DNA from: Octopus bimaculoides
Lineage: Eukaryota
NCBI RefSeq assembly: GCF_001194135.2
Contig: NC_068989.1
Span: forward strand, 7,411,516 to 7,475,515
Length of the DNA stretch: 64,000 bases
Reading direction: 5' to 3'
The position numbers and the translations under genes were made by a program. The notes below the pieces were generated by a model, which ran no database searches, was not told where the DNA came from, and worked only from the letters and a program-made list of their open reading frames with translations. Of the stretch, positions 1-64,000 are shown piece after piece; position 1 is the stretch's first letter; each line of letters opens with the position of its first letter.

Positions 1-971
1 CTTTTCGGAAGTTGTATAAATAATCCTAATCCACAAAGCGGAAGATCTTAAGAACACGAATGCAATACATGTTGTGGTTATTTTTAAATTTAGAATTACA
101 GAATAAAATGATGGGATCTTTTTTGCTTTATTTTTCTTTCTCCATCTTCTGCTCATTCATTCTCTCTTTGAGTCATTCTGTTCTGTTCGTATATCTCTTC
201 TCCTTTCGACTTGAAATCCGAGCGAACTTCATTTTTCCACACAGTTCGACTCGATGCGTATTTAACTGTCATCTGAACAGTTTCAAACCCTTATAGTTCC
301 TTCAGATCGCTCGTCACAATTACTGCCATGGTAGGTTTCTGTCGTGAACTAAGGTTTACTTCTTAAAACGGTGCTGGCAGGTTTATATTGCCAGTGAATA
401 AATATTATGTTCTGTAGCTCAGTGCTTTAGAAAAATAGACAGAATCCCCTTACTTGACAAACAGGTCAAGGATGATAACAGGAAAAACATCCGACCCCAA
501 AATACTACTTCAAATGAGTATGTATCCAACTTAGTCGTTGAAAACTGGACTTAATAATACAAGTTGTGTTGGTGATTATAGTCATCGTCGTTGTTTCTGT
601 ATTGATGTAGGATACCCTTTTCTGTTCCTCAGTGCTACCCCCATTAGTTGAGGGGTTTGGTCCTGCAACTGACCTATATAAATGTCATTTCCTCCAATCC
701 ATCATGTTCGCTTTTTATCTGTTATTAATGTGATGAGCTGGCAGAATCAGTGGCACACAAAATGCTGGCAGCATCTCTTCCAGTTCTATACATTCTGATT
801 TGAAACACCAAGATCAACTGTGCTTTTCATCATTTAGGGATCGATAAAATAAGCTATCAGTCAGACACTGGTGTTGATGTAATTGACTTAGCCCCTCCCC
901 TCAAAATTGCTGGCCTTGTACCAAAATTTGAAACTGTTATATCTGTTGTTTGTTTTTTGTTTATCTCTCAG

Positions 972-1072
972 GTGTGTCATTGTGTAAACAAAATGAGGGA
1001 AAAACTGAAATGTCCTTTGCTGCCCACTTCTTTATGAATGGGAATTTGATTTGATACCAGTAATTTCCACAG
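972..1072 (+). other. Probable 5' UTR exon of the kelch-like gene
   Basis: It has a polypyrimidine tract with ctctcag| acceptor at 971 and a cag|gtcagt donor at 1073. A further donor (atg|gtaggt at 331) and acceptor (ttttctttcag| at 2161) suggest a spliced 5' UTR leading into the first coding exon. Confidence 0.5.
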
Positions 1073-2519
1073 GTCAGTAACTCTATCTTTCCCTTCATTG
1101 TTGTTGTTACTATCATTGTCCTTGATCAGTAGCTGTGACCAAATCCACTTAGTCATCTAAACGTATTCAGAGCAGAACATGTGGTGAAAATTAGTTATTT
1201 AGATTGAGTAAAACAGAATGAATATAGCAAATTATTTTTAATCAATAAAAGCTAAATTTTGAGCAGTAATTTATTTTCCATGTTTTTTTTTATCTTATCA
1301 ACATGTGACCCTTTTAGATTTTTCCCTGACACATCTTCTCCACTATCCTGTTTCTTTTCCAAATGGGGTGGCCATGTACTTCCCCTACCACGAGACATCT
1401 GTTCTTGTCCTGTGTCTTACTTTAACCTCACACCTTCTAGCATACAACCTCTTCCTTCATTATTAATTCTCCCCTCATTTGGTGGGGGTCTTGTCCTGTG
1501 AATTACTTCGTAACCTCACTAGTACCGGTGCCACATGAAAAAAAAAAAAAGTACTCAAAAGTACAATCTGGAAAGTGGTTCGCATTAGGTAAACCATCCA
1601 GCCACAGAAACCATGCCGAAGCAGATTGTGGAGCCTGGTGCAGTCCACTGGCTCTCCAGCTCCTGTCGATCATCCAACTCAAACCAGCATGGAAAACAGA
1701 AGTTAAATGATGAAGATTAGGATCATAATGGGCATAGGCTTCGCTGTTTTTATTAGGAAGACGTTCGTATGTAACTAATGTGAAATGCAGAAAACAATGG
1801 ACTGTAAGACTAACAGGGAATTAAAAAGTATCAGAGAATGGATGCAAGGGAGATAAGTTCACTATTATGTACACTAAGTGGAACTAATGGACAGCTACGT
1901 ATAGATGGAAAACTGTTGTGTATCGATATAGAAAGAAGTAAAGTCAGGTTTAAGGATGTTGAGGATCACAGTGCAGGGTCAGGACAAATGATTTACTGTA
2001 TGGTAGAACTGTCCAACCTGTGTGAACTTGGAAAATAGAAATGGAAACGGATGATAGTGATGATGCCAGTTTGACTTTGTTACAAAAAAGAGAAGTTATT
2101 TTGTCGTTCTGTTGTATTAATATTAAAAACTTAATGAATTTCAACTATTGTTTTCTTTCAGTTGCCTGACCTGCCACAGCACGTGTCCCACTTTTGCTGC
2201 ATCTGTTGTCCAGCTTACATAACCGTTGCCCTGCCTTGCCACACCAGTTTTCTTCAGCAGCTGTACGACTTACCACACAACGGTTGTCCAGTTTATCATA
2301 GTTATCGTCGTCCCACCTTCCTATAGCAACGTCTCCACCATACCTTGACCAGCGGCTGTTTTCTGTTTTGGCCTAAAACACCAGTTACCCAACGTTATTA
2401 CACCGATAATGTAGCTTCCCACACAAATATCCCCAACAAAACAGTTAAACCTCATAACAGTGCCTAGTTGTTTAATTTAAACTACCATTTGCCTGAGTTA
2501 CTCTGCCAGTAGTGCCAGA

Positions 2520-5500
2520 ATGAATGACATTGCAAAAGATCGATTTGACAACCAAAATGGATGTTATCAGTTGGAAGAGGATAACAATCACACGTTTGAG
2601 GTGTCCTCTGATGACATTTGCAAGTTTGGCTTTTGTGACATAGGCCTCATTGTGGAACACGAACTCATTGAGTGTCACAAACAGGTCCTGTCAGAAAACA
2701 GTCAGTACTTCAAAGCAATGTTTGAAAGTACTATGAAAGAAAAATCTCAAAAGACTATAGACCTTAAATGTGTGTCGCTCAATAGTTTCAAAGTGATTTT
2801 AGACTTCTGTTATAGTAAACCAGCCCCTCTTCTCATCGACCGCGACAACATCTTTGATGTAACACGCATAGCTGACATGTTGAATTTTTCTGAAGTGTTC
2901 ACATTATGCAAGAATTTCTTATGGAGTCTTGTAAGTCAGAACTGTTTTGATGTCCTCATGTTAGCCTCCACTTTGTTTATAAAAGAGCTGCACAACTACT
3001 GCACTGCTTATGTCCTCTGGAATTTCAAAACCATCAAAGACAATGAAGATTTTGTCTTCTTAACTAAAGACGAGCTACAGAACTATCTCAGTGACAGCAG
3101 ACTTAATACAGTTTCAGAGCTTCCTGTGTATAAAAGTATTATTACATGGGTAAGTGTTGAATACTTCTAGTCACCATCTTTCTTTGTTGCTATTTTATTA
3201 TTATTACAACTACTTATATGACTATTATTTCTAATATTTATAATAATAATAACAATGATATTTATCAAGATAAACCATGATCCCGGACAACGGACGAAAT
3301 ATTTCAAAGAACTATTTTCATCGTGTGTCCATGTTGGTTTAATGTCCAGTGAAGAATTAGAAGTTCTTCAAGAATCAGACCTGGTGAAATCCACTCCGAA
3401 TGTTTTACAAACAGTCGAGTCAGCTTATGTTGATCAAGATTCAAGTGCAGCAAATAACGACTCAGTAAGTAAACCGCATCCTTTTCTTCATCTTCCTGTG
3501 TACCTGAGTGTGTGTGGGGTGTGTTTTGAGTAAGGGGATACTTCCCTGCATATTACTCTTTTCTTTGTTTCAGTCTTTGTTATATTGTATTTTGTTTCTT
3601 GTTTGCAATTCATTTCTAGACTGGAGGTTCGAGGAGACCTTCTCATCTACGACAGATTCCTCAAGCGCTGTTGTGGGTTGGTGGAGACAAGAGCAGACTC
3701 TGCGATAAACCGAGTCCCCATTGGAATGTAATGAGATGGGACGCTACTGCCAAAGAATATGTGAAGTTGGATGATATGTACCCTGTGACATCACCGGTGG
3801 AAGCTGACATGGGTTACAGGGTGTGCAGTTTGGGTAAGAGAACGATCTATTAAATATCATCATTGTCATCATCATCATCATCATTGTTTAACGTCCGCTT
3901 TCCATGATAGCATGGGTTGGACGATTTGACTGAGGACTGGTGAACCAGAAGGCTACACCAGGCTCCAGTCTGATTTGGCAGAGTTTCTACAGCTGGATGC
4001 CCTTCCTAACGCCAACCACTCCAAGAGTGTAGTTGGTGCTTCTTACGTGCCACCAGCACATACTGGGGTCAATGTAATCAACTTCGCTCCTTTTCTGAAA
4101 CTGCTTGCCTTGTGCCAGCATTATGTTAATTGCAGGCATGGTTCTGTGGTAAGAAGTTTGCTTCCCAACCACTTGGTTCCAGGTTCAGTCCCACTGCATG
4201 GCATCTTGGACAAATATATTCTGTGAGGGGATTTAGTAGACAAATATAAAAAAGTCTATCGTGTCTGTGTGTGCAGGAGTATGTTTGTGACTCCTTGATT
4301 ATCACTGTCATACAAGCAATGTCATTCATTTCCACTGTTCTGTGAGAATGTATCTGGCTACAGGGAAATATTACTTAGCTTGGAAACAGGAGAAGGTTAG
4401 TAACAAGAAGGGCGCCTGGCCATAGAAAACCTGCCTCAATAAACTCCGTCTGACCCATGCAAGCATGGAAAAGTGGATGTTAAAATGATCGTGATATTTA
4501 TACATTTTTTATTATCTGTTTTCTCTTTTTTTTTTTTCTATCAAATTCTGCAGGTGTGGAGGTCTATGTATTGGGAGGTGAAGCTAAACTTGGAAGTAAC
4601 AAATGGCAGATACAGACCTGGGCTTACGATTTATTAAAGAGGAAATGGGTCAGAAAAGCATGTCTCCTGCAACCCCGTCGGCACCATGCTGTTTGTGTCC
4701 TTGACGACGACATCTATGTGATTGGCGGATTTACCAAATACCGTGAGATTACAGTCAGCGTCCATTGCTACCATTCTAACAATGGTATGTTTACAGATCC
4801 TTTATCATTTATGTTTTACTTGTTTCAATCATTGGACTGCGGTCATGCTGGGGCACCACCTTGAAGGGTTGTGTCAGATAAATGGGCCTCAGTGCTTATA
4901 TTTTAAATCTGGTTCTTATTCTACCAGTTACATTTACCAAGCGGCTAAACTATGGGGAAGTAAACAAACCAACATTAGTTATCAAGCAGTGAGCAGGAAG
5001 GTGGAACAAACACATAAACACACACACAACAGGCTTCCTCACAGTTTCCATCTATCAAATTCACTCGCAGGTGATTGGTTGGCCTGAGGCAATAGATAAC
5101 TGGCCCACAGCGCTGCACAATGGTATTGAACCCAAAACCATGCACTTACAAAGCAAGCTTCTGAATCACACAGCCATATCTGTGCCTATTGGTATTAGTT
5201 TCTTTAAGCTATTATATTTGCACCTCTAACCAGTTGGTGTTTTGGGTGGCAGCAGGGGACCCAAATTTCTATGCATAATAAATTCTATTTCAGATGTAAA
5301 ATTAATTTACAAATTTCCTGTGAGGTAACATCCATAGTCGTCCTTCATTTAGTTATCCTACATTTCAAATAGTTAACTGATAGCATCTGATTAGACCTCA
5401 CAAAAGATCGAAATCAATTCAATTACTGGACCTTGTCCTCAATATTGAGTTTAACTCTTTTGGTAACCAACCGGTCCAAAACATCCACTGGTTCTTTCAA

Positions 5501-7023
5501 TCAAGCTTCCTATTTTAAACACCAAACAAATAACGACAAAATTAATCTCAATAATTCTTCAATATTTGCAGGATTAATTGATATGGTGTTGTAGTGACGT
5601 CATCTTGAGGGTCTCCAGCATGCATGCGCAGGGTTGGAACCTTCTGGAAAGCCTGCCGAAAGGTCCCTGATGCGCATGCACAGAAAACTAGCAGCAGCAG
5701 AGTTTTTGTATCACCAGACTCGAGATGCAGCCACTGAACTATGCAGACGTGTCCTCAGCAGCTCTCTGTTCACCTCTGCTGCTGACCATTATTTGACCAG
5801 CTCTGTGTAGCTGGATTTCTGTGAAGAATGCCTTCATAAAGTATGACTAACTCCGACCAATTCAATTCTTTGGTTTCTTGTCCAGTCATCCAAATTTGTT
5901 GGTTCCTGTGTGACCATCTGAATCTGTTGCCTCTGGGATGACTAGCTCCCAAGTCTCTTGGCTCTGGTGCATCTGTGTTGATCTAGCACAGCTGTTCAGA
6001 TATGTTGGCTCTCATACAACCAGCCTTGATTCATTGACTCTTTTATAACTGGCCTCAGTGTCTCGAAACTAGTATGATTAAGCCTTAATCTATTAGAACC
6101 AGTTACAATATAGATGCACTTTTAAAGTATCATTTCCTAAATTAATTTGAAATTATTTAGCTTTTATATTTTTTTATTTTGCCATTAACCCATTACCTCC
6201 CATAATTCTATTAACTGGAATTTTTTTATGGAACTTTGATTTCTAGCATAAAACAGCCTTAGAAACACGCTGGAATGCTCAAAATAACATTTTAAATAGA
6301 AATAAGCGAGATATTGGGTGAAAAATTAGCAAACCTCATTTGAATATCAGAGAACTATACCTAGTAGATATAGCAAAAAGGTTAGATATGTGTAAATATT
6401 GACAGATAATTACGAAATTTGTAATTTTTAAGTGATCTCATATGAGATCACTGGTAGGTAATGGGTTAAAAAAAGACCCTGCACAAAACAAACTATTTTG
6501 AATTGATGTCTTCTTGTTTTCTTTCTATCCATAAACTACAGATTCCTGGACAGTATGTTCTGACTTAATAAGACCGGAATTTGCTGCTACGGCCGCTGCA
6601 CTAAACAACAGAGTATATTTATTGAAGACATTGATTATCCAATGTTATAATCCTTCCAGTAACCAGTGGACAATCGTCACCACCGATGTACCACCAGCAA
6701 TAACTCCTGGCTTTACTGTCATGTCAGCTATTACCGTTGGCAACTCACTCATCGTACAAAGTGGCTACAACAACAAACTGTATCTATACGACCCCTATGC
6801 TGAAGACCAGGACCAAGCATGGACTGCCCTCGGCTGTTTCAAAGATGTCTTTGGAAGCTGTGCAGAACTGGATGGCAAAATCTATTGCATGGGTAATGAC
6901 AGTAACCATATGGAAACTTATGATATAGAGTCACAGACATTTGGCATTGAGATGTCAGTCTCCTGCCATTTATCTCGAAGTTTCTTAGTAACTGTGCCGT
7001 TCTACAAGGAAACCATGACATAA
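2520..7023 (+). CDS. Kelch-like BTB-BACK-Kelch protein (KLHL family, probable Cullin-3 substrate adaptor), about 583 aa, 5 coding exons
   Basis: Coding exons are 2520-3149, 3270-3464, 3620-3833, 4554-4784 and 6542-7023. All junctions are GT-AG and in phase (0,0,1,1). Exon 1 encodes a BTB domain (CDIGLIVEHELIECHKQVLSENSQYFKAMFESTMKE) and a BACK domain (NCFDVLMLA...LWNF...F..LTKDEL..YLSDSRLN..SELPVYKSIITW). Later exons encode kelch blades (VYVLGG, PRRHHAVCVLDDDIYVIGG, YNPSSNQW). The specific orthologue is not recognised. Confidence 0.88.
6185..6469. mobile_element. TTAA-flanked MITE in kelch gene intron 4
   Basis: Terminal inverted repeats are TTAACCCATTACCT and AGGTAATGGGTTAA (14 bp perfect including the TTAA). 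A perfect internal 22-bp palindrome lies at 6431-6452. Confidence 0.75.
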
Positions 7024-7416
7024 AACATTAAGCACCTTAATGTCATTTCACTTAAAAATAAAAATATTTTTTGCTGTAATTTTTTCACTTAGGAGAGCGC
7101 CATAGAGTAGAAGGTAAGCTCCTGACAAACTTGGAGATCAAGTTTCACTTCCAGATCAGAGCTGTGTCACTTCACCTACATCACTAGTACACTTGGAAGA
7201 GACATGAACATCACAACATCCATTCCCTTCATAACAGTTTTACACTTCACGACCATCACCTACAGATGATGGGAGAAGCCACTACAGAGAATCTTCCCTG
7301 AAACATTATGAACAAAATTGTAACAATATCTAATATCAAGCCATATCTGCCAGCTCTTTGACCAGAATTTTCTACCATTTATTTTACGAGCTTTTTGCTT
7401 GTCATGCAATAAGACT

Positions 7417-7417
<1 letters not shown>

Positions 7418-7451
<34 letters not shown>

Positions 7452-7500
7452 GATTTTATATTTGTGTGTGTATATATATATATATATAAATATATACATA
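7418..7500. repeat. (TA)n-rich microsatellite region
   Basis: Seen directly. Other (TA)n tracts lie at about 14670-14716, 24295-24333, 50728-50772, 57779-57823 and 60733-60770, several of them abutting gaps. Confidence 0.9.
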
Positions 7501-8094
7501 CATAGATACATACATGTGTAGTTTATATTAAATTTGCCTTGCAATACCTGTAATTTACTAGGTGAAATGCTTATGATCGTTATTGTTAGATCCAGCTATG
7601 GTCAGATTTACTGTGAAACGGATGTTGTCAAGTCAATAGAATGAAGCATTTTACTGTATGGCTACTATTAATTGCTGTCTTTAATGCAGGACATGCTGTC
7701 CTACGAATTTAGGGACTGAAAAGATGTAGTCCCTACACTAAATTCAGGAATTTGTTGAGGCAAGGAATTTTGCCTTTTACTGAGTAGATTAACTGACTAC
7801 ATAGATGTTCCCTAACTGGTTGTTGTTGTTGTTGTTGTTGTTGTAAGTAAAATGGTTTGGGTTTGCCTTCCTGCCATTAAGAAATTTTTTATTTCAATGT
7901 CAGAACAGAGATAATGACCATCACCAACAAATCATGTGCTCAGTGTCCCCACCGTACAATTAAAAGTCACCAGCACAAAACTGTTTAATATGATTCTATA
8001 TTTGTGAGAAGAGGAATTTATATCATGCATATTGTTTATATCAGTAGGACGGGTGACTTAATCTTCATTATTGATTTCACTGTATTTCGGCTGG

Positions 8095-8491
8095 TGTGGA
8101 GGCGCAATGGCCCAGTGGTTAGGGCAGCGGACTCGCGGTCATAGGATCGCGGTTTCGATTCCCAGACCGGGCGTTGTGAGTGCTTATTGAGCGAAAACAC
8201 CTAAAGCTCCACGAGGCTCCGGCAGGGGATGGTGGCGAACCCTGCTGCTGTACTCTTTCACCACAACTTTCTCTCACTCCTACTTTCTGTTTCTGTTGTG
8301 CCTGTAATTCAAAGGGTCAGCCTTGTCACACTGTGTCACGCTGAATCTCCCCGAGAACTACGCTAAGGGTACACGTGTCTGTGGAGTGCTCAGCCACTTG
8401 CACGTTAATTTCACTTGCAGGCTGTTCCGTTGATCGGATCAACTGGAACCCTCAACGTCGTAAGCGACGGAGTGCCAACAACAACAACAAA
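8095..8491 (+). mobile_element. tRNA-derived SINE, family A, full length
   Basis: It has an A box (TGGCCCAGTGG), a B box (GGTTTCGATTCCC) and a (CAA)n tail. Near-identical copies lie at 10735-11088, 30431-30620 and 49697-49929. Confidence 0.85.
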
Positions 8492-9699
8492 TTTCAGCTG
8501 GTGTACATTCCAGTCTTCAGGTGTCTTGGATTGTATTGAAATTCTGAACCTAACCTTTTATTTCATCTGTGAAGGTACACAGTTTTCATTCCCTTCTCTG
8601 TGTTTCGTGACATGTTTTGTTTCAGTTGATTTTTTTGTGAATTACCTCAGTGCCTTGCATCGTGGAGTAGATAAAGATGTTGGTTAATGCGTTGCAATCA
8701 CCAACAGGTTCTGAGTTCAATCCCAGGCAAAGCAATAAGATATTCACAAAAAAAAGTCCACTGAAGAAAAAAAATGTCATGAAACGCAGAGAGCAGAATA
8801 AAAACAATGTACCCCCATGGATCTAATAAAGATTCAGGTTCAAAATTCTAACACAGGTGAGTTCAACACAGAACACCTGAAGATGGCTGAAGAGCACAAC
8901 AGCCAAAACTGTAGTGAAATCTGCAATCAAGAGAAGGACACCAGTCCACTTAATATAAACAGGTATACATAACAAAACTGTTTATTTTTGCAATCCAGAT
9001 TCTATTCCATTGTGCCTATCAAAGATATCTGTTGTTTGTTTCCACAACTGGCTTGCAAGACATGTTAATAGCAGAGTGATGCACATGACCTCTCAACCGG
9101 AAACATGTTGGTAAGCTTGGGAACACACCTCATGGTACTTTATGGAAAACATACAGTAATCAGGGCTATTTACAGAGTACATCTGCTATGGTGATCTCAG
9201 CCCTCTGTTGATTCATTTTCTCTTTCGGCACTTTATGGTGAATTTCCTCTATGGCATTGGGGTCTTCTATATTTGCTAGCACTTTACAGAGCGCTTGTTT
9301 TATGGTGGCCATTTTTAACCTGCCTCAATAATTAATTATCACTAATTACAGCTAAAAATAAGTGTATATAAATAACAAACAGCAAATATCATGCATTCAT
9401 TCTCTTTCACTTAACATTTATTTATTTATTGAATTAAAAAATATATATACATACCTTTATTGTTGGCCTTTTTTTCTCAAATTGTAATTTTGAATCTAGT
9501 CAATGTCACCTTAGCTTTTCGTCCATCCAGGAACAAGAAAATGATACCCGTAATATACTGGGGATGATATAATGAACTACACCCTCCTTAATATGTCCCT
9601 AGCATGGTCGTATGATTAAGAAGTTTGCTTTGAAAGCAAGTGGTTCCAGGTTCAGTTTCACTGCATAGCAACTGGAAACTGTGGAAGCCGACCTCTATA

Positions 9700-10240
9700 G
9701 TGTCCTTTCTATTATAGGCACAAGGCTTGAAGTTTTGGGGGAGGGGACTAGTCAATTACATCGACCCCAAAATTTCACTGGTACTTAATTTATCTTTTCT
9801 ACAAGGCCCAAAATTTTGGGCTATTAGATCAACCTCAGTACTCAACTGGTGCTTAATTTACCAACCCCAAAAGGATGGAAGGCAAGGTCGACCGCAACGG
9901 AATATTATATATTTTTTCGTACTCTAAGCACAAGGCCCGAAATTTTGGGAGATGGGGGTCACTTGATTAGATCGACCCCAGTACGTAACTGATATTTATC
10001 GACCTCGAAAAGATGAAAGGCAAAGTCGACCTCAGCGGAATATTATATATTGTTTTCTACTCTTGGCACAAGGCCCGAAATTTTGGGGAAGAGAGGGGGT
10101 GGCCATTCGATTAGATCGACCCCAGTACGCAACTGGTACTTAATTTATTGCCCCCCCCCCGCCACAAAGATGAAAGACAAAGTCAACCTCGGCAGAATTT
10201 GAACTCAGAATGTAGTGATGGGCGAAATACCGCTAAGTAT
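9700..10240 (-). mobile_element. Array of truncated SINE family D 3' modules
   Basis: Units of ctctaggcacaaggcccgaaattttgggg...gattagatcgaccccagtacgcaactggtacttaattta are repeated about four times. Confidence 0.7.
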
Positions 10241-10734
10241 TCAGTCCAGCATGCAGGGGTGGCTGTGTGGTAACAAGTTTGCTTCTCAACCACCGGCTTT
10301 TGGGTTNNNNNNNNNNNNNNNNNNNNNNNNNNNNNNNNNNNNNNNNNNNNNNNNNNNNNNNNNNNNNNNNNNNNNNNNNNNNNNNNNNNNNNNNNNNNNN
10401 NNNNNNNNNNNNNNNNNNNNNNNNNNNNNNNNNNNNNNNNNNNNNNNNNNNNNNNNNNNNNNNNNNNNNNNNNNNNNNNNNNNNNNNNNNNNNNNNNNNN
10501 NNNNNNNNNNNNNNNNNNNNNNNNNNNNNNNNNNNNNNNNNNNNNNNNNNNNNNNNNNNNNNNNNNNNNNNNNNNNNNNNNNNNNNNNNNNNNNNNNNNN
10601 NNNNNNNNNNNNNNNNNNNNNNNNNNNNNNNNNNNNNNNNNNNNNNNNNNNNNNNNNNNNNNNNNNNNNNNNNNNNNNNNNNNNNNNNNNNNNNNNNNNN
10701 NNNNNNNNNNNNNNGTTTCTGTGTGTGTGTGTGT

Positions 10735-11088
10735 GTGGAGGCGCAATGGCCCAGTAGTTAGGGCAGCGGACTCGCGGTTTCGATTCCCAGACCGGGCGTT
10801 GTGAGTGTTTATTGAGCGAAAACACCTGAAGTTCCACGAGGCCTCGGCAGGGGATGGTGGCGAACCCTGCTGTACTCTTTCACCACAACTTTCTTCCTGT
10901 TTCTGTTGTGCCTGTAATTCAAAGGGCCAGCCTTGTCACGCTGAATATCCCCGAGAACTACGTTAAGGGTACACGTGTCTGTGGAGTGCTCAGCCACTTG
11001 CACGTTAATTTCACGAGCAGGCTGTTCCGTTGATCGGATCAACTGGAAACCTTGTCGTCGTAACCGACGGAGTGTCAACAACAACAAC
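10735..11088 (+). mobile_element. tRNA-derived SINE, family A
   Basis: This is a close copy of 8095-8491 with small deletions and a (CAA)n tail. Confidence 0.85.
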
Positions 11089-11441
11089 TTTGCTTGTGCA
11101 CAAATATACACATTTAAAAATAGATACTTGATTAGCAACTAATATGGGTAATTTACAAATGAATTATGGGGGTAAATTCTTGGTGTACAGTGGCTGAATG
11201 GATAAGAAATTTGCTTCGCAATCATGAGGTACCAGTTTCAATTCTGCTACATGGCATCTTGGGTAAGTTTCATCCGATACTTTGGGAGTGGAACTCAGTA
11301 GAAAGAGACTGTATAAAGATCCATCCAAGTCGACCTTGGCGGAATTTGAATTCAGAACGTAAAAACATGAAATACCGCTAAGCATTTCGCCCGGTGTGTT
11401 AACATTTTTTATTCCTTTACTGCCCACAAAGGGCTAAACGT

Positions 11442-11519
11442 AGAGATCTCGAGCAAAGCCACACTGGAGGTCTGGCATGCTGGCTAAAACAACTTTAGGT
11501 TCCATCACTTTGGATAACT
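11442..11519 (-). other. Exact 78-bp copy of an internal CPSF2 coding fragment
   Basis: It is identical to 13539-13616 in the same orientation and is sandwiched between two different SINE ends. Confidence 0.9.
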
Positions 11520-12234
11520 AGAATGGACAACGGACGTTAAACGATGATGATGATGAATGCAAGATTAATTTAAAACAATGTGAAGAAATAAGCAATATGT
11601 TTGACAGAGTAATCCGAATGCTAGTGTTAACTCAAAACTTGTATCAGACGATGGATGGAAAGCCTTCTGCTAAAGGCAGATGTCAAGCAGAATCCTGTAT
11701 CCACCACACTTAATCCATTGATGGATTATAGGTCTGATGTTAAGAGTAGGGATATCAGGACATACCATGAACCCGATATAACTGCTAAGAGGCTGGTGGA
11801 CAGGAACATTGGAACAAAAGTACACACAAGTGACAATCATAAGAGACACAAACAAATACATCTTACATTTATCCAGTTTTATGTGCCAGAATTTTGTTAG
11901 ACATCACCAAAGTTGATAGCCCCAAGTAGTGAGACAGAAATAAGGATAATCACAGAGTCGGAGTTATAGACAAAAGATGATGGAATGTAAAACATGTATT
12001 TATGAATGAGCACGATCATAGATATTCATGTAAGCATTATAAAAATTTTAATTAATTTTTTTTTAAAAATGGAAAAAAAAAAAAAAATCTTCCAAGAATG
12101 ATGAAAAACACCATCTCACTTTGGCACTTTTTGGTATTTTATTATTATTGTTGTAGATGTTGTTGTTGTTACTGAAGTATCTGTCCAGGAAAATGAAGAT
12201 AGAAACAATTAACAAAACAAATGAGAAAAAAATA

Positions 12235-14565
12235 TCATACAATAGCATATTGCTGGTAGACAAGGTCCCGAATTACAAAATAGTCTGGGCACAAAGCCCC
12301 TTCCAGCTGTAATTTGCCAGCCTCATTCTTTCTAATAGCAACTTTGTTATTACAGATAAGAACCCCAGCTGTGAACTCTGCCTGGATCCCAGCTTGTAGA
12401 AAGAACATCTTCAGATCTGAAAGTTTGGGTTCATTGATAAATACCGGTGTGTGTCCTGGTTGTTTGTTACTCGGAAGAGCTTCGAGCGTTGGAACATGGA
12501 TGTGAGCTTCTTCTTCCTCCTTTTCTGCATCTACATTGTCTTCTCTTTTAAACAGATCCATTAATTTCTTCTTTTCTAATTCTTCTGCTGCGGGTTCTGT
12601 TTCTTCCGGTTCGTAACGTGCACTTGTGTCTGTTTTGGCTTCTTTCAAGTCCAACTGGCCCTCGATCCAAGCCAGCTCAGCATCTCGAGCACGAGAAAAT
12701 GTCAGTGCCGACACTACGTAGTCCTTTAACTTCACCTGATAAATATGGCTCTCTCGAGTGGCATCAACAATGTCACCGACATGTGGAGCAAATATACGAG
12801 TTTGAGACAAGCAACCACTACTTAAACAGAACTCTTCCAAACTCTCCGTGGGATCTGGTCTGCCATGGATTAGGATTAACTGGCGTGGTTTAATCTGTGT
12901 TATGATTTTACGAATTGACTCACCATCCGATCGACCCTCGAAATCAATGTATTTTACATTGGCATGGATTTCCAATGTTATCGTAGACGACACACATTTG
13001 GTTGGTACTTCAGACATGTCCTGCATGGCTTCATCTTCCGGAACAGATTTTTCTTGTGTGACTTCTTCATCAGCAGGAGGCAGATCTAATATCATATAAT
13101 CCTCAGTTCGAATAATTTCACCGCATTCATCCCACTTGAGTCTTTCTTCATAAAACGGGAACATTGGGTAAGCTTTCTTTGCTTGTTTGAAAAAACCTGA
13201 CCGAGAGTTTCGGTCACTTTTCATCATGAGATCATGTTTAGCTTTCGTGATGTTGCTGGACCCCTCCACTTCCATTTCCAGATCGCTATCATCGCTTGAT
13301 TCCATGTCTTCTGCCTCACGCTTGGCTTGTTTAGTTTTGAGTCGTTCTTCTGCTTCCTTCTCTTGTTTTTTCTTCAGGTATTCCTCCAATTCACTTCCTT
13401 CTAATTTCACACGGCGCCTCATTTCAACAGTCACCGTTTTGTCTTTCGGGTGATCAATAAGCCACCGTGCCAATGTGCCTATTGAAGTACGGCATGTTAG
13501 AATGATGCTGTTCTTGGCGTTACCACACCATCCCATGAAGAGATCTCGAGCAAAGCCACACTGGAGGTCTGGCATGCTGGCTAAAACAACTTTAGGTTCC
13601 ATCACTTTGGATAACTCTGCAAGATTGTGACACAACTTGAGATGTTTAAAATGGAAAGGGTTGTTGCGGTGGTCTTCAAAAGCACGCATGATTTTATCGC
13701 TCATCCACTCCACCTGTGACTTCGCAAACTCAACCACATTGAAGCTCACGTTATTTAAAAGAGCTAAAGAATAGGTGGACAGTCCAGAATCGGGACTACG
13801 CCACATTTGGTCAAGAAGCTGAGCCAGTTCCAGAACACGGCCTGATGTGTCTACAGCCACCAAAACGTTACCGTTATTCCTCATGGTCGACAAAATGGTA
13901 GTCATGAGTTGTTCATCTCGCAGACGCCGCCGAGACTGAGTATAAGTGGAATTCAAGGAGTCTGTAATCAAAAGTGAGGGTCGATTGATACTCTCCAAGA
14001 CACAACCGTTCAAGTGCCGCTCTTTTTTGTGGTTATAATCAACAGCATAGACAATTTCTTCTTCGTCTCCATCTTTTACTATTTTCCATATCGTGCCGCC
14101 AATCATGTGACCAGCGGGCAGAGGTGTTATTTGTAAACCTTGACCTTTTCCTTTCAAATTCACGGTCTGGCTGTATTTCAGCTGAGTGATTTTATCAAAC
14201 GCTGCATCGATATCATCTAAGGTAAATATATTGAACTCCTCGTTGTTATGCCTCGACTGGTATAGATCATACATAAACATCTGTCCCATTTTATAAACGG
14301 GAATCGTGGCGTAAACGGGACAAGTAAGACCGCATTTTCCGACCATGTACGGCAGAGCCCCAAGATGATTGTGATCGGGGTAGGTCAAGAGAACAGCATC
14401 GATGAGGTGGGCATGCCGCTTCAGTTCGCGGATGTATGTCATGTTAAAATCTTCGTTCCAGCCACAATCCAAAAGAAAACGGAACTCGTCAACCTGCAGG
14501 AGGTAACAGGGAGGGGATTCATCGTAAGCACCAGAAAACACTTGTAATTTAACAATAGAAGTCAT
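12235..14565 (-). CDS. CPSF2: Cleavage and polyadenylation specificity factor subunit 2 (CPSF100), 776 aa, single coding exon
   Basis: This is one uninterrupted ORF beginning MTSIIKL-like [36 protein letters not shown]. It contains the MBL and beta-CASP motifs ([45 protein letters not shown]) and the typical C-terminus ([23 protein letters not shown]). Confidence 0.97.
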
Positions 14566-15568
14566 TTTGTAATCAGGAACGGAGTAAACAAATTTTTAAC
14601 AAAAGGCAATAATGATCTGTGTATTTTGCAAACAGCGTGACAGTCAGGAAACAGAGAATGCCGAGTTAGCTATATGTATATTTATATATATATACATATA
14701 TATATTTATATATACATATGCTTTGTATGTGATGAACGTTAACGTTACTTCAATGGATGGAATTTAAAAAAAAAAAAGAAGTCTTTCCACACTTAGCTTT
14801 TTACAATACAGCCAAGCTGTTCGAGAGGGTAACACAAAAGTCCAGAAATAAAGGTAATTCCAATAGAGTAAGGAAAAAAATAGTAATAAACCGGTTAATT
14901 AAAGATAAAGACAGCCGCTTCGGAAGCCGACGGCAGTCATTTTTAAATAACAATAGATTACTTCCCTTGAATCAGTGGAACTCTTGTGGAAAAAAACTAT
15001 GGAATGTTAAAAGGGTTTCCACTATTTCTTCTGAGTCCTGGTTCTTGGAATTGTTCATTGATTAAATGTTAATGGATGATTTCATTATTTATAAAAGAAT
15101 TTAATGCTGACAAGAAATACCATTGTTGTGTTTATTATTTTCTCATTTGTTATGTGATGTATGTCAATATGTAGGTATATGCGTCACCAATTTTTTGCCT
15201 TTATTTTTTCACCTTAAATTCTGATATAATTACAATCTACACACTCTGAAAAGTATTTGTAAAATATTTCCTTAAAAAAACAAAATAACCTTTTTCTGAA
15301 AGTTATGAGGAAACAAAGTCAATGGAGAACACTTTTATAGAGATACTAAACAAAAAATTCGCAGATTCAGATGAGCATCCGTAGAATTGACGATGCTGTA
15401 GATATTTTCGAATTTGCTTAACTCATTTTTCTCCAAAAAATATGTTTTTATAAAATATTAAATACTATCTTTATATATAATTATAAAAATTAGCTCAGAT
15501 TCAATCTTATTTTAGATGCGAACATTTCTATCTGAATAAGTAATTATTCTAAATAAATAAATAAAAGT

Positions 15569-15576
15569 GCGGGAAA
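15569..15576 (-). promoter_or_regulatory. E2F consensus motif (TTTCCCGC on - strand) immediately 5' of the DSCC1 ATG
   Basis: GCGGGAAA at 15569-15576 matches TTTSSCGC. It lies in the roughly 1 kb CPSF2/DSCC1 divergent intergenic region. Function is untested. Confidence 0.4.
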
Positions 15577-15577
15577 T

Positions 15578-18500
15578 ATGGCTGGTCAAACAAATGCTGG
15601 TGGCATTGACTTAAGGTTAGTCTCGAACTTTTCTCTCATTCATTGTATCTTTTTTCACTTCGTCTTCGTTAATTCCCAGCTCTTTCGGTGTTTGTTATGA
15701 GCTTCGATTCTATTATCCTTAGTTTCTTCCAAAGTCTTGTTTTTACAAGAAAGAACGCAAAATAATAACGAGTTAAAAACGAGGCATTTATTTTGTTTAC
15801 GTATTTCACAGGCGTGGCTGTGTAGATAAGAAGCTTGCTTTACAACCACATGGTTTCAGGTTCATTCCCACTACGTGGTACCTTGGGCAAGTGTCGTTCT
15901 TCTGCTATAGCCCCAAGACCGACCAAAGCTTTGCGGGTGGGTTTGGCAAACGGAAACTGTGTGCCAAATCTGAGTGGATTTGGTAGGCGGAAACTGAAAG
16001 AAGCCCGTCGTATATATATNNNNNNNNNNNNNNNNNNNNNNNNNNNNNNNNNNNNNNNNNNNNNNNNNNNNNNNNNNNNNNNNNNNNNNNNNNNATATAT
16101 ATATATATATATATATATATATTTCTTTCCATCATAACAAGACACCCATGTCTATCCCCTCTTTAACTTAAATCCCTCAACTGGCATAATACCATGACCC
16201 CTGCTCAATACTACTCCCCTCCCCCAGTTGAGGGGTTTTGTTTTGCAAGCTGCTTGGTGTCCCTGTCAGTGCTGGTGACATGGAAAAGTCACTGGTGCAG
16301 GTGCCAGTCATCGAGTATGGTTCAATTACAATTAGCAAGGCATCCTGTATAGTTATGGTGCTAAAAAGCACAGAATTATTAATAGTAGACTGTTATTTCT
16401 GTACTTTTAAGCACTATACATTGACCCTAGGGCTATGGTAGAATTGCCCAAGATGGCATACAGTAGGACTAAACCTGAGACCACATAGTTGGGAAGATAA
16501 CTTTTCAGCCACACAGCAATGGCCATCTCTGCAGTGACAGAAATATCGTTGATTCTTTTCTTACCGTTTTGTGTTTTTTCTTTATTTTATTATTATATTT
16601 ACAGAACTGCTGAAGAAGTCAAAAAGGTTTTAAATTATGCTAAAATACAACCATCTGAATTTAAACCATTTGTACAATGTATCAACTTCTCTGAGAGTCT
16701 TGAGAATGAGAACCTCAAACTTTTGGAAATCGATGCGTCCATCATGGACTCCCTTGTTGAAGGACAGCAGTGAGTATCATTGCATTTTATTTCAATTCTG
16801 CGGTTTTATAGTTTTTTTAATATTTTCTACAAGATCATCATTATAACAACTATTTTACTGTGTTTGTTGTCTGGGTCAGATGGAATTTGTTTCTCCATGG
16901 CCTAAACATATCTTTATCGCAGCTTAGATATGAAAGACACCAGTTGCATGACAGTGACACTTGGTTACAGCCATCACGTGATGTCAAAGAAGTAAAACAC
17001 ACATACATACATACGATGGGCTTCTTTCAGTTTCCATCTACCAAATTCATTCACAAGGTTTTGGTCAGCCCACTGCTATAGCAGAAGACACTTGCTCAAA
17101 GTGCCATGCTGTAGGACCGAACCTAAAACTATGTGGTTGGGAAACAAGCTTCTTATCACTCAACCATACCAGCACCTGATGACTATCATCGTCATCATCA
17201 TTGTTTAACGTCCGTTTTCCATGCTGGCATGTGTTGGACGGTTTTACTTAAGACTGGCAAATCAGGATGCTGCACCAAGCTCCACTGATCTGGCAAGGTT
17301 TCTACAGCTGGATGCCCTTCCTAATGCCAACCACTCTGAGAGTGTAGTGGGTGCTTTTTATGTGCCACTGGCATCGACCACGCTTGAATGGTGCGTTTTT
17401 ATGTGCCACCAGCACAGGTGCCAGTCAAGCTGGTGATGATGATGAGGGTTCATTTACTGTCTGTTTTCCATCCTGGCTTGGATTGGATGGTTTGACAGGA
17501 GCAGGTCATGCCAGAGAGCTGCACCAGGCTTCAATTGTCTGTTTTTGCAAGTTTCTACAGCTGGACGTGCCCCTACCAACACCAACCACTTTACAGAGTG
17601 TACTGGCTGCTTTTTACATGGCTCCAGCACAGGTGTTTTTTTTTACATGGCACCAGCTTTAGTGGAGTCGCCAAGTATTACTATTGTGATAGTATTATAT
17701 TGGTTTCCAATGCTCCATTGTAATTTCCCTTCTAAATTTTATGCTTGACCCTTTATTACTACTCCTTCTCTTTTACCCTTAGTGTTGTTATCCGTGGTGA
17801 CAAAGCAGATGGAGCTGTACTCTGTACAAAAGAGAAGACGTATGAACTAAAAGAAGCAGAAACCTCCAATTCTTTACTCATCTTGCCAGACTGTGTCACC
17901 GAGAATCTGGCTTCTGATGGAGAATTAACTATAAATCATCTTCAGGTAAATTCTTTGTTCATTTGTCTTTGGTTTTATTTCCTGTGTGAAAGGCAGACTA
18001 AAACTTCTGAATACTGAAGATTAGTTACCATCAATATTATTATTAATATAGTTCTATATTTAAGAGACGAGGAATTATGTACATTATTTACATTTGACGG
18101 ATATTTGTCCTCATCTTGTTTGTTGTTAACACAATGCTTCGGCTAATATACCCCCAAGTCAAGTGTCACATAAAAAGCACACATTACACTCTCAGAGAGG
18201 TTGGCATTAGGAAGGGCATCCAACCGTAGAAACCAACCAAAAACAGACTGGAATTTAGTGCAGCCTTCCAGCTTACCAGTTCCAGTCAAACCGTCCAACC
18301 CATGCCAGCATCAAAAGCAGACGTTAAATGATGATCATGATGATGAAATATATATATATCATCATCATCGTTTAGCATCTGTTTTCCATGCTGGCATGGG
18401 TTGGACGGTTTTGACAGGAGCTGGCCAGGCTCCAGTTGCCTACTTGGTATGGTTTCTATGGCTGGAGGCCCTTCCTAATGCCAACCACTTTACAAAGGAC

Positions 18501-21500
18501 ACTGGGTGCTTTCTTATGTGCTACCAGCATAAGTACATTTTATGCGGCACTGGCATGAGTGCATTTCATATGGCACCAGCATGAACATGTATCATGTGGC
18601 ACCAGCACGAGTGCATTTTACATGGCACCAGCACCTGCAAGACAAAGACCTCTCAGCTGGAAGGGAAGTGGGCAGTCTCAAGAAACTCCACCTGACCTAG
18701 ACAACCATAGAAAAGTGGACATTAAAATATGGCATAGTGGCTAAGAAGGCAGGCTACTAACCCCAAGATTCCTAGTTCGATTCCAAGCAGTGACCTGAAC
18801 AATAATAATAATAATAATAATAACATTGAAAAATACCTTAGGAATGAGAACCCAGGTTTGAAATTTCCCCAAGACACCTGCTGAAGGCTGGAGGGTATAT
18901 TAGCCGAAACGTTGTGTTAACAACAAACAAGATGAGGACAAATATCCGTCAAATGTAAATAATGTACAACAATAATCTTCTAATCCATTAATGCATAGCT
19001 GACAGAAATGTTAGCATGCCCGCCGAAATGCTTAACGGTATTTCGTCTGCTGTTACATTCTGAGTTCAAATTCCACCAAGGTCGACTTTGCCTTTCATCC
19101 TTTCAGGGTTGATAAATTAAGTACCAGTTGCGTACTGGGGTCGATCTAATCGACTGGCCTTGTGCCTAGAGTAGAAAAGATAATATGTATAGGTGATCAC
19201 CTAATTCTATGAGTTTATAAATCTGTTTGCAGCGACAATAATCTTGTAACTCATAGCATCCAGAAAAATGGATGCAGGAAAAATTACTATTGCATGGTAA
19301 GTAAACTTCCCAGTGCTGTATAAGTAAGCAGGCACTGCATAGAAATAAACCAACTGTACACACGTACGAAACAAGTAATAGTAATTTTTCTTGCATGCTA
19401 TGCATTAATGGGTTAATCTTTAATCTTTATTCATTTGTCAATGTTATGTTCTACAGGTTGTTTCTTCATTAAAGACTTACTATGAGATGAAACCCTGCAG
19501 AGCGAAACTGGAAAAACTGCGACATGTGTTGGAAGAAAATATTTACAGCGGTCAGGAGTGTGAAGATGATGAAGCACACCAGGGCAAAAAGGTGGATTTT
19601 GACACCCAGTTTAATATAAATATCTGTGTGTGTGTGTGAGAGAGAGAGAACATATGTAGCATATGTGTATGAGACGGTCTGGCACAGCTGTTTNNNNNNN
19701 NNNTATGTAGCATATGTGTATGAGACGGTCTGGCACAGCTGTTTTGGTACCACCCAGAACCATGTGGTTGGTAAGCAAGCTACTTACCACACAACCACTC
19801 CTGTACCTACAGAAAACACAAATGAAATGATAATTGATCAATAAAGTTTATTAATCTGTGCATCAAATACATTTCATCCTGTATCAAAATTAGAAAATTC
19901 TGATAGGAATGTATGTCCACCTCATCCCCACTTGATAACCTATGTTGGTTTGTTTATATCCCTTTGACTCGGCAACTTGGCAAAAGAGACCAACAAAATA
20001 AATACCAGACTTAAAATTAGTACTGGGGTCAATAATCCAATGACCTAAACAACCAAAAGAAGAAATTAAGACCAGTAAATCTATAATACATTAAAAGTGA
20101 AGTTCAATCTTGCTTGCTTGCAATGTTACACAGCCAAACTGGCACATAATGAGAAAATACCTTGAAAGTAAAGTGCCCCTGAAATGTGAATATAAAACAA
20201 GTTGTGTAAATCCGACCAGTAGTTGAGATATTCAGGGTTTTGGGGGTATAAATATCCAAAATGGTGCATAATGGGAAAATACTCCAAAAATAACTTAACC
20301 CTGAAAGGGAAGAAACTCTAACCTTTCCATTAGACACATTATGATGGGCAAAATATTTGAAAATGACTTTAACAATATTGTAAATATTTCACAAGACACC
20401 TGTTTGTAACCTCCATGTGAAATAGCTTTTTTNNNNNNNNNNACAACTGTTTGTAATAAAGGACCACGAATGTCTGTTAGGTGGTAGCAGGGCATGCAAT
20501 AAATAACTTTCCTTTTCTGGGAAAAGGGTCCATTTACGTGTGATTTCAATGTCCCCTTTGTTCAAAGCATGTAAATTAACATAGAAAAGCAAACAAAACC
20601 CACAAAACAAAACTCCGTTGCTAGGAAACCCAATGGATTATGAGTTGTCTAGTATTGATAGAAACTTGCCATGTTTCAGACAAAAGATAAAGTATATGGA
20701 AGATCTGTTTGACAACAAAATATTTCTTTCCACATTACAGTACACCACAGAGGACCTGCTTGATATTGTCCAGGCTAGTGAGAAAGAGCTGTTTGCAGGG
20801 TTGAAAAAGTTAAATATTTGTTTTATAAACGGTAAGTAGTTGTTGTTCTTCATATTTTTGCAGTGTGTCTATCATAGAATGAACATTATTGAACTATAAT
20901 TCTGGTGATTGTGGAACAGATGTATCACTTGGTTTCACATCATAACTTGATCCCTGGATGCTTTCAGTGGATTAAGGGTCTCAGGCTGCAGGATAACTGC
21001 TTTTTCTTACAGTTTTTCTTGTACAGTGTCAGTGTTTGTTAGAGGGTACAAGTAGAAGTCGTTCTCCACCCTGAAGAGAACATCTATCAAGAGCTCAGGT
21101 CTTTTGGGTAACAACTCAAAAAGCATTTTTTCCCATATTTGCTGAATATAAATATATACCTTTGTGTAATATCCTTTTCTACTCTAGGCACAAGTCCCGA
21201 AATTTTGGCGGAGACGGGGCCAGTAGATTAGATTGACCCCAGTGCGCAACTGGTACTTAATTTATTGACCCTGGAAGGATGAAAGGCAAAGTTGACCTTA
21301 CTGGAATTTGAACTCAGAACGTAAAGGCTGACAAAATACTGCTAAGCATCTCACCTGGTGTGCTAACGTTTCTGCCAGCTCGCCACCTTAATGATAATAA
21401 TAATCTTTTCTACTCTAGGTACAAGGCCCAAAACTTTTGGGGAGGGGGCTAGTCGATTAGATTGACTCCAGTATGCAACTGGTATTTAATTTATCAACCC

Positions 21501-24293
21501 TGAAAGGCAAAGTCAACCTTGGCGGAATTTGAACTCAGAACATAGACAGATGAAATGCCGCTAAGCATTTTGCCCGGCATGCTAACGTTTCTGCCAGCTC
21601 TCCGCCTTATATCTTTGTGTAATATTGCAGTATATTGCATGTGATCCATGTTCAGCTCATCTGATATAGGTGAAAAAAAAAAAACAATACTTTTGCATTT
21701 GACCTTTGCCTGACATGGTGAACATGGATCACATGCTACCTAGGGCCTCCTTCAGTTAAAGCTGACCATGCGTAGTATCCTTGCAGTTTTCAGTTCAGCT
21801 GGAGCAGTGTCTCTGGTAGCTAAACCTATATGTGAGTAACAGTCTCTCTCACATAAAACAGTGGTTCCCAGAGTGGGTGGTACTCCACCCACCCCTTGAG
21901 GGGNNNNNNNNNNNNNGGGAAAGATCCAAGGGGGCATTGAAGAAAAATAAAATGAGTTTGTGTGTTGAAACAACGACTATTGAAAAGGCTGCAAGACGCA
22001 ACAAAAATTTTAGAAAAATAAATAAGTAAATGAATGGAAACTTTACTGGTGAGTGTGTTAAATAATAAGGCACTAAAGGGGAATGACTCTCCCCAAACAC
22101 AACAAAATGTATTTATTAGTTTCTTTTTTGTTTTCTTTTGAGCAGGTTATTGGCGCATGCTTGACTTTGATTTCAAAAGTCAGGTTCTTTCCCACATCTT
22201 ACAGCTGAGTGAAGAGGAAGACGGCTGGATGGATTCTGGAGTTCCATTGGATGCTTGCTGTCAAATACTTGAGGAACTTTATCTTAGGTCAGTAGGAGTT
22301 ATTTGCTAGAGTGGCGAACAGAAAGCCACACAATATTTTGTTTCACTCTTCACTTTCTGAGTTCAAACCCTACCAATGTCAGCTTTTCATTTTATCTTTC
22401 TTGGGTTGATAAAATAAATTACTAACAACAAACTGAGGTTCATTTTACTCGATTCTACTTCTCTCAAATTTCTGACCTTGTGCTTATCATCATAATCATC
22501 ATCATCATCATCATTATTATTTAATGATTGTCCTCCAATGTTTGGCATGGGGTGGGCAGTTTGACCAGAGGTAGCAAGTCAGAAAACTGCGTTTGAGGCT
22601 GTATTGTCAACTTAATAAGTAATAAATAATAAGTACTATTCAAGCGTTGGTCAATGCCAGTGCTGCCTGACTGGCTCCTGTGCCAGTGGCACGTAAAAAG
22701 CACTATCCGAACGTGATCAATGCCAGGCCCACCTGACTGGCTCCTGTGCCGGTGGCACATAAAAAGCACACACTACACTCTCGGAGGGCATCCAGCTATA
22801 GAAACCTTGACAGATCAGATTGGAGCCTGGTGCAGCCTACTGGCTTGCCAGTCCCCAGTCAAACCATCCAACCCATGCCAGCATGGAAAACGGACATTAA
22901 ACAATGATGATGATGATATTAAACATGACTTGACATGAATCAACTAATTTTAACTTGATACGAACCTTTTCAGGGTTGATTCCAACCGTTTTATCTGCAT
23001 AAGTTGACATAAATGGTTTGATGCTTTTTCTAACTTTTTTCTGTTTCATTTCAAAAGATGTGTCATTGAACATGTTCTCAAGTGCTATACTGATGAAGTT
23101 GATGGTGTAACAGGTGAGACTCAGTCTTTACTTGTTTTTTTTTTTTGTTTTTTTTTTTTTTGCATTTTATTCTTTGTAATTGAGGTATTTATATATAGGC
23201 GATGGCATGGCTATGTGGTTTTGTGTTCAATCCCATTGCATGGCACCTCGGGCAAATGTCTTCTACTGTTATCCCTGGGCTGACCAATATCTTGCAAGCA
23301 AATTTGGGAAGGAGTGATTTGGTTATCATTTCTAGCAAATTGAACAATTTGACTCTCGTGCCAGTATATTATTTCTAACCCCGGGTCAACTGATCGAGCA
23401 GATACAGGATCAAATGGCACCCCAGCCATGAACGTTTTGTCTCTTTTGTTTTTTAGACATGGTATATCTAGGATCACATTAGATAATGTTTCCTTGAAGA
23501 TTGTAGGATGTAATTTGAGGGAAATTTCAATGTTATTTCTAGGCTGTTACAACAACATAAAGCAGCATTGTCATTCTAAAAAGTAAACCCAAGTATTCTA
23601 CCTTTTTTTATGTTCAGACTGGCCAGATCTGGCCTCTCACACCTATCCTATAATGTCATTGTAAACATTAACAATCTTGTCATCAACATCTCAGGGCTGT
23701 AATTGTTTATCAATTTGTAAATTTTGTTTTCTCATTCTTTCAGGAAAGCTTTATAAATTGAGTGAAGATAAAGTCTGTGCCTTCTTCGCTGAGCTGACAC
23801 TAAGGAATGCTGGGAAGGTAATGTATTTTAAACTGATTTCTTATCACACACACACGCAAATTAAGTGATTGTGTGATTGTATACTTTTCTTTTTGTTTTT
23901 TCTCAGTTCAACTTGGCTGAGTTCTTGGAAGTCTGGAAGCAGTGTGTTCCAGAAGGGATGACAACCAACCTAAGACAGACCGAAGTAAGTCACATGATTT
24001 CCGTCGTCATCATCATCATCACTGTTGTCATTGCTGTCATCCTTATCATCATCAAGTTTTCCTTGCTCACATAAATTGTAATAATTTACAAGACCGCAGC
24101 CTCCTCAAAATTAATCTTAGGTAACACATCTGCACTTAGCAGAAATAAAGGCATCCCAGATAATTATTTCAGCAAGTTTAAGGTGATTTCTTTTGTGCTG
24201 TAAACCATTTATCATTTCTGTGTTGCCCTCTTCTTCTCCTGATCCCCTAAGCACATGCTTATTTCGTTTAATGGCTAATCCAGCACTGCTATG

Positions 24294-24337
<44 letters not shown>

Positions 24338-26641
24338 CAGTGTCTCCATCTTAGTTGCTCGCATTTATGTCTTTGATACCATTCTCAGAGTTCGCTCTGG
24401 CGCTTTATCATTAGGTTCTTCATCTATTTCTCAACTTCTCCCACCTACCCCTTTTAATGTGGGGTACCCATATTTCTCCTCCATAGCAAGAAGTGTATGC
24501 TTGTCCCTCTATCATAGGGCCATCTCCCCATCTCAAACACTCTTTTTCCTTAGTCCCCAGTTCTTTTTCTGTCTTGGAAGCTGCTTGGTGGCATCACTAG
24601 TGCCAAGAGCATGAAAAAAAGCATCCAGGTATGCATAATAAAGTGTTCAATTAATAACTTGTAATGTCTCTCTTCCTCCCTCCACCCTCTCTCTCTTTCT
24701 CTCTCTCTCCCTCTCTCAATCTGTTTGTGTTTCTTTTTGCACATGCATGTGCATATGTTTGTCTCCAATGCCAAAATGTCCTGTTGCCCAAAACATTTTG
24801 AATGTCCAGTCAGTCATGCCAAGTTGTCAGCGCCCAAACAGCAGTGCCCAATAGTCTCATTCTGCTTTCTAGTACATTTTTTGCATGGATTTTTAAAAAA
24901 ATCTTTTAAATTTTCAATTTTTTGTCACTATACAGGGTATAGCTTTAGTGAGTAGGGAATCAAAACCAGAGGTTATATGGTACTTCTCTGCAGAAGACTT
25001 ACCTGAAGATTTGGCAGAACGGTAAGTTCATATTTTCAATTAGTTTTTATAATTTAATTGGACAATAGACATTAAATGATAATGATGATGATAAATAAAA
25101 TAAAATTAATTTTTGCTTCTTTATGCAGGTTTTCAATATTATTTCAAGCTCGTGGAAAATGGACCCTGGATGAAATTACACCTTATCTTACGTAAGTCAA
25201 CTGTGTGCCATCCTCTGCCCCTTGATTGAAAAATATTATTTCTTATTTTATCAAATGGAAAAAAACTATGATGTCTTTGACCGGTTACTTTTCAAATCTT
25301 AATGCTCTTCATTTTATTGCTGAGGGACAATATGGCCTTATTTATTTTCATAGTGGAGCAGTTATGGACAAACTACAGACCTTCTGAGTTGCATGTGTAA
25401 CGAAAAATTATTTTGAATTACTGGCACTTGTGCCGGTGGCACGTGAAAAAACATTTGAGCAAGGTCGTTACCAGTGCTGCTGGACTGGCTCCTGTGCAGG
25501 TGGCACGTAAAATACACCATTTTGAGCGTGGCTGTTGCCAGTACCTCCTGACTGGCCTTCGCGCCGGTGGCATGTAAAAGCACCCACTACACTCTTGGAG
25601 TGGTTGGCATTAGGAAGGGCATCCAGCTGTAGAAACTCTGCCAAACCAGATTGGAGCCTGGTGTAGCCATCTGGTTCACTAGTCCTCAGTCAAATCGTCC
25701 AACCCATGCAAGCATGGAAGGCGGACGTTAAACGATGATGANNNNNNNNNNACGTAAAAGCACCCACTACACTCTTGGAGTGGTTGGCATTAGGAAGGGC
25801 ATCCAGCTGTAGAAACTCTGCCAAACCAGATTGGAACCTGGTGCAGCCATCTGGTTCACTAGTCCTCAGTCAAATCGTCCAACCCATGCAAGCATGGAAG
25901 GCGGACGTTAAACGATGATGATGATGATGATTAGTGGCACCAGTGCCACTTAGAAGCACCCAGCTCACTGTGTAAAGTGGTTGACCTTAGGAAGGGCATC
26001 CAGCTGTAGAAACCAAACTAAATCAGACTGGAAACTAGTGCAGCTTGCCGGCTCTGGTTAAACCATCCAACCCATGCCAGCATGGAAAACAGACGATAAA
26101 TGATGATGATGATCCATGTTTCATGCAGCCTGCTTCTTGAAAAAAAAAAAATGGTTGCCTCTACATGTAGTAGGGCAATCTGATCTTTGCTCTTCAAACC
26201 CCTAATGGTTATAGACTCATCAGTTACCAGTTATCTGGCTGTCACCTTGTGTGTAGGACAAACATATACACACACATATACATATTTATATATATATATA
26301 TATATATACGACGGGCTTCTTTCAGTTTCCATCTACCAAATCCACTCACAAGGCTTCGGTCGGCCCGAGGCTATAGTAGAAGACACTTGCCCAAGGTGCC
26401 ACGCAGTGGAACTGAACCTGATACCATGTGGTTGGGAAGCAAGCCTCTCACCACACAGCCACTCCTGCACCCATTTTTCTTTGTTTTTACTTATTTTTCT
26501 GCTACGTTGTTTGTTTTTTTCTTCTGTTTTAGGGACCTGGAGACTGGGAAACTAGATGTAAGCAGTATGTTACTGAAATATGCACGTGCTTCAACGCAAA
26601 ATGCACAGAAGATTTATACATCACGAAAACCAGTTTTATGA
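15578..26641 (+). CDS. DSCC1: Sister chromatid cohesion protein DCC1 (Ctf18-RFC subunit), 399 aa, 12 coding exons
   Basis: Exons are 15578-15615, 16605-16769, 17783-17945, 19457-19591, 20741-20831, 22146-22287, 23058-23113, 23744-23817, 23907-23984, 24936-25021, 25129-25191 and 26533-26641. They total 1200 nt, and every junction is GT-AG and phase-consistent. Motifs match DCC1: VIRGDKADGAVLCTKEKTYELKEAETSNSLL, YTTEDLLDIVQASEKE, GYWRMLDFD, FNLAEFLEVWKQCVPEGM, LPEDLAERFSILFQARGKWTLDEITPYL, LLKYARAS. Confidence 0.95.
15811..16019 (+). mobile_element. SINE family B (tRNA-like head, GGCACCTTGGGCAAG core, followed by (TA)n)
   Basis: Consensus is ggcgtggctgtgtggtaagaagcttgcttcccaaccacatggttccgggttcagtcccactgcgtggcaccttgggcaagtgtc...gaaagaagcccgtcg. 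It is one of many copies in the window. Confidence 0.8.
18728..18968 (+). mobile_element. Composite repeat with a tRNA-like head and Penelope-like pseudo-LTR segment (family E)
   Basis: The head is tatggcatagtggctaagaaggcaggctactaaccccaagattcctagttcgattcc, followed by (AAT)n and then ctgaaggctggagggtatattagccgaaacgttgtg. Related pieces lie at 18050-18150, 31900-32030, 55600-55680 and 59820-59900. The Penelope assignment is tentative. Confidence 0.55.
21172..21610 (-). mobile_element. Two tandem SINE family D copies (DSCC1 intron 5)
   Basis: They are reverse complements of the family D consensus. Confidence 0.75.
25420..26113 (+). mobile_element. Cluster of family C elements in DSCC1 intron 11
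   Basis: There are three tandem copies ending in gttaaacgatgatgatg. The first two flank a 10-N gap and are near-identical. Confidence 0.75.
26307..26470 (-). mobile_element. SINE family B (DSCC1 last intron)
   Basis: It is the reverse complement of the family B head and core. Confidence 0.8.
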
Positions 26642-29600
26642 AAGTTGAAGACCAAAGCAGAATGGCATCAACGTTTGATTGAATCTTTTAGAAAATGCTG
26701 TCCCGAACCCAAAAGATGACACAACATTATTGTATGCAGACATACATACTTATATGCATACAATCCTTTAACCCTTTAGCATTCAGATTACTTTATGGAT
26801 CTTTTTTAAAACGGGGACCACATTTTTCATTAACGAAACACTTTGAAACTTGGAACACTGGTAGAATGTGTCATATAAAACATCTTTTTCTCTTAGTCTT
26901 CTTAAAAAAAAAAGAAATCCATAAATTATTCCATGTTAAAGTTGTCGTATTTCTGTAATTTCAACCAATCACTGACGTCCATTCAGCCGATATACATTAA
27001 GTGCCGACTACATAAACAAACAATTCTGAAACAATTAACCCTAACCCAAATAAAACGAAGGTATGGAGATTAAATACGCTTTACATCGCTTAATCAGCCA
27101 AAGGAGTAAATGTAAACAACTGAATNNNNNNNNNNNNNNNNNNNNNNNNNNNNNNNNNNNNNNNNNNNNNNNNNNNNNNNNNNNNNNNNNNNNNNNNNNN
27201 NNNNNNNNNNNNNNNNNNNNNNNNNNNNNNNNNNNNNNNNNNNNNNNNNNNNNNNNNNNNNNNNNNNNNNNNNNNNNNNNNNNNNNNNNNNNNNNNNNNN
27301 NNNNNNNNNNNNNNNNNNNNNNNNNNNNNNNNNNNNNNNNNNNNNNNNNNNNNNNNNNNNNNNNNNNNNNNNNNNNNNNNNNNNNNNNNNNNNNNNNNNN
27401 NNNNNNNNNNNNNNNNNNNNNNNNNNNNNNNNNNNNNNNNNNNNNNNNNNNNNNNNNNNNNNNNNNNNNNNNNNNNNNNNNNNNNNNNNNNNNNNNNNNN
27501 NNNNNNNNNNNNNNNNNNNNNNNNNNNNNNNNNNNNNNNNNNNNNNNNNNNNNNNNNNNNNNNNNNNNNNNNNNNNNNNNNNNNNNNNNNNNNNNNNNNN
27601 NNNNNNNNNNNNNNNNNNNNNNNNNNNNNNNNNNNNNNNNNNNNNNNNNNNNNNNNNNNNNNNNNNNNNNNNNNNNNNNNNNNNNNNNNNNNNNNNNNNN
27701 NNNNNNNNNNNNNNNNNNNNNNNNNNNNNNNNNNNNNNNNNNNNNNNNNNNNNNNNNNNNNNAACATTAAACAAATGGAATCTTTGGGCCGGTTTAAATG
27801 CTAAGGGGTGAATAATAGAGGATCGAGACAAAAATGATTTTAAGTCCATTTAACGTTTTGTTTTAGAATTTTATTCACTTTCCATTCTTTAAAAATATTT
27901 CATTTGAAAATCACAGTACAAAATATCCATTAGAATAATAATAACAGGAATAAAAAATTTCCTATTAAAAAACAAAACAATGAAACGGCTATGGTGTGTA
28001 ACAGTCATTCTTTTCTTTTTGTTGAAGAATTAACAATAAATGTGAAGGCAATTGGATTACCTTTAAGCAAGAGTGGGAAAGAACCTGCACATTTAATTTC
28101 CTCTTGTTCCATACTGCACAGCACTGTACAATAATTTCTTTTGACTTGGTGTGAGGCCAGTTTTTTTTTTATACTGTGAAGCTATGTGGCTCAGTGGTGT
28201 GTGGTGGCAGGGTTTGCACACATGATCATAAGATCGTGGTTTCAATTCCCCGGACTGGACCGTGTGTTGTGTTCTTGAACAAAACATTTTATTTCATGTT
28301 GCTCCAGTTCCAGTTTCATTCAGCTGTAAGTGAATTCCAACAATAGCCGGGAAGTTTACCCTGTGACCGACCAGCATCTCATCTCATTCTTTGGGAATGT
28401 TGCAATGTCAGTTACATGATATGGAAACTGGATTAAGCGCTAGCCTCACGAGTCCTGGGGCCCATGACAAACCTAAGTACACAGAAGGGCATATTTCTTT
28501 CATTTGAATTTTACAAACTCCAGGGATATCAGACGCAAAATCATTTCCAGAAATATTTTCATTCAAAACCTGGACTTGACCAGAACAGCTCAAACTAAAC
28601 AAGACTAGCACTTTACTGTTTTGCCATCGTACACTTTACTGCAATGATTAATACAACTTCAGTATATTACTGGTATTTATTTTTTCCTAACTCTGAAATA
28701 ATTTGGAAGTAGAAACAGGAAGCACCAAACTAGACATTGTCAGGAACCTCAGTTCAATATTAAAAATTTTTTTTTTATCAGATTTTCCCATCTTTTCTGT
28801 CACTTTTGTAGAAGAAAGTTATTTTTACCTTTAATGATAGCAAAGATTCTTCTCTTCTAGATTAAACAACTGATCTGATGTTTATATATTACATCGGAAA
28901 GGTAAAGTTATACTAGGGAGATGGGTTCAATTCCAATTGTATTTTATATTCAATACTTGACAGGATGTTTATTTCTAAATTTTAGAAATTCTGAGTCTGA
29001 GAATTAATGTCTTTTCCATTGATAAAATTTTTTAAAACGAAAACATTAGCAATTAATTAATGAACACTGGATTTAGAAATAGCGTTGTTAAACTATTTTA
29101 ATTAGAAAAGACAAAAAAATAAACTGGCAGCAATTAGTATTTAACTTTGAAATTAATTTCAAGATTGTAGCATTAAACTCTGCCAGATCAGATTGGAGCC
29201 TGGTGAAGCCATCTGGTTCACCAGTCCCCAGTCAAATCGTCCAACCCATGCTAGCATGGAAAGTGGACGCTAAACGATGATGATGATGGCATTGTAAGAA
29301 AGAGATACAACCTAAGGATGGGAATGAAATTTGCTTGTGGGATCCAAACCTGTTACACTGCTTCATAGATATTCTAGTGGATTCCCAAGCTTATAGAACC
29401 GAGATAGTTATAGATACCAAACCAATGAGGGGAGCCTGCATATGGTGACTTGACCTGCTAAAAATAGTTCACAAAAAGTTTCAAATCACACTGTACAATC
29501 TTAAAAAAGGAAGGACACATTATTAATGTGGTCAAGGGATAGAATGTATTTGATCATAGATCTACCCAGTTTGGGCTCACCTGGGACTAAATAACAGGTA

Positions 29601-29967
29601 TAGGCACAAAATTTATTTAAAAAAAAAAAAAAAGCCCGATCATATGACTTGTACTTCTATCTCTGTGTAGTGCAAACCTCAAATTTAGCTTATTTATTGC
29701 ACTTAATTTTTTTAACAAGTTTTTTTTATTTTATTGCTGCACACCAACACACTTTTGTATGCATATACACGTTCATCATAAAAATGTACCTAAAGTATCA
29801 ATATAAAGAAAGGTTGTTGGGGAAAACGAATAACGAAACTCAATATTGACACAGTTAAATCTGAGATGAAACTCCCAGCTGCATCGTTGTCTTGAAATTT
29901 GTAAATAATTCTTATAAGGAATGTAAAAGAACCTTTTTTTTTTTTAACTTTTTTTCTTTTTTGTAGT

Positions 29968-32900
29968 TTAGAAATTGTTCATTTCACAGTATTGCATTTT
30001 ACCATTTCGATGCCAGTCAAATTTCCAAACAGCATTGTTTTCATGTTCTGTGACATACAAAGTTTTGGAACGTGGCTCGAAATGAATGTTGCTTGGTTTT
30101 ACAAAAGGACATTTGATTCTTTGGATAGGATTTCCACCTTTTGAGTTGAATACTTCTATGTGACCACTGCCCCAGTTGGCTACAAGCAGGTTGTTGTCGT
30201 CATCAAAGTCCATGCCGTCTGCACCACCCTCGTGATCACCTATTTATAGAGGAAGGAAAGAAGTAAGGAAAGATGATTCAGATTTACAAGATTGACCTGA
30301 CAGTAAATCAAAATTCCATAAATACTTAATATCCAAATTTATTTATTCATTTGGGAAAATGGTGTCGCTCAAGAAGGACTCCTGTTTGAACAATTTTCAT
30401 GATGTTTCATATTTAGATGCTTTTATTATTGTGGAGGCACAATGGCCCAGTGGTTAGGGCAGCGGACTCGCAGTTTCGATTCCCAGACCAGGCGTTGTGA
30501 GTGTTTATTGAGCGAAAACACCTGAGGCTCCGGCAGGGGATGGTGGCGAACCCTGCTGTACTCTTCTACCACGACTTTCTCTCACTCTTACTTCCTGTTT
30601 CTGTTGTGCCTGTAATTCAAAGAAGCCAGTCGTATACTCTCTCTCTTTTACTCGTTTCAGTCATTTGACTGCGGCCATGCTGNNNNNNNNNNACCATGTG
30701 GTTGGTAAGCAAGCTACGTACCACACAGCCACTCCTGCACCTTGTTTACCTTTGTAAAGAGTTACGTCAATCCTTTTTAAAATAACAACAATAATAGTAA
30801 TAATAAACAACCATACAAGAATAAAGAATGGAAACTTTACCTGGTATAGTAGCCCAGACTTTCTTATTTGAAACACATCCTGGAGCTTCAATGTCATAAC
30901 TCCAGAGAAGTTTCGTCGGAGTTTCTGCTACAATCAACTTCTGAGGTCGTCCATCGTTCAGATGTAAGACTGCAATTCCATTGGGAAACTTTAGACCTGT
31001 GTCAATTTTAATCATTTCTCCATCTGTGTAGCAGTAGACACTGCCAAATGGTTCCTGCAAAATAGGTGGAAACATTGAGCATATAACAAATGTACTGGAG
31101 TATTGACATATTACTTAAAATACCAGAATGCGTCTGGTATTCTTGCTGGTTGCTGCTGTGACGTTTTTCGTCTCCCTTCGATATTGTTTTCAACAAAGCT
31201 CGTCAATAGGAGATGTTATCTCAGGACAAACACCACAGTAACTGGCCTATCAATGGTATATATACATTAAGTATGGCACAGAGACGATTATTTTAATTTA
31301 ATACTGCATATACCAGATTTCTATTCAGCACATTGACTATTTAAGGTGTTCCTGTTGTGACTATCCCATCTGATTTTCAAACACGGTGTATCTAGAACTA
31401 CATAAGTTTACATAGCATTCATTTTTAATTTTAACCCTTCACTTACCAACCTGGCTGAAACCAGCTCTGGCTCTGAGTACAAATGTCTTGTTTCCATAAG
31501 TTTTAAATTAAAATCTTCCACCAAACATTAGTCACAATTCATGTTCCTAACACTAGCTTAATGGTAACGAAGTTATTTTACTAAATTCTTTGTTATATTT
31601 AAAATTAATTGAAAGAAACACAGAGCATCTCAAAATAAATACAGTAACGAAAGGGTTAAGCTAGTTGAAGAAGATTTGAATGCTATTTCTAGCAGGTCGA
31701 GTGGTACATATAACGGAAAGATTACTTACCTCCGTTGATCGCCTGTATGGTGCTGGTGCAATATCTCCTGCTGGAGCTGTAATCCAAAGATTTCCTTGAT
31801 AATCAAAGGCACAGTCATTGCAGCCTTGCATACATTGACCGGTCGAATCAATTGTTGCAACCTAAATATGGAATGGTAAAACATAAAATAAGCACTATTC
31901 TATATTTTTGAGATGAAGAATTATGTACGTTCTTTACATATATGTGTCCTCACCTTGTTTGTTGTTACAACAATGTTTCGGCTGATGTATTCTCCAGCCT
32001 TCATCAGGTGTCCTGGTGGAATTTCGAACCTGACCCTTTATTTGACTAAAGGGGTACTCTGTTCTCATTCCTAAATTTTTATTTTTTTTTTGCTGATGTT
32101 ATTAAAAGAGGCAGCACATATACTTGGGCACAATGACCTCCTAAACAGACTTAGTGCAATTATGAATGTAATATGGAAACTAGTATTAAGAAAAGATAAA
32201 ATATTATGTTTATAAGCCCCAAAATTCACTCTATAATTGCCTATGGGCATATAGCGTAGTGAATAAGAGCGTGGGCTGCTAACCCTTGGATTCCGAGTTC
32301 AATCTCAGGCAGGGACTTCGGAAATAACATCATCATCATCGTTTAACGTCCGCTTTCCATGCTAGCATGGGTTGGAAGATTTGACTGAGGACTGGTGAAA
32401 CCGGATGGAAACACCAGGCTCCAATCTAATTTGGCAGAGTTTCTACAGCTGGATGCCCTTCCTAACGCCAACCACTCAGAGAGTGTAGTGGGTGCTTTTA
32501 CGTGTCACCCGCNNNNNNNNNNNNNNNNNNNNNNNNNNNNNNNNNNNNNNNNNNNNNNNNNNNNNNNNNNNNNNNNNNNNNNNNNNNNNNNNNNNNNNNN
32601 NNNNNNNNNNNNNNNNNNNNNNNNNNNNNNNNNNNNNNNNNNNNNNNNNNNNNNNNNNNNNNNNNNNNNNNNNNNNNNNNNNNNNNNNNNNNNNNNNNNN
32701 NNNNNNNNNNNNNNNNNNNNNNNNNNNNNNNNNNNNNNNNNNNNNNNNNNNNNNNNNNNNNNNNNNNNNNNNNNNNNNNNNNNNNNNNNNNNNNNNNNNN
32801 NNNNNNNNNNNNNNNNNNNNNNNNNNNNNNNNNNNNNNNNNNNNNNNNNNNNNNNNNNNNNNNNNNNNNNNNNNNNNNNNNNNNNNNNNNNNNNNNNNNN

Positions 32901-35900
32901 NNNNNNNNNNNNNNNNNNNNNNNNNNNNNNNNNNNNNNNNNNNNNNNNNNNNNNNNNNNNNNNNNNNNNNNNTCTTGCACACCACAACTGATGCTTCTTA
33001 TGTTCAGCTTTTCTCTCAAGATACTTACACTCTGACGGGTATGCACACTGACATTACACATCCAGCGGAGCATACTGGCTTCATTCCTTGCGAGCTTACG
33101 CATGTCCTGTGTATGCTTGTTTTTGTGTTTGCGCTTGTCCTCCCCTACCCTTTTGATAACCTGTGTTGGTTTGTTTATGTCCCTGTAGCTTAGTGGTTCA
33201 GCACTATAGAATACCTTAGGAATGAGAATGTATAAAATAAGCAGTTTACAAAAGTGACCCTTTCTTCGGACAGCATTCTCCCAGGGATGCAAATTATGTT
33301 TAATCAATAAACCAGCATCCTTCATTTGCCAATAATAGTCATTAAAACAACAATATAAAGAATAATATCAAATTGTTTGAGAAAGTTCAGGGAGCTTTTA
33401 CTTCTGTTGGTAACCAAAGGTCTCTCTCTCTGTCTTCTAGTAAAAGGAAGATTGTATGATGCATGTGTACAAACTGCGATGCAACATGAGAGTGAGATGT
33501 CGTTAAACGATGATGATGATGATGATGATGATGAATGGGAAGGTGTTTAGGATTTAAACTGGTGGAAGGTTTTAACTCAGATCATTTTAAAACATGGCGT
33601 CTGTGTGATAGAAGCAGGTGTGAATTCCAGCTAGTTGGTATGTATAAGATTAAGATAGCATTGGGCTCAAAATCCAATTCTAATCTGATACCAGCTATGT
33701 GATGACATACAAGCACTACTTATAGCAGACAGCACTCAAAACCTTTATTTGGTCGCCTGACCTATTAGAAATAAAGCTTATACCACACCGAAGGTATGGT
33801 CGTGTAAAGAAGCTTGCTTTGCAACTGTGTGGTTTCTGGTTCAGTTCCACTGTACACCACCTTGGGAAGTAGAACGTATAATAATTCTAGTGAAATACAT
33901 TCACTGATTTCAAATTTAGAAATAATACATTTCCTGTCGGCTTTGTAAACATAAGGACACAGGAAATGTCTCCCCCTTGTAAACATAAGGACACTGGAAA
34001 TGTGTGAAGGCCAACAGGAAGCAGTGCAGCTTCTTAGGTCCAAAACAACAGTAGTATTATTCCCTTCATGGGACTGTCAACATTAAGTTGACAACATACA
34101 GCTACTTCATTGTATCACTACTGCATAAATCTCTCTGAGAGATTTAGAAATGTATTATTTCTATTTTTTAAATCATTAAATGTATTTCACTAGAATTATT
34201 ATATATTTACAAGAGCTTGACAGGCCATTGCTACTCCAGATTGATGATGAGCAAATACTCAGAAACATGTCTCCGGATGCAGGGTTAGCTAAGTGGAGGT
34301 GCTTGTCTCCCCCTTGTAAGTATAAGGACACAGGAAATATGTCAAGGCCGACAGGAAGCAGTGCAGCTTCCTAGGTCCAAAACAACAGTAGTATTATTCC
34401 CTTCATGGGACTGACAACATTAAGTTGACAGCATACAACTACTTCATTGTATCACTACTGCATAAATCTCTCTGGGAGATTTAGAAATGTATTATTTCTA
34501 AAAATGGAGTAAATTCGTTTGACTAAAATTCTTCACGGCAGTGCCCCAGCATGGCCGCAGTCTCATGTCTGAAGCCAAAGCAATAAAGGAATCGGATGGC
34601 CAGGAGGTTGATGAATGACATAATATTACTTTGACAGTATTTCAAACTGGCATTCCATCATTTATGATCAAAAGGATCCCAGTTGGTCTGACCAACTGAA
34701 ATTAACATGCAAGTGGCCGAGTACTCCACAGACACGTATACCCTTAACTGTAGTTCTTAGGGTGTGGCCCTTTGAAATACTCATTTTGATCAGCTGAGTG
34801 GATGGGAGCAATGTGAAATAAAGTGTCTTGCTCAAGGATACAATGTGATATCGGGAATCGAACTCGCGACCTTATGATCATGAAGTGAATACTCTAACCA
34901 CTAAGACATGCACATTCACACCTCCCCCTGGATGGAATGCCAGTCCATCACAGGTTTACTTACTCACGACTAGGTGGACTGGAGTAATGTGAAATGCAGT
35001 GTTTTGCTCATGAATACAACACACTGCCCAATTCAGAAACTGAAACCGCGACCTTATAATTCTAAATGCAACATCTTAACCACTAGGCTACATGCCTTCT
35101 TAGGAGTTGTTCACTTGACTATTGTGTCAATACTAGCTGCTTTGAAGGCAACGAGCTGGCAGAAATGTGAGCACGCCAGGCGAAATGCTTAGCGGTATTT
35201 CGTCTGTCTTTACGTTCTGAGTTCAAATTCTGCCGAGGTCGACTTTACCTTTCATCCTTTCGGGGTCGATAAATTAAGTACCAGTTATGCACTGGGGTCG
35301 ATGTAATCGACTTAATCCCTTTGTCTGTCCTTGTTTAGCCCCTTGTGGGCACTAAAGAAATAGGAAACATTCTCGGGTCAATCTAATCGACTGGGCCCCC
35401 TCCTCCAAAATTTTGGGCCTTGTGTCTAGAGTAGAAAAGAATATTGTTACTTCTACCGAAGGCGGCGAGCTTACAAAAACATTAGAATGCCAGGCAAAAT
35501 GCTTAGCGGTATTTCGTCTGTCTTTATGTTCCGAGTTCAAATTCCGCCAAGGTCGACTTTGCCTTTCATCCTTTTGGGGGATCGATAAATTAAGTACCTG
35601 TTGTGTACTGGGGTCGATCTAATCGAGTGCTCCCCCCTCCCCCATAAATTTTCGGCCTTGTGTCAAGAGTAGAAAAGAATATTAACTGCTTTGAGATATT
35701 TTGAAGTAGCAACAAGCTCACCTCCTGCTAAATCTTTTACCTAATCACCGCCTCAGTTCTGACTGCCACCTAACAAGCTCCGCCCACAATATCCTGATAA
35801 AAAACCACTAATCAGCTCTTCCAATTACAAAAGTCAAAGAATAGTTGTCTGATATTTGTTTTTCCTGGTCTGTTATAATAACAACCTAACGTGTCTCCTT

Positions 35901-38900
35901 TTTTGAACTTAATGTAATCTCACACAAATAACACCTCAGCACATTCTTTTATGAACATTTAACACACCTGACCCAATTCATAAATAATATAAAGCTTTCT
36001 GCTAAGAATCGCTCAAATACTTTTAAAAACATATGACAACAAAACCAAGCATATATTTTCAAAATAAGCAATTGTCACAACCGTGGCTGTTACAGATGAT
36101 TTATATAATTGGAAACAGCAGGATTGTCACCACCTGCTGTATGCGTTTCTAGCTAACATTATCAGTCACACTGCAAAACAAGAGTCTTCATGAACTTAAC
36201 TCTAGATAAACAATGTATTTTACTCATAAAGTCCTGTGGCAGTCTTGTAACACAGGTTTGTTGTTATCCATTCATTGTTGCAAATTGCTGACAGACAGAT
36301 GGAAGATTAACCATTTAGCATTCAGATTATTCAAGCAAATGTAACATTTATTCATATTGTTTCCAATGAATCATGCATTACGTTGTAACTTCAAGATTTC
36401 AAAGGTATGATTGCTAATTTTCAAAATGACATTTTAGAGTTGGTGTGAGAGTCCAGATCTGACTAGGTTTAACATAAGACAGGTAGAATAATATTTGGGC
36501 TGGATTTGGCCTGCTTAAATGCTAAAGGATTAACATTCCTTTTATCTTTCTAGCAGAAGTTTTCCATTTAAATAATTGAAAAATCAATAATAAATCTCTC
36601 CACATTTCGGTGGCAAATATACTTCACGATGTGCTACTAGTGTTTTACATCTCGCTCAGAGATTTATTATCGCTTGTTTCCACTTTTTCGAGATCAGCGA
36701 TGATTTGTCACTGGAAAAAGCATATAGTATTTTGCGTTTGGAATCAGTTCTCATCCCTAGTTGATGGCAGGTTACTTATTACTTTATTGCCCGCAAGGGG
36801 CTAAACATAGAGGGGACAAACAAGGACAGACAAAGACATTAAGTTGATTACACCGACCCCAGTGCGTAACTGGTACTTAATTTATCAACCCCGAAAAGGA
36901 TGAAAGGCAAAGTTGACCTCCTGCGGAATTTGAACTCAGAATGTAATGGCAGACGAAATAGCACTAAGCATTTCGCCCGGCGTGCTAACGATTCTGCCAG
37001 CTCGCTGCAGGTTACTACCCAGAAACCCAGGCCTGTGTATCACGTAAAGCTGGAGATGGGAACAATGATTTCCCTTCGCAAATACTAATCGGACACAGAC
37101 AGTGTGTCGTTAGCCAGCTGGAGGAGATGTCTTCCTGGGGCTATAAACAACAGTAGCATCGTCCCCTATGGGACCACCACATTTAGATGCCAAATATGCT
37201 TCATCATTGAAAAATGTTATTTTAAAAGCACTGAGATGATGTGACCTCTCCACATAACTACTGACATCTCTCTCTCTTGGTCTGTCGATGCCTTTGAATG
37301 ACACATCGGGCTGTCAGTGATCACCAGTTACCTCTGTCACTGTCATACTGGTATACTGCAAGTAATTTTTTAACAGCCTGTGATGGTTTGGCTTGTTTTC
37401 AATATTTTATTATTAACAATTACTGTACTCAGCAGACATACTTCCATCCAAGTTCCTAAGTCTACAACACTTCATCTCCCATTCATAATATGGCTGCATT
37501 ATATGCAGAACAATTTTTGCATACAATTAATAATAAAAGAAGTGCGTTTTAAGCACAGACAAATATGGCAATTATTATTCTTTCTAATTTTGGTATGTGA
37601 CCAGTGCTGGATTAACCAATACGCAAAAGAAGCACATGCTCAGGCCATCAGGGGAAGGAGAGAGGCAACACAGAAATGGTAAATGGTTTACAACACAAAA
37701 GAAATCACTTGCTAGAATAATATTCAAGATGCTTTATCTCTAATATGGATAAAAGCAGATGTGTTATGGAAGATTAATTTTGAGGATCTGATCAAAGACT
37801 TTGCAATTAAAAAAAGTAGGAGAAAACTTTTCAAATATAAGCAATGTGGAAGTATACACAAATAAATATTATTTTCCATGTTACTGTTAGTTTTGTTCCA
37901 TTTTGAAAAATAGAAATTTATTTTATGGTTTATTAATTGTTGTAGCCTATGCCAGTGGTGTATAACCTTGCCCACTTATGAGTACTCTTCATTCATTGTG
38001 CCATCGTGAATAGTAAGACAAGCAAGACAAAAAAATGTGATTGATAGCGTGAATGATCTTTACTACTTGGGAGCCTGGAAAAAAGATCAAAGCTTGTTAA
38101 AATGAAGGAAAATCATTGAATTTACCTGTTTATATGTTCCATTGAGTTTCACCTGAAGCAAACCAAGTCTCATGTCGGCCACAAAGAGGTTATCAAGGCG
38201 ATCAAACTGACACCCAGCAGGGATTCCACCATAACCGTTGATTTCAGGTTCACACAGAATGGCATTCTGTCAAAATAAATGGTATATGATTAGAAACGGA
38301 ATCAGGACACATTATTTATTTGCTTCTCGATGCTCCAGGAAGTCTATCTCTTATGTATACCAATTGTTACCTGAAGGTATCAATTGGTATACATAAGTAG
38401 GTATATCAATACCTACTTGTTTCAGTCATTGGACTGTGGCCATGCTGGGGCATCACACTGAAGTGTTTTAGTTGAACAAGTCAACCCCAGTACTCATAGT
38501 TTTTATAAATCTGGTACTTATTTTATTAGTCTTTTTTTTGCCAAACGGCTAAGTTACAGAGGTGTAAACAAACCAACACTGGCTGTCAAGTGGTAGGGGA
38601 GCAGTGAGAAACGGTGACAGACAGGCAAGCAGACACACATATATGTATACACACATATATATATGTACATATATGTAGGTAAATATATATGTGTGTGTGT
38701 ATATGTATGTGTGTGTGTGTATACACTTTTTACCTACACTATTCACTTGTAAGGCATTGGTTGGACCAGGGCTACAGTGAAAGACACTTACCCAAAGTGC
38801 TGGGCAATGGGGCTGAATCTGAAACCACATGGTTGCAAAGCGAGTTTCTGAACCACACAGCCGTACCTATAACTACATGATCACATTTTTAAAAATTCAA

Positions 38901-41900
38901 TCACATTCACACTTCCATGTATGTCACTTAACATTTTGTATCGAGTAGACAATCCTTAATGCAGTCCTTTTCATATTTTGAAAACCCTTAATAATTCATT
39001 AAGCTAGTGTTACTAACATAATACTTTACACAAAAGACTAACATACACTGCTTTCTCTACCTAGTTTCACATGAGTACCATGGGAAAGTACAGTTCGTTC
39101 TCATAAATAGTAAAAACCTTTGTATCATTAGCAAGTATCGTCGATACTCTCAGGTCAATAAAATAAAGTACTGGAATTCATCATCATCATCATCATCGTT
39201 TAACGTCCGCTTTCCATGCTAGCATGGGTTGGACGATTTGACTGAGGATGGTAACAATTAATACCCTGACTTTGTACCTAAATTAGGAACAATTATTATT
39301 GGAAAATTATGTACAAATGTACTCTAATTGGGATCAATGTCCTTGATAATGAGATGCAATTACTTTCCTTAGATAATGGGGAATTTCAAACAATCCTAGT
39401 AGTTCCTAGTAGAGTAGATATCCGTATTAATTCTTTAGCATTTAAGCTAGTCATATCCAGCCCAAATATTTTATCTGTTTTATGCTCAAACCAGCTAGAT
39501 CTGATCTCTCACACCTACTCTGATAATGTTATTGAACTCTCAACCCGAGTCTCATATCGGCTAAAAAGAGGTTATCAAGGCGACCAAACTGACATCCGGC
39601 AGGGATTCCACCATAACTATTGATCTCGGGTTCACGTAGAATGTATAATTAATTCAAAACAATGGCAGTAAATAAGCTCTACATTTGACAGAAAAATCTG
39701 TATGTTAAAGGGTTAATGCAGCTCTTATAATTATGCTGATCCTTGTAAGGAAAACTATCAAGCTTGTTGGTAACAGTAGCTAAGATACCTATAACTACTA
39801 GGAGTGCTTTTACAAAAACCCTCCACAGTCTTCGCAGTTACCTCGCTAAGTCCTGGTATTTCCTTATTTTTTCCCCCCTGTCCTTTAACTGCCACATTCA
39901 TATCAGCAAGCATAGCCACATCTATGATGATGCACTCTTTAGATACTTTGTCGTCGTCGTCATTTAACATCTGCTTTCCATGCTAGCATGGGTTGGACGA
40001 TTTGACTGAGGACTGGTGGACCAGGAGGCGACACCAGGCTCCAATTTGATTTGGCAGAGTTTCTACAGCTGGATGCCCTTCCTAACACCAACCACTCCGA
40101 GAGTGTAGTGGGTGCTTTTACGTGCCACCGGCACAAGGGCCAGTCAGGTGGTACTGGCGACGGCCTCGCTCAAAATGGTGCATTTTACGTGTCACCTGCA
40201 CAAGAGCCAGTCCAGCAGCACTGGCAACGATCTCGCTCGAATGTCATATTGGCAACAGCCATGCTTGAAATGGTGTATTTTACGTGTCACCTGCACAAGA
40301 GCCAGTCCATCGGCACTGGCAACAATCTCACTCGAATATCTTTTCACGTGCCAGGGAGGCGACGTTTGTCCAAGATGATAATGTCCAGTCATCTTTCCTG
40401 AATCTCAAACTCAGTTTGTACAGTGAAGTCCCACAAGAATTCAGACTGATTATTCTATCAAACTCTCTGTTTGATGTTAGTACCATTCTCTGCTTACTTC
40501 AAAAATCTCCTGACACGTTATTAGTAATTTTCCCCCACCAAGCTGAGCTTAGTTATATACGCTTTTGTTTTCCCCATTTAGTTCTTAGTCTAACCGTTAC
40601 AGTTTAAACAATACTGGTACAATACCTTGAACAATAGATACTAGCTGTCGGATGTCATAAAAAAGTATATCTACCAACAGCTTTGATGTCGTTCAGAAAC
40701 CCTGGCAACTGACAATATACTCATCAAAGTCACCTGTTCAGATAACATCTGGTACAGGTTTTCAGAATTCAATAATTGCACAATGAGCAGCAGATGCATG
40801 TAAGTAAATATTAATAGATGTAGCTAAAAATACATCCATCAAAGCAATGTGATAAAGAAATACAACTCCAGTAACACACCGGATATTGCTAACCTCATCA
40901 AAACTTCTCAAACGCAATAGATGAAAACAAGGAGTGACTGATTCAGTATTGACTCAGACATTGATTTATCAATTTATGGTAGCACTGACTTCGACTCCCT
41001 CTTGGACTCTGACTCCTGTGTTTCAAATTAATCCAATATTTCTGACATCGATTGAAAGCTCAAAACAAGGATGGTTAAGGGAAGTCATCAGGATGCTTTG
41101 TGTCATCCAAACCTGTTGAAGTTTGACTTTAAAGAACATAACTGTGTCTCTGAGGCATTTTTCTTACTTGTGAAGTGTCTTTGTTGCTCCCAAGGCCTAA
41201 GGAAGAGCCCTCCATGAGCGCTAGCTTATAAGCCACCCTATCGGGCGGATTTTAAGCTCGTTAATAATAATTGGATATTTTAAAAACAAACTTGGTTAGA
41301 TATAAACCTTCTTTTCAGAATTCTAACATTGTTTTTTTTTATATAAAATTTAAGCGAATGAAATATGAAAGATTATACGAAATGAGATACAAAATTATAT
41401 TATAAAAGATTGAAGAGTTGATCCCTACAAAATTTAATAAAGAAACATTGTATCTATAGAACAAGGGTTAAATAAAAATAAAAAAATTTACTAACAGGTG
41501 TGAATATGGTTGTGTTGTTAAGAAGCTTGTTTTGCGACCATGTAGCTTTGAGTTCAATCCCACAGTACGGCACTTTGGGCAAGTGTCTATTACTACATCC
41601 TGGGCTGACCAATACCTTGTGAGTGAATCTGGTAGATGGAAACTGGGGGGAAACCTGTCATAAACATGTATGTGTGAGTGTGTGAGACATTGTGTTTGTC
41701 TCTTCCCCACCATTTGACAGTTGGTATTGGTCCCTGTAACTCAGCAGTTCAGTGAGAGAGCCTGATAAAATGAATACCAGACTTCAAAAAAAAAAAAACA
41801 AGTGCTGGAGTTGGTTTGTTCTGCCAAACCCTTCAAGGCAGTGCCCCAGCATGGCCTCAGTCCAACGACTAAAACAAATAAGAAGAGAAAAAGAAAGAAA

Positions 41901-44900
41901 GATAGATAACATCTTGTTCATAAGAAAGAGAACTGCTCCTCTCAGCTCCACCATCTCAGAAGTCCTTAAGTAGGAGTCGATAATTTTCAGTGCAGGAAGT
42001 CTACTCTGTAAAGTGGTTNNNNNNNNNNNNNNNNNNNNNNNNNNNNNNNNNNNNNNNNNNNNNNNNNNNNNNNNNNNNNNNNNNNNNNNNNNNNNNNNNN
42101 NNNNNNNNNNNNNNNNNNNNNNNNNNNNNNNNNNNNNNNNNNNNNNNNNNNNNNNNNNNNNNNNNNNNNNNNNNNNNNNNNNNNNNNNNNNNNNNNNNNN
42201 NNNNNNNNNNNNNNNNNNNNNNNNNNNNNNNNNNNNNNNNNNNNNNNNNNNNNNNNNNNNNNNNNNNNNNNNNNNNNNNNNNNNNNNNNNNNNNNNNNNN
42301 NNNNNNNNNNNNNNNNNNNNNNNNNNNNNNNNNNNNNNNNGCCCGCCAAAGCAGACCTTGCCGATGCTGGTGCTACATAAAAAGCACCCAGTCCAGTTTA
42401 AAGTGGTTGGCATTAGGAAGGGCATCCAGCCATAAAATGCCCGCCAAAGCAGACCTTGCCGATGCTGGTGCTACATAAAAAGCACCCAGTCCAGTTTAAA
42501 GTGGTTGGCATTAGGAAGGGCATCCAGCCATAAAATGCATGTCAAAACAGTGGAGCATGGTGCAGTCCTCTGGCTTACCAGCTTCTAACAAATTGTCCAA
42601 CCCATGACAGCATGGAAAATGAACATTAAATGGTGATGGTAATTATGATGACGATATGATGACGATGATAGCATTTGTTGGTGATTGTGCATTTTTACCA
42701 ACTTCGACTCAACGGCACTGACCAATGCATAATCAAAATGGAACTCAGAATTAAACAATTGAAAAGAACATAGACAGGTGCAGGCAAGATTGTGTGGTTA
42801 AAAAGCTCACTTCGCAACCACAAGGTTTTGGGTTCAGTCCCAATGTGTGACACCTTAGGCAAGTGTCTTTTAATATAGCCTTGGGCTGACCAATGCCTTA
42901 TGGGTGATTTTGATAGCTGGAAACTATGTGGAAGCCCACCGAGTATGTGTATGGTTGTGTGTGTGCGCGTGCACATGTATGTATGTTTGTTCCCTCTACC
43001 ACTGCTTTGTAACTGGTGTTGGTTTGTTTATGTCCCTGTAACACTGGTCTGGCAAAAGAAATTGACAGAGTAAATACCAGACTTTAAAAATAGTATCGGC
43101 TTGAACTTAAAATGCTCCAAGGTGGTGGTCCAGCTTGGCTGCAGTCCAATGAGTGAAGCAAATAAAAGAAAAGATTTAAAAAACTTAAAACTTCTTAGCA
43201 AATTTTTAGAAATATAAAATGGTTAAGTTGGACACAGAACACTCAGATATCAACCGACACCATAGGAGACCACTGAACACAAAACACAACCATACATATA
43301 CACACATCTTTGAATAACTGGCTGAAACATGTGAAAACCTGTTTTTACTTTTGCTGGATAAAACAGCAAATATTTTATATACTAAGTAATTAAATAGTCA
43401 AATCAATGCTAATAAACAAGGCATGAAAAAAAAAAAAAGAGATGACAAATATTTCTGTAGCTATATTTAATCAATATTTCAATGCTTATCATTATTATTA
43501 TCATTCTGTAGTCTTATTATTATCACGTGCTTTCACTGCACTACCAAGCGCAGCTCTGTGTTCCTTGGGTATGTGCTGTGGTTTGTTGTGATGCTCTTAT
43601 GGTTACTGCATTGAAAGTGTTTTATGTAGGATGTGTGCGGTGCCTAGTAGTGCTATTTTCTGTATGTTATATATATTTGTAAGTCCTGGTGTTTTTGTTA
43701 CATATTTGTCTGAATATTTTTTTTATCATACCTAATACGCCCACTATGATAGGAATTGTTTCTGTTTTTAAACTCCACATTCAGGTTACCTCTATTTCCG
43801 GGTCTTTGGATTTTGAAAGTCTCTCCATTTCTTTTAGAGAAATTATTATTATTAAGGCGGTGAGCTGGCAGAATCATTAGCATGCTGGACAAAATGCTTA
43901 GCAGTATTTCACCTGTCCTGGTCTTCTTAGCCCACTTGTATGTTTCTTCTAACTCATGTTGCAGGTGCACAGCATCTCCAGGGTTTTCTATCACCTGTGG
44001 GACTTTTGTATCATCTGCATAACTTGTGATCGTGGCTAAGGGCATATCTGAGAGGACCATTATAGACAGTAGTGGTCCCAAAACAGTGCCTTGCAGAACC
44101 CCACTCACTGTTTGCATGTCATTGGCTACTACTGAAGAAAATGAATTAGCTTAAGTTTGTACTCAATATTTTATTTATTGTGTGTGTGTGTGTGTGTTTG
44201 TGTGCTCATGCATGCAGTTTGTGTGCTCGTGCATGCATAAATTGAGATTTCTTAAAGCTATAACCACAAAGAGTTATTTGTTATGTTACGCTTACCCCCT
44301 ACTGGTTGATCTTTTCCATTTCTTTGTTACGTTAAAATGTTTTGTATTTTCTCTTTATCGTCTCCTCTTCTCTCTCTCCCTTCATCCCTTTCGCATGGAA
44401 AAGATCAAAATTTAGGATCTCAGATTCACAAACAATATGGACATTGTTCATGATGTGAAAGTGACGCCAACATTAATTTCAGATAATGGAGCTATCTACG
44501 TATGGACCAAAAGTAGCCAGAGACATACAGCCTAAAGGAAGCACCCAAAATCTCTCCAGTCTTAATTTCCACAAAGCAAACTGGAAATTGATCCAAAAAG
44601 AGATCCTTAGACAGAAATACAAAGAGATACAAATGAGAAAAAAATACCAAAAATGCATGAATATTGCATATATTTCTATAGCAATATTCTTTTCTACTCT
44701 AGGTACAAGGCCTGAAATTTTTGGGGAGGGGGCCAGTCGATTAGATTGACACCAGTACACAACTAGTACTTTAATTTATCAACCCTGAAAGGATTTCTAT
44801 AGCAGTATTATCATGCTAGAATGGACATATTGTGATATATAGAACTAAGAAAGTCAGAACAGATAAACTGAATAAGATTACTCCATAGCATTATATTTCT

Positions 44901-47900
44901 GATTTGAAATATGAAATCAAAGTTCTAAATGAACAGATATAAATAAAGGAAATAACATTAATACATGGGTGTGTTTGGAAGCTTATAACTGGAGAGGCAT
45001 GGAAGGATATACATTCAGGAGATAAAAAATGTGAGATAAGGCATGATCAACTGGAAGTAATGTGAATAGATAGGCATTAGGTTTGACAGATTAACATTAG
45101 AGTTAATCTGAATACTTGAATTAACCCTTTCATGACCAACCTGGCTGAAACCAGCTCTGGCTCTGAGTACAAATGTCTGGTTTTCATAAGTTTTGAATTA
45201 AAATCTTCCACCAAACCTTAGTTATAAATTATGTAACTAACACTAGCTGAATGGTAACTAAGTCATTTTACTAAATTCTTTGTTATATCTAAAATTAATT
45301 GAAAGAAACACAAAACATCTCAACATAAATATGGTCACAAAAGGGTTAAAATATATAACAGAGAAACAATTCTTAACCCTTTTGATACCATCCCAGCTGA
45401 AACCACCTCTGGTTCTGAGTACAAATGTCTTGTTTCCATTATGTCAGACATAAGAAGCATCAGATGTGGTGTGCAAGAGAGATGACTGTGCTGGTATGGT
45501 CATGTGCTGCGTATGGATGAGGAGAGCTGTGTGAAGAAATGTCACACTGTGGAAGAGGTAGACCCAAGAAGACACAGATTGAGGTGGTGAAGCACGACCT
45601 TCGAACGTTGAGCCTCACAGAAGCAATGACAAGCAGCTGAGACCTTTGGAGATATGCTGTGCTTGAGAAGACCCGGTAAGCCAGGTGAGACCCTAGTCGT
45701 GGTTGATGCCGGTGTCACATAACTGGCCCATTTAAAAGCACCCTTGGGCAATATGCTGTGCTTGTGAAGACCTGTTGAATGGAGTGAAATTGTAGTCGTG
45801 GCCGACGCCAGTGCCACCTGATTGGCACCCATGCTGGGTGTAGGTATATATATAGCTGTGTTTGTTGGTTTGTTTTCTTTCCGTAAATGATAAAGTTGTG
45901 GGTGAAGATGTTTATGTTAGCGTATGGTGTGTAATGTGTGTGTGCAGGGTGGGGGGTCTGTGTATATGTGGGGATACAATTTGTGTGAAGGGGTATGTGT
46001 TGNNNNNNNNNNNNNNNNNNNNNNNNNNNNNNNNNNNNNNNNNNNNNNNNNNNNNNNNNNNNNNNNNNNNNNNNNNNNNNNNNNNNNNNNNNNNNNNNNN
46101 NNNNNNNNNNNNNNNNNNNNNNNNNNNNNNNNNNNNNNNNNNNNNNNNNNNNNNNNNNNNNNNNNNNNNNNNNNNNNNNNNNNNNNNNNNNNNNNNNNNN
46201 NNNNNNNNNNNNNNNNNNNNNNNNNNNNNNNNNNNNNNNNNNNNNNNNNNNNNNNNNNNNNNNNNNNNNNNNNNNNNNNNNNNNNNNNNNNNNNNNNNNN
46301 NNNNNNNNNNNNNNNNNNNNNNNNNNNNNNNNNNNNNNNNNNNNNNNNNNNNNNNNNNNNNNNNNNNNNNNNNNNNNNNNNNNNNNNNNNNNNNNNNNNN
46401 NNNNNNNNNNNNNNNNNNNNNNNNNNNNNNNNNNNNNNNNNNNNNNNNNNNNNNNNNNNNNNNNNNNNNNNNNNNNNNNNNNNNNNNNNNNNNNNNNNNN
46501 NNNNNNNNNNNNNNNNNNNNNNNNNNNNNNNNNNNNNNNNNNNNNNNNNNNNNNNNNNNNNNNNNNNNNNNNNNNNNNNNNNNNNNNNNNNNNNNNNNNN
46601 NNNNNNNNNNNNNNNNNNNNNNNNNNNNNNNNNNNNNNNNNNNNNNNNNNNNNNNNNNNNNNNNNNNNNNNNNNNNNNNNNNNNNNNNNNNNNNNNNNNN
46701 NNNNNNNNNNNNNNNNNNNNNNNNNNNNNNNNNNNNNNNNNNNNNNNNNNNNNNNNNNNNNNNNNNNNNNNNNNNNNNNNNNNNNNNNNNNNNNNNNNNN
46801 NNNNNNNNNNNNNNNNNNNNNNNNNNNNNNNNNNNNNNNNNNNNNNNNNNNNNNNNNNNNNNNNNNNNNNNNNNNNNNNNNNNNNNNNNNNNNNNNNTGG
46901 TTAGCTTGCTTACCAACCACATGGTTCCGGGTTCAGTCCCACTGCGTGGCATCTTGAGCAAGTGTCTTCTACTATAGCCTCGGGCCGACCAAAGCCTTGT
47001 GAGTGGATTTGGTAGACGGAAACTGAAAGAAACCCGTCGTATATATGTATATATATATATGTGTGTATGTGTGTGTATATGTTTGCGTGTCTGTGTTTGT
47101 CCCCCCAACATCGCTTGACAACCGATGCTGGTGTGTTTACGTCCCCCGTAACTTAGCAGTTCGGCAGAAGAGACTGATAGAATAAGTACTAGGCTTACAA
47201 AGAATAAGTCCTGAGGACCATTGGCTCGATTAAAGGCGATGCTCCAGCCTGGCCGCAGTCAAATGACTGAAACAAGTAAAAGAGCTGATAAAAGTGCTTT
47301 CATTTTCTCTATGAAAATGTCTTCAGTGTTTGCATTAACTCCCCCTGATTTGAAGGCTGGACCTCAATGTTACGGCTATACCGCAAAGGAATGTAACTAT
47401 TACCACAAGGCATTTAGAGCAGTACTCGACCCGGATATGTACGGTGTGAGGTATAATTCCATACACTTCCTTTGTGTGTGTGTGTGTGTGTGTGTGTAAG
47501 GAGGGGGAGAAATGGTGAATGTAATAAACTGTGAACAGCTGGTACTTTTTTCAAACTCATTGCAAACGGGTATTATTACTGCATAAATCGCATAACTAAA
47601 TCTTGATACAATTTTTTTTTTGCTCCCTTCATAGTTTTAGCTTTGCCCCGTGTATAAAATCGCACCCCAGTATTTTCAGATAAAATCGGTCACAGAATCG
47701 GTGCAACGTATACAAGAATAAATACGGCAATTGTTTAGAATTTAGTGCAACAAGAGCTGTGATTGTTGTACGATATCCACAAATTCCGGGAAATACGAGA
47801 CCGACAACCAGTTTTAAATAACCATGTCTCTTTTATTCAAATGAGTAATTCTTTTGACGAAGGCATAACTAACCTAATTTCTTTTATAACATACAAACGT

Positions 47901-48896
47901 ATGATATGATTCAGCGCCTATTCAAGGAAATGAATAATCATTGAATTATGAATGTTGGAATACGTACTAATATAATTTATACTATATCGATATTGCATAC
48001 CCTTCGACGTGGAAATACAATAAGCATTTTCTCCCTCGAATTTTTAATCCACCACTTTTTCGATCTCACGATGTACTTTTGTTTCTTTGTCCATATGTGT
48101 GTGTGGATAGATAGATAGATAGATGATTAGAGTTAGACAGATAGAATGATAGATAGATACTTATCAATATTAAGAATGGTCTCAGTTCTCAATCACAGAA
48201 ACTTGAAAAGCATATGAAAAAAATCGACGTGTAGTATAAATTAAGAAAGAGGGCCAAGTGATGGATTACCAGGGATCTTTTGCAACAACTAAACCGTTAA
48301 GAAGTATTTGTTTGATTAAAATTAAGACCACAACTCTAATTTAGATTATCAGCTGGACCTAATATATTTTTGCCCGGATGTAAAACGGGACCGCCTTACC
48401 GATTCTCTGTTCCCTATAAACCTATGTATGTAAATNNNNNNNNNNNNNNNNNNNNNNNNNNNNNNNNNNNNNNNNNNNNNNNNNNNNNNNNNNNNNNNNN
48501 NNNNNNNNNNNNNNNNNNNNNNNNNNNNNNNNNNNNNNNNNNNNNNNNNNNNNNNNNNNNNNNNNNNNNNNNNNNNNNNNNNNNNNNNNNNNNNNNNNNN
48601 NNNNNNNNNNNNNNNNNNNNNNNNNNNNNNNNNNNNNNNNNNNATATATATATATATATATATATATATAATAATTTCTAAAAGATGATCGATATCGAAC
48701 GATGAAAATTTTCTTCACTTACTTTATTTGTTTTCAAATTCACACACAATATCTGGCCGGCAGGTTTATCGTTTTTTTCCACTTCGGGAGCCACAACGTA
48801 AAAACAACCTGATTTATCAAAGACAGGGCCTTCTGAACCAAGAACATCTGATGCCACTTTGGTAAATAAAGGTTCATCGACTGGTATACTTTCCAT
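29968..48896 (-). CDS. Squid-type diisopropyl-fluorophosphatase (DFPase), a Ca-dependent six-bladed beta-propeller phosphotriesterase of the SMP-30/gluconolactonase family, 310 aa, 5 coding exons
   Basis: Exons in transcript order are 48896-48723, 38266-38126, 31861-31730, 31054-30841 and 30239-29968, with phases 0,0,0,1. The translation aligns nearly gap-free to Loligo DFPase as I recall it: EPLFTKV..D..G.EGPVFDK, YGGIPAGCQ, VADMRLGLL, MQGCNDCAFDY.GNLWITAPAG, FPNGIAV, LIVAETPTK.LWSYDI, HEGGADGMDFD.DNNLLVANWGS, CPF.KPSN.HF, VTEHENNAVWKF.W.RNGK.QYCE. Confidence 0.95.
30431..30620 (+). mobile_element. tRNA-derived SINE, family A, 3'-truncated (DFPase intron 4)
   Basis: It matches the 5' half of 8095-8491. 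Confidence 0.8.
31431..31659. mobile_element. TTAA-flanked about 229-bp MITE (piggyBac-like CCCT termini)
   Basis: The structure is TTAA-CCCTT...AAGGG-TTAA, with homologous copies at 45121-45349 and 51132-51360. Confidence 0.8.
33967..34500 (+). repeat. Diverged direct repeat of an approximately 200-bp unit
   Basis: Positions 33967-34163 and 34304-34500 are highly similar, and a partial third copy lies at about 54235-54320. Confidence 0.75.
35145..35682 (+). mobile_element. Tandem copies of SINE family D
   Basis: The head ggcgagctggcagaa...gagttcaaattccgcc carries a B-box-like motif, and the core is cctttcatcctttcggggtcgataaattaagtacc. Two heads lie in tandem. Confidence 0.75.
36307..36533. 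mobile_element. TTAA-flanked MITE, second family
   Basis: The termini are ttaaccatttagcatt and aatgctaaaggattaa. A larger gap-spanning relative lies at 26768-27812. Confidence 0.65.
39541..39642 (-). pseudogene. Decayed duplicate of DFPase exon 2 (pseudo-exon) within intron 1
   Basis: It matches exon 2 positions 38159-38260 at 88 of 102 nt in the same orientation. It translates as ILREPEINSYGGIPAGCQFGRLDNLFLADMRLGL and then RVQ-stop. It has no AG acceptor or GT donor at the homologous positions. Confidence 0.85.
39955..40350 (-). mobile_element. Family C element with minisatellite units
   Basis: It is a reverse-complement copy starting catttaacatctgctttccatgctagcatgggttgg. Other copies lie at about 3861-4050, 17183-17420, 18170-18500, 22640-22917, 29175-29288 and 32328-32512. 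Confidence 0.75.
43922..44117 (-). mobile_element. LINE (CR1/L2-like) reverse transcriptase remnant in DFPase intron 1
   Basis: The translation SGVLQGTVLGPLLSIMVLSDMPLATITSYADDTKV matches RT motifs (SGVPQGSVLGPLLF and YADD). It is truncated by a SINE. Confidence 0.85.
44460..44630 (+). mobile_element. Probable LINE ORF2 linker remnant
   Basis: The translation LSSLNFHKANWKLIQKEI resembles the NF.KANW motif after the CR1-type endonuclease domain. Confidence 0.45.
45121..45349. mobile_element. TTAA-flanked MITE, same family as 31431-31659
   Basis: It has the same termini and internal sequence. Confidence 0.8.
46898..47285 (+). mobile_element. SINE family B with its 3' tail module
   Basis: The core is followed by a (TA/TG)n tract and then the tail gtttgtccccccaacatcgcttgacaaccgatgctgg...aatgactgaaacaagtaaaaga. 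Confidence 0.8.
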
Positions 48897-49696
48897 GGTA
48901 TCTCGCACTTGACGACGTCCGTAACATAGAACTTCAACGTTGCAAATATGTTGATACGAATGTCTCTTACTCTGTCTTTCTCACATTGTCACCACTCTTC
49001 CTCACTCTCATTTCCATATTCTCTCTCTCTCTCTCTCTCTATCTATCTTTCCCTCTAATTTCTCATTAATTCACATCGCTCCTTACACAGCTTTTTCATT
49101 CTCTTTCTGTTCACACACCTTTTTGGGGTTTTTTTTGTTTCATTTCGTTCATTTCATTCTTCTAACTTATTAATTTTTCCTATTTTTTCTGTCATTTCAC
49201 TACCCCCCCCTCTTTCTCTCACTCATTACTCCTCTTTCATTATTATTTAAATATTTCTCATCATTCACCGGCAACATCTCTTACACATCTACAAGAAACA
49301 GCAAACTACGTGGAAACTAATGATGGTTTCGTGACAGTAAATAAATAACACGACCAAAAATTATAAGATAACAGGTAGCATACTTGATGCCGTAAAGAAC
49401 GAAAAAAAAAACTGTTTCGGAATAAACTATTAGTACCTTATGGGGAAAGAAAAGTGACAGAATTGGAATATAAAATATAGAGAAAAAATGAAATTCTGGG
49501 GAGAAAAGAGAAAATCTTTGAGAATCTAATATCCGTGTACGAAACAGAATACTTAAAGAAAAAAAAAGAAAAAAGCCCAACACCTGTTTGTTTACCATCA
49601 GGTATACTGAAACTCCGCAAATAACAACAAAAACAACAATAATAATAATAATGAATAAATAAAAAAATATATCTTTATATATATGTATATCTTAAG

Positions 49697-49929
49697 TGTG
49701 GAGGTGCAATGGCCCAGTCATAGGATCGCGGTTTCGATTCCTAGACCGGGCGTTGTGAGTGTTTATTGAGCGAAAAGACCTAAAAGCTTCACGAGGCTCC
49801 GGCAGGGGTGGGGGTGGAGTGTCTGTGGAGTGCTCAGCCACTTGCACGTTAATTTCACGAGCAGGCTGTTCCGTTGATCGGATCAACTGGAACCCCTCGA
49901 CGTCGTAAGCGACGGAGTGCCAACAACAT
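49697..49929 (+). mobile_element. tRNA-derived SINE, family A, internally deleted
   Basis: The head and tail match 8095-8491 but the central part is missing. Confidence 0.8.
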
Positions 49930-50499
49930 ATCTTAAGTAATGAAAACGATCATTGCCCGAACGATCGATATTAGTAAGAAAAGACTGAGATAACCCCACC
50001 AGAATAAAATTAAAGAAAAATTAACATATGAAAGGGAATCATTATGCTAGCACAACTGATAACACCAGACACATTCGGGTACCGGTTGCATTGATAACAA
50101 GCTCGATGAGGCGTCCTTTTGGGGTTAAAAAATGGTAGTTAAGTCGGTTCGTACGGAATAGCTATGATGAAGTGGAGACAAGCATTACTTTACAGAACAG
50201 TTACTACTTTCAGTTCTTATAGAAATATTCTAATTACTTTGCTTTCTTGTTTTATCGATCTTCACTATATTCTATATTTCATGAAATTTTCGGGGTTGTC
50301 TCACCTTGCTTTTTTTTTAAATTTTGTTCTTTGTTATCACAACTAATCATTTCGTTGAGGGATTCCAAACGATTTTTCACTTCTGGACCCATTTCTTTAC
50401 CGTTTTACTCTGATGGGCCGTCATAACCATTCGATGTTTAATAACTGGTTTTACAGAGACATTTTGCAAAATTCGAATTTTGCTTTTCATCCATTCATT

Positions 50500-50960
50500 T
50501 TCTTTTCTTTTTTTTATTTTTTTACTTGTGTCAGTCATTTGACTGCGGTCACGCTGGAGCACCGTCTTTTGTCGAACAAATTGACCCCAGGATTTATTCT
50601 TTGTAAGCCTAATACTTATTCCATCGGTCTCTTTTTGCCGAACTGCTAGAATACGGGTACGCAAACACACCAACTTCGGTTGTCAAGCGATGGTGGGGAG
50701 ACAAACACAGACACACAAACATATAAGTATATATATATATATATATATATATATAAGTATATATATATATATAAGTGTGTGTGTGTGTGTGTGTGTACGA
50801 TGGGCTTCTTTCAGTTTCCGTCAACCAAATCCACTCACAAGGCTTTGGTCGGCCCGAGGCTATAGTAGAAGACACTTGCCCAAGATGCCACGCAGTGGGA
50901 CTGAACCTGGAATAATGTGGTTGGGAAGCAAGTTTCTTACCACACAACCACTCCTGCACC
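50500..50960 (-). mobile_element. SINE family B, full length
   Basis: It is a reverse-complement copy with head, core, microsatellite and tail. Confidence 0.8.
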
Positions 50961-51131
50961 TTTGTAGGTTTGCAATAGAGAAGATAATAGGAAGATAAAT
51001 TGTGACTAAGGTTTAGTGGAAGATTTAAATTCAAAACTTAATGGAAACAAGACATTTGAACCACAGAGCCAGAGCCGGTTTCAGCCAGGTTGGTACCAAA
51101 AGGGTTAAGAATTGTTTTCCTATTATATATT

Positions 51132-51360
51132 TTAACCCTTTTGTTACCATATTTCTGTTGAGATGCTTTGTGTTTCTTTCAATTAATTTTAAATATATCA
51201 AAGAATTAGTAAAATAACTTAGTTATCATTAAGCTAGTGTTAGGAACATAAATTGTGACTAAGGTTTGGTGGAAGATTTTAATTTAAAATTTATGAAAAC
51301 CAGACATTTGTACTACAGAGACAGAACCGGTTTCAGCCGGGTTGGTACCAAAAGGGTTAA
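51132..51360. mobile_element. TTAA-flanked MITE, same family, opposite orientation
   Basis: It has the same termini. A partial copy lies immediately upstream at about 51000-51108. Confidence 0.8.
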
Positions 51361-51968
51361 TGGAATAGCAAAGGAAAGTATTGATTGTACTCACTGTGCA
51401 AAATTAGTCTCTACTTAGATTAAAATAATCTTCTTTTTCCAGTAGTCATCAGGTCCAGTCAAAGACCACAAGGACCAAGAGAAATTCCACTCTAAATATA
51501 ATGATTAATGGTACTTATGTGTGCAATGACTTAAATAGCACTTATGTGCTTGAGACGTAAGAGAACTGAGATGATGTAATTGTCATTATCCTCACCATCA
51601 TTGCTGCCTCAGCCACCATCGCTGCCACCACCACCACCACCAACATTACCACTGCCGCCGCTGCCACCACTACCACCATCATCATCATTTGCCATCCAAT
51701 TTTCCAAGGTTGCATGAATCAGACCAGATGGAATTTGTTGAGGTAGGTCTTCTTTGACTGGATGCCTTTCCAGTCTGTGACCCTCACCTGTTATGAAAGG
51801 AAGTAAAATTTTCCCCATAGCTAGACATGTTTTATATGCAAGACTGGAAACGGACAATCATATATGCATGATGGTGATGCTCAAATGCTGTTTAGACCAT
51901 CACACCATGTCTAAACAAGGATGCATATAAACACATACACACACACACAAATATTTACATACATAGAG

Positions 51969-52262
51969 GACTGGCTGTGTGGTAAGAGGTTTGCTTGCCA
52001 ACCACATAGTTCCAGGTTCAGTCCCACTGCGTGGCACCTTGGGCAAGTGTCTTCTACTATAGCCTCAGGCTGACCAAAGCCTTGTGAGTGGATTTGGTAG
52101 ACGGAAACTGAAAGAAGCCCGTCGTATATATGTATGTTTGCGTGTCTGTGCTTGTCCCCCCAACATCGCTTGACAACTGATACTGGTGTGTTTACGTCCC
52201 CGTAACTTAGCGCTTCGGCAAAAGAGATTAATAGAATAAGTACTAGGCTCACAAAGAATAAG
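51969..52262 (+). mobile_element. SINE family B
   Basis: Head, core and a partial tail are present. Confidence 0.8.
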
Positions 52263-53369
52263 TCCAGAAGGTCCAGAAAAGGCGGGAACGCGTTGATATA
52301 GGATGACCACGCATGCACATGAGGGACTTCCTACATGCCTTCCGGAAGACATGTCCCTGCGCATGCGTGGATGAACTTCCCAAAATGGCAACTGGTATTA
52401 GGTGTCACTACACTCTATATCAATATAACAAAAGCATTCAATCCTATTGGTTATAATCAATGCCGTCAGCATTAATTTGTATCCGAGTCTATTGTGAGCA
52501 ACTGAGCCAGTCCATCCTTATGGATGCAAAAGGTTAGGGTTAGGGATGTGGCAGTTCAGACTAAAGGTAGTATAGATGAGCCAGGGGAATCTATCACTGT
52601 AAAAAATTGCTAAGGGACAACAAATTGTGAGATGCTCTTTGCGTCTTTGATGCCTGTCCCCTTGACATCTGTTATTTTCGATCTGGTCCGTCCCCTCATT
52701 GATGACAAGCCACCACTTTAGGTGGTACTTGGCAAGTATCCCTCAGGTATTTGGGTCTGGGTCAATACACTCATAGAGGAAAGTGGCCTTGAGCTGGTTT
52801 CAGCTTTATTAGTTATAATAAGTTTAAACAAATATCAGTCTTATAATTTTGTCACGCTAATGATATAACAGGGCAAAGATTACTTATCTCAGAGAATTTA
52901 GTTTGTTTATATTGAAGATAATCCTCTCTTGCAGACATCAGTGTAGTTATGAAGTTTGCTTCGCAACCAGATGGTTTTGTGCCACTGAGTGACACCTCGG
53001 GCTAATATTTCCCACCATTAATGTGGTGTGCAAGAGAGATGACTGTGCTGGTATGGTCATGTGTTACATATGGATGAGGACAGCTGCGTGAGGAAGTGTC
53101 AGCCCCTAACTATGGAAGGAACCTGTGGAAAAGGTAGACCCAGTAAGACATAGGATAAGGTGGTGAAGCATGACCTTTGAACACTGGGCCTCACAGAGGC
53201 AATGACAGGAGACCGAGACCTAAGGAAATATGCTGTGATCAAGAAGACCCGACAACTAAAGTGAGATCACAGCTACATATGTTCCACCCAGTTAAAAGCA
53301 GCCCTGATGCATCGTGCGATATATGCTTGAGAAGACCTGTTGAGTCAAGTAAAACCAATATTGTAGCTG

Positions 53370-53843
53370 TGGCCAGTGCCGCCTGACTGGCTCCCATGCT
53401 GGTGGCATGTAAAAAGCACCATCCAAATGCGGTCGATGCCAGGTCCGCCTGACTGGCTCCCGTGTCGGTGGCACGTAAAAAGCACCATCCGAGCATGGCC
53501 AATGCCAGTTTCCCCTGACTGGCTCTTGTGCGGGTGGCACATAAAAAGCACCAACAGAACATGGCTGATGCCAATACCCCCTGACTGGCACCCATGCCGG
53601 TGGCATGTAAAAAGCACTATCCGAACGTGAACGATACCAGGCTCGCCTGACTGGCTCCTGTGCCGGTGGCATGTAAAAAGCACCCCTTACACTCTCAGAG
53701 TGGTTGGTGTTAGGAAGGGCATCCAGCTGTAGAAACATTGCCCGATCAGATTGGAGTCTGGTGCAGCCTACTGGCTTGCCAATCTCCAGTCAAACCATCC
53801 AACCCATGCCAGCATGGAAAGCAGATGTTAAACGATGATGATG
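53370..53843 (+). mobile_element. (ATG)n-tailed SINE/LINE-tail family C containing a 66-bp minisatellite (about 5 units)
   Basis: The motif cctgactgg recurs at 53382, 53448, 53514, 53580 and 53646, an exact 66-bp period. It is followed by ...ggaagggcatccagctgtagaaac...cccatgccagcatggaaagcagatgttaaacgatgatgatg. Confidence 0.8.
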
Positions 53844-54480
53844 AGGATGAACAGAAATTTGAAACCCATTTTATATTCAAATCATAAACACAACAGGCTT
53901 ACTCACTAGAAAACAGGACGCCAAACCTCTTGGACCCAGACTAATATCAGGCTGAACTCGATTGCTATCTCTTGAGTAGAGAGAAATGAAAGATAAGAAA
54001 CTTGATCTTTCTGTACAAAATATATTTTTTTCACTTCTCTTTTCTATCTTTTTTCTGTCCTCAACGAATCTAATGAATGCACAAACCACTCCTTTTTATC
54101 TCTTTCAACCAAGATCATCTTCATCGTCATCATTTAATGCCCACTTTTCGATGTTTGCATGGGTCAGGCAGAATATGTTGAGGCAGATTTTCTATGGTCA
54201 GACGTTCCCCTTGCCCCCCACACTCATCTGTCACTTTAAGTTGACAACATACCATCACTTTACTGTGCTGCTACTGCATAAATCTCTCTCAGAGATTTAA
54301 AAATGTATTATTTCTATTTTCAAGATAATATTCTCCTGTGGTTTCTTTGAGCCAAAGCCAGGAACTTTCCAGCACCTCCTCGTAGCAATAAGGGTAACAA
54401 AAACAACAACAGAGCAATGAAATTGTTTATTGGTAATGATAAATATAAATCTCAATATTGTCAATTTAGTGGAAAAAAAG

Positions 54481-57400
54481 TTAGCATCTTTCATAGACAT
54501 GGTAGGTCCATTTAATACCATTTTCCTCTTGTTCTTCTCTTGGAACATCTTCAACACTAGAAGCGTAAACAAAAAATAGTTATTTTTTAGGATTTAAGAA
54601 CAAAATAATTGACATTAGTAGAGTTTTATAAACTTTTGAGAGAACATGGAATAATTCAAGTTTTTGAGCAGTGGGATCTGGATGGTGTGAGCCTCGACGT
54701 CTGCTTTTCCAGAAGGGAATTAATTCAAAAAGGGAAAAATTTTTTTTATTTGTAACAGGGTTGGTTAATGAGTGAAATATAACGAAATCAGGTTTACATA
54801 AACGATGAAGAGGATAACACAAAAAACAAAAACAAAAATAAAGAGATGTGGGGGAGGGAGTGATTGAAATAAGATGTATAAATCATGGAAACCCCTGTTC
54901 GAGATGATAGATTAGGGTTCAGCAATTTCTTATTAAATGACCTGTGCACACAATTCGTTAATAGTGGTTATAGGCATAGGAGTGGCTGTGTGGTAAGTAG
55001 CTTGCTTACCAACCACATGGTCCCGGGTTTAGTCCCACTGCGTGGCACCTTGGGCAAGTGTCTTCTACTATAGCCTCAGGCTGACCAAAGCCTTGTGAGT
55101 GGATTTGGTAGACGGAAACTGAAAGAAGCCNNNNNNNNNNGACCAAAGCCTTGTGAGTGGATTTGGTAGACGGAAACTGAAAGAAGCCCGTCGTATATAT
55201 ATATATATATGTGTGTGTGTGTGCGTTTGTCCCCCCAACATTGCTTGACAACCGATGCTGGTGTGTTTACGTCCCCGTAACTTAGCGGTTTGGCAAAAGA
55301 GAACTGATAGAATAAGTACTAGGCTAACAAAAGAAAAAGTCCTGGAGTCGATTTGCTCGACTAAAGGCGGTGCTCCAGCATGGCCACAGTCAAATGACTG
55401 AAACAAGTAAAAGAGTAAATGATTGTGTTCCACATTCGTCCACTTGGTGCGTGGTGTGCCACATGCCAGATGTTGAAGTGATGAGAGAGCAACACGAGAT
55501 GAAGTGTTTTGCTCAAGAACACTCTAACCAATAGCCCACACGCCCTCAAAAGCTATACAAATAAATAATAACGCAGATTTTTTTCTGATACAGGAGGCTT
55601 CATCAAGTGCCTTGGGGGGAAATTTCGAACCTGGGTTCTCATTCCTAAGGTATATGGCGTAGTGGTTAAGAGCGCAGTCACAATTTATGTTCCTAACATT
55701 AGAGTTAAATGTAAACATAAGACTGCCCTCCACATTCATTAACTTTGTTTCAATTAACTTATATTAGCTTATATTAGCTTAGACACCATCACTGAAATCT
55801 TAAGGATCTTGTCCTGATAATCTCAATTAACTCTCTCTAATGATGACGCTGACAAATATTAATTTGGTGGAATTTCTCTTGTAATAATTTAAATATTTAC
55901 TTGTCGAGTTCCTTGTATTGTTTGGATTCAAACTCTGGGAAAAACACATCAACGTCGAAGTCTGCATGTATTCTGGTGAGATAAAGTCGGATGTCATAGT
56001 TTGATTCGAGAACTTCCTAGAGAAAATGAAAAGCAAAAATATGAAGACATTTGTTACCATTGCCGACTCATCCAAATAATTTGTAAATTAAGCACAACAC
56101 TTTAAATTTAGAATATGGATATCGTCGATTATACTGACTGGTTCTTATTTTAATACAGAAGGATGCAAAGCAAAGTTAACCCATCAAGCCAAGTGAAATT
56201 GTAGTCATGGCAGATATTGGTGTCATGCAAACAGTACCTGTGCTAGTGGCATGTAAAAGCACCCATTACACTCTTGCAGTGGTTGGCGTTAGGAAAACCA
56301 TGCCAAATCAGACTGGAGTCTAGTGCACTCTCTCAGCTTACTGGCCCTGGTCAAACCATCCAACCCATGCCAGCATGGACAATGGATATTAAATGACGAC
56401 GACAATGATAATGAGATTCATTCACAGGGCTTTGGTCAGTCTAAGCCTATAATAGAAGATTCTTGCTTGCCCAAGGTGTCAAGCAGTGAGACTGAACCTG
56501 GAACCACGTGGTTGGGAAGCAGGCTTTTTACCACACAGCCACGCCTGATAACATTTTAAAGATGTTGGTAATCGGGAACTGATACCGGCGTTGTACACCT
56601 GACTATCAGTTTAAGGCCATAAAGGTAACAAAGAAAGCAAAACAAGGAAGAAAAACCAAAGATTTGGAACTTACTTGGTACACTCCGCTGCCACCAATAA
56701 TAAAAAGCTTGTTCACTTTATCTTTGATGGAACCATTTTGGAATAAATCGATAGCTTCTTTTAAATCTCTGGCAAGGTGAGCCCCTTCAGGAGCATTGCT
56801 AGAAGAAGAATTTAAAAAAAGGTGGGGGGGGGGAAAGAAAATGAAAGGTAAGATGTGAATAAATTTCTGTAGGAAATTTAGTGAAACAAATTCTATACAA
56901 AACAAGGCAAGTTTTCAGGAAACAGTCAAATCAACTTTTATTGTTTTATGGAAGGTTTTTAGTCAAACAAATCGACCCTAGGAATTATTTTTAAGGCCTA
57001 GTACTTATTCTGCTGNNNNNNNNNNNNNNNNNNNNNNNNNNNNNNNNNNNNNNNNNNNNNNNNNNNNNNNNNNNNNNNNNNNNNNNNNNNNNNNNNNNNN
57101 NNNNNNNNNNNNNNNNNNNNNNNNNNNNNNNNNNNNNNNNNNNNNNNNNNNNNNNNNNNNNNNNNNNNNNNNNNNNNNNNNNNNNNNNNNNNNNNNNNNN
57201 NNNNNNNNNNNNNNNNNNNNNNNNNNNNNNNNNNNNNNNNNNNNNNNNNNNNNNNNNNNNNNNNNNNNNNNNNNNNNNNNNNNNNNNNNNNNNNNNNNNN
57301 NNNNNNNNNNNNNNNNNNNNNNNNNNNNNNNNNNNNNNNNNNNNNNNNNNNNNNNNNNNNNNNNNNNNNNNNNNNNNNNNNNNNNNNNNNNNNNNNNNNN

Positions 57401-57778
57401 NNNNNNNNNNNNNNNNNNNNNNNNNNNNNNNNNNNNNNNNNNNNNNNNNNNNNNNNNNNNNNNNNNNNNNNNNNNNNNNNNNNNNNNNNNNNNNNNNNNN
57501 NNNNNNNNNNNNNNNNNNNNNNNNNNNNNNNNNNNNNNNNNNNNNNNNNNNNNNNNNNNNNNNNNNNNNNNNNNNNNNNNNNNNNNNNNNNNNNNNNNNN
57601 NNNNNNNNNNNNNNNNNNNNNNNNNNNNNNNNNNNNNNNNNNNNNNNNNNNNNNNNNNNNNNNNNNNNNNNNNNNNNNNNNNNNNNNNNNNNNNNNNNNN
57701 NNNNNNNNNNNNNNNNNNNNNNNNNNNNNNNNNNNNNNNNNNNNNNNNNNNNNNNNNNNNNNNNNNNNNNNNNNNNNN

Positions 57779-57828
<50 letters not shown>

Positions 57829-60719
57829 GCTCTTGGTGTGAATGGTTTTCTTATACGGTGCAAGGTTTTACAATCCTGTAAATAATAATATTGTCATTCA
57901 TATATGCCTAAAGCTTATAGTGATCACCTAATGCCAACCACTCCAAGAGTGTAGTGGGTGCTTTTTACGTGCCACCAGCACAGGGGCCAGAGGAGCTGGC
58001 ATCAACCACGATCGGATGGTGCTTTTTATGTGCTACCGGCACGGAGGCCAGTCGAAGTGGCACTGGCATTGACCATGTTCGGATGGTGCTTTATACGTGC
58101 TACCGACACAGGGATCACAACTACAATTTCCATTTGATTTGATTTTGATGTTGCTGTAGATGTTGATGTACTTGACTCAATAGGTCCCCTCAAGCACAGC
58201 ACGTCGCCCTACAATCCAAGGTACTTTTGAATGGGCTGGTTATGTGACACTGGTGTGGGTTACGGCTGTGGACTCACTATATTTGCCTGGTCTTCTCAGT
58301 CCCAGCATACCTCCAGAGGTCTCTGTCTTTTGTCATTGCCTGTGAGGCCCAACATTCGAAGGTCATGCTTCACCACCTCACCCTATGTCTTCCTGGGTTG
58401 GTTTTAAATTCCTGAGGCTCTATTAGAGCACTAATTAGTTGTGCTGTACTATGGGATAATTATCCCACTTATTTCTTCATTATATATATAGAAATCGACC
58501 CATGATAAACAATGATGTGGCTTTTAAAATTCATAACAGAACATGTGTAAAATGTGGAAGGGTGTGCCTCTTAGTTGGAAGCCTAAAAAGACATGTTAAG
58601 GGAGTGCATATGGTGGCACCAGTTTCTCCTGCCAGCCAGCACAGTTGTCTAGTAAGTAATAAAATGTGTAAAAGCTTGGTCAGGCTTAAAAGTCATATAA
58701 GGGCATCACATGGCAACAATCAGGAATCATTTCAGTAAGTCTTCTTGGCAATGACTTTTCTTGTGTAACAAGGATGCAGCTGTGATATATATATATATAT
58801 ATGTATATATATCATTTCTTTTATCTTTTACTTGTTTCAGTCATTTGACTGTGGCCATGCTGGAGCACTGCCTTGAAACTTTAGTTGAATGTAGTTCAAT
58901 AATCGAAAACAGCTAGGTAAAAAAGAAAGAAAAGAAAAACAAAAGACAAGCAAGCAAGAAAGAGAGAGAGAGAGAGAGAGAGAGAAAGCTCTAACCTGGA
59001 TGTTCCGACTTTTTAGTAATGAAGGAGAAGAAAGCCATCTCTTTCCTAAAAGAGAAGAAAATGTGGAAAATATTAAGGTTAGGAAAAGAATGGAGGCATT
59101 AACACAGACAGTGATGATAATACAGTTCTATATTTAAGAGATGAGGGATTATTTACATTATTTACAGTTGACAGATATTTGTCCCCAGATTGTTTGTTGT
59201 TAACACAACGTTTCGGCTGTTATTATTATCATTATTGAGTGAGAGAGCAGTGCATGCCATCAAAGTGGCACTGGGGTAAAATATACGAAGCCCATTATAC
59301 CCATCATGACTACCCGTCTGATAAGGGTACACCAGGCACTTGCATCACAACTATGTGCGCGACACGGTGATCTCATATCAAGATAAACAGCGCATGACCT
59401 CGCAGGTGGGGCCCAGTTAGAATTTTCTTCAGGTCGAGTAACCCATCCCGCTGAAAAGGTCCCTGAATAAGGTTTGTTTAAGGATGTTGAGCAAAATACC
59501 CATGTTTCCAAAGGTGAATTATTCAAACCCCAAAGAACTCCTCTCAACACATGGCTATGATGCTGCCCCACTACTTCTGCTCATGATCAGAGATGCACAT
59601 ATCGTCAGCCACCAAGGGACATGCTCAACTGGTTAAGGTCAAACAATTGACAAGCAAATCTCTACTGTTGAGTAGAATATTTGCTGTAGCCCATCTTTTA
59701 TACCATGACAAAACAATGTACATGATAACACTTCCAATCAATTAAGATCAGAAGCCATGAGAGCCACTGCCTGGTACTGCATCCGGGCATTTATTATTAT
59801 TATTATTATACCCACGGGCATATGGCGTAGTGATTAAGATCAAGGGCTACTAACCCCAAGGTTCCGAGTTTGATTCCAGGCAGTGACCTGAATAATAATA
59901 ATAGCAAGATTATTCAAGGCGGTGCCCCAGCATGGGTGCAATCCAATGACTGAAACATATTTTCCTTCAGCCATAAGGCTGGTTATCCGGTTTCCATGCC
60001 ATACACGAGATCCAAGGTCACATGACAGCTGAAGGAGGGCACCGGTCCATAGCACAGTTCAAGGTCAGTAATTTCGACCGGAGACAAGTCGATTACACGG
60101 ACCCCAGTACTTGATAGTTTATTTTACCGACCCCGTAGAAATGCAAGGCAGAATTGACCCGTTTTCGGCGTAACCTTGACCCTAAACACCGGGTGTGCGT
60201 ATTCTTTATGCACACCCGGTGTTTAGGGTCAAGGTTACGTCGAAAACGGGTCAATTGACCTTAGTGAAATTTGAATTCAAAATGTAAAGAGCCGGAAGAA
60301 ATGCTGCTAAATATTTTGTCCGACGTGCTTACGGATTTGCAAGCTCACCCGCATTATGGCGCGATTTAGCCGGAACCAAATATAGCAATGGAAGTTAAAA
60401 ACCGATACGAAAAAGGCAATGGGCGAAATGTACTGCGTTTCAGTATATAGGCTGCTAGAAGAATAGACACGTATCATATCTCGAAATTTTACTTAAAATT
60501 TGATCATTTCTTTCTGTCTCTTTCTCTGCACACACACACACACACGGAGGCGAACACCTTTCTTCATGTGATTGGCTTAGAAATTAAGACACCAGGATAT
60601 TTTCCTACTTTTCTTAACTTGAAATCAACAATAGCCTTAATTCACAAATAAAGAAAATAATATCCACCAATGCGGTTGCTGAGCACTCACTCATTTCCAT
60701 CGTTCGACATTACGCATAC

Positions 60720-60773
<54 letters not shown>

Positions 60774-62562
60774 CATACCACAGTGCCGGACGTAGTGTCT
60801 TTACAGGTGGCATGATTCTAAATACGTTTTTGAAGAAGAAGCGAAGTATCAATTTGACAAAGAATTCATTCGAAATTCAAATGCGGTACTATTCTTTGAA
60901 TATGTGTCTCAAAAATGAAAAGGATAACATGCAATGATTTTCAGATTCATTTTTTTCTTCTTTCATTTCTGTTGTTAAATTTTAGACTCAGTTGAATTGC
61001 ACCATAAATTAAAAAAGGATTGCTTTTATTTAGGCAGAGTTTCAGATGTTTAGCGAGGGGGGGGGCGGCGGGAGGGCACTTAATCAGATGTCAAAAATAA
61101 AGCCTGGTTCTCACTAAAAATAATGAACCATTATATTTATTTTATTGTCAAGAACTGGGTTTTTGAATCACAACTTTTACTGCAGTGCTGTTTATAATTA
61201 CAGCCATTATAAACAGACCCTGTGAAGTATAACGCGCTAGACATGAAACAAAATGAAATTGCTACATAGTAGATTAACCTGCTAGAAATAGCTGCCAAAT
61301 TCCTTAAAAGTATGTCCTGTTGTATCAACAGTGAAATGAAAGACTGGAGAATAGACTCTTACATAGTCCTAAAGACCGGATGTTCACAGTTTTGAATGCT
61401 TGTAATTTCGAGTTTGCTCGATCAATGTTAAAATCTCACGGTAAAGATCTTTATATTGATCCGGTTAATATAAAGATCTAAGACGCCATCGTGGACATGT
61501 ATCCCGTTAAAAGTAAAAAGGGAGACATTTCTTGGGTGAAAGATCTCATCTGTATTTTATAACAGTGTAAGTAATAGCAAGAGAATATATCTTGACCCAC
61601 GACAACACAAATTACGCATCCTTAACAGAATGATTCTGTAATAACATACAGAACATTAACTGCAGCTGTTTTTTTTTTGTTTTGTTTTCGTTAAAGGGCG
61701 AGGACCTTTATATTGACCGTAATAACTTGGTATTCATAGATTTATGACAACAGCAGCTTCGAATACTACTATATCTATAAACCTCAGTTTTAAAACTTTC
61801 GTAGTAATTCTCAATAAAGATTTATGAGCCAACGTGAAAGCATGTAAACAGCTACGCGAACCAACAGAATTGGCGACCAAACATCCTAATCGCACCTTGA
61901 CTTGGACGATATATTCCAGTCTGTTCGAAGCAGTTTTATAAGTTTGTGTATGCTCTGAGTGATATATAGTTTTCTTTTTATAAGTCCCAAGTTACTCGGG
62001 TGGTTGAAAAAAAGAATGTGTATTATATATGATGCTCCTGAAAACAAATTCTGTGTATCATGATACACAGGACAGGCAAAAAAAATTTAAAAGAGAATAC
62101 GTTGATTCTACGGTGGAGCTGGACGACATAAATAATGGGACGGTCACGACTGGAATATGGCTGATCAAATGGTTCACTGTAGTTCATTTTAGCGACAAAT
62201 TTGATTTGATGTTTTGACAACGAATTATAAACGATCAGGATTAGTGTTAAGTGTTAAAAACGAAACCGCGTGGGGTTGTAAAAATGATAGAAAAAGATAG
62301 CTTTAAGAATATAATCTGTAATTAAATCTGTTATGTCGTTGGACAGAATAACATTTATTGAGAAGTATACAAATTGTATAAATGGCGGAGTTTTCTACAT
62401 AATATTATTTATACATACATGTATATATATATAAATATATACCTACTTTAATCTCCAAGGTATTTTGTTGTTACAACCGATGCCTCTGTTCTTGCACATA
62501 GCCACAATCAGATTCAATTTAATGCCATTCATTGTGCTATGAACACCATTCGTTTCTGCCAT
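54481..62562 (-). CDS. DHFR: Dihydrofolate reductase; five of six coding exons visible
   Basis: Exon 1 is 62562-62447 (MAETNGVHSTMNGIKLNLIVAMCKNRGIGCNNKIPWRLK). Exon 2 is 59045-58996 (KEMAFFSFITKKSEHPG, 50 nt). Exon 4 is 56798-56675 (NAPEGAHLARDLKEAIDL...LFIIGGSGVYQ). Exon 5 is 56016-55901 (EVLESNYDIRLYLTRIHADFDVDVFFPEF, 116 nt). Exon 6 is 54556-54481 (EENGIKWTYHVYERC-stop). Exon sizes and phases mirror vertebrate DHFR. Exon 3 (the ..IMGRKTW.SIP..RPL..R.N.VLS segment) is not found in the sequenced bases. Confidence 0.93.
54975..55395 (+). mobile_element. SINE family B in DHFR intron 5, interrupted by a 10-N gap with duplicated flanks
   Basis: Head, core and tail are present, and 55081-55130 is repeated after the gap. 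Confidence 0.8.
57016..57778. other. Assembly gap likely containing DHFR exon 3
   Basis: This N-run lies between exon 2 (ends in phase 1) and exon 4 (starts in phase 2), so a 3n+1 nt exon is required. None was found in the flanking sequenced DNA. Confidence 0.75.
59237..59790. repeat. Interspersed repeat flanked by (ATT)n tracts
   Basis: This is a higher-GC block of about 550 bp, sharply bounded by tattattatc and ttattattat microsatellites, with no coding signal. Its repeat status is inferred because there is no second copy in the window. Confidence 0.5.
60156..60252. mobile_element. 97-bp palindromic MITE-like insertion with AATT duplication, inside a family D SINE in DHFR intron 1
   Basis: The arms 60152-60201 and 60207-60256 are complementary at 48 of 50 positions around a 5-nt loop. 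Removing the insert restores the SINE sequence gcagAATTgaccttagtg. Confidence 0.75.
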
Positions 62563-62707
62563 TTTAAAGAGCGCGCAATGTTAGTGCTTTTCTTGTATAT
62601 TTATTCTCGCCCTTTCACTTCGTAACAGTTTCTCTTTGAATGAATAAATGTGTATGCATAAACGTGTGTGTATGTATGTGTGTATGTATGTGTCATGCTC
62701 TCCCTGA

Positions 62708-62721
62708 TTTCGCGCCATTTT
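62708..62721 (+). promoter_or_regulatory. E2F motif (TTTCGCGC) overlapping a YY1-like CGCCATTTT, about 150 bp upstream of the DHFR ATG
   Basis: The sequence TTTCGCGCCATTTT closely resembles the mammalian DHFR promoter E2F element TTTCGCGCCAAA. Confidence 0.45.
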
Positions 62722-64000
62722 CGTTGTCTAATTATAAACAAGTATTTTTCTTCGTTTTTCTTTAAAGAATGTATATATGAGGGTAAGTAACTCTATTTTC
62801 CTATGTAAAGAGTCACGCCCCTTTTACAACCTGTTTGCGTTTAGCCTCTCTTATCGCTTTAGATAGATGTATTCCAGTTGTAATTTAATCTCAGTTCAAC
62901 AATAAAATCAGAGGCATTCCAGCCGTGATCATCTCATCTTTTTGTTAGCACAACTACAGCTTTGTGCTCCCACGATTTTATTTCCTCGTAACTTTTTGAA
63001 AAAGTATATTTTTTGAAGGAAATTTTGGAGTTGTGTCTGGAGAGAGTCATTCTCTTTTAGTGTCTCATAATTTAACACACGCACCGGTAAAATTTCCACT
63101 CATATATTTATTCATTTTTCTAAAATTTTCGTTGCGTCTTGCAAGAAAAATAAACATCATCTAAAGCCCGTCAATTGCTTAATGGTCCATAACTAAATTA
63201 AATTTAAATTAAATTCATTTGAAAATGGTTCAAAACCCACCGAGAACACATCAAGGGCCCATTTGTGGATCACGGCCCACAGCTTGCTGTCGACCATTGA
63301 GTTCGATGTTTTAGTTATTCTATCAGAGGAATATGAACGTATGTATGTATGTACGTGTGTTCTCTTTCTCTTTTTAATTTAGAATAAATTCTGACCGGCC
63401 ACCCACTTAGTCGCAAGGTTGTGAAGGAAAGCATCGTAGTTCAACCATCATCCTTTAAATCTTCTGAGGTTAATGCGAGTCATGGAATGCGTTTCGATTG
63501 CTAATATCTGGACTTTGATCGCAGAGCCTACACACGATTGCAGTGCCAATGAAACTGACGGGTTTCCCTTGGACCAAGATTCATAACAGTGTAATTCGTT
63601 CGGCGAAGTGAGAAGAAATTCAAAGACAAAGTGTTTTCTTTTATGCCTTGCCTTTCGTTCCCCACTACCACCCTCCCTTCCAAAGATTGTGCCATTGCCG
63701 CTCTTTTCAGGATTTCAGGATTTCACCATGACTGACAGGGTGGCTAACGAGTGCTATACCTTGCCAAAGGGCAACCTGCGATTTTGTCCGGGACTGCCTT
63801 TTGAATATTCACAGCTAACCTAAATATCTTCAGGCCATTCCCATCTCCGCAAACTGAGGGCCCGATGGATGGGAGTTTTCATCACCATACCACAAAGCTG
63901 GACGCTCGGAATCCAGGCCAGATGGAACTTACACCTGAGTGTTAAGAGTAGTGTTAAACATATCTTGGAGAATTCATCCTACTAAGAAATATTTGTATGG

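Follow-up and report, generated by a model that had tools for sequence, protein, structure and literature searches.

A diisopropyl-fluorophosphatase gene of Octopus bimaculoides with an intact set of catalytic residues

The stretch of Octopus bimaculoides DNA analysed here (64,000 nucleotides, called the window) carries an intact, complete and ordinary diisopropyl-fluorophosphatase (DFPase) gene, which had been read correctly from the sequence. With a probability of about 0.9, we regard the locus as the single-copy O. bimaculoides orthologue of the squid enzyme, encoding a six-bladed beta-propeller of 310 residues. The gene is already public under the DFPase name and is not a discovery; nothing in it is new. 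Its spliced product matches RefSeq XP_014768571.1 (UniProt A0A0L8HXN5) letter for letter (100%), the database title of XP_014768571.1 is "diisopropyl-fluorophosphatase [Octopus bimaculoides]", and the gene as annotated in GCA_001194135.2 (CM046609.1) covers window positions 29968-48896. The gene model, its orthology, the predicted fold, the retention of all catalytic residues and purifying selection on the coding sequence are directly supported by the data presented here.

The coding sequence rebuilt from the window comprises 933 nt in five exons (Table 1), and the five-exon, 310-residue product proposed in the initial annotation was thereby borne out. All four introns start with GT and end with AG, the exons are collinear, on one strand and in phase, and the reading frame contains zero frameshifts and zero premature stops. 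AATAAA signals are found at 29735, 29698 and 29617, that is, 232-350 nt downstream of the stop codon, and no signal peptide is evident in the protein. A search of the contig collection for octopus transcripts of the gene matched genome records only; therefore, the case for splicing is built on the canonical splice signals, their conservation between species and the match to the RefSeq model. A contig from another octopus (P0114) is a genomic read-through of exon 1 and not a cDNA. Full-length cuttlefish orthologues lie on Logan contigs of 1.5-4.6 kb, the size expected of cDNA. The gene had been proposed to be native to a eukaryote and not a contaminant, and this view stands: O. sinensis and the abalone Haliotis have the five-exon structure too, with all four intron positions in common, and the Dcc1 neighbour is conserved in both O. 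bimaculoides and O. sinensis.

Table 1. Coding exons of the DFPase gene, the decayed exon-2 duplicate and the assembly gaps, in window coordinates.
Feature	Position	Strand	Extent	Splice signals and phase	Residues carried or remark
Exon 1	48896-48723	minus	174 nt; Met1-Lys58; ATG at 48896 in ACCATGG context	donor GTAAGT, phase 0	catalytic-Ca ligand E22, pocket E38
Exon 2	38266-38126	minus	141 nt; Asn59-Gln105	acceptor ...TTTTGACAG, donor GTAAAT, phase 0	I73, A75, M90
Exon 3	31861-31730	minus	132 nt; Val106-Glu149	acceptor ...ATATTTAG, donor GTAAGT, phase 0	N120, D121, Y144, R145, R146, T148
Exon 4	31054-30841	minus	214 nt; Glu150 to base 1 of Gly221	acceptor ...TTTTGCAG, donor GTAAAG, phase 1	F172, N174, T194
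Exon 5	30239-29968	minus	272 nt including TAA stop (29968-29970); Gly221-Phe310	acceptor ...ATAAATAG	D228, D231, W243, S270, N271, I272, H273, H286
Partial exon-2 duplicate, decayed	39535-39642	minus	ILREPEINSYGGIPAGCQFGRLDNLFLADMRLGLRVQ, then stop		inside intron 1
Assembly gap	30683-30692				intron 4
Assembly gap	32513-32972				intron 2
Assembly gap	42019-42340				intron 1
Assembly gap	46003-46897				intron 1
Assembly gap	48436-48643				intron 1

In a search of the PDB, the octopus protein aligned with Loligo vulgaris DFPase (PDB 1E1A; we take this enzyme to be UniProt Q7SIG4) over residues 3-308 at 70% identity (E=1.4e-157). The next structural relatives were bacterial beta-propeller lactonases with E of about 1e-7, and a 'Smp-30/Cgr1 family protein' was retrieved at E=7e-5. 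The Pfam SGL domain (PF08450) was detected at E=1.8e-30. The AlphaFold2 model (pLDDT 97.1, pTM 0.94) was compared with known structures through Foldseek and matched about 30 DFPase crystal entries, including 1E1A, 1PJX and 2GVV, with TM of 0.98-0.99 and rmsd of 0.6-0.8 Å (0.7 Å for these three), followed by the Ca-dependent lactonases RPA3624 and Drp35 at TM of about 0.76. The protein is thus predicted to be a six-bladed beta-propeller with the DFPase fold.

A neighbour-joining tree of 45 sequences with 100 bootstraps recovered a cephalopod clade (98/100), within which the octopods (100/100) and Loligo plus cuttlefish (100/100) form sister groups, and the topology tracks the species tree. Because the octopus gene lies inside the cephalopod clade as sister to those of squid and cuttlefish, it is best read as their orthologue. 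The initial annotation had named grouping with regucalcins or gluconolactonases as the outcome contrary to its reading; the gene falls instead among the cephalopod DFPases. DFPase family members are annotated across molluscs and also in a brachiopod, a bryozoan, a placozoan and tunicates. Sequence identity is 52-64% for relatives from gastropods, bivalves, a brachiopod, annelids, a bryozoan and Trichoplax, 47% for a tunicate relative (Clavelina) and 46-50% for prokaryote-like intronless relatives. Between O. bimaculoides and O. sinensis the dN/dS is 0.19 (dS 0.158, dN 0.031).

Active-site residues were mapped through a HMMER alignment of the octopus protein to 1E1A. The catalytic-Ca ligands E21, N120, N175 and D229 of Loligo correspond to E22, N120, N174 and D228 in octopus, and the structural-Ca ligands D232 and H274 to D231 and H273; Loligo L273, a ligand via its backbone carbonyl only, is I272. 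H287 and S271 are kept as H286 and S270, and the D229-S271-H287 proton relay is intact. The pocket residues E37, M90, Y144, R146, F173, T195 and W244 are found as E38, M90, Y144, R146, F172, T194 and W243, which covers all side-group pocket residues (E37/Y144/R146/T195). The roles of the catalytic-Ca ligands and the relay residues are described in PMC8510429 and PMC7916636, and the structural-Ca ligands (D232, H274 and the L273 carbonyl), the D229-S271-H287 relay and the E37/Y144/R146/T195 pockets in PMC7916636; none of Glu37, Tyr144, Arg146, Thr195, Met148 and Trp244 was found in PMC5979579. Both sets of Ca-ligand side chains, together with S271 and H287, are kept in almost all metazoan family members sampled. 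Every Ca ligand, H287 and each pocket residue that the initial annotation listed was located in this alignment, and its identification of an octopus-type orthologue of squid DFPase is supported by the identity to 1E1A, the tree, the predicted fold and the intact Ca ligands and relay.

Two residues beside the conserved pocket set, T148 and R145, replace M148 and T145 of squid, and both changes are real. The emphasis that had been placed on M148T was overstated: no pocket site varies more within the family than 148, where M, T, F, S, N, D or I is found, so T148 is no notable departure, and it is private to O. bimaculoides among four octopods, with M in O. sinensis, O. vulgaris and Argonauta. R145 is found in many molluscs, and Argonauta has T145. 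Since T148 and R145 adjoin the pocket, they could alter rates or stereo-preference. We consider it unlikely that M148T beside R145, in a pocket otherwise identical to that of squid, makes the substrate range or stereo-preference measurably different from that of the enzymes of squid and O. sinensis; if it did, it would be a natural variant reporting on the role of position 148. As a broader and equally speculative suggestion, the family may be of ancient origin and strongly conserved among invertebrates, with prokaryotic proteins as close relatives (about 50% identity) and a native substrate yet to be discovered.

We infer the activity, Ca dependence and native substrate of the octopus protein from the squid enzyme. 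On this analogy, a catalytic Ca2+ held by E22, N120, N174 and D228 at the bottom of the central tunnel would bind and polarise the substrate's phosphoryl (or carbonyl) oxygen, D228 would either attack directly or activate water, and S270-H286 would relay protons. D231, H273 and the backbone carbonyl of I272 would hold a second Ca2+ with a structural role, and E38, M90, Y144, R146, T148, F172, T194 and W243 would line the side-group pockets. If this mechanism applies, Ca-dependent hydrolysis of P-F (and P-CN) bonds is the activity expected on DFP and G-type agents. Such hydrolysis would most probably be a promiscuous side-activity, with a lactone or ester-like metabolite as the native substrate; a lactonase-like native function is our guess from the structural neighbours. 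A search of the literature found no enzymatic data for any octopus DFPase and no octopus paper.

The partial exon-2 duplicate inside intron 1 has lost its AG acceptor and runs into a stop; it is a pseudo-exon outside the product. The same decayed copy, with the acceptor likewise lost, is present in O. sinensis (L002:31224-31313). Use of the segment as a mutually exclusive alternative exon was rejected on these grounds and for its lack of a donor. Tandem DFPase paralogues were sought within the window and none was found beyond chance matches. A Pfam search (E<=1e-3) of an RT-like intronic ORF, a DHFR-like ORF (56609-56914) and a zinc-finger-like ORF (58460-58735) gave no match, and these labels are therefore not claimed.

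An artefact of assembly or annotation, in which exons of different loci were joined across gaps or a pseudogene happens to look intact, seems very improbable. The 19-kb span does contain five N-gaps of estimated length, the exon-2 duplicate testifies to past local duplication, and octopus matches in the contig collection are limited to genome records; however, all gaps are intronic (0/5 touch an exon), and the order, strand, phase, splice sites and uninterrupted frame of the exons, as well as the intron positions common to Haliotis, speak for a single genuine gene. The orthologous O. sinensis locus (L002), which contains no N, has five exons with the same order and GT-AG borders, and both flanks of 4/5 gaps are collinear with it; the one exception (46003-46897) falls within dispersed repeats. 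No exon was found to be hidden in the gaps, as the squid alignment runs without a break and no further coding exon exists in the gapless O. sinensis locus. The span of the squid alignment, with only two one-residue indels, likewise argues that no coding segment is missing, and the dN/dS of 0.19 is evidence that the gene is functional. We give even less credence to the idea that the gene encodes a generic regucalcin/SMP30 gluconolactonase misnamed DFPase: the Pfam domain belongs to the shared SGL family, but the E value to DFPase in the PDB search (1e-157) is set against 1e-7 for lactonases and 7e-5 for Smp-30/Cgr1, the octopus protein has the structural-Ca ligands D231 and H273, which SMP30 lacks (PMC7916636), and in the tree the gene lies within the clade of cephalopod DFPases. 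These three lines of evidence refute a regucalcin/SMP30 identity.

A more serious alternative, which we hold to be possible though not the favoured view, is that the protein is a conserved housekeeping Ca-dependent lactonase or esterase of marine invertebrates for which 'DFPase' is a historical label, and that the octopus enzyme is perhaps a poor P-F hydrolase owing to T148 and R145. Selection cannot have acted on P-F hydrolysis as such, because organofluorophosphates are synthetic compounds. The family extends beyond cephalopods to gastropods, bivalves, a brachiopod, annelids, a bryozoan, Trichoplax and a tunicate and has the prokaryote-like intronless relatives mentioned above, the nearest solved non-DFPase structures are lactonases, and DFPase is listed among the beta-propeller enzymes shown to act on hydrophobic non-sugar lactones (PMC9843451, Table 4, footnote). 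On gene identity, however, this alternative does not conflict with the reading as a DFPase orthologue and differs from it in emphasis alone. As for poor P-F hydrolysis, Mytilus and Lingula carry T148 too. Protein engineers replaced 12 active-site residues in a DFPase-derived scaffold (P0004), and octopus and squid agree at 11 of these, with position 148 the sole exception; all catalytic residues are shared as well. A loss of the promiscuous P-F activity is therefore unlikely.

The applied interest of DFPase lies in its detoxification of organophosphates and its use as a protein-engineering scaffold. The active site of the octopus orthologue is near-identical to that of squid, and the native-substrate question is no more tractable here than via the squid enzyme. 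The locus confirms that raw sequence allows a spliced gene of a eukaryote to be recovered correctly, together with its active site, and has little significance beyond this; of modest value are the natural M148T variant, which can be compared with M148 of O. sinensis, and the five-exon architecture and catalytic set kept across molluscs.

Among characterized systems, the octopus protein shares its propeller, Ca ligands, relay and pocket residues with Loligo vulgaris DFPase (PDB 1E1A, 1PJX, 2GVV and 3O4P), from which it differs in length (310 versus 314 residues, with two one-residue indels) and by M148 to T, T145 to R and L273 to I. The closest homologs, annotated as 'diisopropyl-fluorophosphatase(-like)' in O. 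sinensis (XP_029641994.1) and O. vulgaris (CAI9728053.1), have 310 residues and 94% identity, and carry F144 in contrast to Y144 of O. bimaculoides and squid; the DFPase-like protein of Argonauta hians also has 310 residues, at 82% identity. The exon structure, the Dcc1 neighbour and the decayed exon-2 copy are the same in O. sinensis, the sole octopod so compared, whereas the gene spans 33 kb there and 19 kb in O. bimaculoides, intron 1 being much longer in O. sinensis. DFPase-like proteins of Haliotis, Mytilus, Dreissena, Biomphalaria, Lingula, Owenia, Trichoplax and Clavelina (47-64% identity) conserve the catalytic and structural Ca ligands, pocket positions 37, 144, 145, 148 and 244 vary among such invertebrate proteins, and certain lineages, Owenia for example, have several divergent, longer paralogues. 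The fold is further shared with Rhodopseudomonas RPA3624 (PDB 7RIS/8DJF), Staphylococcus Drp35 (PDB 2DG1) and SMP30/regucalcin, and an E/N/N/D-type metal site at the tunnel base is common to Ca-dependent beta-propeller lactonases and DFPase (PMC9843451). The beta-propeller lactonases and SMP30, the latter without the structural second metal and with a preference for other divalent ions (PMC7916636), show only about 20-22% identity to octopus DFPase and do not belong to its subfamily.

When the window (38.8% G+C, 14 runs of N) was searched by tblastn with squid diisopropyl-fluorophosphatase (DFPase; PDB 1E1A at positions 2-309) as the probe, five collinear minus-strand segments spanned the whole protein, and the second of them was also present as an additional partial copy. 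The minus-strand sequence flanking these segments gave canonical borders for all five exons, and the spliced coding sequence of 933 nt encodes 310 aa, exactly the product length given in the initial annotation. AATAAA signals lie 232-350 nt beyond the stop codon. An exact-sequence look-up identified this product as RefSeq XP_014768571.1 / UniProt A0A0L8HXN5, 'diisopropyl-fluorophosphatase [Octopus bimaculoides]'. The reverse complement of window positions 19968-58896 is identical to GCA_001194135.2 CM046609.1:7431483-7470411, and the gene called there spans exactly window 29968-48896. Therefore, the DFPase finding is a correct re-derivation of existing annotation: the observation is confirmed and its interpretation supported, and the gene, already annotated under the same name, is unremarkable within its family.

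Features of the DFPase gene and its surroundings (window coordinates)
Feature	Position	Strand	Details
DFPase exon 1	48896-48723	minus	ATG, context ACCATGG; donor GTAAGT
DFPase exon 2	38266-38126	minus	acceptor TTTTGACAG; donor GTAAAT
DFPase exon 3	31861-31730	minus	acceptor ATATTTAG; donor GTAAGT
DFPase exon 4	31054-30841	minus	acceptor TTTTGCAG; donor GTAAAG, phase 1
DFPase exon 5	30239-29968	minus	acceptor ATAAATAG; stop TAA
Gap	30683-30692		intron 4
Gap	32513-32972		intron 2
Gap	42019-42340		intron 1
Gap	46003-46897		intron 1
Gap	48436-48643		intron 1
Exon 2 duplicate	39535-39642	minus	intron 1, ~1.3 kb upstream of real exon 2
Reverse-transcriptase-like frame	43701-44150	minus	intron 1, 150 aa
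BTB-BACK-Kelch gene exons	2481-7020	plus	BTB E=3e-21, BACK E=3e-15, Kelch motifs
CPSF2/CPSF100-type ORF	12238-14595	minus	uninterrupted, 786 aa
Dcc1-domain gene	~19968-26641	plus	start possibly near 16500

All five assembly gaps within the gene's span are intronic, so no question of reading frame across a gap arises for the DFPase coding sequence, and three results argue against both a hidden exon and a mis-join. The product aligns continuously with the squid enzyme (query 3-308, target 2-309) with two single-residue indels. The orthologous Octopus sinensis locus, L002 (GCA_006345805.1 CM016868.1), contains zero N and carries the five exons with order, lengths (174/141/132/214/272) and GT-AG borders unchanged; they translate exactly to XP_029641994.1. 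For four of the five gaps the 400-nt flanks are collinear on this gapless locus, those of the gap nearest exon 1 mapping to L002:9841-10227 and 10245-10656; the gap at 46003-46897 sits in dispersed repeats and no placement on L002 was possible. Flank 42341-42740 of the gap at 42019-42340 matches a ~98-nt tandem repeat at L002:25178-25751 in three staggered hits, and this repeat probably explains the assembly break at that gap.

Intron 1 also holds a decayed partial duplicate of exon 2, which has neither an AG acceptor nor a donor and is followed by a stop. O. sinensis has this decayed copy too (L002:31224-31313), there with a further deletion of 9 nt, so the duplication is older than the split of these two species. 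Another local exon duplication in the DFPase family was seen in the abalone Haliotis cracherodii (locus L006), where a decayed copy of the last-exon start (L006:12101-12250; 58% identity, internal stop) directly follows the DFPase-like stop codon. The 150-aa frame in intron 1 carries a reverse-transcriptase-like motif (...VLQGTVLGPLL...YADDTKV) and had no Pfam match at E<=1e-3; judged by this motif, it is probably a retrotransposon fragment.

The orthology to squid DFPase that the initial annotation had proposed is borne out by the match to 1E1A, the tree and the predicted fold. In the PDB search, 1E1A matched at E=1.4e-157 (70% identity, 215 of 306 residues), and the next non-DFPase entries were beta-propeller lactonases (E=1e-7) and an SMP30-family protein (7e-5); Pfam assigned the SGL domain (PF08450). 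Protein searches returned O. sinensis (94% identity), Argonauta (82%), a cuttlefish cluster (69%) and a DFPase-derived synthetic construct (66%), followed at 53-64% by 'diisopropyl-fluorophosphatase-like' proteins of gastropods, bivalves, Lingula, Watersipora and Trichoplax and at 47% by the tunicate Clavelina. Annelid relatives in the same identity range (Owenia, Dimorphilus) do not bear a DFPase-like name, and no second octopus paralogue was found in the large protein search. A neighbour-joining tree (45 sequences, 290 columns, Kimura distances, 100 bootstraps) supported cephalopods at 98/100, octopods at 100/100 and Loligo with cuttlefish at 100/100, which is how orthologues would be expected to branch. 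The AlphaFold2 model (37-sequence alignment; mean pLDDT 97.1, pTM 0.94) superposed on some 30 DFPase entries with TM 0.98-0.99 and rmsd 0.6-0.8 Å, ahead of the RPA3624 and Drp35 lactonases, which came next at TM ~0.76. Grouping with generic regucalcin, the refutation case set by the initial annotation, was not observed.

The closest non-animal relatives were intronless proteins of 270-282 aa with 46-50% identity, encoded on compact, prokaryote-like metagenome contigs (L003:6001-6843, L004, L005; proteins P0050-P0066); such identity is unusually high between animal and prokaryotic proteins. These relatives keep all Ca ligands and lack the 144-146 loop, with H287 in most and L in two.

The gene is under purifying selection, with a dN/dS of 0.19 against O. 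sinensis (dS 0.158, dN 0.031). All four intron positions are common to octopus (after residues 58, 105, 149, 221) and H. cracherodii (61, 108, 152, 225), therefore the five-exon architecture predates the gastropod-cephalopod split. The cuttlefish orthologue is full-length on many Logan contigs of 1.5-4.6 kb, sizes as expected of cDNA. The downstream neighbour in both octopus genomes is the Dcc1-domain gene, whose publicly annotated product has 399 aa; it is convergent with the DFPase gene, the 3' ends lying ~3.3 kb apart, and the arrangement is the same in O. sinensis. The CPSF2/CPSF100-type ORF encodes a full protein (Lactamase_B_6, Beta-Casp, RMMBL and CPSF100_C domains) and is intronless, whereas the neighbouring 310-aa DFPase gene extends over 19 kb; the ORF may be a retrogene, or an essential gene that is intronless by nature.

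In squid DFPase the catalytic Ca is bound by E21, N120, N175 and D229 and the structural Ca by D232, H274 and the L273 carbonyl, protons are relayed along D229-S271-H287, and the side-group pockets were defined by the enantioselectivity variants E37A/Y144A/R146A/T195M (PMC8510429, PMC7916636). Alignment to 1E1A showed that the catalytic set was rightly described as intact: E22, N120, N174 and D228 at the catalytic Ca, D231 and H273 at the structural Ca, D228, S270 and H286 (squid H287) in the relay, and E38, M90, Y144, R146, F172, T194 and W243 in the pocket. Squid L273 is I272 in octopus, which is of little consequence, since it is the backbone carbonyl that binds the Ca. All four catalytic Ca ligands are unchanged throughout the complete sequences sampled, relatives at 25-34% identity among them, and only the truncated Mya protein is without the stretch around D229. 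D232 and H274 are retained in most relatives down to ~46% identity, with Q at 274 in a cuttlefish-like sequence and in Dreissena.

By homology, the octopus protein would be a Ca-dependent hydrolase. The catalytic Ca may polarise the phosphoryl oxygen, with D228 acting either as a nucleophile or as a general base, each of which is a current view (PMC8510429); S270-H286 would relay the proton, and fluoride would depart towards H286 (after PMC7916636). Selection cannot have acted on P-F hydrolysis. Outside DFPase, the closest structures are those of lactonases, and DFPase itself is listed among enzymes active on hydrophobic lactones (PMC9843451, Table 4, footnote); the native substrate is therefore inferred to be, most likely, of lactone or ester type.

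Both differences from squid noted initially, M148T and T145R, are real. In the engineered DFPase-derived scaffold P0004, exactly 12 positions depart from wild type (E21, E37, N120, D121, Y144, R146, M148, N175, T195, E225, D229, N272); the octopus protein equals squid at 11 of them, and these substitutions independently support a place for residue 148 in the pocket lining. M148 is retained in O. sinensis, O. vulgaris and Argonauta, so the change to T occurred on the O. bimaculoides lineage. The position is M, T, F, S, N, D or I among family members, with T also in Mytilus edulis and Lingula; T148 is thus not unusual. R145 is found in all three Octopus species and in several molluscs. At position 144, O. 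sinensis and O. vulgaris have F, whereas O. bimaculoides shares Y with the squid enzyme.
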